Shown: positions 1-64,000, counted from the first letter of the stretch. The stretch: 64,000 nucleotides of DNA from an uncultured Methylomirabilota bacterium (GCA_963705305.1 OY970067.1:4160001-4224000), one strand, 5' to 3'. Notes: a model not told the origin generated them from the sequence alone. Made by a program: numbers and translations.

Positions 1-674
1 CTGACCCTGCTCCTGCACGACGAGGTGGAGCGGCGGGCCCAGTCCGCCCTCCGGCTCCGCCTCCGCCGCGCGGCCTTCGATCCTGGCAAGACGCTCGAGG
101 GCTTCGACTTCGGCTTCAACCCAAAGTTGAACAAGGCCCAGGTCTTCGACCTCGCCACCTGCCAGTTCGTCGCACGGCACGAGAACGTGTTGATCTACGG
201 CCCGACCGGCGTGGGCAAGAGCCACCTGTCGCAAGCCCTGGCGCACGAGGCGTGCCGCCGCGGGTACGAGGTCCTCTTCGTGTCCACCGGGAAGCTGCTG
301 GCCCCCTGGCCGGCGGCCGGGCCGACGGCACGCTCGCCCACCGGCTGGCCAAGTACCTGCGGCCCGATGTGCTCGTCCTGGATGACTTCGGGCTGAAGGC
401 CCTCCGGGCCCCCGGCCCCGAGGACCTCTACGACATCATCCACGAGCGGTACGAGCGCGCGTCCATCGTGCTCACGAGCAACCGGGCCGTGAGCGAGTGG
501 CCGGAGATCTTCGGCGAGCCGCTCCTGGCCTCCGCGGCCTTGGATCGGCTGACCCACCGGGCCCACTTCGTGGAGATCACGGGGGCCAGCTACCGGGCCG
601 AGCAGACCAAGCAGCAGCTCGCGGCCCAGCGGCGCAGTAAGCCGTCACCGAAGCAGGAGGCACGCCCAGCGTAA
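1..674 (+). pseudogene. istB: IS21-family IstB ATPase, 5'-partial and frameshifted near 300-306
   Basis: Walker A GPTGVGKS lies in frame 1. Walker B LVLDDFG and LDRLTHRAH lie in the 252..674 frame. The frames switch in the C-run gccccctgg. Confidence 0.85.
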
Positions 675-770
675 AGGTCCGGACAACCCACTTGCGAGGG
701 ACCCGGCTACGTCCTTCGCTGGCTCACCATGGGGTGACCCTGAGTGGCTCTCAATGGCCGGCCGTTGACA
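1..770 (+). mobile_element. Right end of an IS21-family element
   Basis: istB is followed by the terminus ...gtggctctcaatggccggccgttgaca, ending in CA at 770. It cuts the minus-strand zinc-finger ORF. Confidence 0.7.
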
Positions 771-1036
771 CTAACCTGCCGGTCCCTTTCCACTTGCTGC
801 TCCCCCCGAGTGCGTCGGCTGAGGGCCGCCCGACAGCGGGGGCTGCATGCCGACCGTTGCCGGCCCACCAGGGGCACCCCGCACTCGGGGCAGACGCGAG
901 AAACCGCCTTTCCTGGGACGATCTCCGCTGGACGGCTACAGCCGGGCGGGTGTGTCCCGTTTGTTTCTGGAATCCTATCACAGATGCCCTCTGGAGCCGC
1001 ACGTTCGCTTTCTAGCAGGGGGTCAGGTATCAGCAT
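771..1036 (-). pseudogene. Small zinc-finger protein (CPEC...CSPRC), truncated by the IS21 end
   Basis: ORF 707..1036 has a CxxC-x11-CSxxC motif, and its 3' end runs into the IS terminus. Confidence 0.45.
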
Positions 1037-1061
1037 GAGCGATTCATCCTCCTAGGGGATT

Positions 1062-2235
1062 CTAGTCTAGTGTGTCATAAATACGGTGACTTATAGTACG
1101 TACTCTGGTATGCTCCTCGGTGAGGAGGAGCAAGCCATGCGTGTGGCGGTGCCGATTGTGCTGAGCCCGCAGGAACGCACCATCTTGGAACGCTGGGCAC
1201 GGGGGCGGCGCACCCCCGCGCGCCTCGTGCGCCGGGCGCAGATCGTCCTGCGCGCGGCGGCGGGGCAGCGGAACGACGAGGTCGCCCGGGCCCTGGACAC
1301 GGATCGCGAGTGTGTGGGTCGGTGGCGGACTCGCTTCGCCCAGCAGCGGCTGGCCGGGATCGAGCGGGATGCCCCGCGCCCCGGCCGGACGCCCGCCATC
1401 GCCCCGGCGGTCCTGCAGCGCATCGTCACCCTGACGACAACCAGCGCGCCGCCCGCCGCCACCCACTGGAGCACGCGGACCCTGGCGGCCGCGGTCGGCG
1501 TGAGCCCGAAGACCGTGCACCGGGTCTGGCAGGCCCACGGCCTGAAGCCGCATCGGGTCCGCCCGTTCAAGGTGAGCCGCGACCGGCGGTTCCTCGAGAA
1601 GCTGACCGATGTGGTGGGGCTGTACCTGAATCCCCCTGAGCACGCGTTGGTGCTGTGCGCCGACGAGAAGAGCCAGATCCAAGCGCTCGACCGCACCCAA
1701 CCCGGCCTCCCGCTGAAGAAGGGCCGGTGCGGCACCCTGACCCACGACTACAAGCGGAACGGCACGACCACGCTCTTCGCCGCCCTGGGGCTCGTGACGG
1801 GCCAGCTCATCGGCACGTGCCTGCCCAAGCATCGGCACCAGGAGTGGCTCCGGTTCCTCCGGCTGATCGACGCGCAGACCCCGCCCGACCTGGACCTCCA
1901 CCTGATCGTGGACAACTACGCCACCCATAAACACCCTGCGGTCCAGCGCTGGCTCGCCCGCCACCCACGCTTCCACATGCACTTCATTCCGACCAGCAGC
2001 TCGTGGTTGAATCTCATCGAGCGGTGGTTCCGGGAGCTCACGACCAAGCGGCTCCGCCGGGGCGTCTTCAAGAGCGTCGCCGACCTCATCGCCGCCATTG
2101 AGGCCTTCATCGCACACCACAACCGCCACCCCCGGTCGTTCACCTGGACGGCCAAGGTGGAGGACATCCTGGCGAAAGTCGAGCGGGCTCGAGCAGTGCT
2201 GCATAAGATGGCATCTGTGTGACACGGTAGACTAG
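1062..2235 (+). mobile_element. IS630-family insertion sequence
   Basis: Imperfect IRs ctagtctagtgtgtca / tgacacggtagactag, with CTAG at both ends, enclose the transposase. Confidence 0.9.
1137..2222 (+). CDS. IS630-family DDE transposase
   Basis: N-terminal HTH plus motifs [23 protein letters not shown] and [14 protein letters not shown] gaggaggag precedes ATG 1137. Confidence 0.95.
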
Positions 2236-2461
2236 GGCAAGATTGCCAGGGCTGCCCTATGGTGGGGGTGGGAGTGTCGCTCGCCTCTGTGACCAACCGG
2301 ATCGCAATGCAGGGCCCGTCCATCCCGACTAGAGCTGTCGCGCGTGAGGTCAGGTCTCGGGGGGCCTCCCGGGGGAGGTAGTGTCCAGCGCCCATCCACC
2401 AGGGCCAGGATACCCGGGCCCGCCCACACGCCGATATGCTCAATCTTTGGTGCCTTCCGCA

Positions 2462-2803
2462 TCATTGCTCCCCGGTCGGTCCTGGCGTCGGGATCTCCAG
2501 CCGGCGCGCGAGGGCCAGGCGCCGCCTCCAGTGCTTGCCCCGGCGGATCGCCTCGGCGTACTCGGCCCGGGTGAGCAGCAAGACAGCCCCCTTGAGGCGA
2601 ATTGGAATCAAGCCGGCGGGGGCGTCTGATGGTACAAGCGCCGGTTTCTCGTTCACAAGCCCCACGGCGGCCCTCCACGTTGCCCCACGTTCAACGATCG
2701 CGCTTCCGCTTGGCCTTCGATACGGGCCTGGTGGGCGGCTGCTCGCACTTCCGGCAGAGACCGGACAGGCGCTCTGCGGGGGCCAGGGGGCCTCCGCATG
2801 CAT
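2462..2803 (-). CDS. Hypothetical protein of the integrated element
   Basis: Co-oriented with the element's minus-strand gene run; start uncertain. Confidence 0.4.
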   Translation of the reverse strand: MHAEAPWPPQSACPVSAGSASSRPPGPYRRPSGSAIVERGATWRAAVGLVNEKPALVPSDAPAGLIPIRLKGAVLLLTRAEYAEAIRRGKHWRRRLALARRLEIPTPGPTGEQ

Positions 2804-2848
2804 CGCAGCGGTCCAGGCCGCGGAAGATCAGGGGAGGCGTCCCCTTCA

Positions 2849-3391
2849 TCATGCGAGCGGCCCGGGTTCGAGGTCGGGGATCCGCGTCTCCATCGTTATG
2901 TCATGGCGCTCCGGCTTCTCCACCACGGTCGGCCGCGTGTCCGGGGCCGCGCTCTTCAAGCGCTCGGTCAACTCCCGGAGGTCCTGCTCCACGGCCGCGG
3001 CCAGCCGCCGCAGGGCGCCGATGTTGGACCGAAGGGCGTCCATGGTCGGTTTCTGCATCATCCGCAGGTGAAGGCCCTGGTAGACGTCCGAATCACTCAA
3101 GGTGTCAACCCGCCGGATGAATTCGCGGTACGCTGCTACGCCGCCGTCCATGCAGCCGGCGAGCATCCCGTCCCCGCCGAGCTGCCGAAGATGGCCCTGG
3201 AGCCCTGAGTGGACGATACCAAGCCGGGCAGCCGCGTGGAATTTTGCCTGGGCGTTCAGGAAAAGGGGGCGCACTTGGGATACCACGCTGAGGATTTCCT
3301 TGAGTCCTCGTTCCGCTTCCGCACGGGCAGGGGCCAGCGCCCGCTTGGCCTCCGCCACGGGGGCCGCGGCCTGCGCCGCGACGGTCGACAC
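2849..3391 (-). CDS. Hypothetical helical/coiled-coil protein
   Basis: 180-aa ORF with protein-like composition in the minus-strand operon. Confidence 0.65.
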   Translation of the reverse strand: MSTVAAQAAAPVAEAKRALAPARAEAERGLKEILSVVSQVRPLFLNAQAKFHAAARLGIVHSGLQGHLRQLGGDGMLAGCMDGGVAAYREFIRRVDTLSDSDVYQGLHLRMMQKPTMDALRSNIGALRRLAAAVEQDLRELTERLKSAAPDTRPTVVEKPERHDITMETRIPDLEPGPLA

Positions 3392-3433
3392 GCCTGTTGA
3401 AACTCTCTGTCGGTATTCATCGGTTTTCCCCTT

Positions 3434-3928
3434 TCACTTCATGCGCCGGCCGAGGTCGACCAGCAGTTTGATTGCCGTCACATCATCTGGGAATGCCTGC
3501 GCGACTTGCTTGATTATGCCCTCACGTCCCTTGAAGATGTCCGCCGCCGTGCGCTGGGCCAGGGCCATGTTTGCTTCATAGTCGCCGCCCCACTCCTGGC
3601 GGAGGGCCGTCACCACCTCCCGCCGGTTCTCGGTCTCTTCCGGTGTCTCGCCGGGCAAGGCGTCCGGTGTGTCCAGTTTCGCCACCGGATCGGGGGCGGG
3701 CCGAGGAAATTCGGTGTGAAGCTCTACGCCGTCGGATATGGGAACCGGCTCGCCCGGTGGGATGCGCCCATAGAGCCTATCCACATGATCCAGCGTGGCC
3801 TTGTCCCCGCGTTTCCAGCCCTGATAGTGTGGGTTCTGTGGATTCGACATGATGTCCGACAACTCCGCTTTCGCCGTTTGGTGCGCCGTCTCCTCCCGGG
3901 TGGCGCTCCCCGCTTCCTCATTCGGCAT
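3434..3928 (-). CDS. Hypothetical protein with phage capsid-scaffold-like motifs
   Basis: Contains LRQEWGGDYEANMALAQR and ELSDIMSNPQNPHY segments; RBS aggag upstream. Confidence 0.6.
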   Translation of the reverse strand: MPNEEAGSATREETAHQTAKAELSDIMSNPQNPHYQGWKRGDKATLDHVDRLYGRIPPGEPVPISDGVELHTEFPRPAPDPVAKLDTPDALPGETPEETENRREVVTALRQEWGGDYEANMALAQRTAADIFKGREGIIKQVAQAFPDDVTAIKLLVDLGRRMK

Positions 3929-3931
3929 GAC

Positions 3932-4519
3932 TCATTCTCCTTTCGTTCTGGCGGGACCGGCCCGCATGGCCTTGATGGCGCCATACGCGGTTTGTACGGC
4001 CGTCCAGGCGGTCGCGTCCCCGCCCGGGTCGGGATGCTCCCGCTTCGCGCGGGCCTTGAAGAGTAAGGTAATCACCTCTATGCTGGCCTGCGGGTGAACC
4101 CCTAACACCTTGAACGGGTCCGGCCCGTTCGGGTGCGTGCCCGATCGCCACGTCTGAGCCTCGGTCAGCAATTCACCGGCCAACTCTTCCAGTTGCGCCG
4201 GCCCGGTCAAGCGGGCCGCCAGCGCATAGGGCTTGCCCTCGGCAACGAGCTTCCGCCCGTGGGCGCCGTCTGGCCGAATCACAAAATTGATGCCGTTCAC
4301 TTCCACGAGAGCGGGAGAGGGATAGCGCGAGGTGGGGGCGCGCCTCGAAAGGGGGCCCCCGGGGGTCGTCCTGGTGAATCGACTCGCTCGTGCGAGGCCG
4401 GGGCGGGGAGCCGCGGGGCGAGGGTGAGCTCCAGCCCCCGATACGCAGCTTGTCCCCGCCACGTCCTCAAGGCCACGCGCCACGACTCGCCAGGCCGTCC
4501 GCGTATGCTCCAGGTCCAT
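3932..4519 (-). CDS. C-terminal DnaJ (J)-domain protein
   Basis: DPFKVLGV...AKREHPDPGGDATAWTAVQTAY has an intact HPD motif. Confidence 0.8.
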   Translation of the reverse strand: MDLEHTRTAWRVVARGLEDVAGTSCVSGAGAHPRPAAPRPGLARASRFTRTTPGGPLSRRAPTSRYPSPALVEVNGINFVIRPDGAHGRKLVAEGKPYALAARLTGPAQLEELAGELLTEAQTWRSGTHPNGPDPFKVLGVHPQASIEVITLLFKARAKREHPDPGGDATAWTAVQTAYGAIKAMRAGPARTKGE

Positions 4520-4887
4520 TATGCTCGGTCCTTCCACGCTTCCACGAGTCGGTCAAGGTCTGCTCGGTCAAACAGGAGTTTCCGCAGCTCGCCACCAGCC
4601 GGCAGCGGGATCCGCACCCGCTGGAGTACGTCACGAGCTGCGAGGTCATAGACGCTCGCCCCCGGCAGACTGAGATACAAGGCCGCCCCGTGCACGTCCA
4701 GGAGGCGAGGGAGTAGGGGAGCATTGGCTTCTAAAGCCACTGTTCCGATTTCTGGCCCTTTGTTCTCAAGGGCTTCCGCATCCGACGTGCCTGTAACGTG
4801 CCCATACTCGGCCTTCCGTGGCCGTCCAGGATGCGGGCGCCGGGCGCTCGGCAGGTACACGGGCTGCTCACTCACACGACACCCCAC
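4519..4887 (-). CDS. Excisionase/AlpA-like HTH DNA-binding protein (start uncertain)
   Basis: RLLDVHGAALYLSL...VYDL...LLFDRADLDRLVE matches an HTH_17-like pattern. Confidence 0.7.
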   Translation of the reverse strand: MGCRVSEQPVYLPSARRPHPGRPRKAEYGHVTGTSDAEALENKGPEIGTVALEANAPLLPRLLDVHGAALYLSLPGASVYDLAARDVLQRVRIPLPAGGELRKLLFDRADLDRLVEAWKDRA

Positions 4888-4989
4888 GGCTGGAGGCCCC
4901 CGGACAAGGCATAGTCAAGCGGCCTTGCGGCGTCCCGAAATGGCGAGGCGAGGCCGAATTTATGCCCGTCTCTGCATCTCTCTCCACAT

Positions 4990-5180
4990 GTTGGCAGTTG
5001 GCAGAGTTGGCAACAGGGGGTCCTATAGACCCCCTTGTGTTGCCACAAACTCATTTTCACGCTGCCACCAGCTTTATTCATTTCTGCGTAACCCATCAGA
5101 ATTCATACAGTTGGCAGTTGCCACAACTCCCCCTTGCCAGCTTGCCAACTCATAGGAATGCCGCTTGCGAGTTGGCAACG
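4990..5180. repeat. Candidate replication origin: TTGGCA/TGCCA(A) repeats around an inverted repeat
   Basis: About 9 copies of (g)ttggca/ttgcca in both orientations, with hairpin agggggtc-ctata-gaccccct at 5015-5035. It lies directly downstream of the helicase gene. Confidence 0.65.
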
Positions 5181-6604
5181 ACTTCCAAGGGCTTCCGCTG
5201 CCCATGATCCGTGAGCTTCTTCTCCCGGATCGCGGAGGCCGTGGCGTCCCTGGCCGTCCTGTCGGAACACCCGAACCGCTTGGACACCTCTGCGTAGAAG
5301 TCCAGGCGCTTGCCGGTCCAGACCCCGTTCAGTTCCTCACTCATCCACGCCACCAGGGCCGCAGTAGAACACAAGGTCTCGGCCTCATCCACGGGGCGGA
5401 ACACCAGGGTTTCCTTATCCAGTTCGAGCGTCAGAGGCTCTTTCCACCTCGGCGCGAAATTCGTCTTGACCAGGTTCAGCCGATAGAGGTTTGGACCGTT
5501 CTTGGATTGCTCCCGTAGGGCCAGCTCGAAATCGGCCCAGGCCCGGAGGGCCGTGGTCCCCCGACCGCGGGCGTCGTCCCCATCGGGGGCCCATCCGGCA
5601 TGATGGACGACCAGCAGCGCCGCTCCCGCCTGCCGGCAGACTTCCCGGAGCGGCACCAGCCACCGCATCATCTCCGAGCTGCTGTTCTCCTCCGCCTCGT
5701 GGAGGTACACCAGCGGATCGAAGAGCACCACGTCAACCAGGGCATGCCGACTGAGCGTCACGCCCAACCGCTTCAGGGCGCCGTCCAGCGGTCGGCCTTT
5801 CGGGCCGCCGAACCGCATGGGCTCCCGCCGCGTAAACAGGATGATGTTCTCCGGGATCTCTGCCCCGGCCAGCATCATCCGTAACCGCTCCTGCACCATG
5901 CCCGGGGCGTCCTCCACCTGGAACACCAGAACCCGCAGGGGGCGCGCCGCTGGCATCGCCTGACCCAGGGGCAACGGGAAGCCGGTCCAATGGAGCGCCA
6001 AGTTGAGACCACAGACGCTCTTGCCGTGGCCGCCTGCCCCGGTCAGGAGGCCCACGCCTACTTCCGTCAGGCCAAGGGACGGCACCAACCGGACGGCGCC
6101 AGCGAACGAGGTCCGCATGAATTCCGGGCCCGGCAACACCTCATAGGGCTGGATCTCCTCCTGCCGTTTTTCGAGTTTCCCTCGCGTACCAGGGCCGGGC
6201 ACTTCGGCTGCTGCGTCCACCGTCGTCTCCTCGCCGTGGTCGACGTCTTCCCGTTGTGCTTCCTCTCGCCCCTTGGCCCAGGCCCGGAGGGTCTTCTGCA
6301 GCTTGGTCTGATGGAGTTTCTTTTTCCCAGGTCGGCTGTAGAGGTCACAGAGTAGCCACGTCGCATCTTCGACCGAGAGTCCGGCATGCCCTGCGTGGTA
6401 GGCCAGCGCATAGGCGCGCTCGCTGTCGCTGGAGTAGCCGTCGCGCGTGCCGTCCCAGGTCTCCCGCAAGCGGGCGTTGCCCTTGAGCACGCGCTCCCCA
6501 CGCTCCGACAACTTCTCCGGCCGCTCGGGAGCGTTCACGTCGGGCCGCGCCTCATCGGCCTCCGTCCAGGGGATGCTGTCGAATTCCGTTAGATCGTAGG
6601 CCAT
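5150..6604 (-). CDS. RepA/AAA_25-type replicative helicase with an N-terminal primase C-terminal-like region
   Basis: Walker A GAGGHGKS, VED, Walker B VVLFDP, VHH and RGTTAL motifs. The N-terminal YSSDSERAYALA resembles a PriCT-like helix. Confidence 0.85.
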   Translation of the reverse strand: MAYDLTEFDSIPWTEADEARPDVNAPERPEKLSERGERVLKGNARLRETWDGTRDGYSSDSERAYALAYHAGHAGLSVEDATWLLCDLYSRPGKKKLHQTKLQKTLRAWAKGREEAQREDVDHGEETTVDAAAEVPGPGTRGKLEKRQEEIQPYEVLPGPEFMRTSFAGAVRLVPSLGLTEVGVGLLTGAGGHGKSVCGLNLALHWTGFPLPLGQAMPAARPLRVLVFQVEDAPGMVQERLRMMLAGAEIPENIILFTRREPMRFGGPKGRPLDGALKRLGVTLSRHALVDVVLFDPLVYLHEAEENSSSEMMRWLVPLREVCRQAGAALLVVHHAGWAPDGDDARGRGTTALRAWADFELALREQSKNGPNLYRLNLVKTNFAPRWKEPLTLELDKETLVFRPVDEAETLCSTAALVAWMSEELNGVWTGKRLDFYAEVSKRFGCSDRTARDATASAIREKKLTDHGQRKPLEVVANSQAAFL

Positions 6605-7182
6605 GAAACCAGCCTCACTTGACAGTCAGGATACTTGTGATTAAAGGTGCCCGGGATCCGAAGCACCCGGCTCCGATCGGTCGCCGCGGGGTCGGCCTCG
6701 AGGGCGCACACAATACCCTTGAGCCGCCCCTCGAATGCCTCATCGGCATGTACGGCCTGCTTGAGCTGCCAGTAGACGTGGTATCCACCTCCGGTGGCGA
6801 CGATCCAAGTCGGAGGCAAGGGGAATTCTCCCAGCTTCCGGAGGGCCCCCGCCTCGCCGTCCGAGAATCGCTTGAAGTCCAGGTCAGCCCATAAGCCGGG
6901 GGCATGCGTCACGCTGGTCTTGTCCCCTTGTGGCCGGATGCGAGGGCATACGCCGAAGTAACAGTCGTACTCCTCCACCAACTCACAGGCTCGCCAGTAG
7001 AGCTCGCGGGTCGCGCCCAGGGTGAAAAATTCCTGGTGGACGGCCTTGTCAGTAACGCGGATCGCGCGGAGCTTGAGGAGTTGATCAGCGGGGCAGGCGG
7101 CAAACCAGGATTCGAGAAACGTGGTCGGCCGCGGCGGGAGAGCGGTCTTGGTTGTGAGCAGGGGGACGGTCGCCGTACTCAT
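6589..7182 (-). CDS. RepB'-like archaeo-eukaryotic primase domain protein
   Basis: YFGVCPR, LWADLD, TGGGYHVYW and RVLRIPGTFNHK motifs. Confidence 0.85.
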   Translation of the reverse strand: MSTATVPLLTTKTALPPRPTTFLESWFAACPADQLLKLRAIRVTDKAVHQEFFTLGATRELYWRACELVEEYDCYFGVCPRIRPQGDKTSVTHAPGLWADLDFKRFSDGEAGALRKLGEFPLPPTWIVATGGGYHVYWQLKQAVHADEAFEGRLKGIVCALEADPAATDRSRVLRIPGTFNHKYPDCQVRLVSWPTI

Positions 7183-7382
7183 CGGCCGCTCGCGACGGCT
7201 TCTTCGAGACGGAGTTTCTCCGCCGCCGCTTCGAGTACTGTGACTAAAACGCGGCGGGCATGTCTAGGGTCCTTCGCCAACAGACGTGCCCACTGAGGCG
7301 AGACGCCAAGGCGGGCGGCGTAGTCGATAGACTGCACGCCGAGCAGCCGGGCAAGTACCAGAGGGTCGGTAGTGGTTCGCAT
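7179..7382 (-). CDS. Small HTH (Cro-like) regulator
   Basis: YAARLGVSPQWA HTH; overlaps the primase start by 4 bp. Confidence 0.65.
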   Translation of the reverse strand: MRTTTDPLVLARLLGVQSIDYAARLGVSPQWARLLAKDPRHARRVLVTVLEAAAEKLRLEEAVASGR

Positions 7383-7626
7383 GCCGCAAGGGTAGAGACA
7401 CTCCTACCCTTGGAGCAATCCCTTGGAAATTGCGCTCAGTTTCTATTTTCCAGATTTTTTGCGGGAGAGACGGAGGCCCACCGCGTTCAGGTAGCGAATC
7501 TTTCCGCGGAGGCGCTCCCGGGCTTTCGGGTCGGAGGGAATCGTTACGCTGAGGATCTTTCGGGCGACCTGCCACACGTCCATGCCGTCCTGTGTGCCCT
7601 GATATACACGTCGCGCGAGTTCTGGA

Positions 7627-8241
7627 TCAACTTGCGACTTGCCAGACTTCGGGGGCTTCGCTTGTCCCTTCGGACGTTCCTGGGGCTCGCGCGGGTAGTC
7701 GAGCGCTCTCTAGACTGGCAATCTCCAGCCAATGCTTGCGCGTGGGCATTTCGCCGGCTGGCACCTCATAGCGAAACGCACCGGTGATGCGGTCCTCGGT
7801 GATACGAATCGGATTGTCGGGGAGGGGAGTGCCGACCGTCACGGATTTCGGCACTCTCCGAGCCGCTCGGCGGAGACGTTCCCTCATTCCCTCATCTGTG
7901 GCCTCTTTTTCCAGGATGGCCAACGCCGCCTGCTGAGGTAGGAGAGGGCGATCCTCACAGACCCGATGAAACTTCGGGACGTACTCTTTGATGCGATCAA
8001 GTAGGAGCCAGGACAATTCAGCAAGCCGGTCCACTGGCTCGGGCCCCAACGCTTCCCATCGGGGTTCGAGTTTTCGCACGAGCTTATAGACCGGATGGTC
8101 ACACAAATTGAGATGCTCGGCCAGGGCGGCGGCGAAATAGTAGAAATGGCTTCTGACCTGTGGATGCTGCGTAAGCTCTAGAGCCAACTCTGCCGGCCGG
8201 ATAACCGTTCTGTCCAGAAACTTTGTTTGTCTGAGAACCAT
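7627..8241 (-). CDS. Hypothetical protein
   Basis: 204-aa ORF of lower GC with a plausible RBS (ggagag). Confidence 0.55.
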   Translation of the reverse strand: MVLRQTKFLDRTVIRPAELALELTQHPQVRSHFYYFAAALAEHLNLCDHPVYKLVRKLEPRWEALGPEPVDRLAELSWLLLDRIKEYVPKFHRVCEDRPLLPQQAALAILEKEATDEGMRERLRRAARRVPKSVTVGTPLPDNPIRITEDRITGAFRYEVPAGEMPTRKHWLEIASLESARLPARAPGTSEGTSEAPEVWQVAS

Positions 8242-8318
8242 CGCTCTCCCTGTAGAGCTCCCCTGGAGGTCTCGCGGGCCAGGTCGGCAGAGTCCGGCTT
8301 CCGGTCGCCATCAATTAG

Positions 8319-8591
8319 CTAATAGAAGGGCGTTCTGTTCTTGCGCCTTCCCCTGATGTCTGTGGCCTGCTCAAGCTCACGAATCCTTCGATCCTTCTCA
8401 AGCAGTAGTTCCTCAATCCCTGCAATCTTAGTCTTTGCTTGGGCTAGGGCGTCCAACAGTTCGGCCAGTTTCATTTTGCTCTCGGCCTTTTCGGGCGAAG
8501 CATCTGCGCGCCTGATTGACCGGGCGATCCCTGTTGCTGTCTTGATACTCGCCAGGACATCTTGAATGGAGGCCAAGTCCGACATGTCCAT
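8319..8591 (-). CDS. Coiled-coil hypothetical protein of a mobile-element type, possibly truncated
   Basis: LASIKTATGIARSI...KLAELLDALAQAK forms amphipathic helices. Confidence 0.55.
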   Translation of the reverse strand: MDMSDLASIQDVLASIKTATGIARSIRRADASPEKAESKMKLAELLDALAQAKTKIAGIEELLLEKDRRIRELEQATDIRGRRKNRTPFY

Positions 8592-8601
8592 CTCCCTGTC
8601 A

Positions 8602-8623
8602 AAACGTGCCCGCAAACGTGCCC
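8602..8623. repeat. Direct-repeat pair AAACGTGCCC (candidate integrase arm site)
   Basis: Two exact 10-mers at a 12-bp period, about 100 bp inside the att site. Confidence 0.55.
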
Positions 8624-8726
8624 ACGGCGAAAGAAAACCGCCGGAAATCACGCCACTTCAGCGGAAAGCATAGCACATAACCCCTTGTAAATACACGATA
8701 TTGAAAGGGTAGGGGAGGCCTGGCTT

Positions 8727-8774
8727 GGCCTCATAAGCCCTGTGTCGGTGGTTCGACTCCACCCGCCGCCACCA
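8727..8774 (+). repeat. 3' half of tRNA-Met/Ile2 (CAT), the att site of the left-hand element
   Basis: ctCATaa loop, T-arm ggtggttcgactccacc and terminal CCA are present; no D-arm or 5' acceptor strand upstream. Confidence 0.85.
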
Positions 8775-8820
8775 GACGTGATCGCTCGTTGACCCTCGCC
8801 AGAGGCTCTCTGGGATCGCG

Positions 8821-8846
8821 CCGGGAGGACAACCCCCGGTTTTTTT
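8821..8846 (+). terminator. Rho-independent terminator downstream of the tRNA fragment
   Basis: ccggg...cccgg stem followed by a T7 run. Confidence 0.6.
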
Positions 8847-8859
8847 ATTCCCGGACGCA

Positions 8860-9312
8860 TCAGGCGAGGTGCTCGCCCCGGTTGCGGCCTTCGGCCGCCA
8901 GCAAGCGCTGCACGGTGGTTTTCAGCAGGACCAGGGTGGCCTCCGGGTAGCGGAGCAGGAACGCGCGGAATCGCTGGTAATCGAGGCAGAGCAGCACCAC
9001 GTCGGTCGCCGCCTGGAGGGTGGCGGTGCGGGCCATATTCGAGAACATGCCATATTCGCCCAGCAGCTCTCCCCGCTCGACGGTCCGCACCGGCCGGGAT
9101 TGCCCCGGCAATACGACGTTAAGCATGCCGCTGGCCACGACATAGACACTGCCGGAGACCTCGCCCGCCTCGAACAGGATCTCTGATTCCCGCAAATGCT
9201 CCGTCCGCATCATTTCCGCGAGGGTGGCAAGCTCCGCCGGCGGAACGCCCGTGAACACCGGGCAGGCGCCCAGGACACTGGTCTTTTCGGCCATGCTCAG
9301 GGTGGTTCTCAT
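8860..9312 (-). CDS. Stand-alone cyclic-nucleotide-binding domain protein
   Basis: LFEAGEVSGSVYVVASG, GELLGEYG and RTATL motifs; no HTH. ATGA overlap with the ABC gene. Confidence 0.9.
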   Translation of the reverse strand: MRTTLSMAEKTSVLGACPVFTGVPPAELATLAEMMRTEHLRESEILFEAGEVSGSVYVVASGMLNVVLPGQSRPVRTVERGELLGEYGMFSNMARTATLQAATDVVLLCLDYQRFRAFLLRYPEATLVLLKTTVQRLLAAEGRNRGEHLA

Positions 9313-11855
9313 GCTCGCTGAAGCGTGGTGCGGAAGATCTCCGACGCTTCCTCCAGCTCCTGGAACGTGCCGCTGGCCGCCAGCCGGCCGCCATGCATGA
9401 GCTTGATGTCGTCCGCCTCGCGGATGAAATTCAGATCGTGGCTGACGGTGATGACGATCCTGTCTCGCCTCCACTGCCGCAGCAGCTCGGCAACCGCGCT
9501 GCGGCTGGCAGGGTCGAGAGCCGATGTCGGCTCGTCCAGCACCACGATCGGTGTGCGGCGCAAGAGCGCGCGGCAGAGCGCCACCGTCTGGCCCTGACCG
9601 CCGGAGAGGTTGCTGCCCAGCCGCCCGACCTCGCACTCCAGGCCGAGCCGTGTCAGGCAGTCGTTCAACCCCGCCTGTTCGACAAAGCCCAGCAGGCTTT
9701 GATCCAGGAGGCGGCTCGCCCGAGTATTGGGGACCTCCACGACGCCAAAGATCAAATTCTCCCGCCAGGTCAAGCCGGGGTGCACCTCGTCGGCGACAAA
9801 GGGGCGCCAGGCACCCGCCAGGAGCTGCTGCAGCAGCTCGATATCAGCGGCAAACACCTTGCGGGTTTCGGGCGCTCGCAAGGCCTCCACACCTCCATCG
9901 CTCGCTAATTCGGCTAAAGAGCTAGTCAGGCCGATCAGCAACAGCGACAATCCTTGCTTGGGCGACACGGCGGGTTTGTCAGCCAGATCCACGCAGGATG
10001 ATCGCAGCTTCCACAAGGGCTCGCTTACCGAGAAGGGAGAGAGCTGCGCATACACGTGGTAATTGGAGATACTGAGCAGGTGCCGGTTCTCGCGCAGCAG
10101 GCTCTTTCCCAGCGCCATCAGCGCCGAGCGGCTGCCGTTTGGCGGCAGGCGTTCCAGCCGGCGGGCGGCTTTCTTGCTTAACAGCAGCTCCACGCACTTG
10201 GCCCGCTCGCAGCGGCCGCCCAGCAGGCATTCCAGCACCCAGTGCTGCGAGTCCACGCTGCCGTGCTCGAAGGGCAAGACCAGAGCCTGGCACTCGTCCC
10301 GCAGGCGCTGGCGAAGGCTATTCCGCAGCTCGCCGATGCGCGCGGCGATCGCAGGCTGCGCGCCGCCTTCACCCGCCGGCATGTCCAGGGCCTTCAGCCG
10401 GCAAATCTTGCCCAAGCCTGCCCGCTCGACCACCTCCATGTCGGCGGCGGAAAGGGGGATCTCGCCTTCGGTCTGTCCAAAGTAGAGGTTTTCGCGGATC
10501 GTCGTATTCAAGAGGGCCACGGATTGCGGCATGATTGAGAAGAGGGCTGCGCGCCGTCGGTCATCGATCGCCTGGAACGGGAGGGATCCGTAGCGGACGT
10601 CGCCTTCCTGCGCTTTCAGGCGCCCCAGCACCAGTTTCAGCAGGGTGGATTTGCCGGAGCCCGCGCCGCCCACGATGGCGGTCCAGCGATCCGGACTGAA
10701 CACGGTGCTGACGCCGGCCACGCCGCCTTGTTGCGTGCCATCGGGGCTGGTATAGCGATAGGTGACGTTGTCCAGGGTGATCGGCTCGGCCGCCCCCTCC
10801 TGAACTGCCGAGTCTGCCGAGCTACCAGTCTCGACGCTCTGAGTCTCGTACTCAAGGAGCCGGTCCAAACTGACGCGCGCAATCTGGAAATCCAGGCGCA
10901 GGAAGACCAGCTCCGAAGATTCGCTGAACAGCGAGGGCAAGCGCAGCACGATCACCGGCACCAGGGCGAGAGAAAGACCGCTGATCCCCCCGCTCCGCAT
11001 CTGATATACCACCACGATCATAGACGCAAACGCCAGCAGGTACGCGACCGTATTTCTAATCCGCAGAGCCCCGTTGAGCCCGATGTACTTGAGAAACGTC
11101 CTGCTCCGGTCCTCCAGAAGCTGCAGGAACCGTCGCCGGATGTTCTCGTACGCATTTGAAACCTGAACTTCGGGCGCGGCCCGCAGCAGATCCTCGAAGC
11201 GTGACTTAATTCTGTCATCCTGGACGAGATAGTTCTGGTCCATGTTGGCCACTGGTTTGGTCGTTCGCAGCGTCCAAAGAACTCCGACAAGACAGGTCGC
11301 AATGGCCACGAGCGCCAGCCGCCAGTCCTTGAGAAAGAAGAAGACCAGATTGCCGGCCACCAGCAGCGAGCTCCACCAGACCTTGGTTACTCCGAGGCGG
11401 CGCTCACTTACTCGAGAGAGGTCCACGGCCAGCCGGTTCACCATTTCCGCCGGAGAATGACGGCTGAAAAAGGAGTCCTCTTTTCGCAGCAGGTGGAGCA
11501 GGATTTCCGTCTCCAGATCGTCCTTGGTGCGAATGGCGAGCTTGCCGCCGAGACGGGCTCTCCAGAACTCCACCGCGCCCGACGTGAGCCGGGCAGCCAC
11601 GAACAGGCCCAGAAGCAGGAAGGGCAGGCTGATTGCCAGCGAATCGGCGAGCGTGTGCGAAAGTGCCGCCAGGCCGTGCTGGGCAGCGGCAGCCGGCGCT
11701 TGCCCTTGGCCCAGCGATTGCGTCAGCAGGTCGAGCAGATCGTTCTCAACGTAAACAAGCACAGATGCCAGGCTGCCGGCAAGGATCAAGGAGATCAGCG
11801 CCGCACGGTAACGCGGGTGCCAGAGGGCGAACCAGGAAGCCAGCCCCGATTTCAT
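9309..11855 (-). CDS. ABC exporter (TMD plus NBD with a large insertion)
   Basis: N-terminal TM helices, Walker A GGAGSGKS, signature LSGGQ, Walker B VVLDEPT and H-loop VSHD. Confidence 0.9.
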   Translation of the reverse strand: MKSGLASWFALWHPRYRAALISLILAGSLASVLVYVENDLLDLLTQSLGQGQAPAAAAQHGLAALSHTLADSLAISLPFLLLGLFVAARLTSGAVEFWRARLGGKLAIRTKDDLETEILLHLLRKEDSFFSRHSPAEMVNRLAVDLSRVSERRLGVTKVWWSSLLVAGNLVFFFLKDWRLALVAIATCLVGVLWTLRTTKPVANMDQNYLVQDDRIKSRFEDLLRAAPEVQVSNAYENIRRRFLQLLEDRSRTFLKYIGLNGALRIRNTVAYLLAFASMIVVVYQMRSGGISGLSLALVPVIVLRLPSLFSESSELVFLRLDFQIARVSLDRLLEYETQSVETGSSADSAVQEGAAEPITLDNVTYRYTSPDGTQQGGVAGVSTVFSPDRWTAIVGGAGSGKSTLLKLVLGRLKAQEGDVRYGSLPFQAIDDRRRAALFSIMPQSVALLNTTIRENLYFGQTEGEIPLSAADMEVVERAGLGKICRLKALDMPAGEGGAQPAIAARIGELRNSLRQRLRDECQALVLPFEHGSVDSQHWVLECLLGGRCERAKCVELLLSKKAARRLERLPPNGSRSALMALGKSLLRENRHLLSISNYHVYAQLSPFSVSEPLWKLRSSCVDLADKPAVSPKQGLSLLLIGLTSSLAELASDGGVEALRAPETRKVFAADIELLQQLLAGAWRPFVADEVHPGLTWRENLIFGVVEVPNTRASRLLDQSLLGFVEQAGLNDCLTRLGLECEVGRLGSNLSGGQGQTVALCRALLRRTPIVVLDEPTSALDPASRSAVAELLRQWRRDRIVITVSHDLNFIREADDIKLMHGGRLAASGTFQELEEASEIFRTTLQRA

Positions 11856-13231
11856 GCGCGGACACCCTTTAGCCGAACCTTTTCAGTGATGACCCGTAAC
11901 ACTCCTGATTGTACGCTCTCGGAGGCGAGAGCACGGTCGCGGATGCGGTCGCGCAGCTGTTGCAGGAAGGACTCGCAGTATCGCATTGCGTCGAATTGCT
12001 CAGGTTGAAACCGATGCAGGTGCGGACATCCGCCCCCACAGCCGGGGAGTGCGGGGCATTCCGCGCAGCGCTTGTACTGCAACCAGTCGTACATCAGCCA
12101 TGGGACCAGGTTGGCCAAGTTCGTCGGCGTGCCGGTCTCCACCGAGCCGTAGCTTCGCTCCGCCAGTCCGACGTCCTCCGGGCATTTGTACAGCAAACCG
12201 TCCGGTCCGATCACCATGGAGTGGCGTGTTGTGGCGCCGCATCCGATCGGCTCGGGCCGGCACACGTCATCGACAGGCAGGCGCCTCGCTGTGGCCCGGC
12301 GCCGCTCGCGCGTGCTCGCCTGCGCGTAGATCAGATAGGGCATGGCGGTAAACCGGCATCCGCGCGGCCCGCACTCGGGTACAAGAACGTAGGCAAAATG
12401 AATCTTCTGGAGATGCTGGTGCAGCTTGCGTCGGATCAGCGCGTCATACAGCCGGTCGAACCCCGCCGGCTCATCGCGTCCCAGGTTAATCCGCAAACGT
12501 ATGGGAATTCTTCTGGCCGCAAACGCCAGGTTGTCCAAAACCAATTCCGCCGTGGCACGACCGCGCCGGTCGCGCTTTTCAGCCGCGGGAATATCCACGG
12601 TTACCTGGATGTATGTCAACTCGCACGTTTCCAGCCTGCTGACCACGTCGCGACTCAGCAGCGTGCCATTGGTCACCAGCGTTGCGGAGTAGCTCATACC
12701 GGCGTGCTTGCACGCGGGAATCAGCAGCGAGCTGACCCGGGAGATTGTTTTGATCGCAAGGAGCGGCTCTCCGCCGAACCAGCAGACGTTTATGGCCCTC
12801 TTGCCGCTGGCAGCGGTGGCGATATGCTGCACAACCTGGTTTTCCCGCTCCGCGGTCCAGGCCCGTGCCGCCCTGGAAGCTTGAGCGGCACCTTCAAAGC
12901 AGTAGCTGCAGCGCAAGTTGCAGGCCAGCGTCGGAACGAGCGTCACCCCGAGACTGGAGTCGCTGAATTGTCCAGACAGGTAGTGCAGCCGAACGAGATC
13001 AAGCTCATCGACATCCCGGGGAACGAGAAAACCGTGCGACTGGAGAAAGGCCAGACCCTCAGCGGCCTCGGCCTGATCGCAGTCCAACTGGCGGCCGGAA
13101 GCGAGATACTGCGACCATGTTTCCTCCGCGAGTACCACCAACGCCCCGGTGAAGGTGTTGAGGATCGCTTTGCGGTGGCGTGGCAGATCAACCGCCAGAT
13201 TGAATCGCGATGGAGCCCAGACCTGCGACAC
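11852..13231 (-). CDS. Radical SAM/SPASM peptide maturase 1 with an N-terminal RRE-like region
   Basis: CNLRCSYC and WFGGEP; SPASM cysteines CGAT...YKC...CAECPALPGCGGGCP...C. GTG start at 13231 follows aggaagg. Confidence 0.9.
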   Translation of the reverse strand: MSQVWAPSRFNLAVDLPRHRKAILNTFTGALVVLAEETWSQYLASGRQLDCDQAEAAEGLAFLQSHGFLVPRDVDELDLVRLHYLSGQFSDSSLGVTLVPTLACNLRCSYCFEGAAQASRAARAWTAERENQVVQHIATAASGKRAINVCWFGGEPLLAIKTISRVSSLLIPACKHAGMSYSATLVTNGTLLSRDVVSRLETCELTYIQVTVDIPAAEKRDRRGRATAELVLDNLAFAARRIPIRLRINLGRDEPAGFDRLYDALIRRKLHQHLQKIHFAYVLVPECGPRGCRFTAMPYLIYAQASTRERRRATARRLPVDDVCRPEPIGCGATTRHSMVIGPDGLLYKCPEDVGLAERSYGSVETGTPTNLANLVPWLMYDWLQYKRCAECPALPGCGGGCPHLHRFQPEQFDAMRYCESFLQQLRDRIRDRALASESVQSGVLRVITEKVRLKGVRA

Positions 13232-13655
13232 GAATTTCCTTCCTTTGCCGGGACCGTCTCTTGGGCCTTGCCGAAATGGCGACACGGTCACGGCTCCGGC
13301 CCCTCCCGAGTGGACGTCGCCACGAGCCTCCGCACCTCTGACGCCCGGGCGCGGGAGCTGGGCGGGGCGCCCTCCAGCGTGAGAAGCTCGCGCCAAGTCT
13401 GCGAGATCGCGGGGGGTGGTGTGGCGCCAAACGGGTTCGGGGGAATCGAGGTCGGGCGCGCAGGGCAGTAGCCGCTCCACGACACTGCGGCAGGGCTTGG
13501 CCACCCAGGCGGGAGCACACAGATCCTGCTACGGGCGGTGCCGGTCACCGGCGGGGGTAAAGCCGGGGACGGCAGGGAACCGCCGATAGACGACCATTCC
13601 GCAGCATGAAACCCAGCCGCCGGACCAACGGGGTTAACCCGACCCTCTGAAAGCG

Positions 13656-13862
13656 TCAGCCCCTGACTCCGCCGATCGCCGCAAAACCGCAGCCCTGTCC
13701 TTCAACGTCGCCCTTCTTCTTCTTGGGTGCGCGCAGCACCTTGGCGAGATCAGCGACCGACGCCGACTTTTTCACCTGCAGGTCTGTTCCTTCCGGAAAC
13801 ACCAAACTCACTCGGTTCTTGCCCTCAACCACCACTTTCACGCCCTCGGCTTTCTTCACCAT
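13656..13862 (-). CDS. Candidate RiPP precursor peptide (68 aa)
   Basis: Short ORF with strong RBS (aaaggag) between two SPASM genes. Lys-rich N-terminal part; Gly-rich tail DVEGQGCGFAAIGGVRG with a single Cys. Confidence 0.75.
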   Translation of the reverse strand: MVKKAEGVKVVVEGKNRVSLVFPEGTDLQVKKSASVADLAKVLRAPKKKKGDVEGQGCGFAAIGGVRG

Positions 13863-14050
13863 TGCTGTCGCTCCTTTGATTGATCTCGCCCCCGGCGCCT
13901 ATGATCACGGAGACGGCGGCCGCCGCGGGCACCCGCCCGGCGGTCTAGACCCTCCGGCCCGCTGAATCGCCGCAACTGGTAGCACATAACCCCGGATAAA
14001 ACAACAGAAATTCCCTCCTCGGCATCCCTTCGGCCGGCGGTGTTCCGCTT

Positions 14051-15436
14051 TCACCCGCCGTCCGCAAAGAGGGAGCGGATACGATCCAGGGCCTCGGGGT
14101 GAAAGCGGTACAGGAACCTGTGGGTGATGGAGGCGCGGGCAAACTGGGCCCGCATCAAGTCGCACCAGAGCTTCTGCATGGGGTCGCTGCGGCCCGAAGG
14201 CAGCAGAGCGCACTTCTGGCATTGAAACGCGCATCCCCCTCCGCACCAGGCGAAAGCCCAGCAGCGGGCGCACTCTTCATCTGCCGGCCGCACCCTCGGC
14301 ATCGGCAGTGGGGCGCTGGCGTCCAAGGTTTCGCAGTCTCCCAGCGCCGGCACGTCCGCCCTTCCATACAGACTGGGGCAAGGATATACGCTTCCGTGGG
14401 CATCGATGTAGATTTCCCGCCGCCCGCAGCCGCACAGCCCGTCCGGACCTTTCGGTTGGGATGAAATCTGCGCCGCGAAACGCATGTCCACCTCCGGACT
14501 GCCCTCAATCGCGGATTGGACGAAGTATCGGTAAAACTTCGCGCGCTGCAGCATGAGCTCCCGCAGATCGGATTTCGACCACGGGCTGGAATCATTCGCC
14601 CCGGCGGTCAGATACAGGAAGCTGATGCGGCGAAACCCGCGAGTCCGAAGCTCCTTGGCAATGGCAGTCAGATCGGAATTGCCCGGGGTAAGGACGACCT
14701 GCGCATCCACCCTGGCATCCTTGCTCGCCGCGCGCAGCCGCCGCATCCCGCTCAGGGCCGCCTGGTAGGAGCCGGCCCCATCCGGATAGCGGCGGTGCCG
14801 GTCGTGGCCATCCTGCAGCCCGTCAATGCTGATCTGGACGGTCAGGTCCGGCGCCACCAGGTCTTTCGCGAGGGCATCCGTGATCAGGGTGCCATTGGTC
14901 CCGATGCTGAAATGCGGACTCTTGCCCAGCCGGCGGGCCTTGCGGCGGACGGTATTGACCAGAAAGCGGCCGACGGACCAGTTCGCCAGCGGCTCGCCGC
15001 CGAGGAAGGAAATCAGCGGCCTGTCCACGGGGACCGCCAAAATGTAGTCGGCAATGCGCTCGGCCGTCGGCCGATCCAGACGGCTGGAGGGTGCGCAATT
15101 GGCCGAATCAAAGCAATAATCGCAGGCCAGATTACAGCGGCCGGACAGCCGCACCATGAAGGTGTGCGGCCACTGGTGCCCCGACTCGCGCTGTTTCGGC
15201 CGCGTCCTTGGTAGGCCGCCGAGTCCCTGGAGAAAGAAGATTTCCGGCTGCTCGACGGCAAATGCGAGGATGGCCTCTTGGAGCTCCTCCGCTGCGCGCT
15301 GCTCCGGCTGTGCGGCACGCACCTGCCGGCATGCGGGACCCGACGTGCCGTTTCGAATACCCCGAGCCTTTGGTGTGCGGTCTGCCGGTGCCACGCAGGA
15401 CCCTCGCGTCTCCGGACCCGCGTTCCCTTCTCTCAT
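14051..15436 (-). CDS. Radical SAM/SPASM peptide maturase 2
   Basis: CNLACDYC, FLGGEP and ISIDG; SPASM CGCG...YPC...CARCWAFAWCGGGC. Start uncertain. Confidence 0.9.
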   Translation of the reverse strand: MREGNAGPETRGSCVAPADRTPKARGIRNGTSGPACRQVRAAQPEQRAAEELQEAILAFAVEQPEIFFLQGLGGLPRTRPKQRESGHQWPHTFMVRLSGRCNLACDYCFDSANCAPSSRLDRPTAERIADYILAVPVDRPLISFLGGEPLANWSVGRFLVNTVRRKARRLGKSPHFSIGTNGTLITDALAKDLVAPDLTVQISIDGLQDGHDRHRRYPDGAGSYQAALSGMRRLRAASKDARVDAQVVLTPGNSDLTAIAKELRTRGFRRISFLYLTAGANDSSPWSKSDLRELMLQRAKFYRYFVQSAIEGSPEVDMRFAAQISSQPKGPDGLCGCGRREIYIDAHGSVYPCPSLYGRADVPALGDCETLDASAPLPMPRVRPADEECARCWAFAWCGGGCAFQCQKCALLPSGRSDPMQKLWCDLMRAQFARASITHRFLYRFHPEALDRIRSLFADGG

Positions 15437-15601
15437 GGTGCGACCGGAGGCGGTCTCTTGAACGGCGACGATACCATACGACCAGCCGACGGTAAATCCC
15501 CAAGAGGCGCCCCGCCCGGCATGAGGTTCATCTTGACTTTTACTGGGGAATGGCGTACGGCAATGGTGGCTGAAGGCTGACCGTCCGCGTGGGGGTGATG
15601 C

Positions 15602-16267
15602 ATGGCGCCAAAGATCGCGGTACTGCAGGCCTATCTCGGGATTTCGTCTCAGAGCGAGGAGGGCGCGATCCTCCGGCTGCTGATCGAACTGGTGGCCCAA
15701 TGCGTGGGGGCGCAGGAGGGCTCTCTCCTGGTGTTCGATGAAAAGAAGAATGACCTGGTATTTGCCATGACGGTTGGCGACACGTCGTCGGAAAAGGTCC
15801 TGGTCGGCCAGCGGGTTCCGCTGGGACAGGGGATCACCGGGCTGGCGGCGCAGCTGCGCGAGGTGCAGATCGGGGCACCGACCTTCAAGACGCGTCAGGC
15901 CAAGCACCGCGGGGGAGCCCCTCAAGAGCCGCAAGCGGTGCTGGCAGCGCCCATGCTGGTTTCCGACCGGCTGATCGGCGTGCTGACGGCAGTCAGCTTC
16001 GCGCCAGGGAAACGGTTCACCAGCGGCGACGCGCTCTTGTACGGCCGCCTGGCCGCGGTCGCCGGAGTCGTGGTGGATCAGGCGCACCGGCTGCGGGCCG
16101 TCACCGCCCTGCAGCGCGGGCAGCGTCCGCCTGGGGGGATCGGCCGGGCGCTGCGGCTCGAGAACGCCATCGTCGATGCCGTCACGCGGTTGACTCGCTC
16201 GCGGCCGCACGCCAAGAGCGACATTGCCAGGCTGCTGACGGCCGTGGCTGACCTGCTCGAGCCGTAA
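15602..16267 (+). CDS. GAF domain protein
   Basis: GSLLVFD...LVF...VPLGQGITG...LAAPMLVSDRLIGVL...FTSGD matches a GAF pattern. Confidence 0.85.
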   Translation: MAPKIAVLQAYLGISSQSEEGAILRLLIELVAQCVGAQEGSLLVFDEKKNDLVFAMTVGDTSSEKVLVGQRVPLGQGITGLAAQLREVQIGAPTFKTRQAKHRGGAPQEPQAVLAAPMLVSDRLIGVLTAVSFAPGKRFTSGDALLYGRLAAVAGVVVDQAHRLRAVTALQRGQRPPGGIGRALRLENAIVDAVTRLTRSRPHAKSDIARLLTAVADLLEP

Positions 16268-16278
16268 TCGGGGGAGAC

Positions 16279-17040
16279 GTGGCCGCCCGGACGCTGTTGC
16301 ATATCCTCAAGGCGGGATTCAGGGACCTCAGGCGGCGCAGGCGGGAGCCGGTCACGGTGGCCGTCGTGGATAGCGGCATCGACGGCACTCACCCGCAGCT
16401 GGCGGGGCGGATCGTTCGGGCTGTCCAGGTCACCCCGCAGGGCAGGCAGCAGCGGGTCATCGAGAGCCCTGTGCCGAGCAACCAGGATGTCTACGGTCAC
16501 GGCACCGCCGTCGCCAGCATCATCTGCAAGCTTGCACCCAACGCCAGAATCCTCGACGTGCGCGTGCTCGACGCCGAGAACGTGTGTACTGGAGACACGC
16601 TGATCGCGGGCTTTCGCTGGGCGGTCGAGTCCAGGGCCCGGATTATCAACATGAGCCTGGCGGCCAACGCCCGGTTCGCCGCGGCGCTGCGCCAACTCTG
16701 CGATGCCGCCTACCGTCAGAACCAGCTCGTCGTCGCCGCGCGGCGCAACATGCCGCTCACCGACCAGGGCTTTCCCGCCGAGGTGGCCACCTGCATCGGG
16801 GTGGATATTAAGAAGTTGCGGTCGCAATTCGAGCTTATATTTCAGGACAACCACATTATCGAGTTTGCGGCCCATGGCGAGGGAGTGGTGGTGGCTGCAG
16901 CTGGCGGCGGTCACACCACGATGACGGGGACCAGCTTTGCCACGCCCGCGGTGAGCGGCCTGTGTGCGCTGCTGGTGGGCGCGTACCCCGATCTCCGGCC
17001 GTTCGAGGTGAAGAGCGTGCTGCGCGCCTTCGCCGTGTGA
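16279..17040 (+). CDS. Cytoplasmic S8 (subtilisin-like) serine peptidase
   Basis: Catalytic triad motifs VVDSGID, GHGT and GTSFATP; no signal peptide or prodomain evident. Confidence 0.92.
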   Translation: MAARTLLHILKAGFRDLRRRRREPVTVAVVDSGIDGTHPQLAGRIVRAVQVTPQGRQQRVIESPVPSNQDVYGHGTAVASIICKLAPNARILDVRVLDAENVCTGDTLIAGFRWAVESRARIINMSLAANARFAAALRQLCDAAYRQNQLVVAARRNMPLTDQGFPAEVATCIGVDIKKLRSQFELIFQDNHIIEFAAHGEGVVVAAAGGGHTTMTGTSFATPAVSGLCALLVGAYPDLRPFEVKSVLRAFAV

Positions 17041-17097
17041 GGGGGTCGGGCCGAAGGGGCGCCCTGCATTTGTGATGGGCCGAAACAGAGTCATCGA

Positions 17098-17838
17098 ATG
17101 GCGTGCTCTGCCAAGCTGGAGTTGGATCCGAAGAACTTCTTCCGTCTCTCCAACGGACGCCTGCTGACGGCCCCGCCGGAAATCCCGTTCAGGGAAATGT
17201 TCTCCGAGATCGTCGAATCGGGCTGTTACCTGCCTTCGGCCGAATTTCGGATCGGGGCAGGGGAAATCGTGCTTGATATCGGGGCGAACGTCGGCCTGTT
17301 CTCGATGTGGGTCGCCCTGAACGTCCCGTCGGCGAGAGTCTACGCATTCGAGGCTGCCTCCGACAATTATCTGGCGCTGGCCGAGAACGTCCGGAGCAAT
17401 CACCTGACAAGCGTCTCGGTCCACCATTACGCTGTGTCGGACGGCGGCAGCTCCCGGGTAACCCTCTACCGCGGATACCATGGCGGGATTCATTCCATCT
17501 GCCCGGAGTACCGGAATTGGCCTGCTTCGGCGAAAAGGGAGCGCCGGACGGAGAAAGTCCGTGCCATCACGCTGTCGCAGATCTTGCGGCGATTTCAGAT
17601 CGAGCGCGTCGATTTTCTGAAGCTGGGTTGCGAAGGGGCCGAATACGAGATTCTCTTCTCGGCGTCGCGGGCAACGCTCTCGCGGATTCGAAGGATCGTC
17701 GGCGAGTACCACGACCTGGACGCCGAGCGGCACGGAGGAGTCCTGAAGGCGTTCCTGACGCAGAACGGATTTCACACCGCTTTCAAGGCGGCCGGGCGGG
17801 GGAGGCCATGGGGAATATTCGCGGCGCTTTCCCGCTGA
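17098..17838 (+). CDS. FkbM-family methyltransferase
   Basis: VLDIGANVG, VYAFEA and LKLGCEGAE. Confidence 0.88.
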   Translation: MACSAKLELDPKNFFRLSNGRLLTAPPEIPFREMFSEIVESGCYLPSAEFRIGAGEIVLDIGANVGLFSMWVALNVPSARVYAFEAASDNYLALAENVRSNHLTSVSVHHYAVSDGGSSRVTLYRGYHGGIHSICPEYRNWPASAKRERRTEKVRAITLSQILRRFQIERVDFLKLGCEGAEYEILFSASRATLSRIRRIVGEYHDLDAERHGGVLKAFLTQNGFHTAFKAAGRGRPWGIFAALSR

Positions 17839-17873
17839 CCGATCGCAGAGCTCTCCCCGAGACGATTCGCTAG

Positions 17874-19637
17874 ATGATACATTCGATCGTACTGCCGGGG
17901 CGCTTCCCGACCACGTTCTACGCCTATCCGGAGTTCACCCTCCTCACCCGGCGGGTTCACGAAGAGGTCTGCTTCGAGAACCTCAATCTCCTCTTTTGGG
18001 ATTACCTGTTCTCCGCGGATTTCCTGGGATTCCTGCGGCGCCATCTCGGTCCGGCATCCTCCCCGCACTTCGACTTCCTGTCGGCCGTCATCGACTCCGG
18101 CACCATGGCCACGCTCCGCGACCGGAAATTGTTCTATGACGCGGAGCGATACCTGGCTGCCATCTTCTGCCTCGGCGGTTACCTGGGAGCGGCCTCCGAT
18201 CTCCTGCGGCAGATCAGCGGAGGCACCTTGCAGGGGATCTCGCTCTATGGCGTGAGCTACGACACGCGGCGCCCCCTCGGAGAGGTGCTGGCCTATGCCG
18301 GAAGCGACCGCAACCCCTTCATGGATTTTTGCCGGACGCGGCCGGAGCCGATCCGGGAGATCTTCGATGCGGATATCGTCAGCGCCGTGACCTACAATTA
18401 CACCGATTTCCTGCATCTGGGTGTCCTGAGCGAGCGGTACCGGCGGCCCGGCACCAGCGTGTTCGTCCATGGCCACAGCTGGGAGAACAACGCCGTCGAC
18501 TACCTGATCGAACACGCCGGCCGGTATGCCGAGTTCCTCCGGCACATCGACGGCATCGTTCTTGGGGAGGATGACCTCGCCGAGACGTTCAACCGGCTTG
18601 CCGAGGCGGGAGCGACGTCGGGAGTCCACAATCTCTACCGGTTCGGGGACGACCCACCTTCCGACCGCAGCAGCCGGGGCCGGCGGCGCAATCCTCTTGA
18701 TGACCTCGATTTCATCCGCTTGCGCCAGGAGGCGGAGCGGCAGCGCAGCAAGATATTCTCTCCCGAGCTGGTGACCCTGTACCGCCTCTCCGCGCGGGGC
18801 TGCTACTGGAGCCAATGCGCCTTCTGTCGGCACAACAGCCGGCACCCCGGGGGCCCTGACCGTCGGGATCAGCAGGCGGAGGATCCAACCCTGTGGCCCG
18901 TCAGGATGCGCCGGCTTTCCGCCATCTCCCCCGTCCTTGTCTTCTGCGACCAGGGAATCGATCCGGAAGTGGCGGCGGCACTGGCTGCCGCACCCCGGGA
19001 TGCCGACGGCGGGACCACCTGGTCGCTTCGGACGCGAATCGATCCCCGCTGGGATGCCCGCCGTATCGCGACGGTGGCCCGCGGGGGGTGCGCCGAGCTG
19101 ATCTTGGGGATGGAGTCCGTCAACGACGAGACGCTGCGGCGGATGCGCAAGACTCCGCTGGGCGGAGAGGCATACCGTTCCCTGGTAAGGCAGATCCACC
19201 GCGAGTCCGTCTCCTGCGGCATATACAACCATTACTGCATGATCTATGGCTACCCGGGCGAGACCTATGAAGAATGCCGACAGACCCTCGGCTTCCTCGC
19301 GGACCTCGTCCGCAGCGCTCCCAAGACGACCTTCAGCCTGAACCGGTTCCAGCTCTTGTTCAAGTCGGACATCTACAATTCTCCCGAGGCGTATGGGATA
19401 CGCTCGGTGACCAAGGCCCCCTTCCTGTCCAACGCGTTTTGGTATGATGAGCCCGCCAGCACACGCAGCATCGAGCTGGTGGAAAATGGGCAGAGTGACT
19501 TCTATCGGGCAATAGGCTACCGCGAAGATATCCTGACCAACCGGATACTTCTGGAGACGGTTTCAGCCTTCATCAACGACAGCGGCCACGCGCCGCTGCT
19601 CAAAGCCGGCCACCCGAGAAATCCGTTCGTGGCGTAG
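17874..19637 (+). CDS. Radical SAM enzyme with class B/cobalamin-domain-like architecture
   Basis: RGCYWSQCAFC, LGMES...LRRMRK and IYGYPGET; degenerate B12-domain-like IDGIVLGED upstream. Confidence 0.8.
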   Translation: MIHSIVLPGRFPTTFYAYPEFTLLTRRVHEEVCFENLNLLFWDYLFSADFLGFLRRHLGPASSPHFDFLSAVIDSGTMATLRDRKLFYDAERYLAAIFCLGGYLGAASDLLRQISGGTLQGISLYGVSYDTRRPLGEVLAYAGSDRNPFMDFCRTRPEPIREIFDADIVSAVTYNYTDFLHLGVLSERYRRPGTSVFVHGHSWENNAVDYLIEHAGRYAEFLRHIDGIVLGEDDLAETFNRLAEAGATSGVHNLYRFGDDPPSDRSSRGRRRNPLDDLDFIRLRQEAERQRSKIFSPELVTLYRLSARGCYWSQCAFCRHNSRHPGGPDRRDQQAEDPTLWPVRMRRLSAISPVLVFCDQGIDPEVAAALAAAPRDADGGTTWSLRTRIDPRWDARRIATVARGGCAELILGMESVNDETLRRMRKTPLGGEAYRSLVRQIHRESVSCGIYNHYCMIYGYPGETYEECRQTLGFLADLVRSAPKTTFSLNRFQLLFKSDIYNSPEAYGIRSVTKAPFLSNAFWYDEPASTRSIELVENGQSDFYRAIGYREDILTNRILLETVSAFINDSGHAPLLKAGHPRNPFVA

Positions 19638-19666
19638 AAGCTTGGCGGCTCGAGATTCTTCGCAGT

Positions 19667-20965
19667 TCACGGCGAGCGCTCGGTCCCTCGGAACGGGCGC
19701 GCGGCAGTCCCCGGCGTCCCGCCGGGCCGGACCGAGATCCGGGGACGGATTCGCGAGAGCTCCCTCAAGAAGATCAGGCCGCTGAGAAGACACACCCCGC
19801 CCCCCAGGGCGATCGTAGCCGGGGTGCCGATGCGACCGGCGAGAGCGCCCGAACACAGATTGCCCAGCGGCACGGTGCCCATGAAGGACAAGGCGAAAAG
19901 GCTCATCACCCGGCCCCGCTTATCCGCATCGGCAATCATCAGGAGAATGGTGTTGCTGGAGGCCATGATCAGCGTGATCCCGCAGCCGACCATGACGAGG
20001 AGCGCCACCGAGAGGCTGAGCGAGGGCGACAGGGAAAATAGGATGAGTCCGAGGCCGAACAGGCCGGCCCCCAGCACGATCGTCCGATCCAGCCCGAACC
20101 CGGTGCGCCGAGACCCCAGCCAGGCGGCGCCCAGAAGCGCCCCCATGCCGATGGATGCGACCAGGATGCCCAGGGTGTGGGGTCCCCCCTTCAGCACCGT
20201 GGCCGCCATGATCGGCATCAGGACGCCGTACGGGCTGCCGGCGAAGCATATGCACCCAACAAAGAGGAGGACGGCCCGGATCGGGGGAGAAGCGCACACA
20301 TAACGGATCCCCTCGACAAGCGTGGGAAGGACCGGCCCGGATGGGGTCTCTGCGCTTCCCGCCGAATGCCGCAGGGCGAGGAGGGCACCCAGGATGGCGA
20401 GGTAGCTGACCCCATTCGCCAGAAAGCACACCCCTTCGCCCCCCCAGGCAATGACCATCCCGCCCAGCGCGGGGCCGATCAGACGGGCGGAGTCATACAC
20501 CAGGGAGTGCAGGGCGATGGCGCTGGCCAGCTGCTCCCGGCTTTCCACGAGATGCGCGAGCAGCACCTGGCGGGCTGGGGCATCGATGCCGTTGAGGATT
20601 CCGAGGACGCAGCTCAGGCAGAGAATGATAGGAACGTCGAGGCGGCCGGCAAAGACGAGCAGTGCCAGCAGGACAGCCTGCAGCATGGCAAGCGATTGGG
20701 TCGCCAGCATGATCCGGTGCGGACGCACCCGATCGGCGAGGACGCCGGCGAGCAGGGCGGCTGGCACAGCGGGGAGTTCGCCCACGAACCCTACCAGCCC
20801 GAGGATGAGTGCCGAGTGGGTCAGCCGGTACACCAGCCAGCTCATTGCCACCATTTGCAGGAAAGTCCCGATCAGGGAGGGGGCCTGTCCTGCGATGAAG
20901 AGGCGGTAGTTTCTCGATCGGAGGGCCGGCCAGCCCCGCATCAGCGCTCCCCATAAGTCACACAT
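19667..20965 (-). CDS. MFS transporter
   Basis: About 12 hydrophobic segments; GVLADRV and RGRVMSL motifs. Confidence 0.9.
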   Translation of the reverse strand: MCDLWGALMRGWPALRSRNYRLFIAGQAPSLIGTFLQMVAMSWLVYRLTHSALILGLVGFVGELPAVPAALLAGVLADRVRPHRIMLATQSLAMLQAVLLALLVFAGRLDVPIILCLSCVLGILNGIDAPARQVLLAHLVESREQLASAIALHSLVYDSARLIGPALGGMVIAWGGEGVCFLANGVSYLAILGALLALRHSAGSAETPSGPVLPTLVEGIRYVCASPPIRAVLLFVGCICFAGSPYGVLMPIMAATVLKGGPHTLGILVASIGMGALLGAAWLGSRRTGFGLDRTIVLGAGLFGLGLILFSLSPSLSLSVALLVMVGCGITLIMASSNTILLMIADADKRGRVMSLFALSFMGTVPLGNLCSGALAGRIGTPATIALGGGVCLLSGLIFLRELSRIRPRISVRPGGTPGTAARPFRGTERSP

Positions 20966-21097
20966 TGTCACCGCCTCTGTCGCGCGGGTGGAATGAACGT
21001 GTGAAAAGCCACGCCCGTATGCTATCATTCACGAGTTTGAAGCCAATCAATATTTCTGACCTGGCATCATCCATTGCGCCGTCGACGCCGGGTGGCC

Positions 21098-22198
21098 ATG
21101 CCCCGCAAGCTGCTCCTGGTTCATCACTTCCCCCTGCCGCGCGTCAGCGGCGTCACCGTGATGGTGTCCGACCTCTTGCAGCTGATCCCTGCCGTCGATT
21201 CCGGCACGTGCGCCGCCTACCAGAGCTTCGAGGGGCTGCGCACGCCCGCCGATCTCACCGAGTCGCTCGACTCGCGCTATCCGGACGCCGGTTGCGTCGT
21301 GGGCGTGAACCTTCATATCGAAGTGCAATGGGAGCTGAGCCTCGCGCTGTTCGAATGGTGCGAGCGCCGCGGCGTCCCCGCCTATGTCTACGTCCACGAC
21401 TACTGGCCTCATCATCGCGAGAATCTCCGCCTCCTGGCCGGCCGCTGCGGCGCCCGCCTTCTCGCCGCCACACCCTTCATTCTCGAGACGCTCGGGCAGG
21501 ACGCCTTCGAGGCGACGCTGGTCATGGTGGGCGTGCCGCTGGGGGACGATCTCCCCGCGGGGAGAGCCCTCTGGCCGTCCCCATTTCCCCGCCTCGTGGC
21601 GTCGGGTGGTCGCCTGGTGCCCCGCAAGCGTTTTCCCGACATCGTGCGCGCCTTCTGCCAGGCGCGGCTCGACGGCGCCGCCCGTCTCTACCTCAGGCTC
21701 CTGCCCAGTCTCGTCTACCCACCGGATGAGGACGACGAGCAGTTTCGTCGGCTGGAGGCCGAGGTGCGGGCGGGATGCGAGGGGTGCATTCATCTTCACC
21801 GCGTGATGATGGGACCGCTCGACTACGACGCGTATTCCGCCTACGTGTGCGCCTCCGGCTACGAGGGCTTCAGCATGACCCCCATCGAGGCGGCCCGTCG
21901 TGCCTGTCCCCCCATCATGTCGGATATCCCCGCCCACCGCGCGATCGCCGGCGCGCTGTTCGGCGATTCGGCCGCGGAGTTTCTCTATCCGATGGGCGAT
22001 CACCGGGCGCTCGCCGAACTGCTCCGGGACGAAATTGCGACCGGCTGGAGGCGGACGTTCCTGGCGGGCCGCCTCCAGGAGATGCGGGCGACGATCGAAT
22101 CGCGCTGGTCACTCCGGACCACCGCGCGAATGCTGGCGTTTCTGTCGCATGGCACTCGGTCGGCGGCCGCGACGGGCTCCTCCGGCGACCCCGCGTGA
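21098..22198 (+). CDS. GT4-like glycosyltransferase
   Basis: GRLVPRK and EX7E motif EGFSMTPIE, plus SDIP. Confidence 0.85.
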   Translation: MPRKLLLVHHFPLPRVSGVTVMVSDLLQLIPAVDSGTCAAYQSFEGLRTPADLTESLDSRYPDAGCVVGVNLHIEVQWELSLALFEWCERRGVPAYVYVHDYWPHHRENLRLLAGRCGARLLAATPFILETLGQDAFEATLVMVGVPLGDDLPAGRALWPSPFPRLVASGGRLVPRKRFPDIVRAFCQARLDGAARLYLRLLPSLVYPPDEDDEQFRRLEAEVRAGCEGCIHLHRVMMGPLDYDAYSAYVCASGYEGFSMTPIEAARRACPPIMSDIPAHRAIAGALFGDSAAEFLYPMGDHRALAELLRDEIATGWRRTFLAGRLQEMRATIESRWSLRTTARMLAFLSHGTRSAAATGSSGDPA

Positions 22199-22232
22199 GG
22201 GGCGGTCGACGGAGGCGGCTGGAGACGGATCG

Positions 22233-23342
22233 GTGAGGGTGCTTTTTCTGCATCAGTTCGACCTCAACTTCGCCGGAGGCTCCGGGATCTACCTGCGGGC
22301 GCTCTGCAGCGCCCTCACCGGCCTCGGGCACCGCGTGGAAGTCGTCTCAGCCCGCCGGCCCGATCAATACGGTCTGACGGCCTACCAGCTTCCGTTCGAC
22401 TTCACGCTGTCCTTCGGCCCCGAAAAGCGCGACGGCGAGCGGACGCTGGACGAGCTGGGGACGGCCGATCTGCAGACATTGGCGGCGCGCGCGGCCGCCG
22501 CGCTCGAAGCCGAAGCGTTCGGCGACGGCCGGCCCGATTTGATCCTGGTCAATCACATCAACCTGATGGCGCAGGTGGGCTGGCGGCTCGGGAAGACGTT
22601 CGGCGTGCCCTACCGCATCATCAGCTACGGCACCGATACCAATCTGCTGCTGAGGGACGAGAGGTATGTGGGCCTCTTCCTCGAGGCGGCCTGCAACGCC
22701 GAGCGCATCTTCGCCATCAGTGGCTTTGTCGCGAGGGATATCGCCGCGACCATACCCGGCGGGAACATCCAGGTGCTGGGAGGGGCCGTAGACGAAGCGT
22801 TGTTCTACCCGTCGGAGACACTGCCGGACGGCTTGGGCAAGATTGCCTACGTCGGTCGCCTGGTGACCGAGAAGGGGATCTGGGCGCTCCTGGAGGCGTT
22901 CCAGATACAGCGCGCGGCCAGCGAGCTGCGCGTGGCAGGGGAGGGGCCGCTCCGGAGCGCGCTGGAAGCGTACCTGGCACACTCGGAACTTCGTGAGCGG
23001 GTGAGCCTTCTCGGGTACGTTCAGCCCAGCCGGCTCCGCGAGCTCCTGATCGATTCGGCGCTGCTTGTCGTGCCGTCCACGTGGCAGGAACCTTTGGGGC
23101 TGGTCGTGCTGGAGGCCATGGCCTGCGGGATCCCGGTGGTGGCCAGCGATGTGGGCGGCATTCCGGAGATGATCCGGCATGGGGTCGACGGATACCTGGT
23201 GCCGCCTGGGGACGCGAATGCCCTGGCGGCGGCAATCGACCGGATCCTTGGCGATCGCGCGCTCTACGACAGGATGCGACGCAGCCTTCGCCGGTTGACC
23301 ATCCCATCCTATCGCGACGTGGCGCGAAGGGCGATCGAATAG
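22233..23342 (+). CDS. GT4 glycosyltransferase
   Basis: YVGRLVTEKG and EPLGLVVLEAMACGIPVVASDVGG. Confidence 0.92.
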   Translation: MRVLFLHQFDLNFAGGSGIYLRALCSALTGLGHRVEVVSARRPDQYGLTAYQLPFDFTLSFGPEKRDGERTLDELGTADLQTLAARAAAALEAEAFGDGRPDLILVNHINLMAQVGWRLGKTFGVPYRIISYGTDTNLLLRDERYVGLFLEAACNAERIFAISGFVARDIAATIPGGNIQVLGGAVDEALFYPSETLPDGLGKIAYVGRLVTEKGIWALLEAFQIQRAASELRVAGEGPLRSALEAYLAHSELRERVSLLGYVQPSRLRELLIDSALLVVPSTWQEPLGLVVLEAMACGIPVVASDVGGIPEMIRHGVDGYLVPPGDANALAAAIDRILGDRALYDRMRRSLRRLTIPSYRDVARRAIE

Positions 23343-23352
23343 GCGGGGCAGG

Positions 23353-26300
23353 ATGCGGGTCTATATCTCGTCGACGTATGCGGACCTCGCCGACCACCGG
23401 AAGGAGGTCTGCGATAAGCTGCGTCGGCTGGGGCACGACATCGCACGCATGGAGGACTATGTCGCAAGCGATGAGCGTCCCGTGGATAAGTGCATTGCCG
23501 ATGTCCGGAGCTGCGATATCTATATCGGGATCTTTGCATGGCGCTACGGCTACATCCCGCCCGGCCACGATCGCTCCATTACCGAGCTCGAATATCGGGC
23601 CGCCACCGAAGCCGGGAAGCCGCGGCTGATCTTCCTCTGCGATGAGTCCGCGCCGTGGCCCCGCAACCAGATCGAGGGCGGGGCCGGCGGAGTAAAGATC
23701 GAGCAGCTCAGGACCGAGCTCGCCACCAATCACGTCGTCAGCTTTTTCAAGAGTGCCGAGGAGCTCGGTCGCCTGGCAGCCGCGGCCATCGCCCAGCGCG
23801 CGCAGCAGCGGCTGGATGAGGACGTTGCCGGTCTGCGCACTCGCCAGGTGGACGAACAGCGTGGGCGCGTTCGCGAGCCCGAGCGCGTCGTGAACCTGCC
23901 GCCGATCGAGGTGTCGCGGTTTGTCAACCGGGAGGTGGAGCAGGCGGACTTTCGCCGCTTCCTCTCCGACGGAACCGTCCGGCTGGTGGCCGTGGTCGGC
24001 CGGGCCGGCATGGGAAAGAGCGCGCTGGCAAGCCGGACCCTCACGGAGCTCGAGCAGGCCGCTCGCAGCGGAGAGCCCGGTGCCAGCGGCTTGCGCGTGG
24101 ACGGCATCCTCTACCTGAGCGCGGGCAGCACCGGGCTGGATCTCGATCACCTCTATGCGGGCATCCGCAGGATGCTCGACGAACAGGAGGCGGCCAAGAT
24201 CGCCTCCACATGGGCCCGCACGGACGCCACGGTCGCCGAGCGGGTGGACGCGCTCCTGGCGACCTTGCGAGGCGGCCGGCACCTCATCCTGCTCGACGGC
24301 ATGGACACGATCATCGGGGCCGACGGCGGGATCGCCGACGAGGGCCTCCGGGGCTTCGTAGACGGATGCTTGTCCCGGGCCGGCCGCACGACGCTGATCG
24401 TGACCTCGCGCATCGATTTTCCCATCTCCGCCAAGAGTCTCCAGGGATCGCGCGTCATCCGGCTGCGCGAAGGTCTCAAAATGGAACACGCGGCGCAGCT
24501 CCTGGAGAGTCTCGATCCCCAAGGCGAGCTGGGCCTGCGCGGCGCCCCGGCGGAAGAGCTCAGGCGGGCGGCAGAACTGAGCGGCGGCATCCCGCGCGCC
24601 CTCGAGGTCCTGGCGGGCATTCTGCAGCAGGATCCCTCCCTCACCTTGCACGACCTGCTCGCCGACGACTCCGCCCTGCGCAGCCAGACTGTGGAAGGCT
24701 TGGTGGCGGAGGCGTATCGCCGCCTGGGAGCAGACGAGCGACATGTCATCCAGGCGGTGGCCGTCCTCAACCGGCCGGTCCACAAGACGGCCATCGCGTA
24801 CGTCCTGCACCCGTGGCTCCCGCTGATCGATATCCCCGCTGCGCTCAAACGCCTGACGAGCACCTATTTCATCTCGACCAGCCGCGGCAGGGAAGAGTAC
24901 CAGTTGCAGCCACTGGACCGCGAGCACGCCTACAAGCAGATCCCCGAGACGCGGGATGGCGCTGGCGAAGGCGATCCCCCCTATTCGCGGGCGGACCTCG
25001 AACGACGGGCCGCCGATTTTTACGCCAGCATTCGGAAGCCGGCAGCGGAATGGCGCTCGATCGAAGACCTGGGACCGGCGATCGCCGAGGTCGAGCATCG
25101 TGCGAAGGGCGGCGACTTCGATCGGGCGCTCGAAGTCATGGATTCCATCGACGCGGGGCACCTGTTCCTCTGGGGGCACTACACCCGCATCGTGGAGCTC
25201 AGGAAGCGCATGATCGACACGCCCGCGGCGCCGCGTTTGCGGGCGGCCAATCTCGCCAGCCTGGCGACCTGCTGCCAGGTTCTGACACAGTTCGACGCGG
25301 CCGTCCAGTATTACGAGGCCGCCGTCGGCATCGCCCGGGACAGCGGCGACCGTGCCGGCGAGGCCCGCTATATCGGCCACCTCGGGCGGCTCTACCGGAA
25401 CCTCGGCTACATCGATAAGGCGATGAGCTGCTCGAACGAGGCCCTCGCCTTTGCTCTGGAAGGGGGGGACCGGCGCGCCGAGGCGCTCTGGACCGACCGG
25501 CTCGGACTTTGTACCGCCTTGATCGGACGGCTCGAGGAGGCCGAGGGGCTGTACGCCCGTGCGATTGCGATCGCGCGCGAGGTGCAGGATCGGCAGACGG
25601 AGGGGGCGGCGCTCGGTAACCTCGGATTGGTGTACGAGGACCTGGGGCGGTTGGAGGCGGCGGCGGGGTGCTTTGCGGCCTCGCTCGACATCTACCGGGA
25701 GATCGGCGACCGGCGCGGCGAGGCCATCCTGCTCGGCCGGCTGGGTACGGCCGCCGAGGACGCCGGCGATCACGGGAAAGCCCTCGAGCAGCACACGCTG
25801 GCCCTGACCATCGCGAGGGATCTCAACGAGCATCGGGAGGAGAGCTATCAGCTGCTGGGAATCGGGAGGGCTCTCCTGGGGAGCGGCGAGTATGCCAAGG
25901 CAGAGCAGCAGCTTCGGGCCGCGCGGGATCTAAACGTGCCGGAGACGAGCTACCTGGCGGCGGTGGCCCTGGGTCTGGTCCTCTTGCGTCAGCGGGACCG
26001 GATGGCTGCCGACGCGTTTCGCGACGCCGTCCGGCGATGCACCGAGCGGCTGCAGCGCAACGATCGACTCTACCGGGCCCGCTACGCCCTGGCCACGGCG
26101 ACCGTTGGATGCGTGGTGTGTACCCCGGCATGGGCCGGGGAGGAGGGCCGAGCGGGCCTTTTGGCTCCGGCAATTGCGGAGTACGAGCGGGCGCTCGGCA
26201 ACTGCGCGGGATGCGGCATCGTGGTCGCCGCCCTCCGCGACCTCGAGCAGATGCAGGCCGCCGGCCTCGAGGGCCTCGATTCCGTGATGCGTGTCCTCGA

Positions 26301-26427
26301 ACAGGGGCGGCAGGCGAAGGAAAAACATGCGGCGGGCACAGAGGGTCCCCGGCGTGACCCCGCCGGGGGGGCCCGGCAGACGGCAGCGGAATCAGGCGGA
26401 CCGGGCGGGGAGGATCCCAATCCATGA
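23353..26427 (+). CDS. DUF4062 (TIR-like) + STAND NTPase + TPR protein
   Basis: VYISSTYADL...RYG...SITELEY, Walker A GRAGMGKS, Walker B LILLDG, GIPRAL (GxP) and C-terminal TPRs. Confidence 0.88.
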   Translation: MRVYISSTYADLADHRKEVCDKLRRLGHDIARMEDYVASDERPVDKCIADVRSCDIYIGIFAWRYGYIPPGHDRSITELEYRAATEAGKPRLIFLCDESAPWPRNQIEGGAGGVKIEQLRTELATNHVVSFFKSAEELGRLAAAAIAQRAQQRLDEDVAGLRTRQVDEQRGRVREPERVVNLPPIEVSRFVNREVEQADFRRFLSDGTVRLVAVVGRAGMGKSALASRTLTELEQAARSGEPGASGLRVDGILYLSAGSTGLDLDHLYAGIRRMLDEQEAAKIASTWARTDATVAERVDALLATLRGGRHLILLDGMDTIIGADGGIADEGLRGFVDGCLSRAGRTTLIVTSRIDFPISAKSLQGSRVIRLREGLKMEHAAQLLESLDPQGELGLRGAPAEELRRAAELSGGIPRALEVLAGILQQDPSLTLHDLLADDSALRSQTVEGLVAEAYRRLGADERHVIQAVAVLNRPVHKTAIAYVLHPWLPLIDIPAALKRLTSTYFISTSRGREEYQLQPLDREHAYKQIPETRDGAGEGDPPYSRADLERRAADFYASIRKPAAEWRSIEDLGPAIAEVEHRAKGGDFDRALEVMDSIDAGHLFLWGHYTRIVELRKRMIDTPAAPRLRAANLASLATCCQVLTQFDAAVQYYEAAVGIARDSGDRAGEARYIGHLGRLYRNLGYIDKAMSCSNEALAFALEGGDRRAEALWTDRLGLCTALIGRLEEAEGLYARAIAIAREVQDRQTEGAALGNLGLVYEDLGRLEAAAGCFAASLDIYREIGDRRGEAILLGRLGTAAEDAGDHGKALEQHTLALTIARDLNEHREESYQLLGIGRALLGSGEYAKAEQQLRAARDLNVPETSYLAAVALGLVLLRQRDRMAADAFRDAVRRCTERLQRNDRLYRARYALATATVGCVVCTPAWAGEEGRAGLLAPAIAEYERALGNCAGCGIVVAALRDLEQMQAAGLEGLDSVMRVLEQGRQAKEKHAAGTEGPRRDPAGGARQTAAESGGPGGEDPNP

Positions 26428-26939
26428 TCCAAGGAGTGCTTTTCGACTTCGGTGAGACCCTCGTCGAGCGGGTCAGCGACGCTGTCCGGCCGCTCAACCA
26501 GCTTGCGTTGACGCCGTTTCCCGAATCCGTAACGGTCCTGGCCCAGCTCAACCGCTCGGGCTACCGGCTGGCGCTGGTGAGCAATACCTCGCAGTCGAAC
26601 GAGGGTGTGCTGAGAGAAGCCCTGCACACGCTCGCCATGCGTTGCTATTTCGATGCGATCGTGACCTCCGTGGATGTCGGCTGCGAAAAGCCGAACCCCG
26701 CCATCTTTGTCCGGGCTCTCGAGCGGCTGGGATGCTCACCCGCGGAAGTGGTGATGGTGGGGGATGACCTGGCGAGAGACATTCAGGGAGCCGCCAACTT
26801 GGGCATCATCACCATCTACGTGCGACGGAACGGCGCGACGTCGCCCGCGCCCGACGCCGCGGCCAGATTCACCGTCTCATCTCTCTCGGAGATTCCCGGT
26901 ATTCTAGAGCAATTGGCTGCGAGCCGAAAGGAGACCTGA
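26424..26939 (+). CDS. HAD-family hydrolase
   Basis: LFDFGETL, VSN, EKP and VGDDLARD. Confidence 0.9.
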   Translation: MIQGVLFDFGETLVERVSDAVRPLNQLALTPFPESVTVLAQLNRSGYRLALVSNTSQSNEGVLREALHTLAMRCYFDAIVTSVDVGCEKPNPAIFVRALERLGCSPAEVVMVGDDLARDIQGAANLGIITIYVRRNGATSPAPDAAARFTVSSLSEIPGILEQLAASRKET

Positions 26940-27020
26940 ACCGCCAGGACGCCAGGGTACCGACGATCAGCAGGCTTCGGATAATTCGCGTCTTGGCTGG
27001 GGGCATCGGGATCTTGCAGG

Positions 27021-27851
27021 CTAGGGCTTGCAGCCCTCCATGTACAGGCTGGTACCCTTCCAGACCTGCTGGTCGGAGTCGCCGTCGAGCCGGTAGGTGC
27101 TCCACCCGGGGATTTGGCTGGTCGTGGGCGTCATGCGGCGGATGTCCGCCAGTCCGCTTTCCCGCATGAGATCCCCCAGCGAGAACTCGTCATACATCCA
27201 CCGGTGGTTTTCGCCCCGGCGGCGAAACAGCGCATCTGCCACCATCATCCCGCACCGTCCGGGAAGCCACGTCTCGATCAGCCGCAGCCTGCGCTCGAAT
27301 CGCGACCGGCTCGAATCCGGGTCCCGCAGGATTTCTATCAGCCGGGGCCCGAACGCGCCCAGTCTCGGGAGGATGAACGGATCGGCCTCCGGATGTTCCC
27401 GGATCATCCTGTCCAGCTCCCCGCCGGGGCGCGTGCGGGCGATCTGGTCGATCATCTCGATGACCAGCCACTTCCGCTCAAGGGGCGCGGCGGCACCCGC
27501 CCGCAGCCGGTCGAGGATCGCGACGTAGTCGCGCGCGCTTTGCTCCAGGTCCGGCACCACGATGCGAAGAATTCCGCCGGGCTTCAGGACCCGGAGGCAC
27601 TCGCCAAGGAACGGCCGGGCCAGAGCGGGCGTGAAGTGCTCGAGAAGATGGGAGTGATAGACGGCAGAGGCGACGTTGTTCCGCAAGGGGATGCGTCGGC
27701 GAAGGTCGGCGCGCTTGACCTGCGGGCTCGCCGGGAACCGGTCGAAATTCAGCCAAGCGGGATGCCAGCGATGCCCGCAGGCGAGATTTGCCATGATCGG
27801 CCGGTCTTGGCCTGCCTGCCTGTTCGGGTCGGATCGCCCGGTTGACTCCAC
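27021..27851 (-). CDS. Class I SAM-dependent methyltransferase
   Basis: NLACG, YHSHLLEH and RVLKPGGILRIVVPD. Confidence 0.85.
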   Translation of the reverse strand: MESTGRSDPNRQAGQDRPIMANLACGHRWHPAWLNFDRFPASPQVKRADLRRRIPLRNNVASAVYHSHLLEHFTPALARPFLGECLRVLKPGGILRIVVPDLEQSARDYVAILDRLRAGAAAPLERKWLVIEMIDQIARTRPGGELDRMIREHPEADPFILPRLGAFGPRLIEILRDPDSSRSRFERRLRLIETWLPGRCGMMVADALFRRRGENHRWMYDEFSLGDLMRESGLADIRRMTPTTSQIPGWSTYRLDGDSDQQVWKGTSLYMEGCKP

Positions 27852-27894
27852 AGCGCCTCCTGGACGAGCGCTCGGAACGTTTCCACCCCGGCGC

Positions 27895-28797
27895 TCAGCC
27901 TTTGAGCCCGCCAGCGGTGAGACCGGCCACGATGCGCCGCTGGAACAGAAGCACCACCAGGACGAGCGGGATGGTCAACACCACCCCCGCGGCCATCTGC
28001 GTGCCGAACGGCTGCTGGAACTGCGACTCACCCGTGAATTTCGCGATCGCCACCGTCACCGGCTCCGAGGCGAGCGTCTGCGACATCACGCTGGCCACCA
28101 GGTATTCGTTCCACGCGTAAATGAACACCAGGATCGCAGCGGTGAACACGCCCGGCGCCGCCAGCGGGAGGATGACGGCTCGGAAGGCCCGCCCGGGCGT
28201 GCAGCCGTCGATCTGCGCCGCCTGTTCAAGCTCCCACGGTATGTCTGCGAAGAAGCTGGCGAAGATCCAGATGCCCAGCGGCAGCGCAAAGCTGATGTCG
28301 GGGATGATCATGGACTGGTACTGATCGATCCAGCCGAAGCCGGAAAACAGCTGGAACAGCGGCGTCACGATCACGGCGCCGGGAAACATGGTGGTCGCCA
28401 GAACGGCCGCCAGCACCAAAAGCTTGCCGCGGAAGCGCAGGCGCACCAGGGCGTACGCCGCAAAAATGCCGATGCCCATGGCGATGATCGTCACTGTCCC
28501 GGCGATGATGAGGCTGTTGCGAAGCGCGTAGGCGAAATTGTTCTGTCCGCCGAAAATGGCGCGGTAGTTCTCGAGCGACGGGCTCAGGGGGAACAGGCTG
28601 TTGTTAAAGATCGCGCCCGGTGATTTCAGGCTCGAGGCCAGCATCCAGTAAAAGGGTGCAAGGCAGTAGAGGACGATCAGTGCGATGCCGAGCCACCCCC
28701 CGAGCCTTCGCCAGGGGACATGGCCCGGCGGGGAGGGCATCGCGGCGACATCGGTCGCGTGGGCGGCGGACCCGGCAGCCATCAGTTTTTCGCCCAC
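27895..28797 (-). CDS. Carbohydrate ABC transporter permease
   Basis: EAA-like loop LEQAAQIDG and AWNEY. Confidence 0.92.
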   Translation of the reverse strand: MGEKLMAAGSAAHATDVAAMPSPPGHVPWRRLGGWLGIALIVLYCLAPFYWMLASSLKSPGAIFNNSLFPLSPSLENYRAIFGGQNNFAYALRNSLIIAGTVTIIAMGIGIFAAYALVRLRFRGKLLVLAAVLATTMFPGAVIVTPLFQLFSGFGWIDQYQSMIIPDISFALPLGIWIFASFFADIPWELEQAAQIDGCTPGRAFRAVILPLAAPGVFTAAILVFIYAWNEYLVASVMSQTLASEPVTVAIAKFTGESQFQQPFGTQMAAGVVLTIPLVLVVLLFQRRIVAGLTAGGLKG

Positions 28798-29615
28798 CGC
28801 TGCAGCGTCTGAATGGTGTCGGCATGCAGCAGCTTCACAAAGAGGAAGGCGATCAGGAAGATCACGAGGAACATCAGCGTGGACAGGGCCGATCCGTACC
28901 CCGGCTGCAGGTTGCGGATCATGGCGCGCACCACCAGGATCGACAGCGTTGTCGTGTCATTGGCCCCTCCGGTGAGGATCGCCGGCAGATCGTACATCCG
29001 GAGGACGTCCAGGATGCGGAACAGCACCGCCACCAGCAGTGCCGGCCTGACCAGGGGTATCGTCACGTGCCGGAACCGCTGCCACGTGCTGGCCCCGTCC
29101 ACCTTGGCGGCCTCGTAAAGCTCCTGGGGGATGAGTTGCAGCCCTGCCAGGAGGAGCAGGGCGATGAAGGGGGCGGTCTTCCAGGTGTCGGCGATGATCA
29201 CCGCGCACGTGGCGGGCCACTGGCTGCCCGTCCACAAGATCTCGGCGCCGAGCAGATGATTGATGATGCCGGTCGGCTGCAGCATCCATGACCAGAGCAC
29301 CGCGCTGACCGCGGTGGGAATGGCCCACGGCACCAGCACGCTGGCGCGCACGAGGGCGCGGCCCCGGAAGGCGCGATGCATGATTACCGCCATCGCAAAC
29401 CCGATGATGACCTCGAGGGTCACCGTGGCCGCGGTGAAGAACAGCGTGACTCGCAGGGCCGCCCAGAATTCCGTGCTTGACAGCGCGCGGGTGTAATTGG
29501 CGAGCCCGACGAATATTGGGGCCGCGACGATGGGGTCGTCGAAAAAGGAGCGAAGGAGGGCCCGCAGGATGGGGTAACCGACGACGACGGCCAGCATGAC
29601 AATCGTCGGCAGCAA
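28782..29615 (-). CDS. Carbohydrate ABC transporter permease (start uncertain)
   Basis: LYEAAKVDGA and PWAIP. Confidence 0.92.
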   Translation of the reverse strand: MLPTIVMLAVVVGYPILRALLRSFFDDPIVAAPIFVGLANYTRALSSTEFWAALRVTLFFTAATVTLEVIIGFAMAVIMHRAFRGRALVRASVLVPWAIPTAVSAVLWSWMLQPTGIINHLLGAEILWTGSQWPATCAVIIADTWKTAPFIALLLLAGLQLIPQELYEAAKVDGASTWQRFRHVTIPLVRPALLVAVLFRILDVLRMYDLPAILTGGANDTTTLSILVVRAMIRNLQPGYGSALSTLMFLVIFLIAFLFVKLLHADTIQTLQRWAKN

Positions 29616-29768
29616 CAGCCAGAAGGCGAGCCGTCCCTCGTTGCGGGTCGGCCGTGCCCCCGCGGCGGGGCGCCCTCGCTTGCCGGCGCGGCGGTGACCT
29701 CGACACTCAGCGGTGCGGAGAATGGGATCGCCTCCTCGCGTGCCTTTCGGTTGCAGCCAGCGGGACGG

Positions 29769-31040
29769 TCAGCGGCGGCTTGCCGCTTGCCTGAGCGCAT
29801 CCGCCATATCGGTGATGGCCTGGTCGACGCGTTTTCTGCCCTGCAGTGCGGCATAGGCATTCGTCTGAATAGCCATGCTGGTGGCATTGTAGCTGACCGT
29901 CTCCGGTCGCTTCTTGGCCTTTAGGATGCTCTCCTTCAGCATCGCCAGGTACGGAATCCGTTTCTGCAGGTCCGCCTCCTCATAGACCGACCGCGCCACC
30001 GGGCTCTGTGAGAGGTCGGTCAGCAGGCGGCGCTGCGTCTCTTCGGACTGCATGAACTCCATCCAGTCCCTCGCACTCACCTTGTGCCTGGAAAACCTCG
30101 ACAGCATGAGGTTGGATCCTCCGAGGGTCGGCGTGCCGGGACCGTCCGGCCCGGGGAGCAGCGCCACCTTGAACTTGCCAGCGATCGTCGAATCCGGGCC
30201 CTCCGTGTTCGCCAAGTTGTACACGTAGGACCAGTTGCGCAGGAACAAGAGGCGGCCCTGCTGGAAGGCCCTCCGGCTCTCCTCTTCCTTGTAGGTAATG
30301 GCCTCCTTCGGGATCCATCCCTGGGCGAAGCCGTCGACGAGAAATTGCAGCCCGCGGCGTGCCTGCGGCGAGTCGACGGCCACCGTCCGGCCGCCATCCT
30401 CGACGAAGCGGCCGCCGGCGGAATAGACCGCCTCGGAGACGTTTACGGTGAGTCCTTCGTACTGTGCGAACTGGCCGGCATAGCAGGAGATGCCCTTCTG
30501 CGCGGCGACCGCATGGCAGAGCGTCACCAGCTCGGCCCACGTCGCCGGCGGCGTCTTCACCAGATCGCTGCGGTAGTAGAGCATTCCGGCGTTGGTGGTA
30601 TAGGGTGCCCCGAACAGTTTCCCCTCGTACCTGGCGGTGTCCGCCGCGGTTTCGAGGATCCGGCTCGAGGTGAACCGTTTCTCGTCCAGCGGTTGGATCC
30701 AGCCGCGGGCGGCAAACTCGGCGGTCCAGATAACGTCCGCCTTGACAACGTCGTAGCGGGAGCTCTTCGCCTGGAAGTTCTGGATGATCAAGGTGCGCTG
30801 ATCGTCCGCCGACTCCGGCAGCTCGAGCAGCGTGACGGGCTCATCGGGGTGTTTCCGATTCCACTCGTCGAGGAGGAGATGCAGCTTGCCGGTCGTGTCT
30901 TTCCCCGCGGCGAGGGTGATCGGGCCGCGCGCCTCCCCCTGGTCCTGGCGCGGCTCGTTCCCGGACGGTGTGCAGCCCGTGGCGAGCACGAAACCAACGC
31001 CGAGTGCGAGAAGGACCGTCGTAGGTCGGCCTCGCCGCAT
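29769..31040 (-). CDS. Sugar (trehalose/maltose-type) ABC substrate-binding lipoprotein
   Basis: Lipobox-like LATGC, DVIWTAEFA, YYRSDL and QYEGLT. Confidence 0.9.
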   Translation of the reverse strand: MRRGRPTTVLLALGVGFVLATGCTPSGNEPRQDQGEARGPITLAAGKDTTGKLHLLLDEWNRKHPDEPVTLLELPESADDQRTLIIQNFQAKSSRYDVVKADVIWTAEFAARGWIQPLDEKRFTSSRILETAADTARYEGKLFGAPYTTNAGMLYYRSDLVKTPPATWAELVTLCHAVAAQKGISCYAGQFAQYEGLTVNVSEAVYSAGGRFVEDGGRTVAVDSPQARRGLQFLVDGFAQGWIPKEAITYKEEESRRAFQQGRLLFLRNWSYVYNLANTEGPDSTIAGKFKVALLPGPDGPGTPTLGGSNLMLSRFSRHKVSARDWMEFMQSEETQRRLLTDLSQSPVARSVYEEADLQKRIPYLAMLKESILKAKKRPETVSYNATSMAIQTNAYAALQGRKRVDQAITDMADALRQAASRR

Positions 31041-31298
31041 GATTGCACCTCCCAGCAGCCTGGTCGGCGGGCGGGAATCCGGCCGCCGCCGCTCCTTTCT
31101 GCAGGCCGACCGCGACGCCCGCGAGACCCCCGGGTGGAGGTGCCGTCGGTTCTCTCGTCCACGCCTGACCCTGTGTAGCATTGGGGCGGCTTCGTGCGGA
31201 CGGCAACCCTCTCGGACTGCTGGTGAGGGCAGGCGCGCTGTTGCGCGGCTCGAACCGGTGACGCTGCGGGACGTTTCTACCACCGCGCATGTCCGCAG

Positions 31299-33635
31299 TC
31301 AAGCCAGGGGACCGCGGCGACGGACATGGTAGGTCGGAAAGGTTCCGTAGCCTTTGGCCAGAGAGGTTTGGCCGACATAGTCGCAGGTGAAGTCGGTGAC
31401 GCCCTGGGCGGCCGCCAGGGCAGCGAAGGCCTGGCTGGCATACACATGGCCGGGGGGTGTGATCGGCTCGATGCGGGCCGCGCGGCTTACGTGGGTTCCG
31501 GTGTAATCGGGCTGTTGCCCAGTCACCGGGTTTCGGATGGGGTAGACCGGCCCCGCATGCAGGGCGATCCTGAGGCTCAGGTTGGCCGGCAGCCCGTGCA
31601 CGGTCCAGTCGGTCCCGTTCACCCGCTCGCAGAGATCCAGCGCGAAGCGGCCGGCATCCCGGGCGCTTCTGAAGACAAAATACAGGCCATCCCCCCACGT
31701 GTTCTTGCATACGGGCGCGTAGGGCGGCTGAGCGGTTGCGGCGGCGGAGATGATCTCTGCGATTGCTCCCAGGAAGTGCTCTACGAAGCGGGCCACCTGC
31801 ACCTCGGTGAGTTTGGAGAACCTGACCGCGTCGGCAAACAGCATGGCCATGACCGTCTGGTCGGCGGCCCCCTGCGGCTCGGCGGGCGCTGGCGAAACGG
31901 GTCTCACCCCTCCGGCTGCCCCCTTGACGCCGGCGGGCATGCGCTGGAGCATCTCCGCCAGGTCGATGATCTCGACGTGGTGCCCCAACGCCTGCCAGCG
32001 TGCCACGGCCGCGGCCGTCCCGCCAGGGCCGTCGCCCGGCTTGCCGTCCCACACCACCAGGGGCACGAGCCCGGTCTCGAGTTGCTGGGCCCAGAGCTTG
32101 GCCCAGCCATACAGGAGTGTGCTGGTGTATTCGAAGATGGCCGGCCCCACCGGCGCGGGCTGCTCGGAGGCCATCAGGATCTCGGAGGCCTGACCGAGGA
32201 TCCGCTCGTACCGCTCCGCCCAGCCGGAGTCGTCGCCGAGGTCTACCTGGTCCCTGCGGAATTGTTGTCCGTCATACGGCAAGACGACGTGGATGTCCCC
32301 GCCGCGGGCGCGCAGCGCCTCGAGGAACAGGAGATCGGCCCCGTTTGCCGCCGATGCAAAGCCGATCCCCGCCTCCAGCGCCGCCAGCCGGTCGGCCAGG
32401 CCCCGCGCGACCGCCGGCTCGAGCGCGGGAGGAAAACGGGGCACCGGCCGGCCCGGCGCATCGATGCGGTGGCCGGCGAAAACCACCACCGGCCCGATCC
32501 GGAAGCAGCGGTCGCACTGTTTGGGATCGCGGCCCAGCTGCGCCAGCAGGAGGCGGGCCTGGCGGCGCGTCGTGCTCAGATCGCCCAGATTGCCGCGGCC
32601 CAGCGCCGCCGCTCGCGTGTACTGACATTCGGCCTCGGCCCATTCGCCGAGGATGAGCGCGGCCTCACCGAGCGTCGCCTCCGCCCAGTAGTCGGGGGAC
32701 TGGTCCAGGCGCTGGCGGCACCAGCCCCGGACTTCCCGGGCCAGCTGTCGGGCCGTGTGCCCGTCTTCCAAAAGGAGGGCGGTGCTGGCGGCGTTGATCC
32801 CGCTGTAGAGCGCTCCCGCCGGTTCTTTCCGGATCACGGCTAGACGGTAAGCGTCGAGATAGCGTGAGTGAGCCCGGTCGAGAAGGCCGCGCCGTGCCAA
32901 AGGATCGGCGGCTTCGGCCGAGAGATCCTTGTAGGTGCGCGCAAGGATGCTCAGCGTCTCGCTGTCGGCATGGCCCTCGGCAAACAGTGCTTGAAGGATC
33001 TGGTTCGCCTTGCGAGCCGCGCCGCTGCGCGCCAGGGCCAGGCCCTGGAGCTGCCGCAGCCGGACGTCGGCCGGGTGCGCGGCCAACCCCTCGGCCAGGA
33101 CATCGTGGGCGGGCAGGGGGGCGCCGAGGCGAAGGATCCGCTCGCCAAGAAGGGCGAAGGGCTCTGCGGATTTGGCCCATACCTGGGGATCCCGGCCGTG
33201 CCAGAGGGCGAGCAGGTCGCGCAAATCGAAAGCCGTCTGCCTCTGGAAGATTTCGAGGACCGGGCGCATGTCCGGTTCGGGCAGGGAATCGGACCGCGCA
33301 TCGGGCCGGCTTCCCTCCGCCCGCTCGATCCGGTAACCGAGGCCGACCAGCGTCCTGAGCGTCTCCAGCGAGACGCTGCGGTCGTACTCCTTTTCGGCGT
33401 CCGGGAGTTCCTCATACGGCACGAGGCAGGGATGCTCTTTCTTTGCGTCATCCCGGCGAGGACCACGGCGCCAGCCCTCGTCCAGCCGCCTGCGGGCCCA
33501 AGCGTCGTGGGCGCTCCTTGCCAATTGCTCGGTCAATTCCAGGATCTCAGGCGTGAGGGCGCCATCCGGCGCGTCGATGGGCTTCGGGTCGTATTCCACG
33601 AGGCGGCTCCTTTTCCAGCGCAGCCGGTTCGACAT
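31299..33635 (-). CDS. RyR domain + TPR (DUF4071-like) + SLOG-like + class III nucleotidyl cyclase fusion
   Basis: RyR: HDAW...GWRRG...HPCLVPYEELP. TPR: SGINAA, YWAEATLGEA. SLOG-like: FAGHRID, ANGADLLF, VWDG. Cyclase: FADAVRFS, WGDG, RIALHAGPV, RAARIE. Confidence 0.85.
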   Translation of the reverse strand: MSNRLRWKRSRLVEYDPKPIDAPDGALTPEILELTEQLARSAHDAWARRRLDEGWRRGPRRDDAKKEHPCLVPYEELPDAEKEYDRSVSLETLRTLVGLGYRIERAEGSRPDARSDSLPEPDMRPVLEIFQRQTAFDLRDLLALWHGRDPQVWAKSAEPFALLGERILRLGAPLPAHDVLAEGLAAHPADVRLRQLQGLALARSGAARKANQILQALFAEGHADSETLSILARTYKDLSAEAADPLARRGLLDRAHSRYLDAYRLAVIRKEPAGALYSGINAASTALLLEDGHTARQLAREVRGWCRQRLDQSPDYWAEATLGEAALILGEWAEAECQYTRAAALGRGNLGDLSTTRRQARLLLAQLGRDPKQCDRCFRIGPVVVFAGHRIDAPGRPVPRFPPALEPAVARGLADRLAALEAGIGFASAANGADLLFLEALRARGGDIHVVLPYDGQQFRRDQVDLGDDSGWAERYERILGQASEILMASEQPAPVGPAIFEYTSTLLYGWAKLWAQQLETGLVPLVVWDGKPGDGPGGTAAAVARWQALGHHVEIIDLAEMLQRMPAGVKGAAGGVRPVSPAPAEPQGAADQTVMAMLFADAVRFSKLTEVQVARFVEHFLGAIAEIISAAATAQPPYAPVCKNTWGDGLYFVFRSARDAGRFALDLCERVNGTDWTVHGLPANLSLRIALHAGPVYPIRNPVTGQQPDYTGTHVSRAARIEPITPPGHVYASQAFAALAAAQGVTDFTCDYVGQTSLAKGYGTFPTYHVRRRGPLA

Positions 33636-33944
33636 GCTTCGGACAGCCTAGCCCGAACGGACAGGTGCACAGTGCAGAGAGCCCACGAATTCTAATCCTA
33701 GCCTCAGCGAGCCGGGATGGCAAGAGAAGACGGGGCAGTAAGTATAATGATCGAGATTATGTATCTGATGGAACTTGCTTGAAATACGATAATACACGCA
33801 CCTCTGGTTACTGGAGCTTGCAGACTGTGCCGTGTGAGGCGTGTGAAGCGCAAATGTCTCTGGAGGCCCAGGAGGCGAGGAACGGCTTAGAGGGGAGGGG
33901 CGCTCATTGGCGCGCGGTGGATGAGAAGATTTGGAGCTCTCTTT

Positions 33945-33972
33945 AGTTTACATAATACCTCTTATCAGACAT
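33945..33972 (-). promoter_or_regulatory. dif-like XerC/XerD recombination site
   Basis: Minus strand reads ATGTCTGATAA-GAGGTA-TTATGTAAACT, an 11-6-11 layout with a XerD-like arm, in an AT-richer intergenic region. Confidence 0.8.
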
Positions 33973-34058
33973 AGACGAAATTCGAAGAGGTCAACCCGAA
34001 AGCGGTATTTCTATGAGGCACACTGAATGAGGGATCGGCCGAATAGACTGCGGTCAGG

Positions 34059-34739
34059 CTACTTCGCCTCCAGCGATCCCAGATGCAGCGCTGCTTGCTG
34101 GGCCCAGAACGTGCCCGGGAACTTCTCCGCGATCTGCCCATAGACACGCCGCGCGTCCTCTGGTCGCTTAAGCTGCTCGTACACGCGGCCAAGATTCATG
34201 TAGGCTTCCCCGGCCAACGGATCCCGCGGCGCCTGGTCGAGCGCCGTGGTGAGCGTCTGAACCGCTCCCTGAAAATCGCCTTGCGCCTCCCGCGCCGAGG
34301 CCGCTCCCAGGGCGGCCATCATCAAGAACCGCCCGCGCGGGTGCTGTTTGATATACTGCTCGAAGGAGGCCTCCGCCAGGTCCATCTTGCCGTTCTCGTA
34401 CTGTATGTTTCCCAGGCGAATCAACGCCTCCTCGCCGCCCTCGGTCGACGGGTACTCCTTCGCCACGGCCTGCAGTTGACGCATACCCTGGTCGAGGGTC
34501 GCGGCCGTGCCGGGAGCCCCCCGCAGGACGTCCTCCGCCTCGGCCAACGCCAGATTTGCCTCTGACGACCGCTGCTGGCGGTACCACAAATATCCCCCGA
34601 TGGACCCCAGGACCACCACGAGCGCGATGGCGCCGATCAACATGACCGTTCGGTGCCCCTGCGTGTACTGAACCGCCTCCATGACCCACTCGGCCACGGG
34701 ATTGCGCCGCATCTCCTTCTTCTTGATTGCACTGCTCAT
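34059..34739 (-). CDS. Membrane-anchored TPR protein (YfgM-like)
   Basis: One N-terminal TM helix followed by TPR repeats. Confidence 0.8.
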   Translation of the reverse strand: MSSAIKKKEMRRNPVAEWVMEAVQYTQGHRTVMLIGAIALVVVLGSIGGYLWYRQQRSSEANLALAEAEDVLRGAPGTAATLDQGMRQLQAVAKEYPSTEGGEEALIRLGNIQYENGKMDLAEASFEQYIKQHPRGRFLMMAALGAASAREAQGDFQGAVQTLTTALDQAPRDPLAGEAYMNLGRVYEQLKRPEDARRVYGQIAEKFPGTFWAQQAALHLGSLEAK

Positions 34740-34815
34740 GTTCGGACCTGACCCCAAGGGACGCCGCGCAGCCGGTCGGCCGGAGGCGAGGCGCCCGAGC
34801 ATGGTGTGAATGGAT

Positions 34816-34859
34816 GGTGGCCCTGGAGGGACTCGAACCCCCGACGCAGGGCTTAGGAC
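34816..34859 (-). repeat. Duplicated 3' part of tRNA-Arg(CCT) (att site)
   Basis: 44-bp exact direct repeat of 47101-47144. Confidence 0.95.
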
Positions 34860-35500
34860 TCGGCCCTGCCCTATTTGCGACGGACACCGCTATTCAATGC
34901 CCGAGAACGATAACGGGGCGCATTCTCGCACAGATGCGCCCGCTTCGCAAGGGCCGAGAGTGATATTATGAGCGACGGCGAACGCTGTTGAACTACCACT
35001 CCAAGTGGCACCTGTAGTGGCACCAGATCCGACGGCTCCCCGGCCCGACCTCGGGCCGTTTTCTCTTCGAGGCGCAAGGGGGCACCAGGGCTGCTGCGGC
35101 CTCCCTCTTCAGCGCCCTGCCCACAGAAATTTTTGGGCGAGATCCGGGCGGTCCCCTCGGACGGCTGGGGTGTGTGGTAGCGGGTCAAGGGAGATCGTCG
35201 AAAATTCCCGGCTCTACGCTGGTCCTACAGGGGGAAACCAGGGCAATCTGAGCCGGGCACGGACGGGGGGGGAGCAACCCGACCGGCCGGCGCGTGGCCC
35301 AGCTGGAGGCGCCACCATCGAGATCGTGCGTATTCCGGCGCATGCCGGCCGCCGATTCCGGTCGATGCCGGCCACCCATTCCGATAATGGTCGGCCACCC
35401 ATTCCGGCGCATGCCGGCCACCTCGGGAGCACGTAGAAGCGACGCTGGATAGCGCGGGCCTAGGGTATCCTCCTGGAAACCCGAAACCAGGAGGGACCCG

Positions 35501-37060
35501 GTGGCCGCTGAGCGACTATCCATGCGCACGATTCGAGAGATCCTCCGCCTGAAGTGGACCTGCCAGCGCAGTAATCGCGAGATCGCCCAGAGTTGCAAGA
35601 TCGCCCGTAGCTCGGTGGCCGAGTGCCTCGTCCGCGCCGCGGCCGCCGGCCTGACGTGGCCACTCCCGCCCGAGCTCGATGACGGGACCCTCGAGGCACG
35701 GCTCTACCGCCGGCCGGGCCGCCCGCCAGGCCAGCACCCGCTGCCCGACTGGGCCACCATCCACCAGGAGCTCACGCACCCCGGGGTCACCCTCCAGCTC
35801 CTCTGGCGGGAGTACAAGGCCGGGGATCCCGCCGGGCTCCAGTACAGCCAGTTCTGCGTCCACTACCGCCAGTGGGCCCAGGCCCTCGACCTCTGCCTTC
35901 GCCAGGAGCACCGGGCTGGCGAGAAGCTGTTCCTCGATTACGCCGGCCAGTCGCTCTGGGTGACGGATCCCACGACGGGGGCCCGCGCCCCGGTGGCGCT
36001 GTTCGTCGCCGTCCTCGGCGCGAGCAACTACACCTATGCCGAGGCCACCCGCGCGGCCGATCTCCCGGCCTGGATCGGGAGCCACGTCCGCGCGTTCGAA
36101 TACCTGGGGGGCGTGCCGGCCGCCCTGATCCCGGATAACCACAAGAGCGCCGTCCTCCATCCGGACCGCTACGAGCCCGATCTGCACCCCACGTACCTCG
36201 ACCTCGCGGCCCACTACGGCACGACCATCCTCCCCACGCGCGTCCGCCGGCCACGCGATAAAGCCAAAGTGGAGACGGCCGTGCTCATCGTCGAGCGCTG
36301 GATCGTCGCCGCCCTCCGGCACCGCACGTTCTTCCACCTGGCCGCGCTGAACACGGCGGTCTGGGAGTTGCTGGATCAGCTCAACAACCGCCCCTTCCGC
36401 AAACTGCCCGGCTCGCGCCGGACGCTCTTCGAGACCGTGGACAAGCCGGCGCTCCGGCCACTGCCCGCCACGCCCTACGTCTTCGCCGAGTGGAAGCGCG
36501 CCCGGGCGAACATCGATTACCACGTGGAGCTGGCGGGGCACTCCTACAGCGTGCCCTACCAGCTCGTCCACCACGAGGTCGAGCTCCGCTATACGGCCAC
36601 CGTGGTGGAGATCTTCCACCGAGGGCAGCGCGTGGCCTCCCATGTCCGGAGCTCGCAGCGGGGCGGCTTCACCACCGAGCCGGCCCACCGCCCCAAGGCC
36701 CACCAGCGGCACCTGGCCTGGACGCCGTCCCGCCTGGCGCACTGGGGGGCGACGATCGGGCCGGCCACCGCCGCGCTGATCGCGGCGATCCTGGCGAGCC
36801 GCCCCCACCCCGAGCAGGGGTACCGGTCGTGCCTCGGCCTGCTCCGGTTGAGCCAGCAGTACCCGGCCGCCCGGCTCGAGGCCGCCTGCGCGCGGGCGCT
36901 GGCGATCCGCGCCCTGTCGTACAAGAGCGTGCAGTCGATCCTGCGCACCGGCCTGGATCAGCACCCCCTCGTGCCGGTGTCCACCCCGCCGCGCCCCGCG
37001 CATGCCCATGTGCGGGGGTCGGCCTACTACACCCGAAAGGAGACGTCCGATGTTGCGTAG
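35501..37060 (+). CDS. istA: IS21 transposase
   Basis: YSQFC, LFLDYAG, LIPDN and RPRDKAKVE. Confidence 0.95.
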   Translation: MAAERLSMRTIREILRLKWTCQRSNREIAQSCKIARSSVAECLVRAAAAGLTWPLPPELDDGTLEARLYRRPGRPPGQHPLPDWATIHQELTHPGVTLQLLWREYKAGDPAGLQYSQFCVHYRQWAQALDLCLRQEHRAGEKLFLDYAGQSLWVTDPTTGARAPVALFVAVLGASNYTYAEATRAADLPAWIGSHVRAFEYLGGVPAALIPDNHKSAVLHPDRYEPDLHPTYLDLAAHYGTTILPTRVRRPRDKAKVETAVLIVERWIVAALRHRTFFHLAALNTAVWELLDQLNNRPFRKLPGSRRTLFETVDKPALRPLPATPYVFAEWKRARANIDYHVELAGHSYSVPYQLVHHEVELRYTATVVEIFHRGQRVASHVRSSQRGGFTTEPAHRPKAHQRHLAWTPSRLAHWGATIGPATAALIAAILASRPHPEQGYRSCLGLLRLSQQYPAARLEAACARALAIRALSYKSVQSILRTGLDQHPLVPVSTPPRPAHAHVRGSAYYTRKETSDVA

Positions 37061-37811
37061 CCCGACCGTCGAGAAACTCCAGGCCCTGCACCTGCACGGC
37101 CTCCTCGCCGCCTGGGAGGCGCAGGAGCGATCCCCGGAGGCCGCCGACCTCACCTTCGCCGAGCGGCTCGGGCTCCTGGTGGATGCCGAGTGGACCGCCC
37201 GGGAGAACCGCCGGCAGCTCCAGCGGCTGAAGACCGCCAAGCTCAAGCTCCCCCAGGCCTGTGTCGAGGACCTCGACTTCCGGACCCCGCGCGGGCTCGA
37301 CAAGGCCCTCGTCCGGAGCCTGGCCACGGGCCAGTGGCTCACCCAGCACCAGAACCTGATCTGCGTGGGGCCGACCGGCACGGGGAAGACGTTCCTGGCC
37401 TGCGCCTTGGCCCACCAGGCCTGCCGGCAGGGGCACACGGTCCGCTACTTCCGCGCCCCGCGGCTCTTCCAGGAGCTCGCCCTGGCCCGGGGGGAGGGGA
37501 GCTACCCGGTGGTGCTCGGCCAGCTCGCCCGGACCGAGCTGCTCGTGGTGGACGATTGGGGCATCGCCCCCCTGAGTGATGCGGAGCGGCGGGACTTCCT
37601 CGAGGTGGTGGACGACCGGCATGGGACCCGCTCCACGCTCTTGGCCGGGCAGCTCCCGGTGAGCCACTGGCACGAGTGCATCGGGGATCCGACGATCGCC
37701 GATGCCATCTGCGACCGGCTGGTGCACAACGCCCATCAGCTCACGCTGACCGGCGGATCGCTGCGGAAGACCCGGGCGGGCTTGACAGCCCCGCCCGTGT
37801 GTGAGAAATAA
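37050..37811 (+). CDS. istB: IS21 helper ATPase
   Basis: GPTGTGKT, VVDDWG and ADAICDRLVHNA. Confidence 0.95.
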   Translation: MLRSPTVEKLQALHLHGLLAAWEAQERSPEAADLTFAERLGLLVDAEWTARENRRQLQRLKTAKLKLPQACVEDLDFRTPRGLDKALVRSLATGQWLTQHQNLICVGPTGTGKTFLACALAHQACRQGHTVRYFRAPRLFQELALARGEGSYPVVLGQLARTELLVVDDWGIAPLSDAERRDFLEVVDDRHGTRSTLLAGQLPVSHWHECIGDPTIADAICDRLVHNAHQLTLTGGSLRKTRAGLTAPPVCEK

Positions 37812-38053
37812 CCGAACGCCCAGCGTCGCTTCGCTCCGGCCGGCATGCGCCGGAACGCGTGGCCGACATCCCGCCGGACTGGGCGGCCGAGATCGCCGGA
37901 ATACGCAAGATCGTCGCTTTTCGGCGGGAAGGGCACCGGCAGCGCCACGATGGATCCCGGCACTGTGAGGCGCGAGGCAGACGGGTGCGCAGGCGCGGGA
38001 GATTTGAGGCGCCAACACGCCCGTCGCAGGGAGACGCGGGCAGCGGACCCCGA

Positions 38054-38824
38054 CTACGAAGGTGTCGCGACCTTCGGCGCGGGGCGGCGGTGGGTCTCGC
38101 GATAGCTCGTCCCTTCCAGGTGGAAGACCTCGGCCCGCTCCGCGAGCCGGTCCAGGATGGCGTGCGCCACGGCGTCGTCGGCGAAGATCTGATTCCACTC
38201 GCCAAACGTGCGATTCGTGGTGACCACCGTTGGCTTCCGCCGGTCATGCCGGACGGAGATCACCTGGAACACGAGGTGGCTCTCCGGCTGGCGCAGGCTG
38301 ACGTACCCGACCTCGTCGATCTCCAGCAACCCGGGGCTCTGGTACGTCTTGAGCGCCCGGTGCAAGGTCTTCGTCGCCTCCGCCGCGCTCAGGTGGTTCA
38401 CCATGGCGGCGAGCGACGTGAACAGGACGCTCTGCCCGCGTTGGCACTGGGCATAGCCCAAGGCCCGGGCGAGATGCGTCTTCCCCAAGCCACTCCCCCC
38501 GACGAACAGCGCCCCGATCCCCTCGACCACGAGGTCGGTGGCCAAGAGGTTCAGGTAGCGACTCCGGAGCTTCCGGGTGGCGACGCTGTACTCGAAGTTG
38601 AACGTGTCTGCCGTCTGCAGCTGGACGAAGCGCGCGGCCCTGATCCGCGCCGCCACCTTCTGCTCGCTCCGCCGCGTGAGCTCCCGATCGACGAGCCCCT
38701 CGAGCACCGCGCGGACTGCCGCGCGTTCGGCGGGATGCCGCTCGCCCCACGCGGCGAGGAACGCGGGGGCACTCATGAGCTGGAGCTGGGTCAGCTTCTC
38801 CTCAAGCGTCGGGGTTGCCATCAT
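38054..38824 (-). CDS. istB: IS21 helper ATPase of the outer, interrupted element
   Basis: GGSGLGKT, IDEVGY and AILDRL. Confidence 0.92.
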   Translation of the reverse strand: MMATPTLEEKLTQLQLMSAPAFLAAWGERHPAERAAVRAVLEGLVDRELTRRSEQKVAARIRAARFVQLQTADTFNFEYSVATRKLRSRYLNLLATDLVVEGIGALFVGGSGLGKTHLARALGYAQCQRGQSVLFTSLAAMVNHLSAAEATKTLHRALKTYQSPGLLEIDEVGYVSLRQPESHLVFQVISVRHDRRKPTVVTTNRTFGEWNQIFADDAVAHAILDRLAERAEVFHLEGTSYRETHRRPAPKVATPS

Positions 38825-39556
38825 GGTCCTCCGGATCGGCGTCGAGGAGCAGGGCATCGTACCGCTGTAGGTTGGGGCGCACCGGCGGCACGCTCAATCG
38901 GGGATCCCCGAGCGTGAGTGGGGGCGGCGCCACGGGCGGCGTGTCCTGGAGCCGGAGCCACTGCTCGACCTGGTGGCTCCCGACGATGGCCTGGGCGAGG
39001 CACGCGGCGAGCGCGGCTTCCACCGCGGCCGGGCCATAGAGGGTCGTGAGGAGCAGCAGGTGGTCCAACTCCGTCCGGAGCGAGCGCGTCCCCGCCCGGA
39101 TGAGTTCCAGGTACTGCCGGGCCGCGGGCCCCAGCGCCTGCACGGCCTCGACCTGCCAGTGGGCCTGCGCACCGGGCTTGGTGGCCAGGAGCCCGTCGGC
39201 GTGGGCCGGGAGCACCACCTCCACCCCGCGCCGCCAGCAGCGGCCATGCCGCGCCACGCGATGGGTGCCATACCAGAGGGTCACCGTGTCCGCATCCGCT
39301 CGCAGCGTGAGCGGCTTCCCCACCAAGCGCCAGGGGACCGAGTACCGGTTCCCGTCGAAGGCCACGCGGAAGCTCGGCGGCACCACCACGCTCCGCACCT
39401 CGTCCGTGTCGTACGGCTCCCCCAGTGGGAGCAAGGCCGGCCGCTCCTCGGCGACGAGGAGCGCGGGGATCTTCCGGGTCACGCGGTGCTCGCGCTGGTT
39501 CGCGATCGTGTCCCGCCACGCCTGGGCCTGCGTGTTCAGATCGGCGAGATCGCGGA
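38802..39556 (-). pseudogene. istA: C-terminal part of an IS21 IstA interrupted by another IS21
   Basis: DLADLN...FDGNRYSVP continues the fragment at 42247-42994. Confidence 0.9.
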
Positions 39557-39665
39557 GTGAGTTTGATACTCTCAATTGGCCCCTTTGTGATGCTCTGATT
39601 TGGCCCCACCTCTCGACCATCGCCGTCTACTCTGGGCGGGGGCATAGCCCTAGAACGGAGGGACG

Positions 39666-41207
39666 GTGGAGAGGAGAGGCAAAGTGGAACTGTTCGAGCA
39701 GCTGCGCCGAGAGTACGAGTTCGGGATCGGGACCATCCGGGGTGTTGCCCGCAAGTTCGGCGTCCATCGCCGGTTAGTCCGGGAAGCCGCCGCCCAGGCG
39801 CTGCCGCCGGAGCGCAAGCGCGCGCAGCGCGCCCGGCCGAGGCTGGCCCCGGTGATCCCGGTCATTGATGCGATCCTGGCCGCCGACCGCACCGCGCCCC
39901 GCAAGCAGCGGCATACGGCCCGGCGGATCTTCCACCGGCTGCGCCAGGAACTGCCGGGCTTCCCCGTGGCGGAGTCGACCGTGCGGGAGTACGTGCGGGA
40001 GCAGAAGCGCGCGCTCGGGCTCAGCGGCAAGGTGACCTGCATCCCCCAGAGCTATGCCTGGGGCAGCGAGAGCCAGGTCGACTGGTACGAGGCGGTGGCC
40101 GAGCTCGGCGGCGTGCGGCAGCCCCTGCAGGTCTTCGGCCTCCGCAGCATGGCGAGCGGCGCTGCCTTCCACCGCGCCTACACCCACGCCACCCAGCAGG
40201 CGTTCCTGGAGGCGCATGAACTGGCCTTCCACTACTTTGGCGGGGTCTTCCATCGCCTGCGGTACGACAACTTGCCGCTCGCGATCAAGCGGATCCTGCG
40301 CGGCCGGGAGCGCGAGCAGACCACCCGGTTTATCGCCTTCCGCTCCCACTGGCGCTTCGCCGCCGAGTTCTGCACCCCCGGGGCGGGCCACGAGAAGGGC
40401 GGGATCGAAGGCGAAGCCGGCTACTTCCGCCGCAACCACGGGGTGCCGATCCCGGTGGCCGCCGGCCTCGCCGCGTTGAACGCGCAGCTCCTGGAGGGCT
40501 GCCAGGCCGACCAGCAGCGGGTGCTCGCCGGCCGGGCCGACCCGGTCGGGGTCCTCGTGCAGCGCGAGCAGCCGCACCTCCTGCCCCTGGCCGCCGAGGA
40601 TTTTGATCTCGCCGAGGTGAGCTTCCCCACGGTGGACGGCCTCGGCTGCGTCCGGGTGCGGACGAACGGCTACTCGGTCCCCCTGCGGCCCGGCACCCAA
40701 GTCGACGCCCGCGTCTACCCGACCCGGGTGGAGATCTGGCACGCCGGGCAGCGCGTCGCCACCCACGCGCGCTGCTACGGCCGCCAGCAACAGGTCCTCG
40801 ACCTCGAGCACTACCTGGACGTGCTCGTGCACAAGCCGGGCGCCTTGGCCGGGGCGACCCCGCTCGCCCAGTGGCGGGCGCAGGGCCGGTGGCCCGCCTG
40901 CTACGACGAACTCTGGGCCCGCTTGCAGGCGCGCCAGGGGCACCAGGCCGGCACCCGGGCGATGATCGGCCTCCTCCAGCTCGGGCGGGTGCACGGCTAC
41001 GCGCGCCTGGCCCCCTGCGTGGCGCAGGCCCTGGCCTGCGGGGCCGCCGATCCCGCGGCGGTGCGGTACCTGCTCACCGCGGCGACGCTGGAGCGCCAAT
41101 CGCCGATGGCGCTGGAGGTCGGCGGCCCCCTCGCCGCTTATGACCGGCCGCAGCCGAGCGTCGCGCGGTACGATCAACTGCTGGGCGCCCGGGAGGGCCG
41201 GCCATGA
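39666..41207 (+). CDS. istA: IS21 transposase
   Basis: [16 protein letters not shown] and EKGGIE. Confidence 0.95.
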
Positions 41208-42073
41208 GCGCCCCCACGGAGCTCCGGCTCGCCGTCATCCGCCAGCACTGCAAGCAGCTCCACCTGCCCGCGGTGGGGGCCCAGTGCGCCGGCCTCGCCA
41301 CCGAGGCCGCCCTGGCCCAGCAGGATCACCTGACCTACCTCGAGGCCCTGCTCGGGGCCGAGGTCGAGGAGCGGACGCGCCGGCTCATCGACCGCCGGAT
41401 CCAGGAGGCGCACTTCCCCGTCCTGAAGACCTTGGAGGAGTTCTCCTTCGCAGAGGCGCCCACCATCCCGGCCGCCACGGTCCGGACCTTGGCCGAGGGC
41501 GCGTACCTCGCGCAGGCGGAGCCGGTCCTCTTCCTGGGCGAGCCCGGCACCGGCAAGACGCATCTCGCCATCGGCCTCGCGGTGGCGGCCTGCCGGCAGC
41601 GGCGCCGGGTGCGCTTCACGACCGCGGCGGCGCTCGTCAACGACCTGGTCGAAGCGCAGCACCAGCACCAGCTCAGCCGCGTCATCAACCGCTGGGCCCG
41701 CGTCGAGCTGATCGTCATCGACGAGTTGGCCTACGTGGCCGTGGCGGACCTCGGGGCCGAACTCCTGTTCCAGCTCATCGCCGAGCGGGCGGAGAAGGCC
41801 GCGCTGATCGCCACGACCAACCTGCCCTTCTCGGAGTGGACCACGGTGTTCCCCAACGCCCGGCTCTGCAAGGCCCTGCTCGACCGGCTCACTGACCGAG
41901 CGCACATCATCGACACGGGGACGGAGTCCTACCGCTTCCGCCGCAGCCTGGAGCAGCGGCAGCCGAAGACCCGATCGAGGCCCCGCCCCCGGGAGAGTCC
42001 TCCTCCCTCCGCCTCCGGAGCCGGCAAGGAGGTCCCCATCTCTCCTCAACATGATGCCCGGGAGGCCCGATGA
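41204..42073 (+). CDS. istB: IS21 helper ATPase
   Basis: [15 protein letters not shown] and LLDRLT. Confidence 0.95.
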
Positions 42074-42246
42074 GTGCGCCGAGGCTGCTCTCTCAACGTG
42101 TAGGGAACCGGAGGGAATGCTGCTGATGCTCCTGATAGAGGATGGGACACGGATACTAACGTCGTCTCACAAGTACTAATCCCCTGAAAGGAGGTGGGAC
42201 CAAATCAGAGCATCACAAAGGGGCCAAATCAGGTTGACACAATCAA

Positions 42247-42994
42247 GGAAGGTCCGCCCCGGCCAGAAGTTCGTCCGGAGGTACTTGATGGCGTCCTCGA
42301 CCCGCCCCTTCTCGTTCCCTTTGCCCACGTTGCAGGCCACCGGCCGGAAGCGGTGGTGGCCGGCGTACGCCAGGAAGCGCGGGTGGAAGCGGACGAGCTT
42401 CCCGTGCCGCTCGGCCACCGCCGTCGCCAGGTTGTCGTACCAGCACTCCTTTGGGCAGCCGCCCACGAAGGCGAAGGCAGCCTCGTGGCACCGCAGGAAC
42501 GCCTCGAGGGTCTGGCTGAAGGTGAAGGTGACGGTCAAGAGCCGGGAGTAGCACAGGACGAGCACGAAGGCATGGACGGCCCGGCCGATCCCGAAGACGT
42601 CGCCGAACTCGCCCCAGTCCACCTGGGCGGCCTCCCCGCGGCCGAAGCTGAGCGTGGCCATGGCAGCTGGCGCGGCACTCGGCCGCAGCCGGCGCACGGC
42701 GCCCCGCAGCGCGCTGCTGCCGCCCCGGTAGCCCTCCTGCCGGAGCACCTGGAAGATCGTCACCGCCGAGCGCGCCGGGTCCTCGGTGAGCAGCGCCTGG
42801 ATGCGGGCCCGGAACGGCGTGACCACCGTGGTCCGCGGCGCCGGCGGCGCGGGCACCAAGGCCACGCTCCGGCGCAGCGCCACCTTCCGGGCGCTCTCCC
42901 GGTGGATGCCGAGGTGGCGAGCGATCTGGCTGTAGCCCCAGCGCTCGGCATAGCGGAGCCGGAGGATCTCGGCTTGAATCGCGGCGGCCAGCAT
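42247..42994 (-). pseudogene. istA: N-terminal part of the interrupted IS21 IstA
   Basis: HTH, AQVDWG, WYDN and EKGRVE; the frame runs into the inserted IS IR after WPGRTF. Confidence 0.9.
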
Positions 42995-43047
42995 GGGGCA
43001 CCTCCTTCCGGATGCCCCGGGTGTACCACCGAACTCCCGATCCGCCT

Positions 43048-43272
43048 ATCGCGTCTCGTATCACCTTCCCGCGGCGCACTAACGGGGGCGAAGGGCCCGT
43101 GGGATCAGGGCTTGACGCCAGATCGCGTCTCGCGCCCTCATGCAGTTAGGAGGGTGTAACCCCGCGGGAACCCAGCCCGAACCGACCAGATCGCGTCTCG
43201 CGCCGTCCGGGGTGCATTCTAGGGGGCCCGAACCCCGCATGGGGGTTGCCCTTGCGCCATAATCGCGTCTCG
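43048..43272. repeat. Four copies of ATCGCGTCTCG at a ~70-bp period
   Basis: Exact 11-mer starting at 43048, 43122, 43190 and 43262. Confidence 0.9.
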
Positions 43273-43545
43273 CATCGCAGGGAGCACGCCGCGCAGGAAG
43301 CTCGCCACCTGGCGCGGGGAGACCGGCGTGGGCGCGGCCCGCGCCCGGGCCGGGTGCACGTAGTCCCGGTAGTGCGTGCGGGTCACGGCACGGTTCCGGC
43401 GGCGCCAAGCCCGACAGCTGGCGGCATGCCGCTGCTGCTGACAGGCGGGCGCCCCGCAGGTCCATTGCCGCGGCCCCAGGCGGGGATGCGGACGGAAGAG
43501 AGTCTGACAGAAGGGGCACCGTCGGCGCCGCGGAGCTCGGGGCAT
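43219..43545 (-). CDS. Zinc-finger accessory protein upstream of istA
   Basis: CPFC...WTCGAPAC motif followed by a basic helix; RBS ggagg. Confidence 0.7.
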   Translation of the reverse strand: MPRAPRRRRCPFCQTLFRPHPRLGPRQWTCGAPACQQQRHAASCRAWRRRNRAVTRTHYRDYVHPARARAAPTPVSPRQVASFLRGVLPAMRDAIMAQGQPPCGVRAP

Positions 43546-43835
43546 CGATTCACCTCCCAGATGGAAGGCGACACCGTACCCGATGGGCCGGGCTTCCGCT
43601 CAGGATGGATACCGGGAGGTAAGTTGGACCGAACCTAGGCGGGCCTCTCGAGAAAGGGAACCACCGGATGAACGATCACTGACGGTGACGACTGCCGTCG
43701 TGGTGAAAGGTGACGACGTCTATGGTGTTGCGGCCACCCAGCGATGGGGGGGAAGGCGTGAGCCCTCCGGGTGGGGCTGACCGGGGGGCCTATTTGCCTT
43801 GACAACTATACAGGAAAGGCTTACGGGTAGAACCG

Positions 43836-44078
43836 ATGAGCAACGCAAAACACCAAGCCGCCTGGCGCGCCCGCCAGCGAGCCCATGGGAGCCGGCCCGT
43901 GACCCTGTGGCTCCCTTCGACGATACTCGCCCGTCTGCCACAGGTTTGCCAGTATACCAAGGCTCCGCACGCCTACACGCTGCGATGCGCGATTGACTTT
44001 GCCTTGCTCTCCAGCCGGAGGGCTCGCGACGATTACTGGCAGATGGCACGGCAGGCGTGGGAGAACCGGCAGCGGTAA
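43836..44078 (+). CDS. Small putative DNA-binding (RHH-like) protein
   Basis: Basic helix followed by VTLWLP strand-helix; TTGACA at 43799 upstream. Confidence 0.5.
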   Translation: MSNAKHQAAWRARQRAHGSRPVTLWLPSTILARLPQVCQYTKAPHAYTLRCAIDFALLSSRRARDDYWQMARQAWENRQR

Positions 44079-44876
44079 AGCTGATAGGGTGCGATGGCAT
44101 CCCCCCTGCGCGCCCGAGCGATTCCCGGGAAGGCTGACAGCGACTCCGGCGATGGCGGCGGAGGTGGGAGGCGAGCGCTGGCTCCGTGATTGGGGGTGTA
44201 TTTCTAGTCCCCGGTGTTACTGTGCGGAGGGGGCGATTGTGGCGGGGCCGGCGGACGGGTGCTCGGCCTTGCGGTCCGCCTCCTACTCTAGCAGGGCGTA
44301 CCCCGTGAAGAGCTGCCTGACCGCCCACCGCTGCCGGATGATCTGATCCTCCCTCCGGAGTGTCTGGGCGTCCTGCCGGATGTATTGCCGACCCTGCCCA
44401 TCCTGCCGGAGGCCCGGGTGATCCTGCCGGATGTCCTGTACTGCCATCAGCCCTCGCATGGGGTGCCTCCCTTCATGGCTAACTTGCTCTACTTCCTTGG
44501 ACAGAGGAGACGGGTGAAGGGTTGAACCGCTAGGGAGCGGAAAGAAAGTCGAAGCAGGACTCTTCTGGTCTGTTATCGGGAGCCTCGGGCTCCCAGGCGA
44601 GGACGTTGCAACGAAGGTCATAGCATTTACCGAGCAACGAGCGGATGCGGAGCGCATCGCCGCAGCTCTCAATAAAATGGACCGGTCAAATCAGAGCACC
44701 GCTCGCGCTTGAGCCCATTTGAGCCAGTGCCGGCTTTCTGCTAGAATCGCCCCAGACACGGCGGGGGGTAAATAAATACGCAACCGGGAGGCCCTCGCCT
44801 TCCGGCCTCCGAGGCCCTGGGTGTGGCTCCCCGCCGTGCGCCCGGGGCTTCGCTGTTTGAAGTGGAGAAAGCGGGC

Positions 44877-45929
44877 ATGATAAGCAGAACGGTGACAGCT
44901 CTCCTCTCGGTTGGACTAGCGGGGCTGGTCGGGTGTGCCTCGGGGCCGCGGCTCGTGTGGAACAAACCTGGGGCGAGCCAGCCGGAATTTGCGCAGGACC
45001 GGTACACCTGCGAGCAGGCGAACACGGAGTCGTACAGCTACTACAGCTCCTATCTCGAATACGGCGAATCTGGCACGCGCATTAACGCGCAACGCTTCCG
45101 GAACTGCACGGAAGCGCACGGGTGGCAGCTCGTGTCGCAGCCCCCGGGCGGTTCGGGGCAGGCCGACCTCCCAACTGCCAGGATTCAAGCCGATACCAAG
45201 GCTGGCGCCCAGAAAGCTCTTTCAGAGATGGATCAACTGGCCCCCAAACCCTTCTCCTGCGATGTTGGATGGGCATCGGCACCACCCATCCAGTCTATCG
45301 CGTCTCGTTCGGCCGGCTATGTGGTCGAAGTCGCCGATTGGGCGGAAACGGCAGGATTGCGCCTCGGGGACAAGATCACCGAAATCGGCGGCACTCCAGT
45401 TATGAGTTCTCAGGAGCTAACTGAGGCCCTCGCGCGGCTCCCGGCAGGCGGGCCGCTCGTGCTCGGCGTGACCCGGCAGGGCCAGCCAGTGGCGCTTTCG
45501 CTTCCGTGCCGGTATCAGCCCGAAAGATTCGCCGCGGCGCGGCGAGCACTCGAAGCGGTGAGCCTCGGCGATTGGGACGGGTGCGTCGCTGCTGTACAGG
45601 AGTTTCGGCGGCTTTCAGGCTACGGCTATTCAGGCACCACAGCATGGGAGCATGACTGCACAAGATCCATGAATCCAATGGCGGGGTCACCTGAGTGGAG
45701 GAACCTCATCAACCTCCATTATGAATGGGCGGGGCTGCTCTTACGCGAGAGCCGCTATGTGCCGGGGGGGACGGAGGCTGTCCGAGGGATAGTCCTTCGA
45801 TTTGCGGACGATCTCAGAAAAGCGAACTTCCCCGCCTACGCTAACGATTTAGAAGCGCAACTTAATGAGGCATTGGCGGCCCCGCCCGTGGAACCGCCAG
45901 CGAGCGTGCCGCCCCCGGTCCCAAAGTGA
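44877..45929 (+). CDS. Lipoprotein with PDZ domain
   Basis: Lipobox LVGC; AETAGLRLGDKITEIGG is a PDZ signature. Confidence 0.75.
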   Translation: MISRTVTALLSVGLAGLVGCASGPRLVWNKPGASQPEFAQDRYTCEQANTESYSYYSSYLEYGESGTRINAQRFRNCTEAHGWQLVSQPPGGSGQADLPTARIQADTKAGAQKALSEMDQLAPKPFSCDVGWASAPPIQSIASRSAGYVVEVADWAETAGLRLGDKITEIGGTPVMSSQELTEALARLPAGGPLVLGVTRQGQPVALSLPCRYQPERFAAARRALEAVSLGDWDGCVAAVQEFRRLSGYGYSGTTAWEHDCTRSMNPMAGSPEWRNLINLHYEWAGLLLRESRYVPGGTEAVRGIVLRFADDLRKANFPAYANDLEAQLNEALAAPPVEPPASVPPPVPK

Positions 45930-46057
45930 GACGCTGGCGATTGGTAGAAGGCGCGGCGTAGGATTTGCTGAAATCCCCACGGCTAGGCCGGCCAGCCGAA
46001 AGCCGCCTCCCGAGCGGTTGCCGTGGGCTCCCCTTCGGGGCTCCTGCGGGAGGAGCC

Positions 46058-46897
46058 ATGCCAAAGACTATTGCAGACACCCTGGAAATGAATGACCCTC
46101 CCGTCGAATTCTGGCGGGCACTGGCTCTCGGACTACTCCGGCGTGTGGAAGCGAGAGAGCCAGGTTTCACGTCGGCGGCTGGTGTCTCGATCCTGTTAGC
46201 CGCCGAGACAGCGGAAATGCTCTTGCTTCGCAAAGACCACCTGGACGAGATACCCGATATAGTTAAGCCTCCCAAGGTTGATACGCCGGACGAGGGACCC
46301 GCAAGATATCAGAACCTCATTAGACGCTTGGGCGACCAGCTTGAGCTTGAACTGTCGAGCCTGAAGGTGGACAGAAGAAGGCTAAAGCCGGACCTCTGCC
46401 CTATTCCTAAGCATATGCTGGGGGTTCAATACCTGTGGGTTCGCTTTTGGGTTCAATCTCTGAGAGAAATCATAAAGCAGCGCGGGATTGGAGAGGCCGC
46501 ACGTGCCATCTGGCGTATCTACGGCCTGGAGCATACGGGAACCTCACTAAAAGAATGTCTTGGGCGCGCGCAGAGGGATCGCAAGTTCTTTTGGCGGTTT
46601 GCATTGTTGTATGGGGTTATCTTGAAGAATGATCTTGCCTTTCCCGACGACGAAACGATGGAGGCCATGATTCAGGCGTGCGAGTCGGAGAAGACCACCT
46701 CCGCAGAGGCAGCCCTAGAGATCCTTGAAATGATCTGCACGATCAAGGACCCGAAGACGGGTAAGGAACGATACAAACTATCCGCTGCGAAAATAAAGCA
46801 GGAAATAGCGAAGCGGGACGGCGTGGGGCGAACGGCCCGAGAAGTGAGGATCCGTTCTGCACAAAGAAAACTTTTCCCTGAGCTTCAAGCCAAGTAA
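46058..46897 (+). CDS. Hypothetical protein
   Basis: 279-aa lower-GC ORF with RBS ggaggag. Confidence 0.7.
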   Translation: MPKTIADTLEMNDPPVEFWRALALGLLRRVEAREPGFTSAAGVSILLAAETAEMLLLRKDHLDEIPDIVKPPKVDTPDEGPARYQNLIRRLGDQLELELSSLKVDRRRLKPDLCPIPKHMLGVQYLWVRFWVQSLREIIKQRGIGEAARAIWRIYGLEHTGTSLKECLGRAQRDRKFFWRFALLYGVILKNDLAFPDDETMEAMIQACESEKTTSAEAALEILEMICTIKDPKTGKERYKLSAAKIKQEIAKRDGVGRTAREVRIRSAQRKLFPELQAK

Positions 46898-47100
46898 TTC
46901 TCTATCGTTTTGCGACCGCCACCCAGCCCGGAAGGGCCCCTGCTCTTGTTCGGTCGTGTTGAGGCGCACCTGGCCTAACACACCCCGGGTTGGTGAAGCA
47001 GATGCGAGGGTCCACCACGGCGAGACAGGAGACCCGGACCAAAATCTGGACTGACGAACCAAGGTGAGGCCCCGATAGCAGGTAACCCCTCGAGTTTGTA

Positions 47101-47176
47101 GGTGGCCCTGGAGGGACTCGAACCCCCGACGCAGGGCTTAGGACGCCCTCGTTCTATCCATCTGAACTACAGGGCC
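47101..47176 (-). tRNA. tRNA-Arg(CCT)
   Basis: Full cloverleaf GGCCCTGTAGTTCAGATGGATAGAACG-AGGGC-GTCCTAA-GCCCT...GGTTCGAGTCC; the encoded 3' end is CC then T. Confidence 0.95.
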
Positions 47177-47213
47177 ACTCGCCAAACCCGCGCCCGCCCG
47201 CCCCGCCCCGGTC

Positions 47214-47735
47214 TCAATACTGGATCAGGGAGAAGATGGAGTGCGGCTGCAAGCGCGCGCGGCCGTTCAAGGCGGTCAACTCGATCAGGAAGGCCAGCTC
47301 CACGATTTGGCCGCCGAGTTGCTGCACGAGGTTCACCGTGGCGGAGATGGTGCCGCCCGTGGCCAGCAGATCATCCGACACGAGGACGCGCTGGCCGGGC
47401 TTGATCGCATCCTGGTGGATTTCCAGCGAGTCGGTGCCGTACTCCAGGTCGTACGTGGTCCGGTGGGTCTTGTACGGCAGCTTCCCTGCCTTTCGAACGA
47501 GCACGTTTCCCGCACCCAGCTTGTAGGCCAGCGCCGCCCCCATGATGAAGCCGCGGGCCTCCACCCCCACCACCACGTCGATCCGCTGCTTCAGGTATCG
47601 CTCTCCGATGGCGTCGATGGCCTGGCGGAACGTTGACCCGTCGGACAGGAGCGGGGTGATGTCGCGAAATAAAATGCCCGCTCTCGGGAAGTCCGGGATG
47701 TCCCGGATCCGCCGTCTCAGCTCCTCGATCCCCAC
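47214..47735 (-). CDS. apt: Adenine phosphoribosyltransferase
   Basis: IPDFP..GILFRDITPLL, EARGF and DDLLATGGT. Confidence 0.97.
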   Translation of the reverse strand: MGIEELRRRIRDIPDFPRAGILFRDITPLLSDGSTFRQAIDAIGERYLKQRIDVVVGVEARGFIMGAALAYKLGAGNVLVRKAGKLPYKTHRTTYDLEYGTDSLEIHQDAIKPGQRVLVSDDLLATGGTISATVNLVQQLGGQIVELAFLIELTALNGRARLQPHSIFSLIQY

Positions 47736-47749
47736 GCCGCGGCCTCCCT

Positions 47750-48064
47750 TCACATGGTGCGCTCGATGCGGAATGTGTCGTATTCTCCGGTCGGGGCGGC
47801 CCACCGGAATTGAACATCTCGAACGTATCCGGCCCCGGGGCCCCGCCGCACATCCGCCAGGAACTGCTCGAGAAGGTTCCGAGGGCCCTCCGCATAGGCG
47901 CGCACAGACCCGTCGCGCACGTTCATCACATAACCGACGACCCCCAGACGCCGGGCGAGCTCGTGGGTGAAATACCGGAACCCGACCCCTTGAACCCGCC
48001 CGGACAATCGCACCTCCAGAGCCGCCAGCTCCGGCTCGCCGGCAAGGTTCGAATCATCTGGCAT
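47750..48064 (-). CDS. acyP: Acylphosphatase
   Basis: GRVQGVGFR and GYVMN..DGSV. Confidence 0.95.
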   Translation of the reverse strand: MPDDSNLAGEPELAALEVRLSGRVQGVGFRYFTHELARRLGVVGYVMNVRDGSVRAYAEGPRNLLEQFLADVRRGPGAGYVRDVQFRWAAPTGEYDTFRIERTM

Positions 48065-48170
48065 GCCGACGCTTCCTCCGGACGCCTCTCGACGCACCGC
48101 ACCCCTTTCTCGATCGAATCCGCGGACTATTACCCTATTTCTCCCGCCTTGTCAATGTCTCGCGGCCTAG

Positions 48171-49690
48171 CCCTAATCTCCGGCTAAGAAGTTGAGGGGG
48201 ATCGCGAATCACGCAGCGGCCCGCAGTGCGCGCGGCCCGCGGGGTTGGCATCGGCCTTGCTTGGTTTCACCCAGTGGGTGCAAACACCACAAGGAGGAGA
48301 GCGATGCCCGACACCTCGCCCCGGTTGCCGTTCGAGATCGATGACGCGATCGACCCCACGCTGGTCACGGGCCGGGCCGGGGTCCCGCTCGTGATCGAGC
48401 TGTTCCGCCAGCTCGGGGTGGCCCAGGCCGTCGACACCCACGTTGCGGTCAAGCAGCGGCAGCGCGGATTACCCCCCTCGCAGCTCGTGGAGAGTCTCGT
48501 CGCGTTGTGGACGAGCGGCGGGGACCGCTGCCAGGACCTCACGACGCTCCGGGAGGATCAGGCCCTGGCCACGCTGCTCGGCTACCCCCTGCCGGCCGCG
48601 ACCACGGTCCGGGACTTCCTCGAGGCCTTCCACGTGGAGGACGGGCCGCTCTGGGTGGCCGGGCCCGCGGCCACGGTCCCCCTGGAGTCCGCCCCCTTGG
48701 CGGGCCTCGGACAGGCGAACCGGACGCTGGTCGCGGGCGTCCAGCGCGGGGCCCGGGCGGCGACGGCCACCCTGGATGTGGACGCGACGCTCGTCGAGAG
48801 CCACAAGGACGCGGCGACCGTGGCCTACGACGGGACCCGGGGCTACCAGCCCGTCGTGGTCCTCTGGGCCGAGCACGATGTCATCGTGCACGACCAGTTC
48901 CGCGATGGCCAGGTGCCCGCCGGGTGCGGCAACGTGCGCGTCCTCGAACAGGCGGTGGCCAACTTGCCCCAGGGCGTGGACCGCATCTCCCTGCGGGCCG
49001 ACAGCGCCCTCTACGAGACGGAGGTCCTCCGCTGGTGCGAGGAGAAGAAAATCGCCTACGCGATTAGCGCCGATATGTCCGCGCAGCTCCAGGCCGAGAT
49101 CCGGCGCCTCCCCGCGGCCGCCTGGCAGCTCGAGCGGGAGGAGCCCGAGGCGATCCGGGCCTGGGCCGAAGTCCCCTACGTCCCCGAGGATGGCGATCAC
49201 CGGAAGGCGCGGCCGTGCGTTCGCCGCTACCTCGCGGTGCGTATCCAGCGACGCCAGGGGAGCCTCTTCGCCGACGGGAGTAGCGTGCAGTACTTCGCCG
49301 TGGTCACCAATCGGCCGGAGGATGGGCTCACGATCCTCCGGTGGCACCGGGAGAAAGCAGGGACCATCGAGCACACCCATCACGTCCTCAAGACCGAGCT
49401 GGCGGCCGCCGCGCTGCCCAGTGGGAAGTTCGGGGCGAACGCCGCCTGGTTCCGGCTGAACGTGCTCACCTACAACCTGCTCACCGCGCTCAAGCGGTTG
49501 ACCTTACCCGGAGATCTCCGGACCGCCCGGCCGAAGCGTCTCCGGTTCCTGCTGTTCAACACCGTCGGGAAGGTCGTCGCGCATGCCCGACGGACGCTCT
49601 TGCGGCTCTCGGGCGCCCTGCAGCACGCCTTGCTCGTCCGGGCGCGGCGCAAGATCGCCCGGCTGGCCACCGCTTAGCCGGAGATTAGGG
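48171..49690 (+). mobile_element. IS1380-family element
   Basis: Perfect 18-bp IRs ccctaatctccggctaag / cttagccggagattaggg; 6-bp TSD gcctag. Confidence 0.93.
48304..49677 (+). CDS. IS1380-family DDE transposase
   Basis: TLDVDAT, GYQP, LRADSA and FGANAAW...YNL. Confidence 0.92.
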   Translation: MPDTSPRLPFEIDDAIDPTLVTGRAGVPLVIELFRQLGVAQAVDTHVAVKQRQRGLPPSQLVESLVALWTSGGDRCQDLTTLREDQALATLLGYPLPAATTVRDFLEAFHVEDGPLWVAGPAATVPLESAPLAGLGQANRTLVAGVQRGARAATATLDVDATLVESHKDAATVAYDGTRGYQPVVVLWAEHDVIVHDQFRDGQVPAGCGNVRVLEQAVANLPQGVDRISLRADSALYETEVLRWCEEKKIAYAISADMSAQLQAEIRRLPAAAWQLEREEPEAIRAWAEVPYVPEDGDHRKARPCVRRYLAVRIQRRQGSLFADGSSVQYFAVVTNRPEDGLTILRWHREKAGTIEHTHHVLKTELAAAALPSGKFGANAAWFRLNVLTYNLLTALKRLTLPGDLRTARPKRLRFLLFNTVGKVVAHARRTLLRLSGALQHALLVRARRKIARLATA

Positions 49691-49709
49691 GCCTAGAGTG
49701 CCTCGCGGC

Positions 49710-50573
49710 CTAGAGCGAATCGCGCGATTGCACCACCCGTCGCACGAAGGTCTCGGCGGCCTCTTCGGGCGGGGACAGCTCCTTGCCGTGATCGACCAGG
49801 TAATGTTGATGATCCAGAACCCAGAGGTAGAGGTCCCCCGCCGTTCGCCCCGGGAACTCCTTGAGAATATCCTGGCTCTGAATGACCCGGAGGATCGGCA
49901 GATACACCGTGTCGTGCCAGTGGGTGACCGCCTCTTCCTCCGAGATATCGCGCTGTTGATCCAGCCCCATAAAGTATCGGTGCACCGCGATGTGCTCCAG
50001 CAGCCGGCTGTAGCCGTCGGGAACGGTCAGCTCGATGTCGGCATCCGGCCGCAATCGGTCCAGTCCGGTGCGCTCCAGGAAGTCGACCCTAGCCCCCAGG
50101 ATCTCAAGATCTTCCGGGCGCAGATCGAGACCGACGGGGACTTTGACGTGGCATTCCCGGACCTCCGCCTCGATGAACTCCTGGCCCTGCTGCCTGGCCA
50201 CGGATACCCGGTGGTGGCCATCCACCACGAAGTACACTTCCCCCACCTTATAGAGGACGACCGGCGGCAGGCTGATCTCTTCGTAGAACGCCCGGTCGAT
50301 GCCCTGCCATCGAGCGGCCAGACGGTTGTGCGATGGCAAGAACGCCCGATCGAAATCGCGATAGCGGTTCACACTGCCCACGATGCGGGCGATCTCGACG
50401 GTCTGCACCCCCCGATAAATGGGGCCGCCGATCCGCAGCTTCTCCTTGACCTGATCGTACGACAGCAGGGCGTTGCGCCGTCTCGAGAAAAGCGCCAGCA
50501 TATCCCGCAGGAAGACTTTTGTGCGGGCCTTGCTGAAATCGGCCTGCACCCGGACCGCGATATCATCGAGCAT
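49710..50573 (-). CDS. ParB/Srx-like domain protein (DUF4032-like)
   Basis: IVGSVNRYRDFDRAFLP and YFVVDGHHRVSVA. Confidence 0.75.
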   Translation of the reverse strand: MLDDIAVRVQADFSKARTKVFLRDMLALFSRRRNALLSYDQVKEKLRIGGPIYRGVQTVEIARIVGSVNRYRDFDRAFLPSHNRLAARWQGIDRAFYEEISLPPVVLYKVGEVYFVVDGHHRVSVARQQGQEFIEAEVRECHVKVPVGLDLRPEDLEILGARVDFLERTGLDRLRPDADIELTVPDGYSRLLEHIAVHRYFMGLDQQRDISEEEAVTHWHDTVYLPILRVIQSQDILKEFPGRTAGDLYLWVLDHQHYLVDHGKELSPPEEAAETFVRRVVQSRDSL

Positions 50574-51216
50574 CGGCTTCCTCGAGGTCGATCACGCGGT
50601 AGGGGCACACGTTCAGGACGATCGTGGAGCCGATCTGCGTGCTCGTGACCGTATCCCGTCTCCACACATGCGAATGGCCGTGCAGCAGGAAGCGGGGGCG
50701 GTACCGCCTGATGAATCGATTGAAGCTCTGGAACCCCACGTGGGCGGGATCCGTCCCGTCGTGGATGCCCAGCGGGGGGGAATGGGTCACCAGGACATCC
50801 AGAAAGCGTCCCCACCGGACGCGGTTCCAGAGCAGCCGCGGGGTGAGTCCGGCCATCTGGACCGCCATCTCCATCTGGGTGTGCTGGTTCACGCCATCCG
50901 GACGGTAGCGGATGCTCCCCCCCATGCCCGCGAAGATCAGACCCTGCTCGCGCACGACCCGCCGGTCGATGTTGCCCGAGCCCCGCGCGATATGCGTGCA
51001 CTGGGCGGGGTCGGCGTCGAGGGAGAGATGGGGCGGAAGATCGTGATTGCCCGGAACATGGATCAGGGGGACATTCAGCATCGAGACCACGTACTCCAGG
51101 TAATAGTAGGGCAAATCTCCGCAGCCCACCACCAGGCTCACGTCGCCAAAGCGCTCTGTGACCGTCGGGCTGTAGATCTGCTCCACGACTTGATCGCTGA
51201 TCGCCAGGATTCTCAT
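50563..51216 (-). CDS. Calcineurin-like metallophosphoesterase
   Basis: ISD, GDL, GNHD, THSPP and HGHSH. Confidence 0.9.
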   Translation of the reverse strand: MRILAISDQVVEQIYSPTVTERFGDVSLVVGCGDLPYYYLEYVVSMLNVPLIHVPGNHDLPPHLSLDADPAQCTHIARGSGNIDRRVVREQGLIFAGMGGSIRYRPDGVNQHTQMEMAVQMAGLTPRLLWNRVRWGRFLDVLVTHSPPLGIHDGTDPAHVGFQSFNRFIRRYRPRFLLHGHSHVWRRDTVTSTQIGSTIVLNVCPYRVIDLEEADAR

Positions 51217-51279
51217 AGGATGCCGTCGCCGAATTTCGTCGCCGCGACCGCCGGGTGACAATCCGGAGACCGCTTCTGT

Positions 51280-51358
51280 CAGGCTGCTCAAAAAGGCCCA
51301 GATGCAAGGCGCCGCGGGAGCGCGGCAACGCCGCAGATGGGTCTTTTCCAACAGCCTG
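51280..51358. repeat. MITE-like repeat, copy 1 (short)
   Basis: Terminal IR caggctgctcaaaaaggccca...tgggtcttttccaacagcctg. Confidence 0.8.
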
Positions 51359-51364
51359 GAGAAG

Positions 51365-51401
51365 GACAAAGGCCTCAGCGGGCTTCGCTGAGGCCTTTGT
51401 C
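51365..51401. terminator. Hairpin terminator downstream of tRNA-Pro
   Basis: gacaaaggcctcagcg-ggctt-cgctgaggcctttgtc forms a perfect 16-bp stem. Confidence 0.75.
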
Positions 51402-51414
51402 GTCGGCACGAGTG

Positions 51415-51492
<78 letters not shown>

Positions 51493-51556
51493 CTTTCGAA
51501 TCCAATATTTCGTGGCGGCCACGCGGAGTGCCTGCCTCGATCTCGCTGAAGAAACG

Positions 51557-52231
51557 CTAGGCTCCCTCCGGCCAGCCATCTCGGCCGATCAGCTTCACGA
51601 AGACGCAGCCGCCCAACTCGCTCCAGCTCATCCCCTCGTCGCCCCGCACTCCCTTGCGCAGGGTCTGAGTGTACCCATCGCCTACCGGGAGCACCAGGCG
51701 ACCCTTGATCTTCAACTGCTCGATGAGTGCCTCCGGCACCGCCGGCGCACCCGCGGCGACCAGGATGGCGTCGAACGGGGCCTCCTCCCGCCAGCCGAGG
51801 GTGCCGTCCCCCACCCGAACCAGGACATTATAATACCCGAGGCCGTCCAGTCGCTTGACGGCCCGGTCGGCCAAGCCTTTGAGCCGTTCGATGGAAAACA
51901 CCTTGCCGCACAGCTCGGCCAGGACCGCCGTTTGGTATCCGGAGCCCGTGCCGATCTCCAGCACCCGCTCGTGGCCCACCAATTCCAGCGCTTCGGTCAT
52001 GAGGGCCACCATGTACGGCTGGGAGATCGTCTGGCCTTCGCCGATGGGCAGCGGATAATCCCCGTATGCTCGCCCGCTGAGCGCCTCATCCACGAAAAGG
52101 TTCCGCGGGACCTTTCCCATGGCCCGCAGCACATGCGGGTCGCTGATCCCGCGGCGCACCAGTTGCTCGGCGACCATCCGCTCGCGCGGCAGGGCGAATG
52201 CGTGTTCCTGGCTGCCTTCAGAGGCTACCAC
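51557..52231 (-). CDS. pcm: Protein-L-isoaspartate O-methyltransferase
   Basis: GQTISQPY, LEIGTGSGYQ and GDGTLGW. Confidence 0.97.
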   Translation of the reverse strand: MVASEGSQEHAFALPRERMVAEQLVRRGISDPHVLRAMGKVPRNLFVDEALSGRAYGDYPLPIGEGQTISQPYMVALMTEALELVGHERVLEIGTGSGYQTAVLAELCGKVFSIERLKGLADRAVKRLDGLGYYNVLVRVGDGTLGWREEAPFDAILVAAGAPAVPEALIEQLKIKGRLVLPVGDGYTQTLRKGVRGDEGMSWSELGGCVFVKLIGRDGWPEGA

Positions 52232-52273
52232 AGCCCTCTCGAGAAGAAAAGCGCCTTTTCCGCGCCGTCGGCC

Positions 52274-52472
52274 CTAGCAGGATGCTGACATGCCCACTTT
52301 CGCCCAGGCTGCTCAAAAAGGTCCAGATGCAAGGCGGTCCGCAAAGGGCCGGGCACCCGCCACAAGCGGGTCAAGGCGTACTTCCGGTACGCCGCAGCGA
52401 GTGCCCGAGCGGGCGGGGCACCCATCCGAAGGATGGGTCTCGGCAGGTGGGCCTTTTTCAGCAGCCTGCTAG
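52274..52472. repeat. MITE-like repeat, copy 2
   Basis: Same IR family; flanked by CTAG on both sides. Confidence 0.8.
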
Positions 52473-53251
52473 GCAGGCGGCCCCCCGTTGAACGACAGCC
52501 CCCACCCCTTCAACTCGTCGACGGCCGCGTGATTCGTCAAGTCCAGGTGGAGCGGCGTGATGGAAATCCAGCCGTTCATCACCGCCTCGTAGTCCGTTCC
52601 GCCGCCGCCTTCCCAGCGCGGCGAGGCGCCGCCGATCCAGTAGTACGTTTTTCCGCGCGGATCCTCCTTGCGCACCACCGTCTCGCTGTACACCCTCCGG
52701 CCCTGACGGGTGACGGCGATGCCGCGGATGGCCTCCGGCGGAAGGTTCGGCACGTTGATATTGAGCAGAGTATCGGGCGGCAGCCGCCGCCGCAGGATCT
52801 CGGGCGCCACCCGCTCCACGCACCGGACGGCCGCGCGGAAATCCAGCTCTCCCTCGCCCGCCACCGAGACCGCGATCGCCGGAAGTCCCTGCAGCGCGCC
52901 CTCGATGGCCGAGGCCACCGTCCCGGAGTACGTCACGTCGTCGCCCAGATTCGACCCGTGGTTGATGCCGGCGGCCACCAGGTCCGGCCGCCGGGGCAGG
53001 AGCTCCATCACACCCAGGGTGACGCAGTCCGTGGGGGTTCCATCCACGCTGTACCAGCCCTCCCCAAGCCGGAGAGCCCGCAGCGGCCGGCTGAGAGTCA
53101 GCGAGTGCCCGGAGGCGCTCCGCTCCCGGTCCGGCGCGACGACCACCACGTCGCCGTACTTCCCCAGCGTCTCCGCGAGCACCCGGAGTCCGGCCGATCC
53201 GACCCCGTCATCGTTGGATACCAGGATCAACGGGCGCTCGTCCCGTCCCAT
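52469..53251 (-). CDS. surE: 5'/3'-nucleotidase SurE
   Basis: SNDDG, GTPTDCV, GINHGSN and YSGTV. Confidence 0.97.
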   Translation of the reverse strand: MGRDERPLILVSNDDGVGSAGLRVLAETLGKYGDVVVVAPDRERSASGHSLTLSRPLRALRLGEGWYSVDGTPTDCVTLGVMELLPRRPDLVAAGINHGSNLGDDVTYSGTVASAIEGALQGLPAIAVSVAGEGELDFRAAVRCVERVAPEILRRRLPPDTLLNINVPNLPPEAIRGIAVTRQGRRVYSETVVRKEDPRGKTYYWIGGASPRWEGGGGTDYEAVMNGWISITPLHLDLTNHAAVDELKGWGLSFNGGPPA

Positions 53252-53341
53252 AACCCTCCCGCTCCCACTCGCGCCACCGGCTCGGTGATCGGTGCACACC
53301 GAGCCGTCCGGCGGTCGTCAGGGGTTCGACCGCACTCAAAG

Positions 53342-53418
53342 TGGTCGGGGCGAGCAGATTCGAACTGCTGACCCCTGGCCCCCCATGCCAGTGCGCTACC
53401 AGGCTGCGCCACGCCCCG
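53342..53418 (-). tRNA. tRNA-Pro(GGG)
   Basis: CGGGGCGTGGCGCAGCCTGGTAGCGCA-CTGGC-ATGGGGG-GCCAG...CCA. Confidence 0.97.
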
Positions 53419-53528
53419 GTGTCTGTTTGACGATGCCAGCGTCCTCGCGGGATCTCGATCTTCGGCGGGCTCCCACGTTCCCGAGTGGAGGATACCACAA
53501 CAAGGGGGATGCTGTCACATGGTTGGCG

Positions 53529-53942
53529 TCACGAAAGCTGTTTTAGGATCTCTTCGAGCCCTGCTCGCAACCGCTGCAAGGCGGCACGTATCTCTAGCCG
53601 GCGCGCCCGCTCTTCCCGCTCCGCCAGGCGCCTGCGCGCCCCGGCCACCGTGTATCGTTCTTGGTACAGCAGCTTGCGTATCTCCAGGATCATCAGCACG
53701 TCCCGCTTCCGGTACAGCCGCTGCCCGCCGCCGCTCTTGCGCGGCTGCAGCACCGGAAACTCACTCTCCCAGTACCGCAGGACATAGGGAGGGACGCCGG
53801 TGATCGTGGAGACCTCTCCGATCCGGAAATACAGCCGGTCCGGAACCTCTACCGGCACCTCATTCGCCGGCAGGACCTGCCGCTCGCGAGAGGCGGTGCC
53901 GCCGCTCGGCCCGTCGTGTTGGGTGCGAGGAGGTCTGGACAT
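53529..53942 (-). CDS. MerR-family regulator (ihf-linked type)
   Basis: YFRIGEVS...LRYWESEF...QRLY. Confidence 0.92.
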   Translation of the reverse strand: MSRPPRTQHDGPSGGTASRERQVLPANEVPVEVPDRLYFRIGEVSTITGVPPYVLRYWESEFPVLQPRKSGGGQRLYRKRDVLMILEIRKLLYQERYTVAGARRRLAEREERARRLEIRAALQRLRAGLEEILKQLS

Positions 53943-53954
53943 CGCGTGCTGTCG

Positions 53955-54239
53955 CTAATTCTCGTTCCCGGCATTAACGATTTGGTGCAGAGCCTTGCCG
54001 GGCTTGAACTTCAACACCTTCCGGGCAGTAATGGTGATCTCCGACCCAGTCTGTGGATTGCGCCCCTTCCGCGCTCGCTTGGCCCGCACCTGAAACGATC
54101 CGAATCCCACCAGCTGGATCTTTTCTCCTGCGCGGAGCGCGTCCTTGATGATCTGCAGGGTCGCTTCGACAGCCTCCATCGCCTGCTTTTTGGTCAAGCC
54201 CTTCTCGGCCACCAGTGATGCAATATCTGCCTTGGTCAC
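53955..54239 (-). CDS. HU/IHF-family DNA-binding protein
   Basis: GFGSF and RKGRNPQTG. Confidence 0.95.
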   Translation of the reverse strand: MTKADIASLVAEKGLTKKQAMEAVEATLQIIKDALRAGEKIQLVGFGSFQVRAKRARKGRNPQTGSEITITARKVLKFKPGKALHQIVNAGNEN

Positions 54240-54306
54240 TCCGCCCACCTCCTTGCCCGTCTGCCCTCGCGGGGCCGGCGGCAGGTTGGAACGTCGAGAC
54301 TACAGA

Positions 54307-55362
54307 TCAATTGCGAACGACCATGAAATTAAAGCCTTTCGCTTTGAGCTCTTCGCCTCGCTTTGTGGCTGCGCTGCGGGAATCGAAGCGTCCGTACCGC
54401 ACTTGGTATACCACCGTGGTGACAGGCTTCGACGTGATCTTCGGGCGGAAGTTCTTCTTTTGAAGCTCTCTGGCCAAGTCAATGGCCTCGTCGAGGTTGA
54501 AGAACGCTCCGATCTGCGGAGTAAATTTGCCTCCGGCGGCCAGCAGCTGGGATGGAAATCCATCGACGTTCAGCTTGCGCGCTAGGGCCTCGGCTTCACT
54601 CTTCCCCGTGGGTTCCCCCACCGTCACGACGTGTTTCGTCACGAACGCCGTGCCCTTACGAACGGCGGTGGCAAATCCGCTCTGCTCCAACTTGTGTCGC
54701 AGGGCTTCCGCGTTCTGCTCCATCACCATGGCGCCAATCTGCAGGCTGTATCCGGCAGGCGCGGCCGTCGCTTCGGGTGCCGCCTTGGCGGCTGGTTTTG
54801 CCTTGGGCTTGGGAGTGGACTTAGCCTCCACCTTCGCCTCGGTCTTTGGAATCGCAGGCGGAGGAGCCACCTTCTTCGAGGCCGGCTTGATCGGCGCCTT
54901 TTCTTTCGCTTTCACTCCGGGGATCGGGGGCGGGGGCGGAACAGCCTTGGCCTGGGTCGGTGCCGGAGCTTTGGTCGGCGCTGGCTCCGGCGCCGGGGCT
55001 GCCGGTTCGGCGGCTTTCGGGGCGGCAGGCGCCGGGGCTGCAGGAGCGGCGGACGTTTTCGGCATTACCGGGGGTGCCGCCGGCCGGGTGGAAGCCGGGT
55101 GGCGCGGTGGCGCCGAGAGGAACAATTGATTCGCTAGGTACCAGCCGCCGACGAGGATGACCCCGATTCCAACGAGAATGAGTATCCGGCGCATGCCCCC
55201 CGCCCCTCCGCTTCTTTTGCCGGAATCGTCTTCTTCCGGCAAATTTTCATCGGGCCTTGGCATATCGACCTCGGGATCCCCCTCGCCCAGATCGGGCGGA
55301 GCGTCCTCGTGCCCGCCTTCACCCCGCCCCAGGAATCGATTGGTGAAATTGAATTTCGCCAT
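54307..55362 (-). CDS. SPOR-domain protein
   Basis: TM helix, Pro/Ala/Lys linker, and YSLQIGA / YQVRYGRF SPOR repeats. Confidence 0.85.
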   Translation of the reverse strand: MAKFNFTNRFLGRGEGGHEDAPPDLGEGDPEVDMPRPDENLPEEDDSGKRSGGAGGMRRILILVGIGVILVGGWYLANQLFLSAPPRHPASTRPAAPPVMPKTSAAPAAPAPAAPKAAEPAAPAPEPAPTKAPAPTQAKAVPPPPPIPGVKAKEKAPIKPASKKVAPPPAIPKTEAKVEAKSTPKPKAKPAAKAAPEATAAPAGYSLQIGAMVMEQNAEALRHKLEQSGFATAVRKGTAFVTKHVVTVGEPTGKSEAEALARKLNVDGFPSQLLAAGGKFTPQIGAFFNLDEAIDLARELQKKNFRPKITSKPVTTVVYQVRYGRFDSRSAATKRGEELKAKGFNFMVVRN

Positions 55363-55432
55363 GAGGACCTCCGCCGTTGAATGCGCGCATCATACAGATG
55401 CGAATTTCGATTGTCAATGTATTTTTGAATAT

Positions 55433-56755
55433 TTACAAAGAAGCAATAAGGACTCCCTTCAAGTGATGGGCAGTGGCCTCGGTTATTTCGACAGTTGCCG
55501 TCGATCCTTCTTCGAGATATTTACCGGCGAAATGCACGATCTTGTTTTGCCGGGCTCGACCTGCCAGAAGGCCGGAATCCCGCTTGCTGAGCTCGCGATC
55601 AACCAGCACCTCGATGCGCCGGCCGATCCACTGCCGATTCCGGGCCAGCGAGTGCGCGTCCTGGGCGCGCAGGACGCGATGCAGGCGCTCCGCCTTGGTC
55701 GACTCCTCCAGCTGTCCCGGCAGGTCGGCCGCCGGCGTTCCCGCCCGGGGTGAGAACTTGAATGCGAAGCACCCGTCGAACTTTACCCGATCCATCAGGG
55801 TCAAGGTTTCGGAAAAATCCTCGTCCGTCTCGCCAGGGAATCCCACAATGATATCCGTGGTGACGGCCAGCTCGGGGATCGCCGCGCGGAGCATCTCGAT
55901 CCGCGCCAGGTATTCCTCCCGCGTGTACTTCCGCTCCATACGTGCCAGCGTGGCAGTGGAGCCGGATTGAACCGGCAAGTGGATGTGCTCGCACACGCTG
56001 GGAAGTTCTGCCATGGCGGCTGCCAGCTCGGGAGTGGCATTCTGGGGATGAGAGGTGGTGAACCGGACGCGCATCAGTGGTCCTACCACGGCGTCGAGGC
56101 GGCGCAGCAGCGTTGCCAGAGAGGCAGGCGGCGTCAGCTTCTTTCCGTATGCGTTGACCGTCTGTCCCAGGAGGGTCACCTCCCGGTACCCCCGATCGCG
56201 CAGCCGGGCCACCTCCCGCACGATGTCATCCGGCTGGCGGCTCCGTTCGCGGCCCCGGGTGAATGGCACGACGCAGAAGGTGCAGAAGTGATCGCAGCCC
56301 TCCATGATCCCCACCCAGGCCCGAATCCGGCTGTCGCGATGGACCTCGGCCTCCTCCGGAAACAGGCCCACGGGCTCGCCGGTGGCGGCCGCGGGAAGCC
56401 CCGGCCGGATGTGCAGCAGCTGCGGGATTTCGGCCAGGTGCTCGCCGTTGCCCACGACCAGATCGAGGTAGGGGAATCGGCGCAAGAGCGCCTCGCCTTC
56501 TCGCTGGGCCAGGCAACCCGCCACGCCGAGGCGCAGGCCCGGCCTCCGGCTCTTCAGGCCCTGCAGGGTGCCCAGGCGGCTGTAGAGCTTCTGTTCGGCC
56601 TTGTCGCGGATGCTGCACCCGTTGAGGATGATGAGATCGGCCTCGGCCTCATCCTCGGTCAGGCAATATCCCTCGCCGGCCAAGACGCCCGCGATGCGCG
56701 CCGAGTCCAGCTCGTTGGCCTGGCAGCCAAACGTGACGATCTTCAATTTGGGCAT
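55433..56755 (-). CDS. miaB: tRNA-2-methylthio-N6-dimethylallyladenosine synthase
   Basis: TFGCQ, GCDHFCTFCVVP.TRG.ERSR, HLPVQSG and C-terminal TRAM. Confidence 0.95.
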   Translation of the reverse strand: MPKLKIVTFGCQANELDSARIAGVLAGEGYCLTEDEAEADLIILNGCSIRDKAEQKLYSRLGTLQGLKSRRPGLRLGVAGCLAQREGEALLRRFPYLDLVVGNGEHLAEIPQLLHIRPGLPAAATGEPVGLFPEEAEVHRDSRIRAWVGIMEGCDHFCTFCVVPFTRGRERSRQPDDIVREVARLRDRGYREVTLLGQTVNAYGKKLTPPASLATLLRRLDAVVGPLMRVRFTTSHPQNATPELAAAMAELPSVCEHIHLPVQSGSTATLARMERKYTREEYLARIEMLRAAIPELAVTTDIIVGFPGETDEDFSETLTLMDRVKFDGCFAFKFSPRAGTPAADLPGQLEESTKAERLHRVLRAQDAHSLARNRQWIGRRIEVLVDRELSKRDSGLLAGRARQNKIVHFAGKYLEEGSTATVEITEATAHHLKGVLIASL

Positions 56756-56836
56756 GGACGCTGTCCAGTCGAACCGCACACCGCCGCGCCCCAGTCGCAG
56801 ACTCGCTCCGGCGGCACGGCGGGGGGATGGACGACT

Positions 56837-57808
56837 TCAGTACAGGTGGCAGGACACCCAGTGCCGCGGAGCGACTTCGCGCAGAACCGGCGCGTCCTTG
56901 TCACAGCGCTCGAACCGCTTGTGGCACCGCGTGTGGAACCGACACCCCGGCGGGGGATGGATCGGGCTGGGGGGATCGCCCTCCAAGATGATCCGCCGCC
57001 GCTTGGTGGTCGGATCGGGGATGGGGATGGCCGAGAGGAGGGCCTCCGTGTAGGGGTGCAGCGGCTTGGCGTACAGCTCTTCGCTGTCCGCCAGCTCGAC
57101 GATCTGGCCCAGGTACATGACCGCCACGCGGTCGCTGATGTGCTCCACCACCCGCAGATCATGGGCAATGAAGAGGTAGGTCAGGTTGAACTGTTCCTGG
57201 AGGTCCTCCAGCAGATTGATGACCTGGGCCTGAATGGACACATCCAGCGCGGAGATCGGCTCGTCGGCGATGATGAGCTTGGGGTTCACCGCCAGGGCCC
57301 GCGCGATCCCCACCCGTTGGCGCTGGCCGCCGCTGAACTCGTGCGGGTAGCGGTGCATCTGCTCCGGGCTCAGGCCGACCTGCTGCAGCAGGTCGGCCAC
57401 GCGCGCGCGCCGCTCGGCTTTGCTGTGGCAGAGCTTGTGGATCACGATCCCCTCCCCCACGATCTGCTCGACCGTCATCCGGGGGTTGAGGGAGGAGTAC
57501 GGGTCCTGGAAGATGATCTGCATTCGCTGGCGCAGGCTCCGCATCTCGCGCTTGCCGGCCTGGAAGATGGGGACCTGCTCGAAGTGCACCTCGCCGGCGG
57601 TCGGCTCGATGAGGCGCAGGATCAGCCGGCCCGTGGTCGATTTGCCGCAGCCGGACTCCCCCACCAGCCCCAGGGTTTCTCCGCGCCGCAGCTCGAAGCT
57701 CACGCCGTCGACGGCGTGGACCTTGGCCGGCTCCCCCCAGAAGAAGCCCCGCTTGATCTCGAAGTGCTTCTGCAGGTTGTGGACGCCGAGCAACACGTCG
57801 TTGGCCAT
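56837..57808 (-). CDS. Oligopeptide/dipeptide ABC ATPase (OppF/DppF-like)
   Basis: [21 protein letters not shown] and GCRFHTRC. Confidence 0.95.
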
Positions 57809-57819
57809 AGGGGCACCCT

Positions 57820-58812
57820 TCAGTACAGATAGCAGCGCGCGCAATGCTCCGGCCCGACCGTCTTCAGCGGCGGCTCCTCGCCGCGACACGGGTCGAAGAC
57901 CTGGGCGCAGCGCGCCTGGAACTTGCAGCCCGGCGGCAGGTCCAGCAGGTCCGGCACCATGCCGGGAATGGCCTGCAGGCGGGGCCGGCGCGCCGCCTTC
58001 TCGATGCGGGGAATGGAGGCCAGGAGGCCCTGCGTGTACGGGTGCTTGGGGTGCGTGAAGAGCTCGAGGACCGGGGCCTCCTCCACCACGCGGCCGGCGT
58101 ACATCACCGCCACGCGGGCGGCCGTGTCGGCCACCACCCCCAGGTCATGCGTGATGAGCATGACCGCCATGCCCAGCTCGGCCTTCAGCTGGTTCAAGAG
58201 CTCCAGGATCTGGGCCTGGATGGTCACGTCCAGCGCGGTCGTCGGCTCGTCGGCGATGAGGAGCTGGGGATTGCAGGACAGGGCCATGCCGATCATGACC
58301 CGCTGGCGCATCCCGCCGGACATCTGGTGCGGGTACTCCTTCACCCGGCGCTCGGCGTCCGGGATGCGCACGAGGCGCAGCATCTCGATGGCCTTGTTCC
58401 AGGACTCGCGCTTGGACAGCCCCTGGTGCAGACGGATCCCCTCGGCAATCTGGTCGCCCACGGTGAAGACGGGGTTGAGGGAGGTCATGGGCTCCTGGAA
58501 GATCATGGAGATGGAGCCGCCGCGCACCTTGCGCATTTCCCCATCGGAGAGCTCCAACAGGTTGCGCCCGCCCAGCCGGATGCTGCCGCCCGTAATCTTT
58601 CCCGGGGGGGTGGGGATCAGCCGGAGGATGGACAGCGCCGTGACGCTCTTCCCGCACCCCGATTCCCCGACGACGCCCAGCGTCTCCCCCTTCCGGATGG
58701 TGAGGCTCACGCCGTCCACCGCCCGCACCGTGCCCGCCTCGGTGATGAAATGCGTCTGGAGGTTCTCGATCTCCAGCAGGCTGCCGTTGTGGCTTCCCGG
58801 AGTCTGCGTCAT
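57820..58812 (-). CDS. Oligopeptide/dipeptide ABC ATPase (OppD/DppD-like)
   Basis: [22 protein letters not shown] and DEPTTALDV. Confidence 0.95.
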
Positions 58813-58915
58813 GGATGGCCCTCTCTCGCAGCGATCTTGAGGTAAATGCGCGTCAGTCTAACATCGGCACCAAAACACTTCAACATCAAAACGCAGCCTG
58901 CCCGCTCCGCCCGCC

Positions 58916-59863
58916 TCACCGCCGGTCGGTGAGCAGCGGATCCAGGGCATCCCGCAGCCCGTCTCCCACGAAATTCAGCGCCAGCAGCGTCAGGCTCAGC
59001 GCCAGCCCGGGAAACACAATCAGCCAGGGGTAACTCTCCATGGCCGCGGCCCCCTCGGAGGCTAGCGATCCCCAGCTCGCCATGGGTGGCTGCACACCCA
59101 AGCCGAGAAAGCTCAGGAAGGCCTCCTCCAGCATCACCGCCGGCACGGTAAGCGTGGCATAGACGATGATGGCTCCGACCGCGTTGGGAAGCAAGTGGCG
59201 CAGCAGCAGCCGCGGCCCGGAGGCCCCCAGCGCCTGGGCCGACAGCACGAAATCGCGCACCTTCAGGCTGAGGACCTGCCCGCGGACGATACGCGCCATG
59301 GTCAGCCACTGCACCGCCCCCAGGGCCACGAAGAGGTTGAAGATGTTGCGCCCGAAGAGGACCACCAGGATGATGACGAAGAACATGAACGGGAGTCCGT
59401 ATAAGATGTCGACCGCCCGCATCATGAGGCGGTCCCAGCTTCCTCCCGCAAAGCCGGCGATGGATCCGTAGGTCACGCCGATGAGCAGGCTCACCAAGGT
59501 GGCCAGGAGGCCCACCGCAAACGAGATGCGCCCCCCGTAGAGGATTCGGGTGAAGAGGTCCCTGCCCAGCTCGTCCGTCCCGAACAGGTGGGCGAAGCCG
59601 GGCGGCTGCGGCCCGTACCGGAGGTCCGTCTGGTCGAAGGCGTAGGGACTGAGCCGGGAGGCCAGGATACATGCCAGCAGCGCAACCGCGAGGACGGCCA
59701 GCGCTGTCAGGGCCAACCGATTCCGGTGGAGGCGGCGCAGGGCATCGCCCCACGGTGACGACCCATTGCAAGGCTGCCGCACAATGGGTGCCCGCGGGCC
59801 GGATGATTGCGGCGCGCCGCCTGTCGCGTGCGGGGTGGCCGGGCCCGGCGCGCCGCCGCTCAT
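58916..59863 (-). CDS. Oligopeptide ABC permease (OppC-like)
   Basis: FGTDELGRD and ARIVRGQ. Confidence 0.93.
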   Translation of the reverse strand: MSGGAPGPATPHATGGAPQSSGPRAPIVRQPCNGSSPWGDALRRLHRNRLALTALAVLAVALLACILASRLSPYAFDQTDLRYGPQPPGFAHLFGTDELGRDLFTRILYGGRISFAVGLLATLVSLLIGVTYGSIAGFAGGSWDRLMMRAVDILYGLPFMFFVIILVVLFGRNIFNLFVALGAVQWLTMARIVRGQVLSLKVRDFVLSAQALGASGPRLLLRHLLPNAVGAIIVYATLTVPAVMLEEAFLSFLGLGVQPPMASWGSLASEGAAAMESYPWLIVFPGLALSLTLLALNFVGDGLRDALDPLLTDRR

Positions 59864-60777
59864 CGCAGCTGCACCCGCGGATCCAGGTAGGCGTACAACA
59901 GATCCACCACCAAATTGAGCAGCAGGAGCAGCGTGCTGTAGACGAGCACCGTCCCCAGGACCAGCGTGTAGTCCCGGTTCAGGGCGCCCCCCACGAAGTA
60001 GCGGCCGATCCCGGGGACGGCGAAAATCGTCTCCACCACGACGGATCCCGTCAGGATGGCCGCTGAGGCCGGCCCCAGGTAGGTGACCACCGGCAGGACG
60101 GCGTTGGGCAGCGCGTGGCGGAGCATGACCGTCGCCTCGCGCACCCCCCTGGCCCGGGCCGTGCGGATGAACTCCTGGCCGATCACCTCCAGCAAGCCTG
60201 CCCGGGTCAGCCTGGCCACGTACGCCGCGTAAAACGTGCCCAGGGTTACCGACGGCAGCACCAGATGGCGCCAGCTCCCCCAGCCCGCCACGGGAAGCCA
60301 GCCCAGGCCCAGCGCAAAGATCAGCACCAGCAGGGGGCCCAGCACAAAATTGGGGATCGAGATCCCGCCCAGGGCCAGCGACATGGTGAGATAGTCCAGC
60401 GCCGAGTTCCGCCGCGCTCCCGCCAGGATGCCCGCCGCGCCCCCCAGCAATAGCGCCACGGCCAGCGCGCAGACCCCGAGGGCCAGCGACACCGGAGCTC
60501 CCAGGCGCAGCAGCTCGCCAACCGACCGGTCGGGGTAGCGGAAGGAAGGCCCCAGATCGCCCCGCAGGACCTGCCCCAGGTAGCGGACATACTGGCGCCA
60601 GAGCGGCTCGTCAAGGTGGTAGCGGGCCGCGATGTTGGCCCGCACCTGCTCGGGCAGGACGCGCTCCTGATCGAACGGCCCGCCCGGCGCCAGGCGCATG
60701 ATGAAGAAAGACAGGGAGACGATGAGAAAGAGAACCGGCAGAAAGCCCGCCAGCCGGCGGAGGCTGTATCCTAGCAC
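59860..60777 (-). CDS. Oligopeptide ABC permease (OppB-like)
   Basis: APGGPF, FIRTARARG and NRDY. Confidence 0.93.
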   Translation of the reverse strand: MLGYSLRRLAGFLPVLFLIVSLSFFIMRLAPGGPFDQERVLPEQVRANIAARYHLDEPLWRQYVRYLGQVLRGDLGPSFRYPDRSVGELLRLGAPVSLALGVCALAVALLLGGAAGILAGARRNSALDYLTMSLALGGISIPNFVLGPLLVLIFALGLGWLPVAGWGSWRHLVLPSVTLGTFYAAYVARLTRAGLLEVIGQEFIRTARARGVREATVMLRHALPNAVLPVVTYLGPASAAILTGSVVVETIFAVPGIGRYFVGGALNRDYTLVLGTVLVYSTLLLLLNLVVDLLYAYLDPRVQLR

Positions 60778-60784
60778 TGCGCCC

Positions 60785-62371
60785 TCACTGCGCCAGAGAC
60801 AGATACTTCAGCGGGTGCTGGTCGAGAATGTTGGGCCACCACCCGTGCACCTTCCGGCTCAGCATGCCCTTGTTGACGTACGTGAACAGGGGCAGGATCG
60901 GCACCGCCTCTTGCACCAGGATCCGCTCCGCCTCCTGGAGCGCCCGCATCCGCTCCGCCGGATGGACGATCCCGCAGGCGGCGCGACCGATCAGCCTATC
61001 ATACCGGACGTCGGACCAGCCCGTCTCGTTGTTGCCGCCCCCGCTGACCCACATGTCCAGGAAGGTGCTGGGGTCCGCGTAGTCCCCGATCCATCCGGCC
61101 CGGGCGATCTGGTAGTCGAGGCTGCTCTGCCGGGCCAGGTAGACCTTCCATTCGACGTTGACCAGCTCGATCTGGATACCGAGCTGCTCCTTCCACATCT
61201 GCTGCACCGCCTGCGTGATCATGCGGTGCAGCTCGCTGGTATTGTAGAGCAGCTCGACCTGCGGGAACCCCCTCCCGCCCGGATAGCCGGCGTCAGCTAG
61301 CAGTCGGCGAGCGGCGACCGGGTCGAAGCCGAGGCCTTGGACCCCCGGATACCCGTGCAGGGATGCCGGGACAAACGCGCCGGTCGGCAGTTCGCCCGCC
61401 CGGGTGACGTACCGGGTCAGTGCGGCCCGGTCCACGGCCATACTGAGGGCCTTGCGCACCCGCACGTCGCCGAGCGGCGCCCTGGTCACGTTGAGCCGAG
61501 AATAGTAGGTGCCCAGATAGGGGGACGCGTAGAATTCGCGCCGGCGCCGGGCCGCCTCGAGCTGCGCCAGCGGCACCGTGGGGACCCAGTCGGTCTCCCC
61601 CGCCAGGAACTGCTTGTAGGCGGTGTTGGCATCCTCCGTGGGCCAGAACACGACCTGCTGCAGCCGGACGCTTCCCGCGTCCCAGTAGGCGGGGTTCTTT
61701 TCCAGGACGAGCTGCTCCTGGGGCACCCAACCGGCCAGCCGGAAGGGGCCGTTGCTCACGATCTTTCCCGGCTTGACCCAGTCGCGCCCGTATGCCTCGA
61801 CCGCCCAGCGCGGCACGGGAGAAAGAGTGGGAAAGCTGGTGAGATCCAGGAAGTAGGCGGTCGGGCACCGCAGGGTCACCTGGAGGGTGCGGGCGCTCAG
61901 AGCCTTGACTCCCACCCGGGAGAAATCGGTGATCCGGCCCCGGTTATAGTCCTCGCCGTTTTTGAGGTAGAAGAGCTGCTGGGCGTACTTGGCGCCGGTC
62001 TTGGGATTCAGGACCCGCTCCCAGGCGTAGGCGAAATCCTGGGCCGCCACCGGCCGGCCATCGGTCCAGCGGGCATCGCGCAGGGTGAAGGTGTACACCC
62101 GCCCGTCTCGGGAGACCGTCCAGGAGGCGGCCATGCCGGGGCGGGGCGACAGGTCTTTCGGATCGGCGGTGGTCAACCCCTCGAACAGGCTGTTGACGAT
62201 ACGATGCTCGGGGACCCCGGTCACCAGCGCCGGGTCGAGGCTCTCCGGCTCGACCATGTTGCTGATCCGGAGCACCTGGTCCTGGGCGGGCGCCCCGCCC
62301 GCCAGCAGGACGATCAACCCCAGCGCCTGCACGAGGCGCACTCCCCACTCGCGCCATCGCATCCGTCCCAT
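60785..62371 (-). CDS. Oligopeptide ABC substrate-binding protein (OppA-like)
   Basis: EPESLDP, SNGPF and WIGDYADP. Confidence 0.93.
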   Translation of the reverse strand: MGRMRWREWGVRLVQALGLIVLLAGGAPAQDQVLRISNMVEPESLDPALVTGVPEHRIVNSLFEGLTTADPKDLSPRPGMAASWTVSRDGRVYTFTLRDARWTDGRPVAAQDFAYAWERVLNPKTGAKYAQQLFYLKNGEDYNRGRITDFSRVGVKALSARTLQVTLRCPTAYFLDLTSFPTLSPVPRWAVEAYGRDWVKPGKIVSNGPFRLAGWVPQEQLVLEKNPAYWDAGSVRLQQVVFWPTEDANTAYKQFLAGETDWVPTVPLAQLEAARRRREFYASPYLGTYYSRLNVTRAPLGDVRVRKALSMAVDRAALTRYVTRAGELPTGAFVPASLHGYPGVQGLGFDPVAARRLLADAGYPGGRGFPQVELLYNTSELHRMITQAVQQMWKEQLGIQIELVNVEWKVYLARQSSLDYQIARAGWIGDYADPSTFLDMWVSGGGNNETGWSDVRYDRLIGRAACGIVHPAERMRALQEAERILVQEAVPILPLFTYVNKGMLSRKVHGWWPNILDQHPLKYLSLAQ

Positions 62372-62381
62372 CCTCTGCCCT

Positions 62382-62558
62382 CAGCAGCTTGCCGAAAAGC
62401 TCACTTCCCCAGGCTGCTCAAAAAGGCCCAGGTGCAAGGCGGCGCGCGAAGGGGCCGAGTGAGGCGTACTCCTGGTACGCCGCAACGAGTGCCCGAGCGC
62501 GCGGGGTACCCATCCGAAGGATGGGTCCCAGCAGATGGGCCTTTTTGAGCTGCCTGCT
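62382..62558. repeat. MITE-like repeat, copy 3
   Basis: caggctgctcaaaaaggccca...tgggcctttttgagctgcctg; the interior resembles copy 2. Confidence 0.8.
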
Positions 62559-63448
62559 CATACGCGCATGCGGGGGTCCAGCGCATCCCGCAAGGCGTCC
62601 CCCACCAGGTTGAACCCCAGCACCGACAACATGATGGCCGCCCCCGGGAAGAAAAAGGCCCACCACGCGCCGCTGGTGAAAAACTTGTAGCTGTCGGCCA
62701 GCATCGCCCCCCACTCCGGTGTGGGCGGCTGCGCCCCCAGCCCCAGGAATCCCAGGGCTGCGGCCTCCAGGACGGCAAAGGCGATGGCCAGCGTGGTCTG
62801 CACGGCCAGCGGCGGCAGGGTGTTCGGAAAGATGTGCCAGAGGACGATCCAGGAGGCGCTGCCCCCCAGCCCGCGCGCGGCCGTGACGTACTCGCGCTCC
62901 TTCAGCGCCAGGACCTCCCCCCGGGTGATGCGCGCGTAGAACGGGATCGACACCACGCTGATGGCGATCAACGAGTTGCGCAGGCCGGGGCCGATCATGG
63001 CCACGATGGCAATCGCGAGCAGGGTGGCGGGAAAGGCCAAAAGAATATCCATGCAGAACATCAGGCACAGATCGGTGCGGCGCCCCACATAGCCGGCCAG
63101 CAGCCCCAGGATGGAGCCGACCACGGCGGCCAGGGCCACCGAGGCCACCCCCAGGCTCAGCGAGACCCGGGCCCCATGCAGGATGCGCACCAGGATATCG
63201 CGCCCCAGCGCGTCGGTTCCGAACGGATGCTGCCAGCTTGGCGGCTTGAGGCGCGCCAGCAGGTCGGCATCCACCAGCGGATTGTAGGGAACCAGGATGG
63301 GGCTCAAGACCGCCATCAGCGTGAAGAGAAGAATGATGGCGATGCCCACGCGGGCCACGCGGTTGGCCAGCAGTCGCCGGCAGGCCGCGTCCAGCGGGCT
63401 CCGCCCTCTCACCCCCCCTCCTGCGGCCCGGACCGGAGGCTCAGTCAT
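62558..63448 (-). CDS. Dipeptide ABC permease (DppC-like)
   Basis: FGTDALGRD and PEWGAML. Confidence 0.93.
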   Translation of the reverse strand: MTEPPVRAAGGGVRGRSPLDAACRRLLANRVARVGIAIILLFTLMAVLSPILVPYNPLVDADLLARLKPPSWQHPFGTDALGRDILVRILHGARVSLSLGVASVALAAVVGSILGLLAGYVGRRTDLCLMFCMDILLAFPATLLAIAIVAMIGPGLRNSLIAISVVSIPFYARITRGEVLALKEREYVTAARGLGGSASWIVLWHIFPNTLPPLAVQTTLAIAFAVLEAAALGFLGLGAQPPTPEWGAMLADSYKFFTSGAWWAFFFPGAAIMLSVLGFNLVGDALRDALDPRMRV

Positions 63449-64000
63449 ATTTGATGCGCGGGTCGACGGCGGCATATAAGAGATCCGTGACGAGGTTCAC
63501 CATGACGAAGATGGTGGCGATGAAGAGCGTCGCTCCCTGCACGATGGGATAGTCCCGGGCCTGGATCGCCTCGTAGATCCAGAGGCCGATGCCGGGCCAG
63601 GAAAAGATGGTCTCGGTCAGGATGGCCCCGGCCAGGAGCCGGCCGACCTGCAGCCCGGTCACCGTCATGACGGGGAGGAGCGCATTGCGCATGGCGTGGC
63701 GCAGAACAACTGCGCGCTGGGGCAACCCCTTGGCCTCGGCCGTCCGGATGTACTCCTGCGACAGGACCTCCAGGAGGCTGGCCCGCATCATCCGGGCGAT
63801 CACCGCCATGGGAATCGTGGAGAGGGCCGCGGCCGGCAGGACGAGATGCCGCAGGCTGGAGACCAGGGCCGGCAGGTTCCAGGTCAGGAGGCTGTCCAGA
63901 ACATAAAAATTGGTCACCGTGGCGAGTTGGACGTCGGTGCCCAGGCGGAAGCCGGTCGGCAGCCACCCCAGGATGACCCCGAAGCACCACGCCAGCATGA
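63441..64000 (-). CDS. Dipeptide ABC permease (DppB-like), 5'-partial
   Basis: YIRTAEAKG, ETIFSWPGIG and ARDYP. Confidence 0.92.
   Translation of the reverse strand, partial: MLAWCFGVILGWLPTGFRLGTDVQLATVTNFYVLDSLLTWNLPALVSSLRHLVLPAAALSTIPMAVIARMMRASLLEVLSQEYIRTAEAKGLPQRAVVLRHAMRNALLPVMTVTGLQVGRLLAGAILTETIFSWPGIGLWIYEAIQARDYPIVQGATLFIATIFVMVNLVTDLLYAAVDPRIKYD

Follow-up and report, generated by a model that had tools for sequence, protein, structure and literature searches.

A nine-gene radical SAM locus shared by a Methylomirabilota-like genome and Verrucomicrobia, probably encoding a RiPP pathway of an undescribed family

Among described systems, the maturation of QHNDH offers an operon logic close to that of the locus reported here: cross-linking by a radical SAM (rSAM) enzyme takes place in the cytoplasm, the leader is cut off by the S8 protease QhpE, and QhpF, an ABC transporter, handles export (PMC7876137). 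A second point of comparison is provided by the cyclopropyl(glycine) synthases TvgB and TigE, in which a GYW motif is strictly conserved and its Tyr ligates auxiliary cluster I; the N-terminal domain of TigE has been described as an RRE (PMC10878394).

Here we describe a window of 64,000 nucleotides, the whole stretch of DNA that was analyzed, from an uncultured Methylomirabilota bacterium (GCA_963705305.1 OY970067.1:4160001-4224000). We consider it probable that nine of its genes form a cluster for the biosynthesis of a RiPP that belongs to no described family, and the best reading is a sactipeptide- or ranthipeptide-like pathway with QhpD/E/F-like logic. A literature search for this gene set or precursor, with subscription-only papers and supplements outside its scope, found no paper.

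Gene content and recurrence of the locus

The features of the locus, counted from the first nucleotide of the window, are as follows.

8860..9312, minus strand: cNMP-binding-domain-only protein, 150 aa (PF00027, 65.6 bits against a cut-off of 27.5)
9309..11855, minus strand: ABC exporter, 848 aa, permease and ATPase fused (Pfam domains)
11852..13231, minus strand: SPASM1, radical SAM/SPASM peptide maturase, 459 aa (Cys motifs and TIGR04085)
13232..13655, minus strand: intergenic region between precursor and SPASM1 (DNA alignment)
13656..13862, minus strand: precursor peptide, 68 aa (RBS, dN/dS, family alignments)
14051..~15394, minus strand: SPASM2, second radical SAM/SPASM maturase, ~447 aa (Cys motifs and NCBIfam)
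15395..15601, no strand: divergent intergenic region between SPASM2 and GAF, 207 bp, presumed promoters (coordinates)
15602..16267, plus strand: GAF-domain-only protein, 221 aa (GAF_2, 37.3 bits against 28.6)
16279..17040, plus strand: small S8 (subtilisin-like) protease, 253 aa (PF00082 and triad)
17098..17838, plus strand: FkbM-family SAM-dependent methyltransferase, 246 aa (TIGR01444)
17874..19637, plus strand: rSAM3, radical SAM protein, 587 aa (Radical_SAM and Cx4Cx2C)

The nine-gene cluster at 8860-19637 is intact. Every gene claimed in an earlier note on this DNA was recovered from ORFs, Pfam and NCBIfam at its position and on its strand. Mechanical ORFs of 719 aa for SPASM2 and 550 aa for SPASM1 are over-extended, the actual lengths being ~447 and 459 aa, and SPASM2 starts at either GTG 15394 or GTG 15322. 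The 4-bp overlaps reported in the note are real, consisting of two ATGA junctions, one between SPASM1 and the ABC gene and one at which the start of the cNMP gene overlaps the ABC stop, with translational coupling kept. Its description of a divergent, tightly packed plus-strand run likewise held, the gaps being 11, 57 and 35 bp.

The precursor and SPASM1 are separated by 424 bp, of which ~280 bp are missing in DNA alignments to same-genus loci; the intergenic region occurs in one copy in the genome. An Rfam scan of 8000-21500 at E<=1 gave zero matches, the precursor-SPASM1 gap included, and a promoter and terminator consensus scan (sigma-70) of 13200-16300 gave none exceeding shuffled sequences, the divergent region at 15395-15601 included. 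Among public sequencing runs, three DNA runs, all of one study, were listed (best word share, 0.30), and no RNA run. The MFS gene at 19667-21028 and the glycosyltransferases on the right were left out of the unit because their adjacency is not conserved elsewhere.

The nine-gene set recurs in four Verrucomicrobia MAG loci (L012, L095, L104 and L106) at protein identities of 55 to 72%, and eight of the nine genes are found on one metagenome contig (L094). Six genes (FkbM, rSAM3, precursor, SPASM2, GAF and S8) are present on L105, a contig that begins 808 bp before FkbM. The FkbM-rSAM3 pair, with FkbM directly upstream, is present in all 10 loci that reach that side, and GAF is always paired with S8 (L012, L094, L095, L104, L105 and L106). 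In the four Verrucomicrobia loci the cNMP gene follows the ABC gene, and full-length orthologues of the exporter, 57 to 69% identical, occur in these four and in L094. Because the same genes co-recur in other genomes, the arrangement is not due to chance.

A five-gene core, rSAM3-FkbM|SPASM2-precursor-SPASM1, stands alone on four other contigs (L009, L010, L091 and L092), and this core only is the form kept by three same-genus-like lineages; L093, which starts inside SPASM2, shows only SPASM2-precursor-SPASM1. On L091, SPASM1 is followed by a 52-aa ABC remnant and then a transposase, which indicates that the short form arose by deletion. The unit includes S8, GAF, the ABC exporter and the cNMP protein, yet these four are subject to loss. 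On the point raised in the earlier note, whether homologous loci keep the precursor, S8, GAF and cNMP genes together, the four Verrucomicrobia loci do so and the five-gene relatives from the same genus do not.

These losses raise the question of whether the window copy might be an inactive relic of a horizontally acquired cluster. Mobile-element genes adjoin it, four genes have been lost in congeners, rSAM3 and SPASM1 are each broken across two frames in one related genome (G013), the ~280 bp of extra DNA lies between precursor and SPASM1, and enzyme dN/dS values of 0.15 to 0.52 are rather relaxed. We nevertheless regard a relic as very unlikely, given that all nine ORFs of the window are open with the expected motifs intact, that translational coupling is preserved, and that dN/dS is below 1 for every gene.

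The precursor family

An AAAGGAG sequence 8 nt ahead of the precursor ATG serves as the RBS, and the leader shows a dN/dS of 0.07 to 0.18 at a dS of 0.2 to 0.3; for these two reasons we consider the 68-aa ORF, present in one copy in the genome, a real gene. In the window, the peptide consists of a ~56-aa leader ending in D-V-E-G-Q, followed by the core and tail G-C-G-F-A-A-I-G-G-V-R-G. The precursors of this branch have a conserved leader of ~55 aa (consensus ..V-V-x-[DE]-G-x-N-x-V-x-L-V-F-P-x-G-T..) running up to a [D/E]-V-x-[G/A]-Q junction, a hypervariable and usually Cys-containing core, and the invariant tail A-I-G-G-V-R-G. An alignment of 17 precursors shows no variation in the leader, at V53 and Q56, or at G64/V66/R67/G68; the stretch between junction and tail varies in sequence and length (4 to 16 residues), tends to be rich in Cys, His and aromatic residues, and in 16 of the 17 has a Cys no more than three residues from Q. 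The core as a whole is 11 to 25 residues long.

A profile search of 1.84 billion representatives returned 34 hits at E<=1e-3, of which 29 are 66 to 106 aa long. In a 29-row alignment, made up of 28 short profile hits and the window peptide, Cys follows the junction in 27 rows and the sequence ends in [V/I/L]-R-G in 14; the cores of the 29 short relatives are highly divergent and mostly Cys-rich. The precursor adjoins SPASM1-type genes in every locus except two orphan copies (L096 and L178), and the small ORF is conserved beside the same enzymes in two phyla. A short ORF beside a maturase, a conserved leader, a variable core and purifying selection are thus found together, as is characteristic of RiPP precursors. 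The leader-dependent, multiply modified peptide pathway that the earlier note had proposed gains support from the conservation of the ORF across phyla and from its conserved leader and hypervariable core.

Searched against NCBIfam peptide models at E<=1, the precursors gave nothing above noise, and they match no Pfam family; in the ESM Atlas the best score was 0.83, to unnamed clusters. When leaders of type A and type B were compared by hhalign, the probabilities were 1.8% and 12.6%, too low to demonstrate homology, and the common element was the [D/E]-V-x-G-Q junction only. That SPASM2, rSAM3 or FkbM acts on the RG tail was considered and ruled out: in L177 the tail is present and the enzymes are two of the SPASM1 type only, so the tail is independent of the other three.

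Some members have no Cys in the core. The widespread natural core E-G-V-R-T-P-A-A-I-G-G-V-R-G is found in G014, in L093 and in the 16 members of cluster P0006, spread over 21 contigs, and P0155 and P0175 likewise have no Cys. In the Cys-less lineage, dN/dS is 0.25 for SPASM1 and 0.28 for SPASM2, and because the enzymes are constrained there, a Cys thioether cannot be the sole selected reaction.

That Cys is dispensable while the enzymes stay under purifying selection would also fit an alternative hypothesis, in which the peptide serves as a sacrificial scaffold from whose C-terminal ..G-V-R-G a small molecule or cofactor is built, as with mycofactocin and PQQ, and the variable stretch is a linker. 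The only invariant core positions across the two phyla are at the extreme C terminus (G64, V66, R67 and G68), and SPASM2 weakly matches the mycofactocin maturase MftC (5.5e-18). We consider this hypothesis improbable. The RG tail is missing in 15 of the 29 aligned members, which retain the leader and Cys-rich cores; the variable stretch is held at 4 to 16 residues of the composition described above; the match to MftC reaches 65 of the 265 bits required; the exporter is nearest to peptide and lipid-A types; and a leader-type S8 protease is present.

Maturation enzymes, protease and export proteins

Both SPASM proteins have a radical SAM motif and a C-terminal seven-Cys SPASM motif of the form ..C..GxxxxC..Cx2Cx5Cx3C..C, with Cx3Cx2C at residues 104-111 and Cx2Cx5Cx3C at 389-402 in SPASM1 and at 87-94 and 375-388, respectively, in SPASM2. 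In SPASM1, C331, C350 and C419 are invariant across 29 sequences, and TIGR04085 scores 45.1 bits against a cut-off of 27. Among named families, SPASM1 comes closest to maturases whose partners are Cys-rich peptides, in each case below cut-off (TIGR04463, 183 of 525 bits; Clo7bot, 170 of 600; geopeptide, 154 of 400; CefB, 140 of 600), and its score against the PapB family NF047865 is 90.3 bits (cut-off, 340). SPASM2 is matched best by the thioether formers PapB, QhpD and ScfB/CteB, again below cut-off (PapB [NF047865], 158.4 against 340 bits, with the alignment reaching position 317 of 330; QhpD [TIGR03906], 142.7 against 453 bits); nif11 rSAM and the SCIFF maturase follow as named matches, also below cut-off. 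Among solved proteins, CteB is the one most closely related to both enzymes (1.3e-27 by sequence for SPASM2). Neither protein resembles the anaerobic sulfatase maturases, in keeping with the earlier note: TIGR03942 scores 47.4 bits for SPASM1 and 63.6 for SPASM2 against 349, and the fold match of SPASM1 to anSME spans ~375 columns only, with the N-terminal domain not covered.

An AF2 model of SPASM1 (pLDDT, 88.8) has CteB and then TigE as its best full-length fold matches. Both matches cover the N-terminal strand-and-helix domain, which is RRE-like in the model; Pfam searches at E<=10 with the N termini of SPASM1 and SPASM2 gave no matches. A predicted complex of SPASM1 with the precursor scored 0.41 (runs of 0.51, 0.41 and 0.33) against 0.01 for the best of three controls, with contact agreement of at least 41% and partner pLDDT of at least 44. 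In calibration, 116 of the 157 solved complexes reached the mark, as did 2 of 215 mismatches; at scores of 0.60 or less, the number falls to 18 of the solved complexes but still includes both mismatches. This pass may reflect likeness, since CteB has already been solved with peptide, and we take the prediction as weak support for SPASM1-precursor pairing.

rSAM3 scores 22.3 bits for Radical_SAM, under the cut-off of 29.5, and has an invariant Cx4Cx2C motif (C310/C315/C318) and a Rossmann-like N-terminal domain. Its family is isolated, with 24 clusters at >=63% identity and the next protein found at 26%. It matches the PhpK family at 4.7e-14, far short of the cut-off, and its sole sequence match in the PDB is AprD4, a cobalamin-free enzyme. 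The earlier note had called it a class B-like radical SAM enzyme. The top fold matches (AprD4, MgmA, TsrM, TokK, CysS and OxsB; TM, 0.3 to 0.47) are class B-architecture enzymes, albeit from a low-confidence model (mean pLDDT, 57). The motif is Cx4Cx2C in place of the canonical Cx3Cx2C, the B12-binding family PF02310 gave no match, and Pfam searches relaxed to E<=10 on residues 1-300 and 480-587 likewise found nothing. A class B-like architecture is predicted for rSAM3 with low confidence, with B12-type C-methylation as a putative function. The gene upstream encodes an FkbM methyltransferase (TIGR01444, 103.4 bits against 37.7).

The protease is an S8 subtilase (PF00082, 99.3 bits against 21.8) with the triad D31/H74/S219 in the motifs DSG at 31, HGT at 74 and GTS at 217. 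It has no N-terminal hydrophobic stretch and is presumed to be a cytoplasmic leader peptidase. Its best NCBIfam match is QhpE (NF049966), at 107.7 bits against a cut-off of 165. Together with the second-best match of SPASM2 to QhpD and an operon logic that is the same as that of QhpD/E/F (PMC7876137), this suggests an alternative role in which the locus would mature a small protein subunit, as with the QHNDH gamma subunit, and make no free natural product. This role is most improbable, as QhpA- and QhpB-like genes are absent from the cluster, both scores are far under their cut-offs, and a hypervariable core of 11 to 25 residues is unfit for a structural subunit.

The ABC exporter comprises an ABC_membrane domain (19-289) and an ATPase domain, matched by ABC_tran and SMC_N/AAA_21 at 381-472 and 725-817, that is split by a ~250-residue insert without a family match; the insert had no Pfam match at E<=10 and scored 0.91 to 0.93 in the ESM Atlas against unnamed clusters only. 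Its nearest relatives are peptide- and lipid-A-type ABC exporters. The cNMP protein scores 32.9 bits against a cut-off of 161 for TIGR03896 ("bacteriocin-type transport-associated protein"), over the cNMP domain only, and is likely a regulator or partner of the exporter.

The cNMP domain is also similar to that of Pycsar effectors (3.5e-11). With GAF and cNMP proteins in it, the unit could be read as a cyclic-nucleotide-signaling conflict or anti-phage system with the rSAM enzymes and protease as effectors. In L012 the cNMP gene is followed by one for a RyR-TPR-S-cyclase, with a 46%-identical copy 12 kb off in the window, and the window neighbors include a STAND NTPase and mobile-element genes. 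However, the cyclase is adjacent in just one of the four Verrucomicrobia loci examined on that side, and PADLOC returned generic matches only (cNMP, rSAM core, subtilase and ABC ATPase), with none for rSAM3, GAF or the peptide. A conserved leader with a hypervariable core and a dedicated exporter are hallmarks of RiPPs rather than of defense, and we see little prospect that this is an anti-phage system.

Proposed pathway and comparison with known systems

The data show which genes are present, their synteny across phyla, the architecture of the precursor, and the superfamilies and motifs of the enzymes; substrate pairing, bond types, cleavage site and nucleotide control are proposals. We propose the following RiPP pathway. 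The 68-aa product of 13656-13862 would be the precursor, with its ~55-residue leader bound by the RRE-like N-terminal domain of SPASM1. SPASM1 and SPASM2, as three-cluster rSAM/SPASM enzymes, would then cross-link the C-terminal core, most likely through thioethers from the Cys after the G-Q junction to a carbon in the A-I-G-G-V-R-G tail or to the acidic residue of the junction; this bond type is a guess, because no enzyme reaches the cut-off of any curated RiPP family. The FkbM methyltransferase and rSAM3 may add further tailoring, most likely O/N- and C-methylation. The QhpE-like protease would cut off the leader near the V-x-G-Q junction and the ABC transporter would export the product, which is most likely a cross-linked, methylated natural product. 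The GAF-only protein, with S8, and the cNMP protein, with the exporter, may place processing and export under the control of a cyclic nucleotide, so that the pathway is possibly gated in this way. We know of no previous description of second-messenger gating of RiPP maturation.

The claim that precursor and gene set fit no recognized RiPP class stands, since neither the enzymes nor the peptide reach a curated family cut-off. More tentatively, and with more doubt than conviction, we suggest a new RiPP class whose defining features are a ~55-aa leader with the signature ADG-N-LVFP, the V-x-G-Q junction and, for the branch described here, the invariant A-I-G-G-V-R-G tail. In it, three rSAM enzymes would tailor the peptide, the orphan Cx4Cx2C enzyme may perform chemistry new to peptides, at least one modification would not involve Cys, and a cyclic nucleotide would switch leader cleavage through the GAF partner of the protease and export through the cNMP-binding partner of the exporter.

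For heterologous expression the cluster is a compact and fully defined target (nine genes, 10.8 kb), and it comes from poorly cultured phyla, represented by a Methylomirabilota-like genome and Verrucomicrobia MAGs. It brings together a precursor family outside all curated models, an unusual cluster motif in an orphan radical SAM family, and Cys-less variants, a natural "experiment" that can tell apart chemistry that does and does not depend on Cys. Should the GAF and cNMP proteins gate cleavage and export, this would be a new regulatory principle for RiPP biology; if they do not, the cluster would be another rSAM-RiPP family among many from genome mining. We view it as a good but not astonishing target for natural-product discovery.

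With PapB and CteB/ScfB, the locus shares the radical SAM core and seven-Cys SPASM motif, the RRE predicted in SPASM1, and Cys-containing cores. Unlike the substrates of ranthipeptide, SCIFF and sactipeptide maturases, the precursor has no CX3D repeat; precursors of the window type have one Cys or none, compared with six in SCIFF, and the leader and G-Q junction are unrelated to those of SCIFF. The Cys-rich peptide systems of Haft (TIGR04463, Clo7bot TIGR04334, geopeptide TIGR04280 and CefB NF038107) match SPASM1 and its paralogues best in full-length HMM comparison, also over the N-terminal domain, but at 140 to 209 bits against cut-offs of 400 to 600, and the window-family precursors match none of the companion peptide models. 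To our knowledge, these rSAM-SPASM systems are themselves chemically uncharacterized.

The class B enzymes (PhpK, the TIGR03975 RiPP C-methyltransferases, MgmA, TsrM and AprD4) are weak HMM matches of rSAM3 and its top fold matches across both domains of a low-confidence model, and rSAM3 differs from them in having Cx4Cx2C instead of Cx3Cx2C. NHLP/Nif11-type export cassettes (TIGR03896) similarly couple a cNMP-binding protein to a peptide-type ABC exporter, although the window cNMP protein is a single domain of 150 aa and the window exporter has no C39 peptidase domain and carries a ~250-aa insert in its ATPase. The precursor tail A-I-G-G-V recalls the TVGG and TIGSVS substrate motifs of TvgB and TigE (PMC10878394); a cyclopropyl-synthase identity was ruled out, as GYW is missing in SPASM1, in SPASM2 and in 29 of 29 SPASM1-family members.

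The likeness to QhpD/E/F lies in an rSAM/SPASM enzyme acting on a leader-bearing polypeptide, a small subtilisin-like protease and ABC export (PMC7876137), with QhpE as the best match of the window S8 protease and QhpD as the second best of SPASM2. The cluster differs in having no dehydrogenase subunits and no QhpG, and qhpA/B/C neighbors are absent from the window. Its substrate would be a short hypervariable peptide, and it has two additional rSAM enzymes and a methyltransferase as well as GAF and cNMP proteins.

A nine-gene locus and its relatives

The genes, places, strands and two 4-bp overlaps named in the earlier note were borne out by ORFs, Pfam, NCBIfam and motif reading. G+C content is ~65% across the region, which crowds mechanical ORF lists; with Pfam and NCBIfam, nine genes were picked out.

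Genes of the window locus (all but the small ORF named from Pfam/NCBIfam)
8860-9312, minus: cNMP-binding protein, 150 aa
9309-11855, minus: ABC exporter, 848 aa
11852-13231, minus: SPASM1, radical SAM/SPASM enzyme
13656-13862, minus: small ORF (precursor), 68 aa
14051-~15394, minus: SPASM2, radical SAM/SPASM enzyme
SPASM2/GAF divergent gap, 207 bp, parting the minus-strand from the plus-strand run
15602-16267, plus: GAF-only protein
16279-17040, plus: S8 protease, 253 aa
17098-17838, plus: FkbM methyltransferase
17874-19637, plus: rSAM3, radical SAM protein, 587 aa

ATGA overlaps are real at both the SPASM1/ABC and the ABC/cNMP junctions. The S8 protease has D31, H74 and S219 and an N-terminus without a hydrophobic stretch, while the FkbM protein passes its family cut-off and is adjoined by rSAM3 in every case. 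That the window cluster is a relic is very improbable, every ORF and motif being intact, and a defence system, for which PADLOC gave generic matches only, is equally so.

The precursor/SPASM1 gap (13232-13655) holds ~280 bp without counterpart in three same-genus-like loci; this DNA is present once in the genome, and neither an RNA family nor an ORF is evident in it. In the ABC exporter, an insert of ~250 residues (~473-724; window 9681-10442) splits the ATPase domain, with the Walker A/Q-loop part on one side and the signature/Walker B part on the other. The insert, which has no Pfam match at E≤10, is retained in all full-length orthologues. To the right of the cluster lie two GT4 glycosyltransferase genes (21074-23342), one with a GT4-conflict match, and a gene for a 1024-aa DUF4062 + NB-ARC/STAND + TPR protein (23353-26427), which elsewhere are not kept beside the cluster.

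Related genomes, species genomes and metagenomes were searched with SPASM1, rSAM3 and precursor alignments, and the loci found were compared by tblastn using all window proteins. The nine-gene set is complete in the window and in four Verrucomicrobia MAG loci (L012, L095, L104 and L106; 55-72% identity). L094 has eight genes, lacking the cNMP gene; its ABC gene is followed by FkbM-rSAM3, and the contig stops within rSAM3. The L105 contig opens at FkbM and carries FkbM, rSAM3, precursor, SPASM2, GAF and S8. Four loci consist of a five-gene core alone, rSAM3-FkbM|SPASM2-precursor-SPASM1 (L009 and L010, in the same-genus genomes G014 and G013, and L091 and L092), and L093, whose contig starts inside SPASM2, has SPASM2-precursor-SPASM1 only. 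We read this short form as a deletion product because L091 keeps a 52-aa ABC N-terminal remnant that overlaps the SPASM1 stop and is followed by a toxin-antitoxin pair and a transposase. In L010, rSAM3 (14142-15906) and SPASM1 (10031-11390) are each split over two frames, through either cluster decay or MAG assembly error.

The Verrucomicrobia loci have two precursor genes each (L104 also a third, truncated), and orphan copies occur elsewhere in the same MAGs (L096 and L178). These loci also have a conserved ~360-aa TPR protein after S8 (L104 15339-18727, L106 15197-19130, L012 8-1090), and the same stretch of L104 and L106 includes, besides an ORF of 133 aa, a gene for a serpin (serine-protease inhibitor); the window has none of the three.

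The cluster is rare. Of 251 genomes from the window's phylum, 3 were found to have rSAM3, all belonging to one genus, as were 5 of 401 sampled genomes from the class of the L012 genome. Third-position G+C in L009 (5594-11579) is 0.65-0.77 in cluster genes versus 0.77-0.92 in most larger flanking genes, which mostly fits gain from another lineage; one 126-aa flanking ORF (0.65) is the exception. The left flank of the window (252-8241) holds mobile-element genes and several ORFs without a family.

Left-flank genes of the window
252-674: IstB fragment
1086-2222: DDE_3 transposase
5150-6604: AAA_25 ATPase, overlapping the RepB-type primase gene
6589-7182: RepB-type primase

Given this rarity, the G+C contrast and the mobile-element genes, horizontal spread is the simplest reading.

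Precursor peptides

The precursor gene, preceded by AAAGGAG 8 nt before its ATG, occurs once in the 5.65-Mb genome. Seventeen cluster precursors align unambiguously, with a conserved leader (..V-K-V-V-x-[D/E]-G-x-N-x-V-x-L-V-F-P-x-G-T-x-L..K..S..K..L..), a [D/E]-V-x-[G/A]-Q junction, 4 to ~16 residues variable in sequence and length, and a C-terminal tail, [T/S/A]-[A/S]-[I/V]-G-[G/A]-V-R-G, in which G64, V66, R67 and G68 are invariant. Cys lies ≤3 residues from the junction Q in 16 of the 17. Among the Verrucomicrobia peptides, the long cores follow the pattern C-[W/Y/L]-x-H..(E)-V-R-T-P-[T/S]-A-I-G-G-V-R-G, and a Cys-less variant, E-G-V-R-T-P-A-A-I-G-G-V-R-G, occurs in G014, in L093 and in peptide cluster P0006 (16 members, 21 contigs). 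By Nei-Gojobori estimates, leader dN/dS is 0.07-0.18 (at dS 0.2-0.3) and enzyme dN/dS is 0.15-0.52 over all comparisons; within the Cys-less lineage (L009 versus L093), SPASM1 gives 0.25 and SPASM2 0.28. With enzymes under purifying selection beside a Cys-less peptide, one or more of the reactions under selection must proceed without Cys, and may take place on the invariant tail.

A profile of the 17 precursors, searched against 1.84 billion representatives, gave 34 matches at E≤1e-3, 29 of them 66-106 aa long; five long proteins with partial repeated matches were set aside. In an alignment of 28 relatives and the window peptide (cluster P0183, which lacks the junction, was dropped), G14, N16, F22, P23, L43, V53, G55 and Q56 vary little or not at all, and Cys occurs past the junction in 27 of the 29 rows, up to about ten times. 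A common leader followed by free-running cores, as seen in these alignments, marks a family of RiPP precursors, for which Pfam and NCBIfam have no matching model. The tail, ending in [V/I/L]-R-G, is present in 14 rows and missing from 15, which makes it unlikely that the peptide is a scaffold whose invariant C-terminus is made into a small molecule.

A second small-ORF family (type B) adjoins SPASM1 paralogues in two MAGs, one of Planctomycetota (L011) and one of Alphaproteobacteria (L013), and within L012. Its pattern is M-S-I-L-I-K-S..Y-Y-E-I-P..[D/E]-V-A-G-Q..C..K-K-S-L-W-A-S-C-L.

Type B peptides (56-69 aa, Cys-rich)
L011, 9490-9699, minus
L012, 6473-6643, plus
L013, 249-458, plus

The junction is common to type B and window-like (type A) peptides; comparison of their leaders did not demonstrate homology. 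rSAM3 is absent from the genomes holding L011 and L013. Next after the maturase, L011 has a Peptidase_M55 (D-aminopeptidase) gene; L013 has a DynA/anSME-like radical SAM gene and an ABC exporter (634 aa) largely without the insert. L177 (Brocadiia MAG) encodes a type A-like precursor that contains five Cys and has the tail A-I-A-G-V-R-G; after its gene come two SPASM1-type genes and no other cluster enzymes. The SPASM1 family is thus this leader's constant partner, and the RG tail has no specificity for SPASM2, rSAM3 or FkbM.

The radical SAM enzymes

SPASM1 and SPASM2 alike have Cx3Cx2C and the SPASM core Cx2Cx5Cx3C. The SPASM1 family comprises ~40 clusters above 35% identity, below which matches drop to generic SPASM proteins. 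Its top curated matches (TIGR04463, Clo7bot, geopeptide and CefB) are maturases paired with Cys-rich peptides; these alignments begin at the extreme N-terminus, with scores far under the cut-offs. The AF2 model of SPASM1 (pLDDT 88.8) matches CteB (TM 0.64-0.69) and TigE (TM 0.64-0.65) over ~470-490 columns, N-terminal strands and helices included, whereas anSME is matched across ~375 columns only. The N-terminal domain of TigE is described in PMC10878394 as an RRE common to CteB; the GYW motif, given there as diagnostic of cyclopropyl synthases, was looked for at the locus and is absent. The curated families nearest SPASM2 are PapB, QhpD, the nif11-type maturase and the SCIFF maturase, and its nearest solved protein is CteB (1.3e-27). 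QhpD, NxxcB and PapB are included among non-alpha thioether formers in a review (PMC10114670).

Complex prediction for SPASM1 and the precursor scored 0.41 versus 0.01 for the best control, with at least 41% of contacts in common between runs and partner pLDDT of at least 44. Of 157 solved complexes, 116 reached the mark, as did 2 of 215 mismatches; only 18 of those solved complexes, but both mismatches, did so at ≤0.60. The prediction weakly supports the pairing and may owe its pass to likeness, CteB having been solved with a peptide.

The rSAM3 family is tight and isolated (24 clusters at ≥63% identity; the next match, at 26%, has a B12-binding domain), and its members are "hypothetical protein" in NCBI sources. 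C310-x4-C315-x2-C318 is invariant in 19 sequences, the Radical_SAM score is under the Pfam cut-off, and Pfam detected no B12-binding domain. AprD4 is the sole PDB sequence match, and the top fold matches of a poor AF2 model (pLDDT 57) are AprD4, MgmA, TsrM, TokK, CysS and OxsB. The earlier description of rSAM3 as class B-like is thus reasonable as a reading of modeled fold; cobalamin use and methyl transfer are putative.

A proposed pathway and known systems

PMC7876137 describes QHNDH maturation: QhpC is cross-linked by QhpD while in the cytoplasm, loses its 28-residue leader to the S8 protease QhpE and is exported through the ABC transporter QhpF. The logic of the cluster most likely parallels this by analogy. 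We propose that SPASM1 would capture the leader; SPASM1 and SPASM2 would form cross-links, which are most likely thioethers made from the Cys close to the junction; methylation or related tailoring would fall to rSAM3 and FkbM; S8 would cut near V-x-G-Q; and the product would be secreted through the ABC exporter. The Cys-less variant is the main weakness of this mechanism. Maturation of an enzyme subunit as in QHNDH is the least probable alternative, with a hypervariable core and no partner genes at the locus.

The GAF-S8 and ABC-cNMP pairings are kept across phyla, which suggests that processing and export are gated by cyclic nucleotide. In L012 the cNMP gene is directly followed by a RyR-TPR-S-cyclase gene (14206-16560), and the window encodes a 778-aa RyR + TPR-S + adenylate/guanylate cyclase protein (31299-33635, minus) that is 46% identical to it. 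This cyclase may be the nucleotide source for the GAF and cNMP proteins, which is only a lead, since a different gene occupies its place in the three other Verrucomicrobia loci that were examined.

The precursor family, the orphan Cx4Cx2C radical SAM protein paired with FkbM, and the GAF and cNMP partners fall outside curated families (Pfam and NCBIfam for the precursors) and the literature open to search. In kind, a radical SAM/SPASM RiPP cluster with a protease and an exporter is already known.
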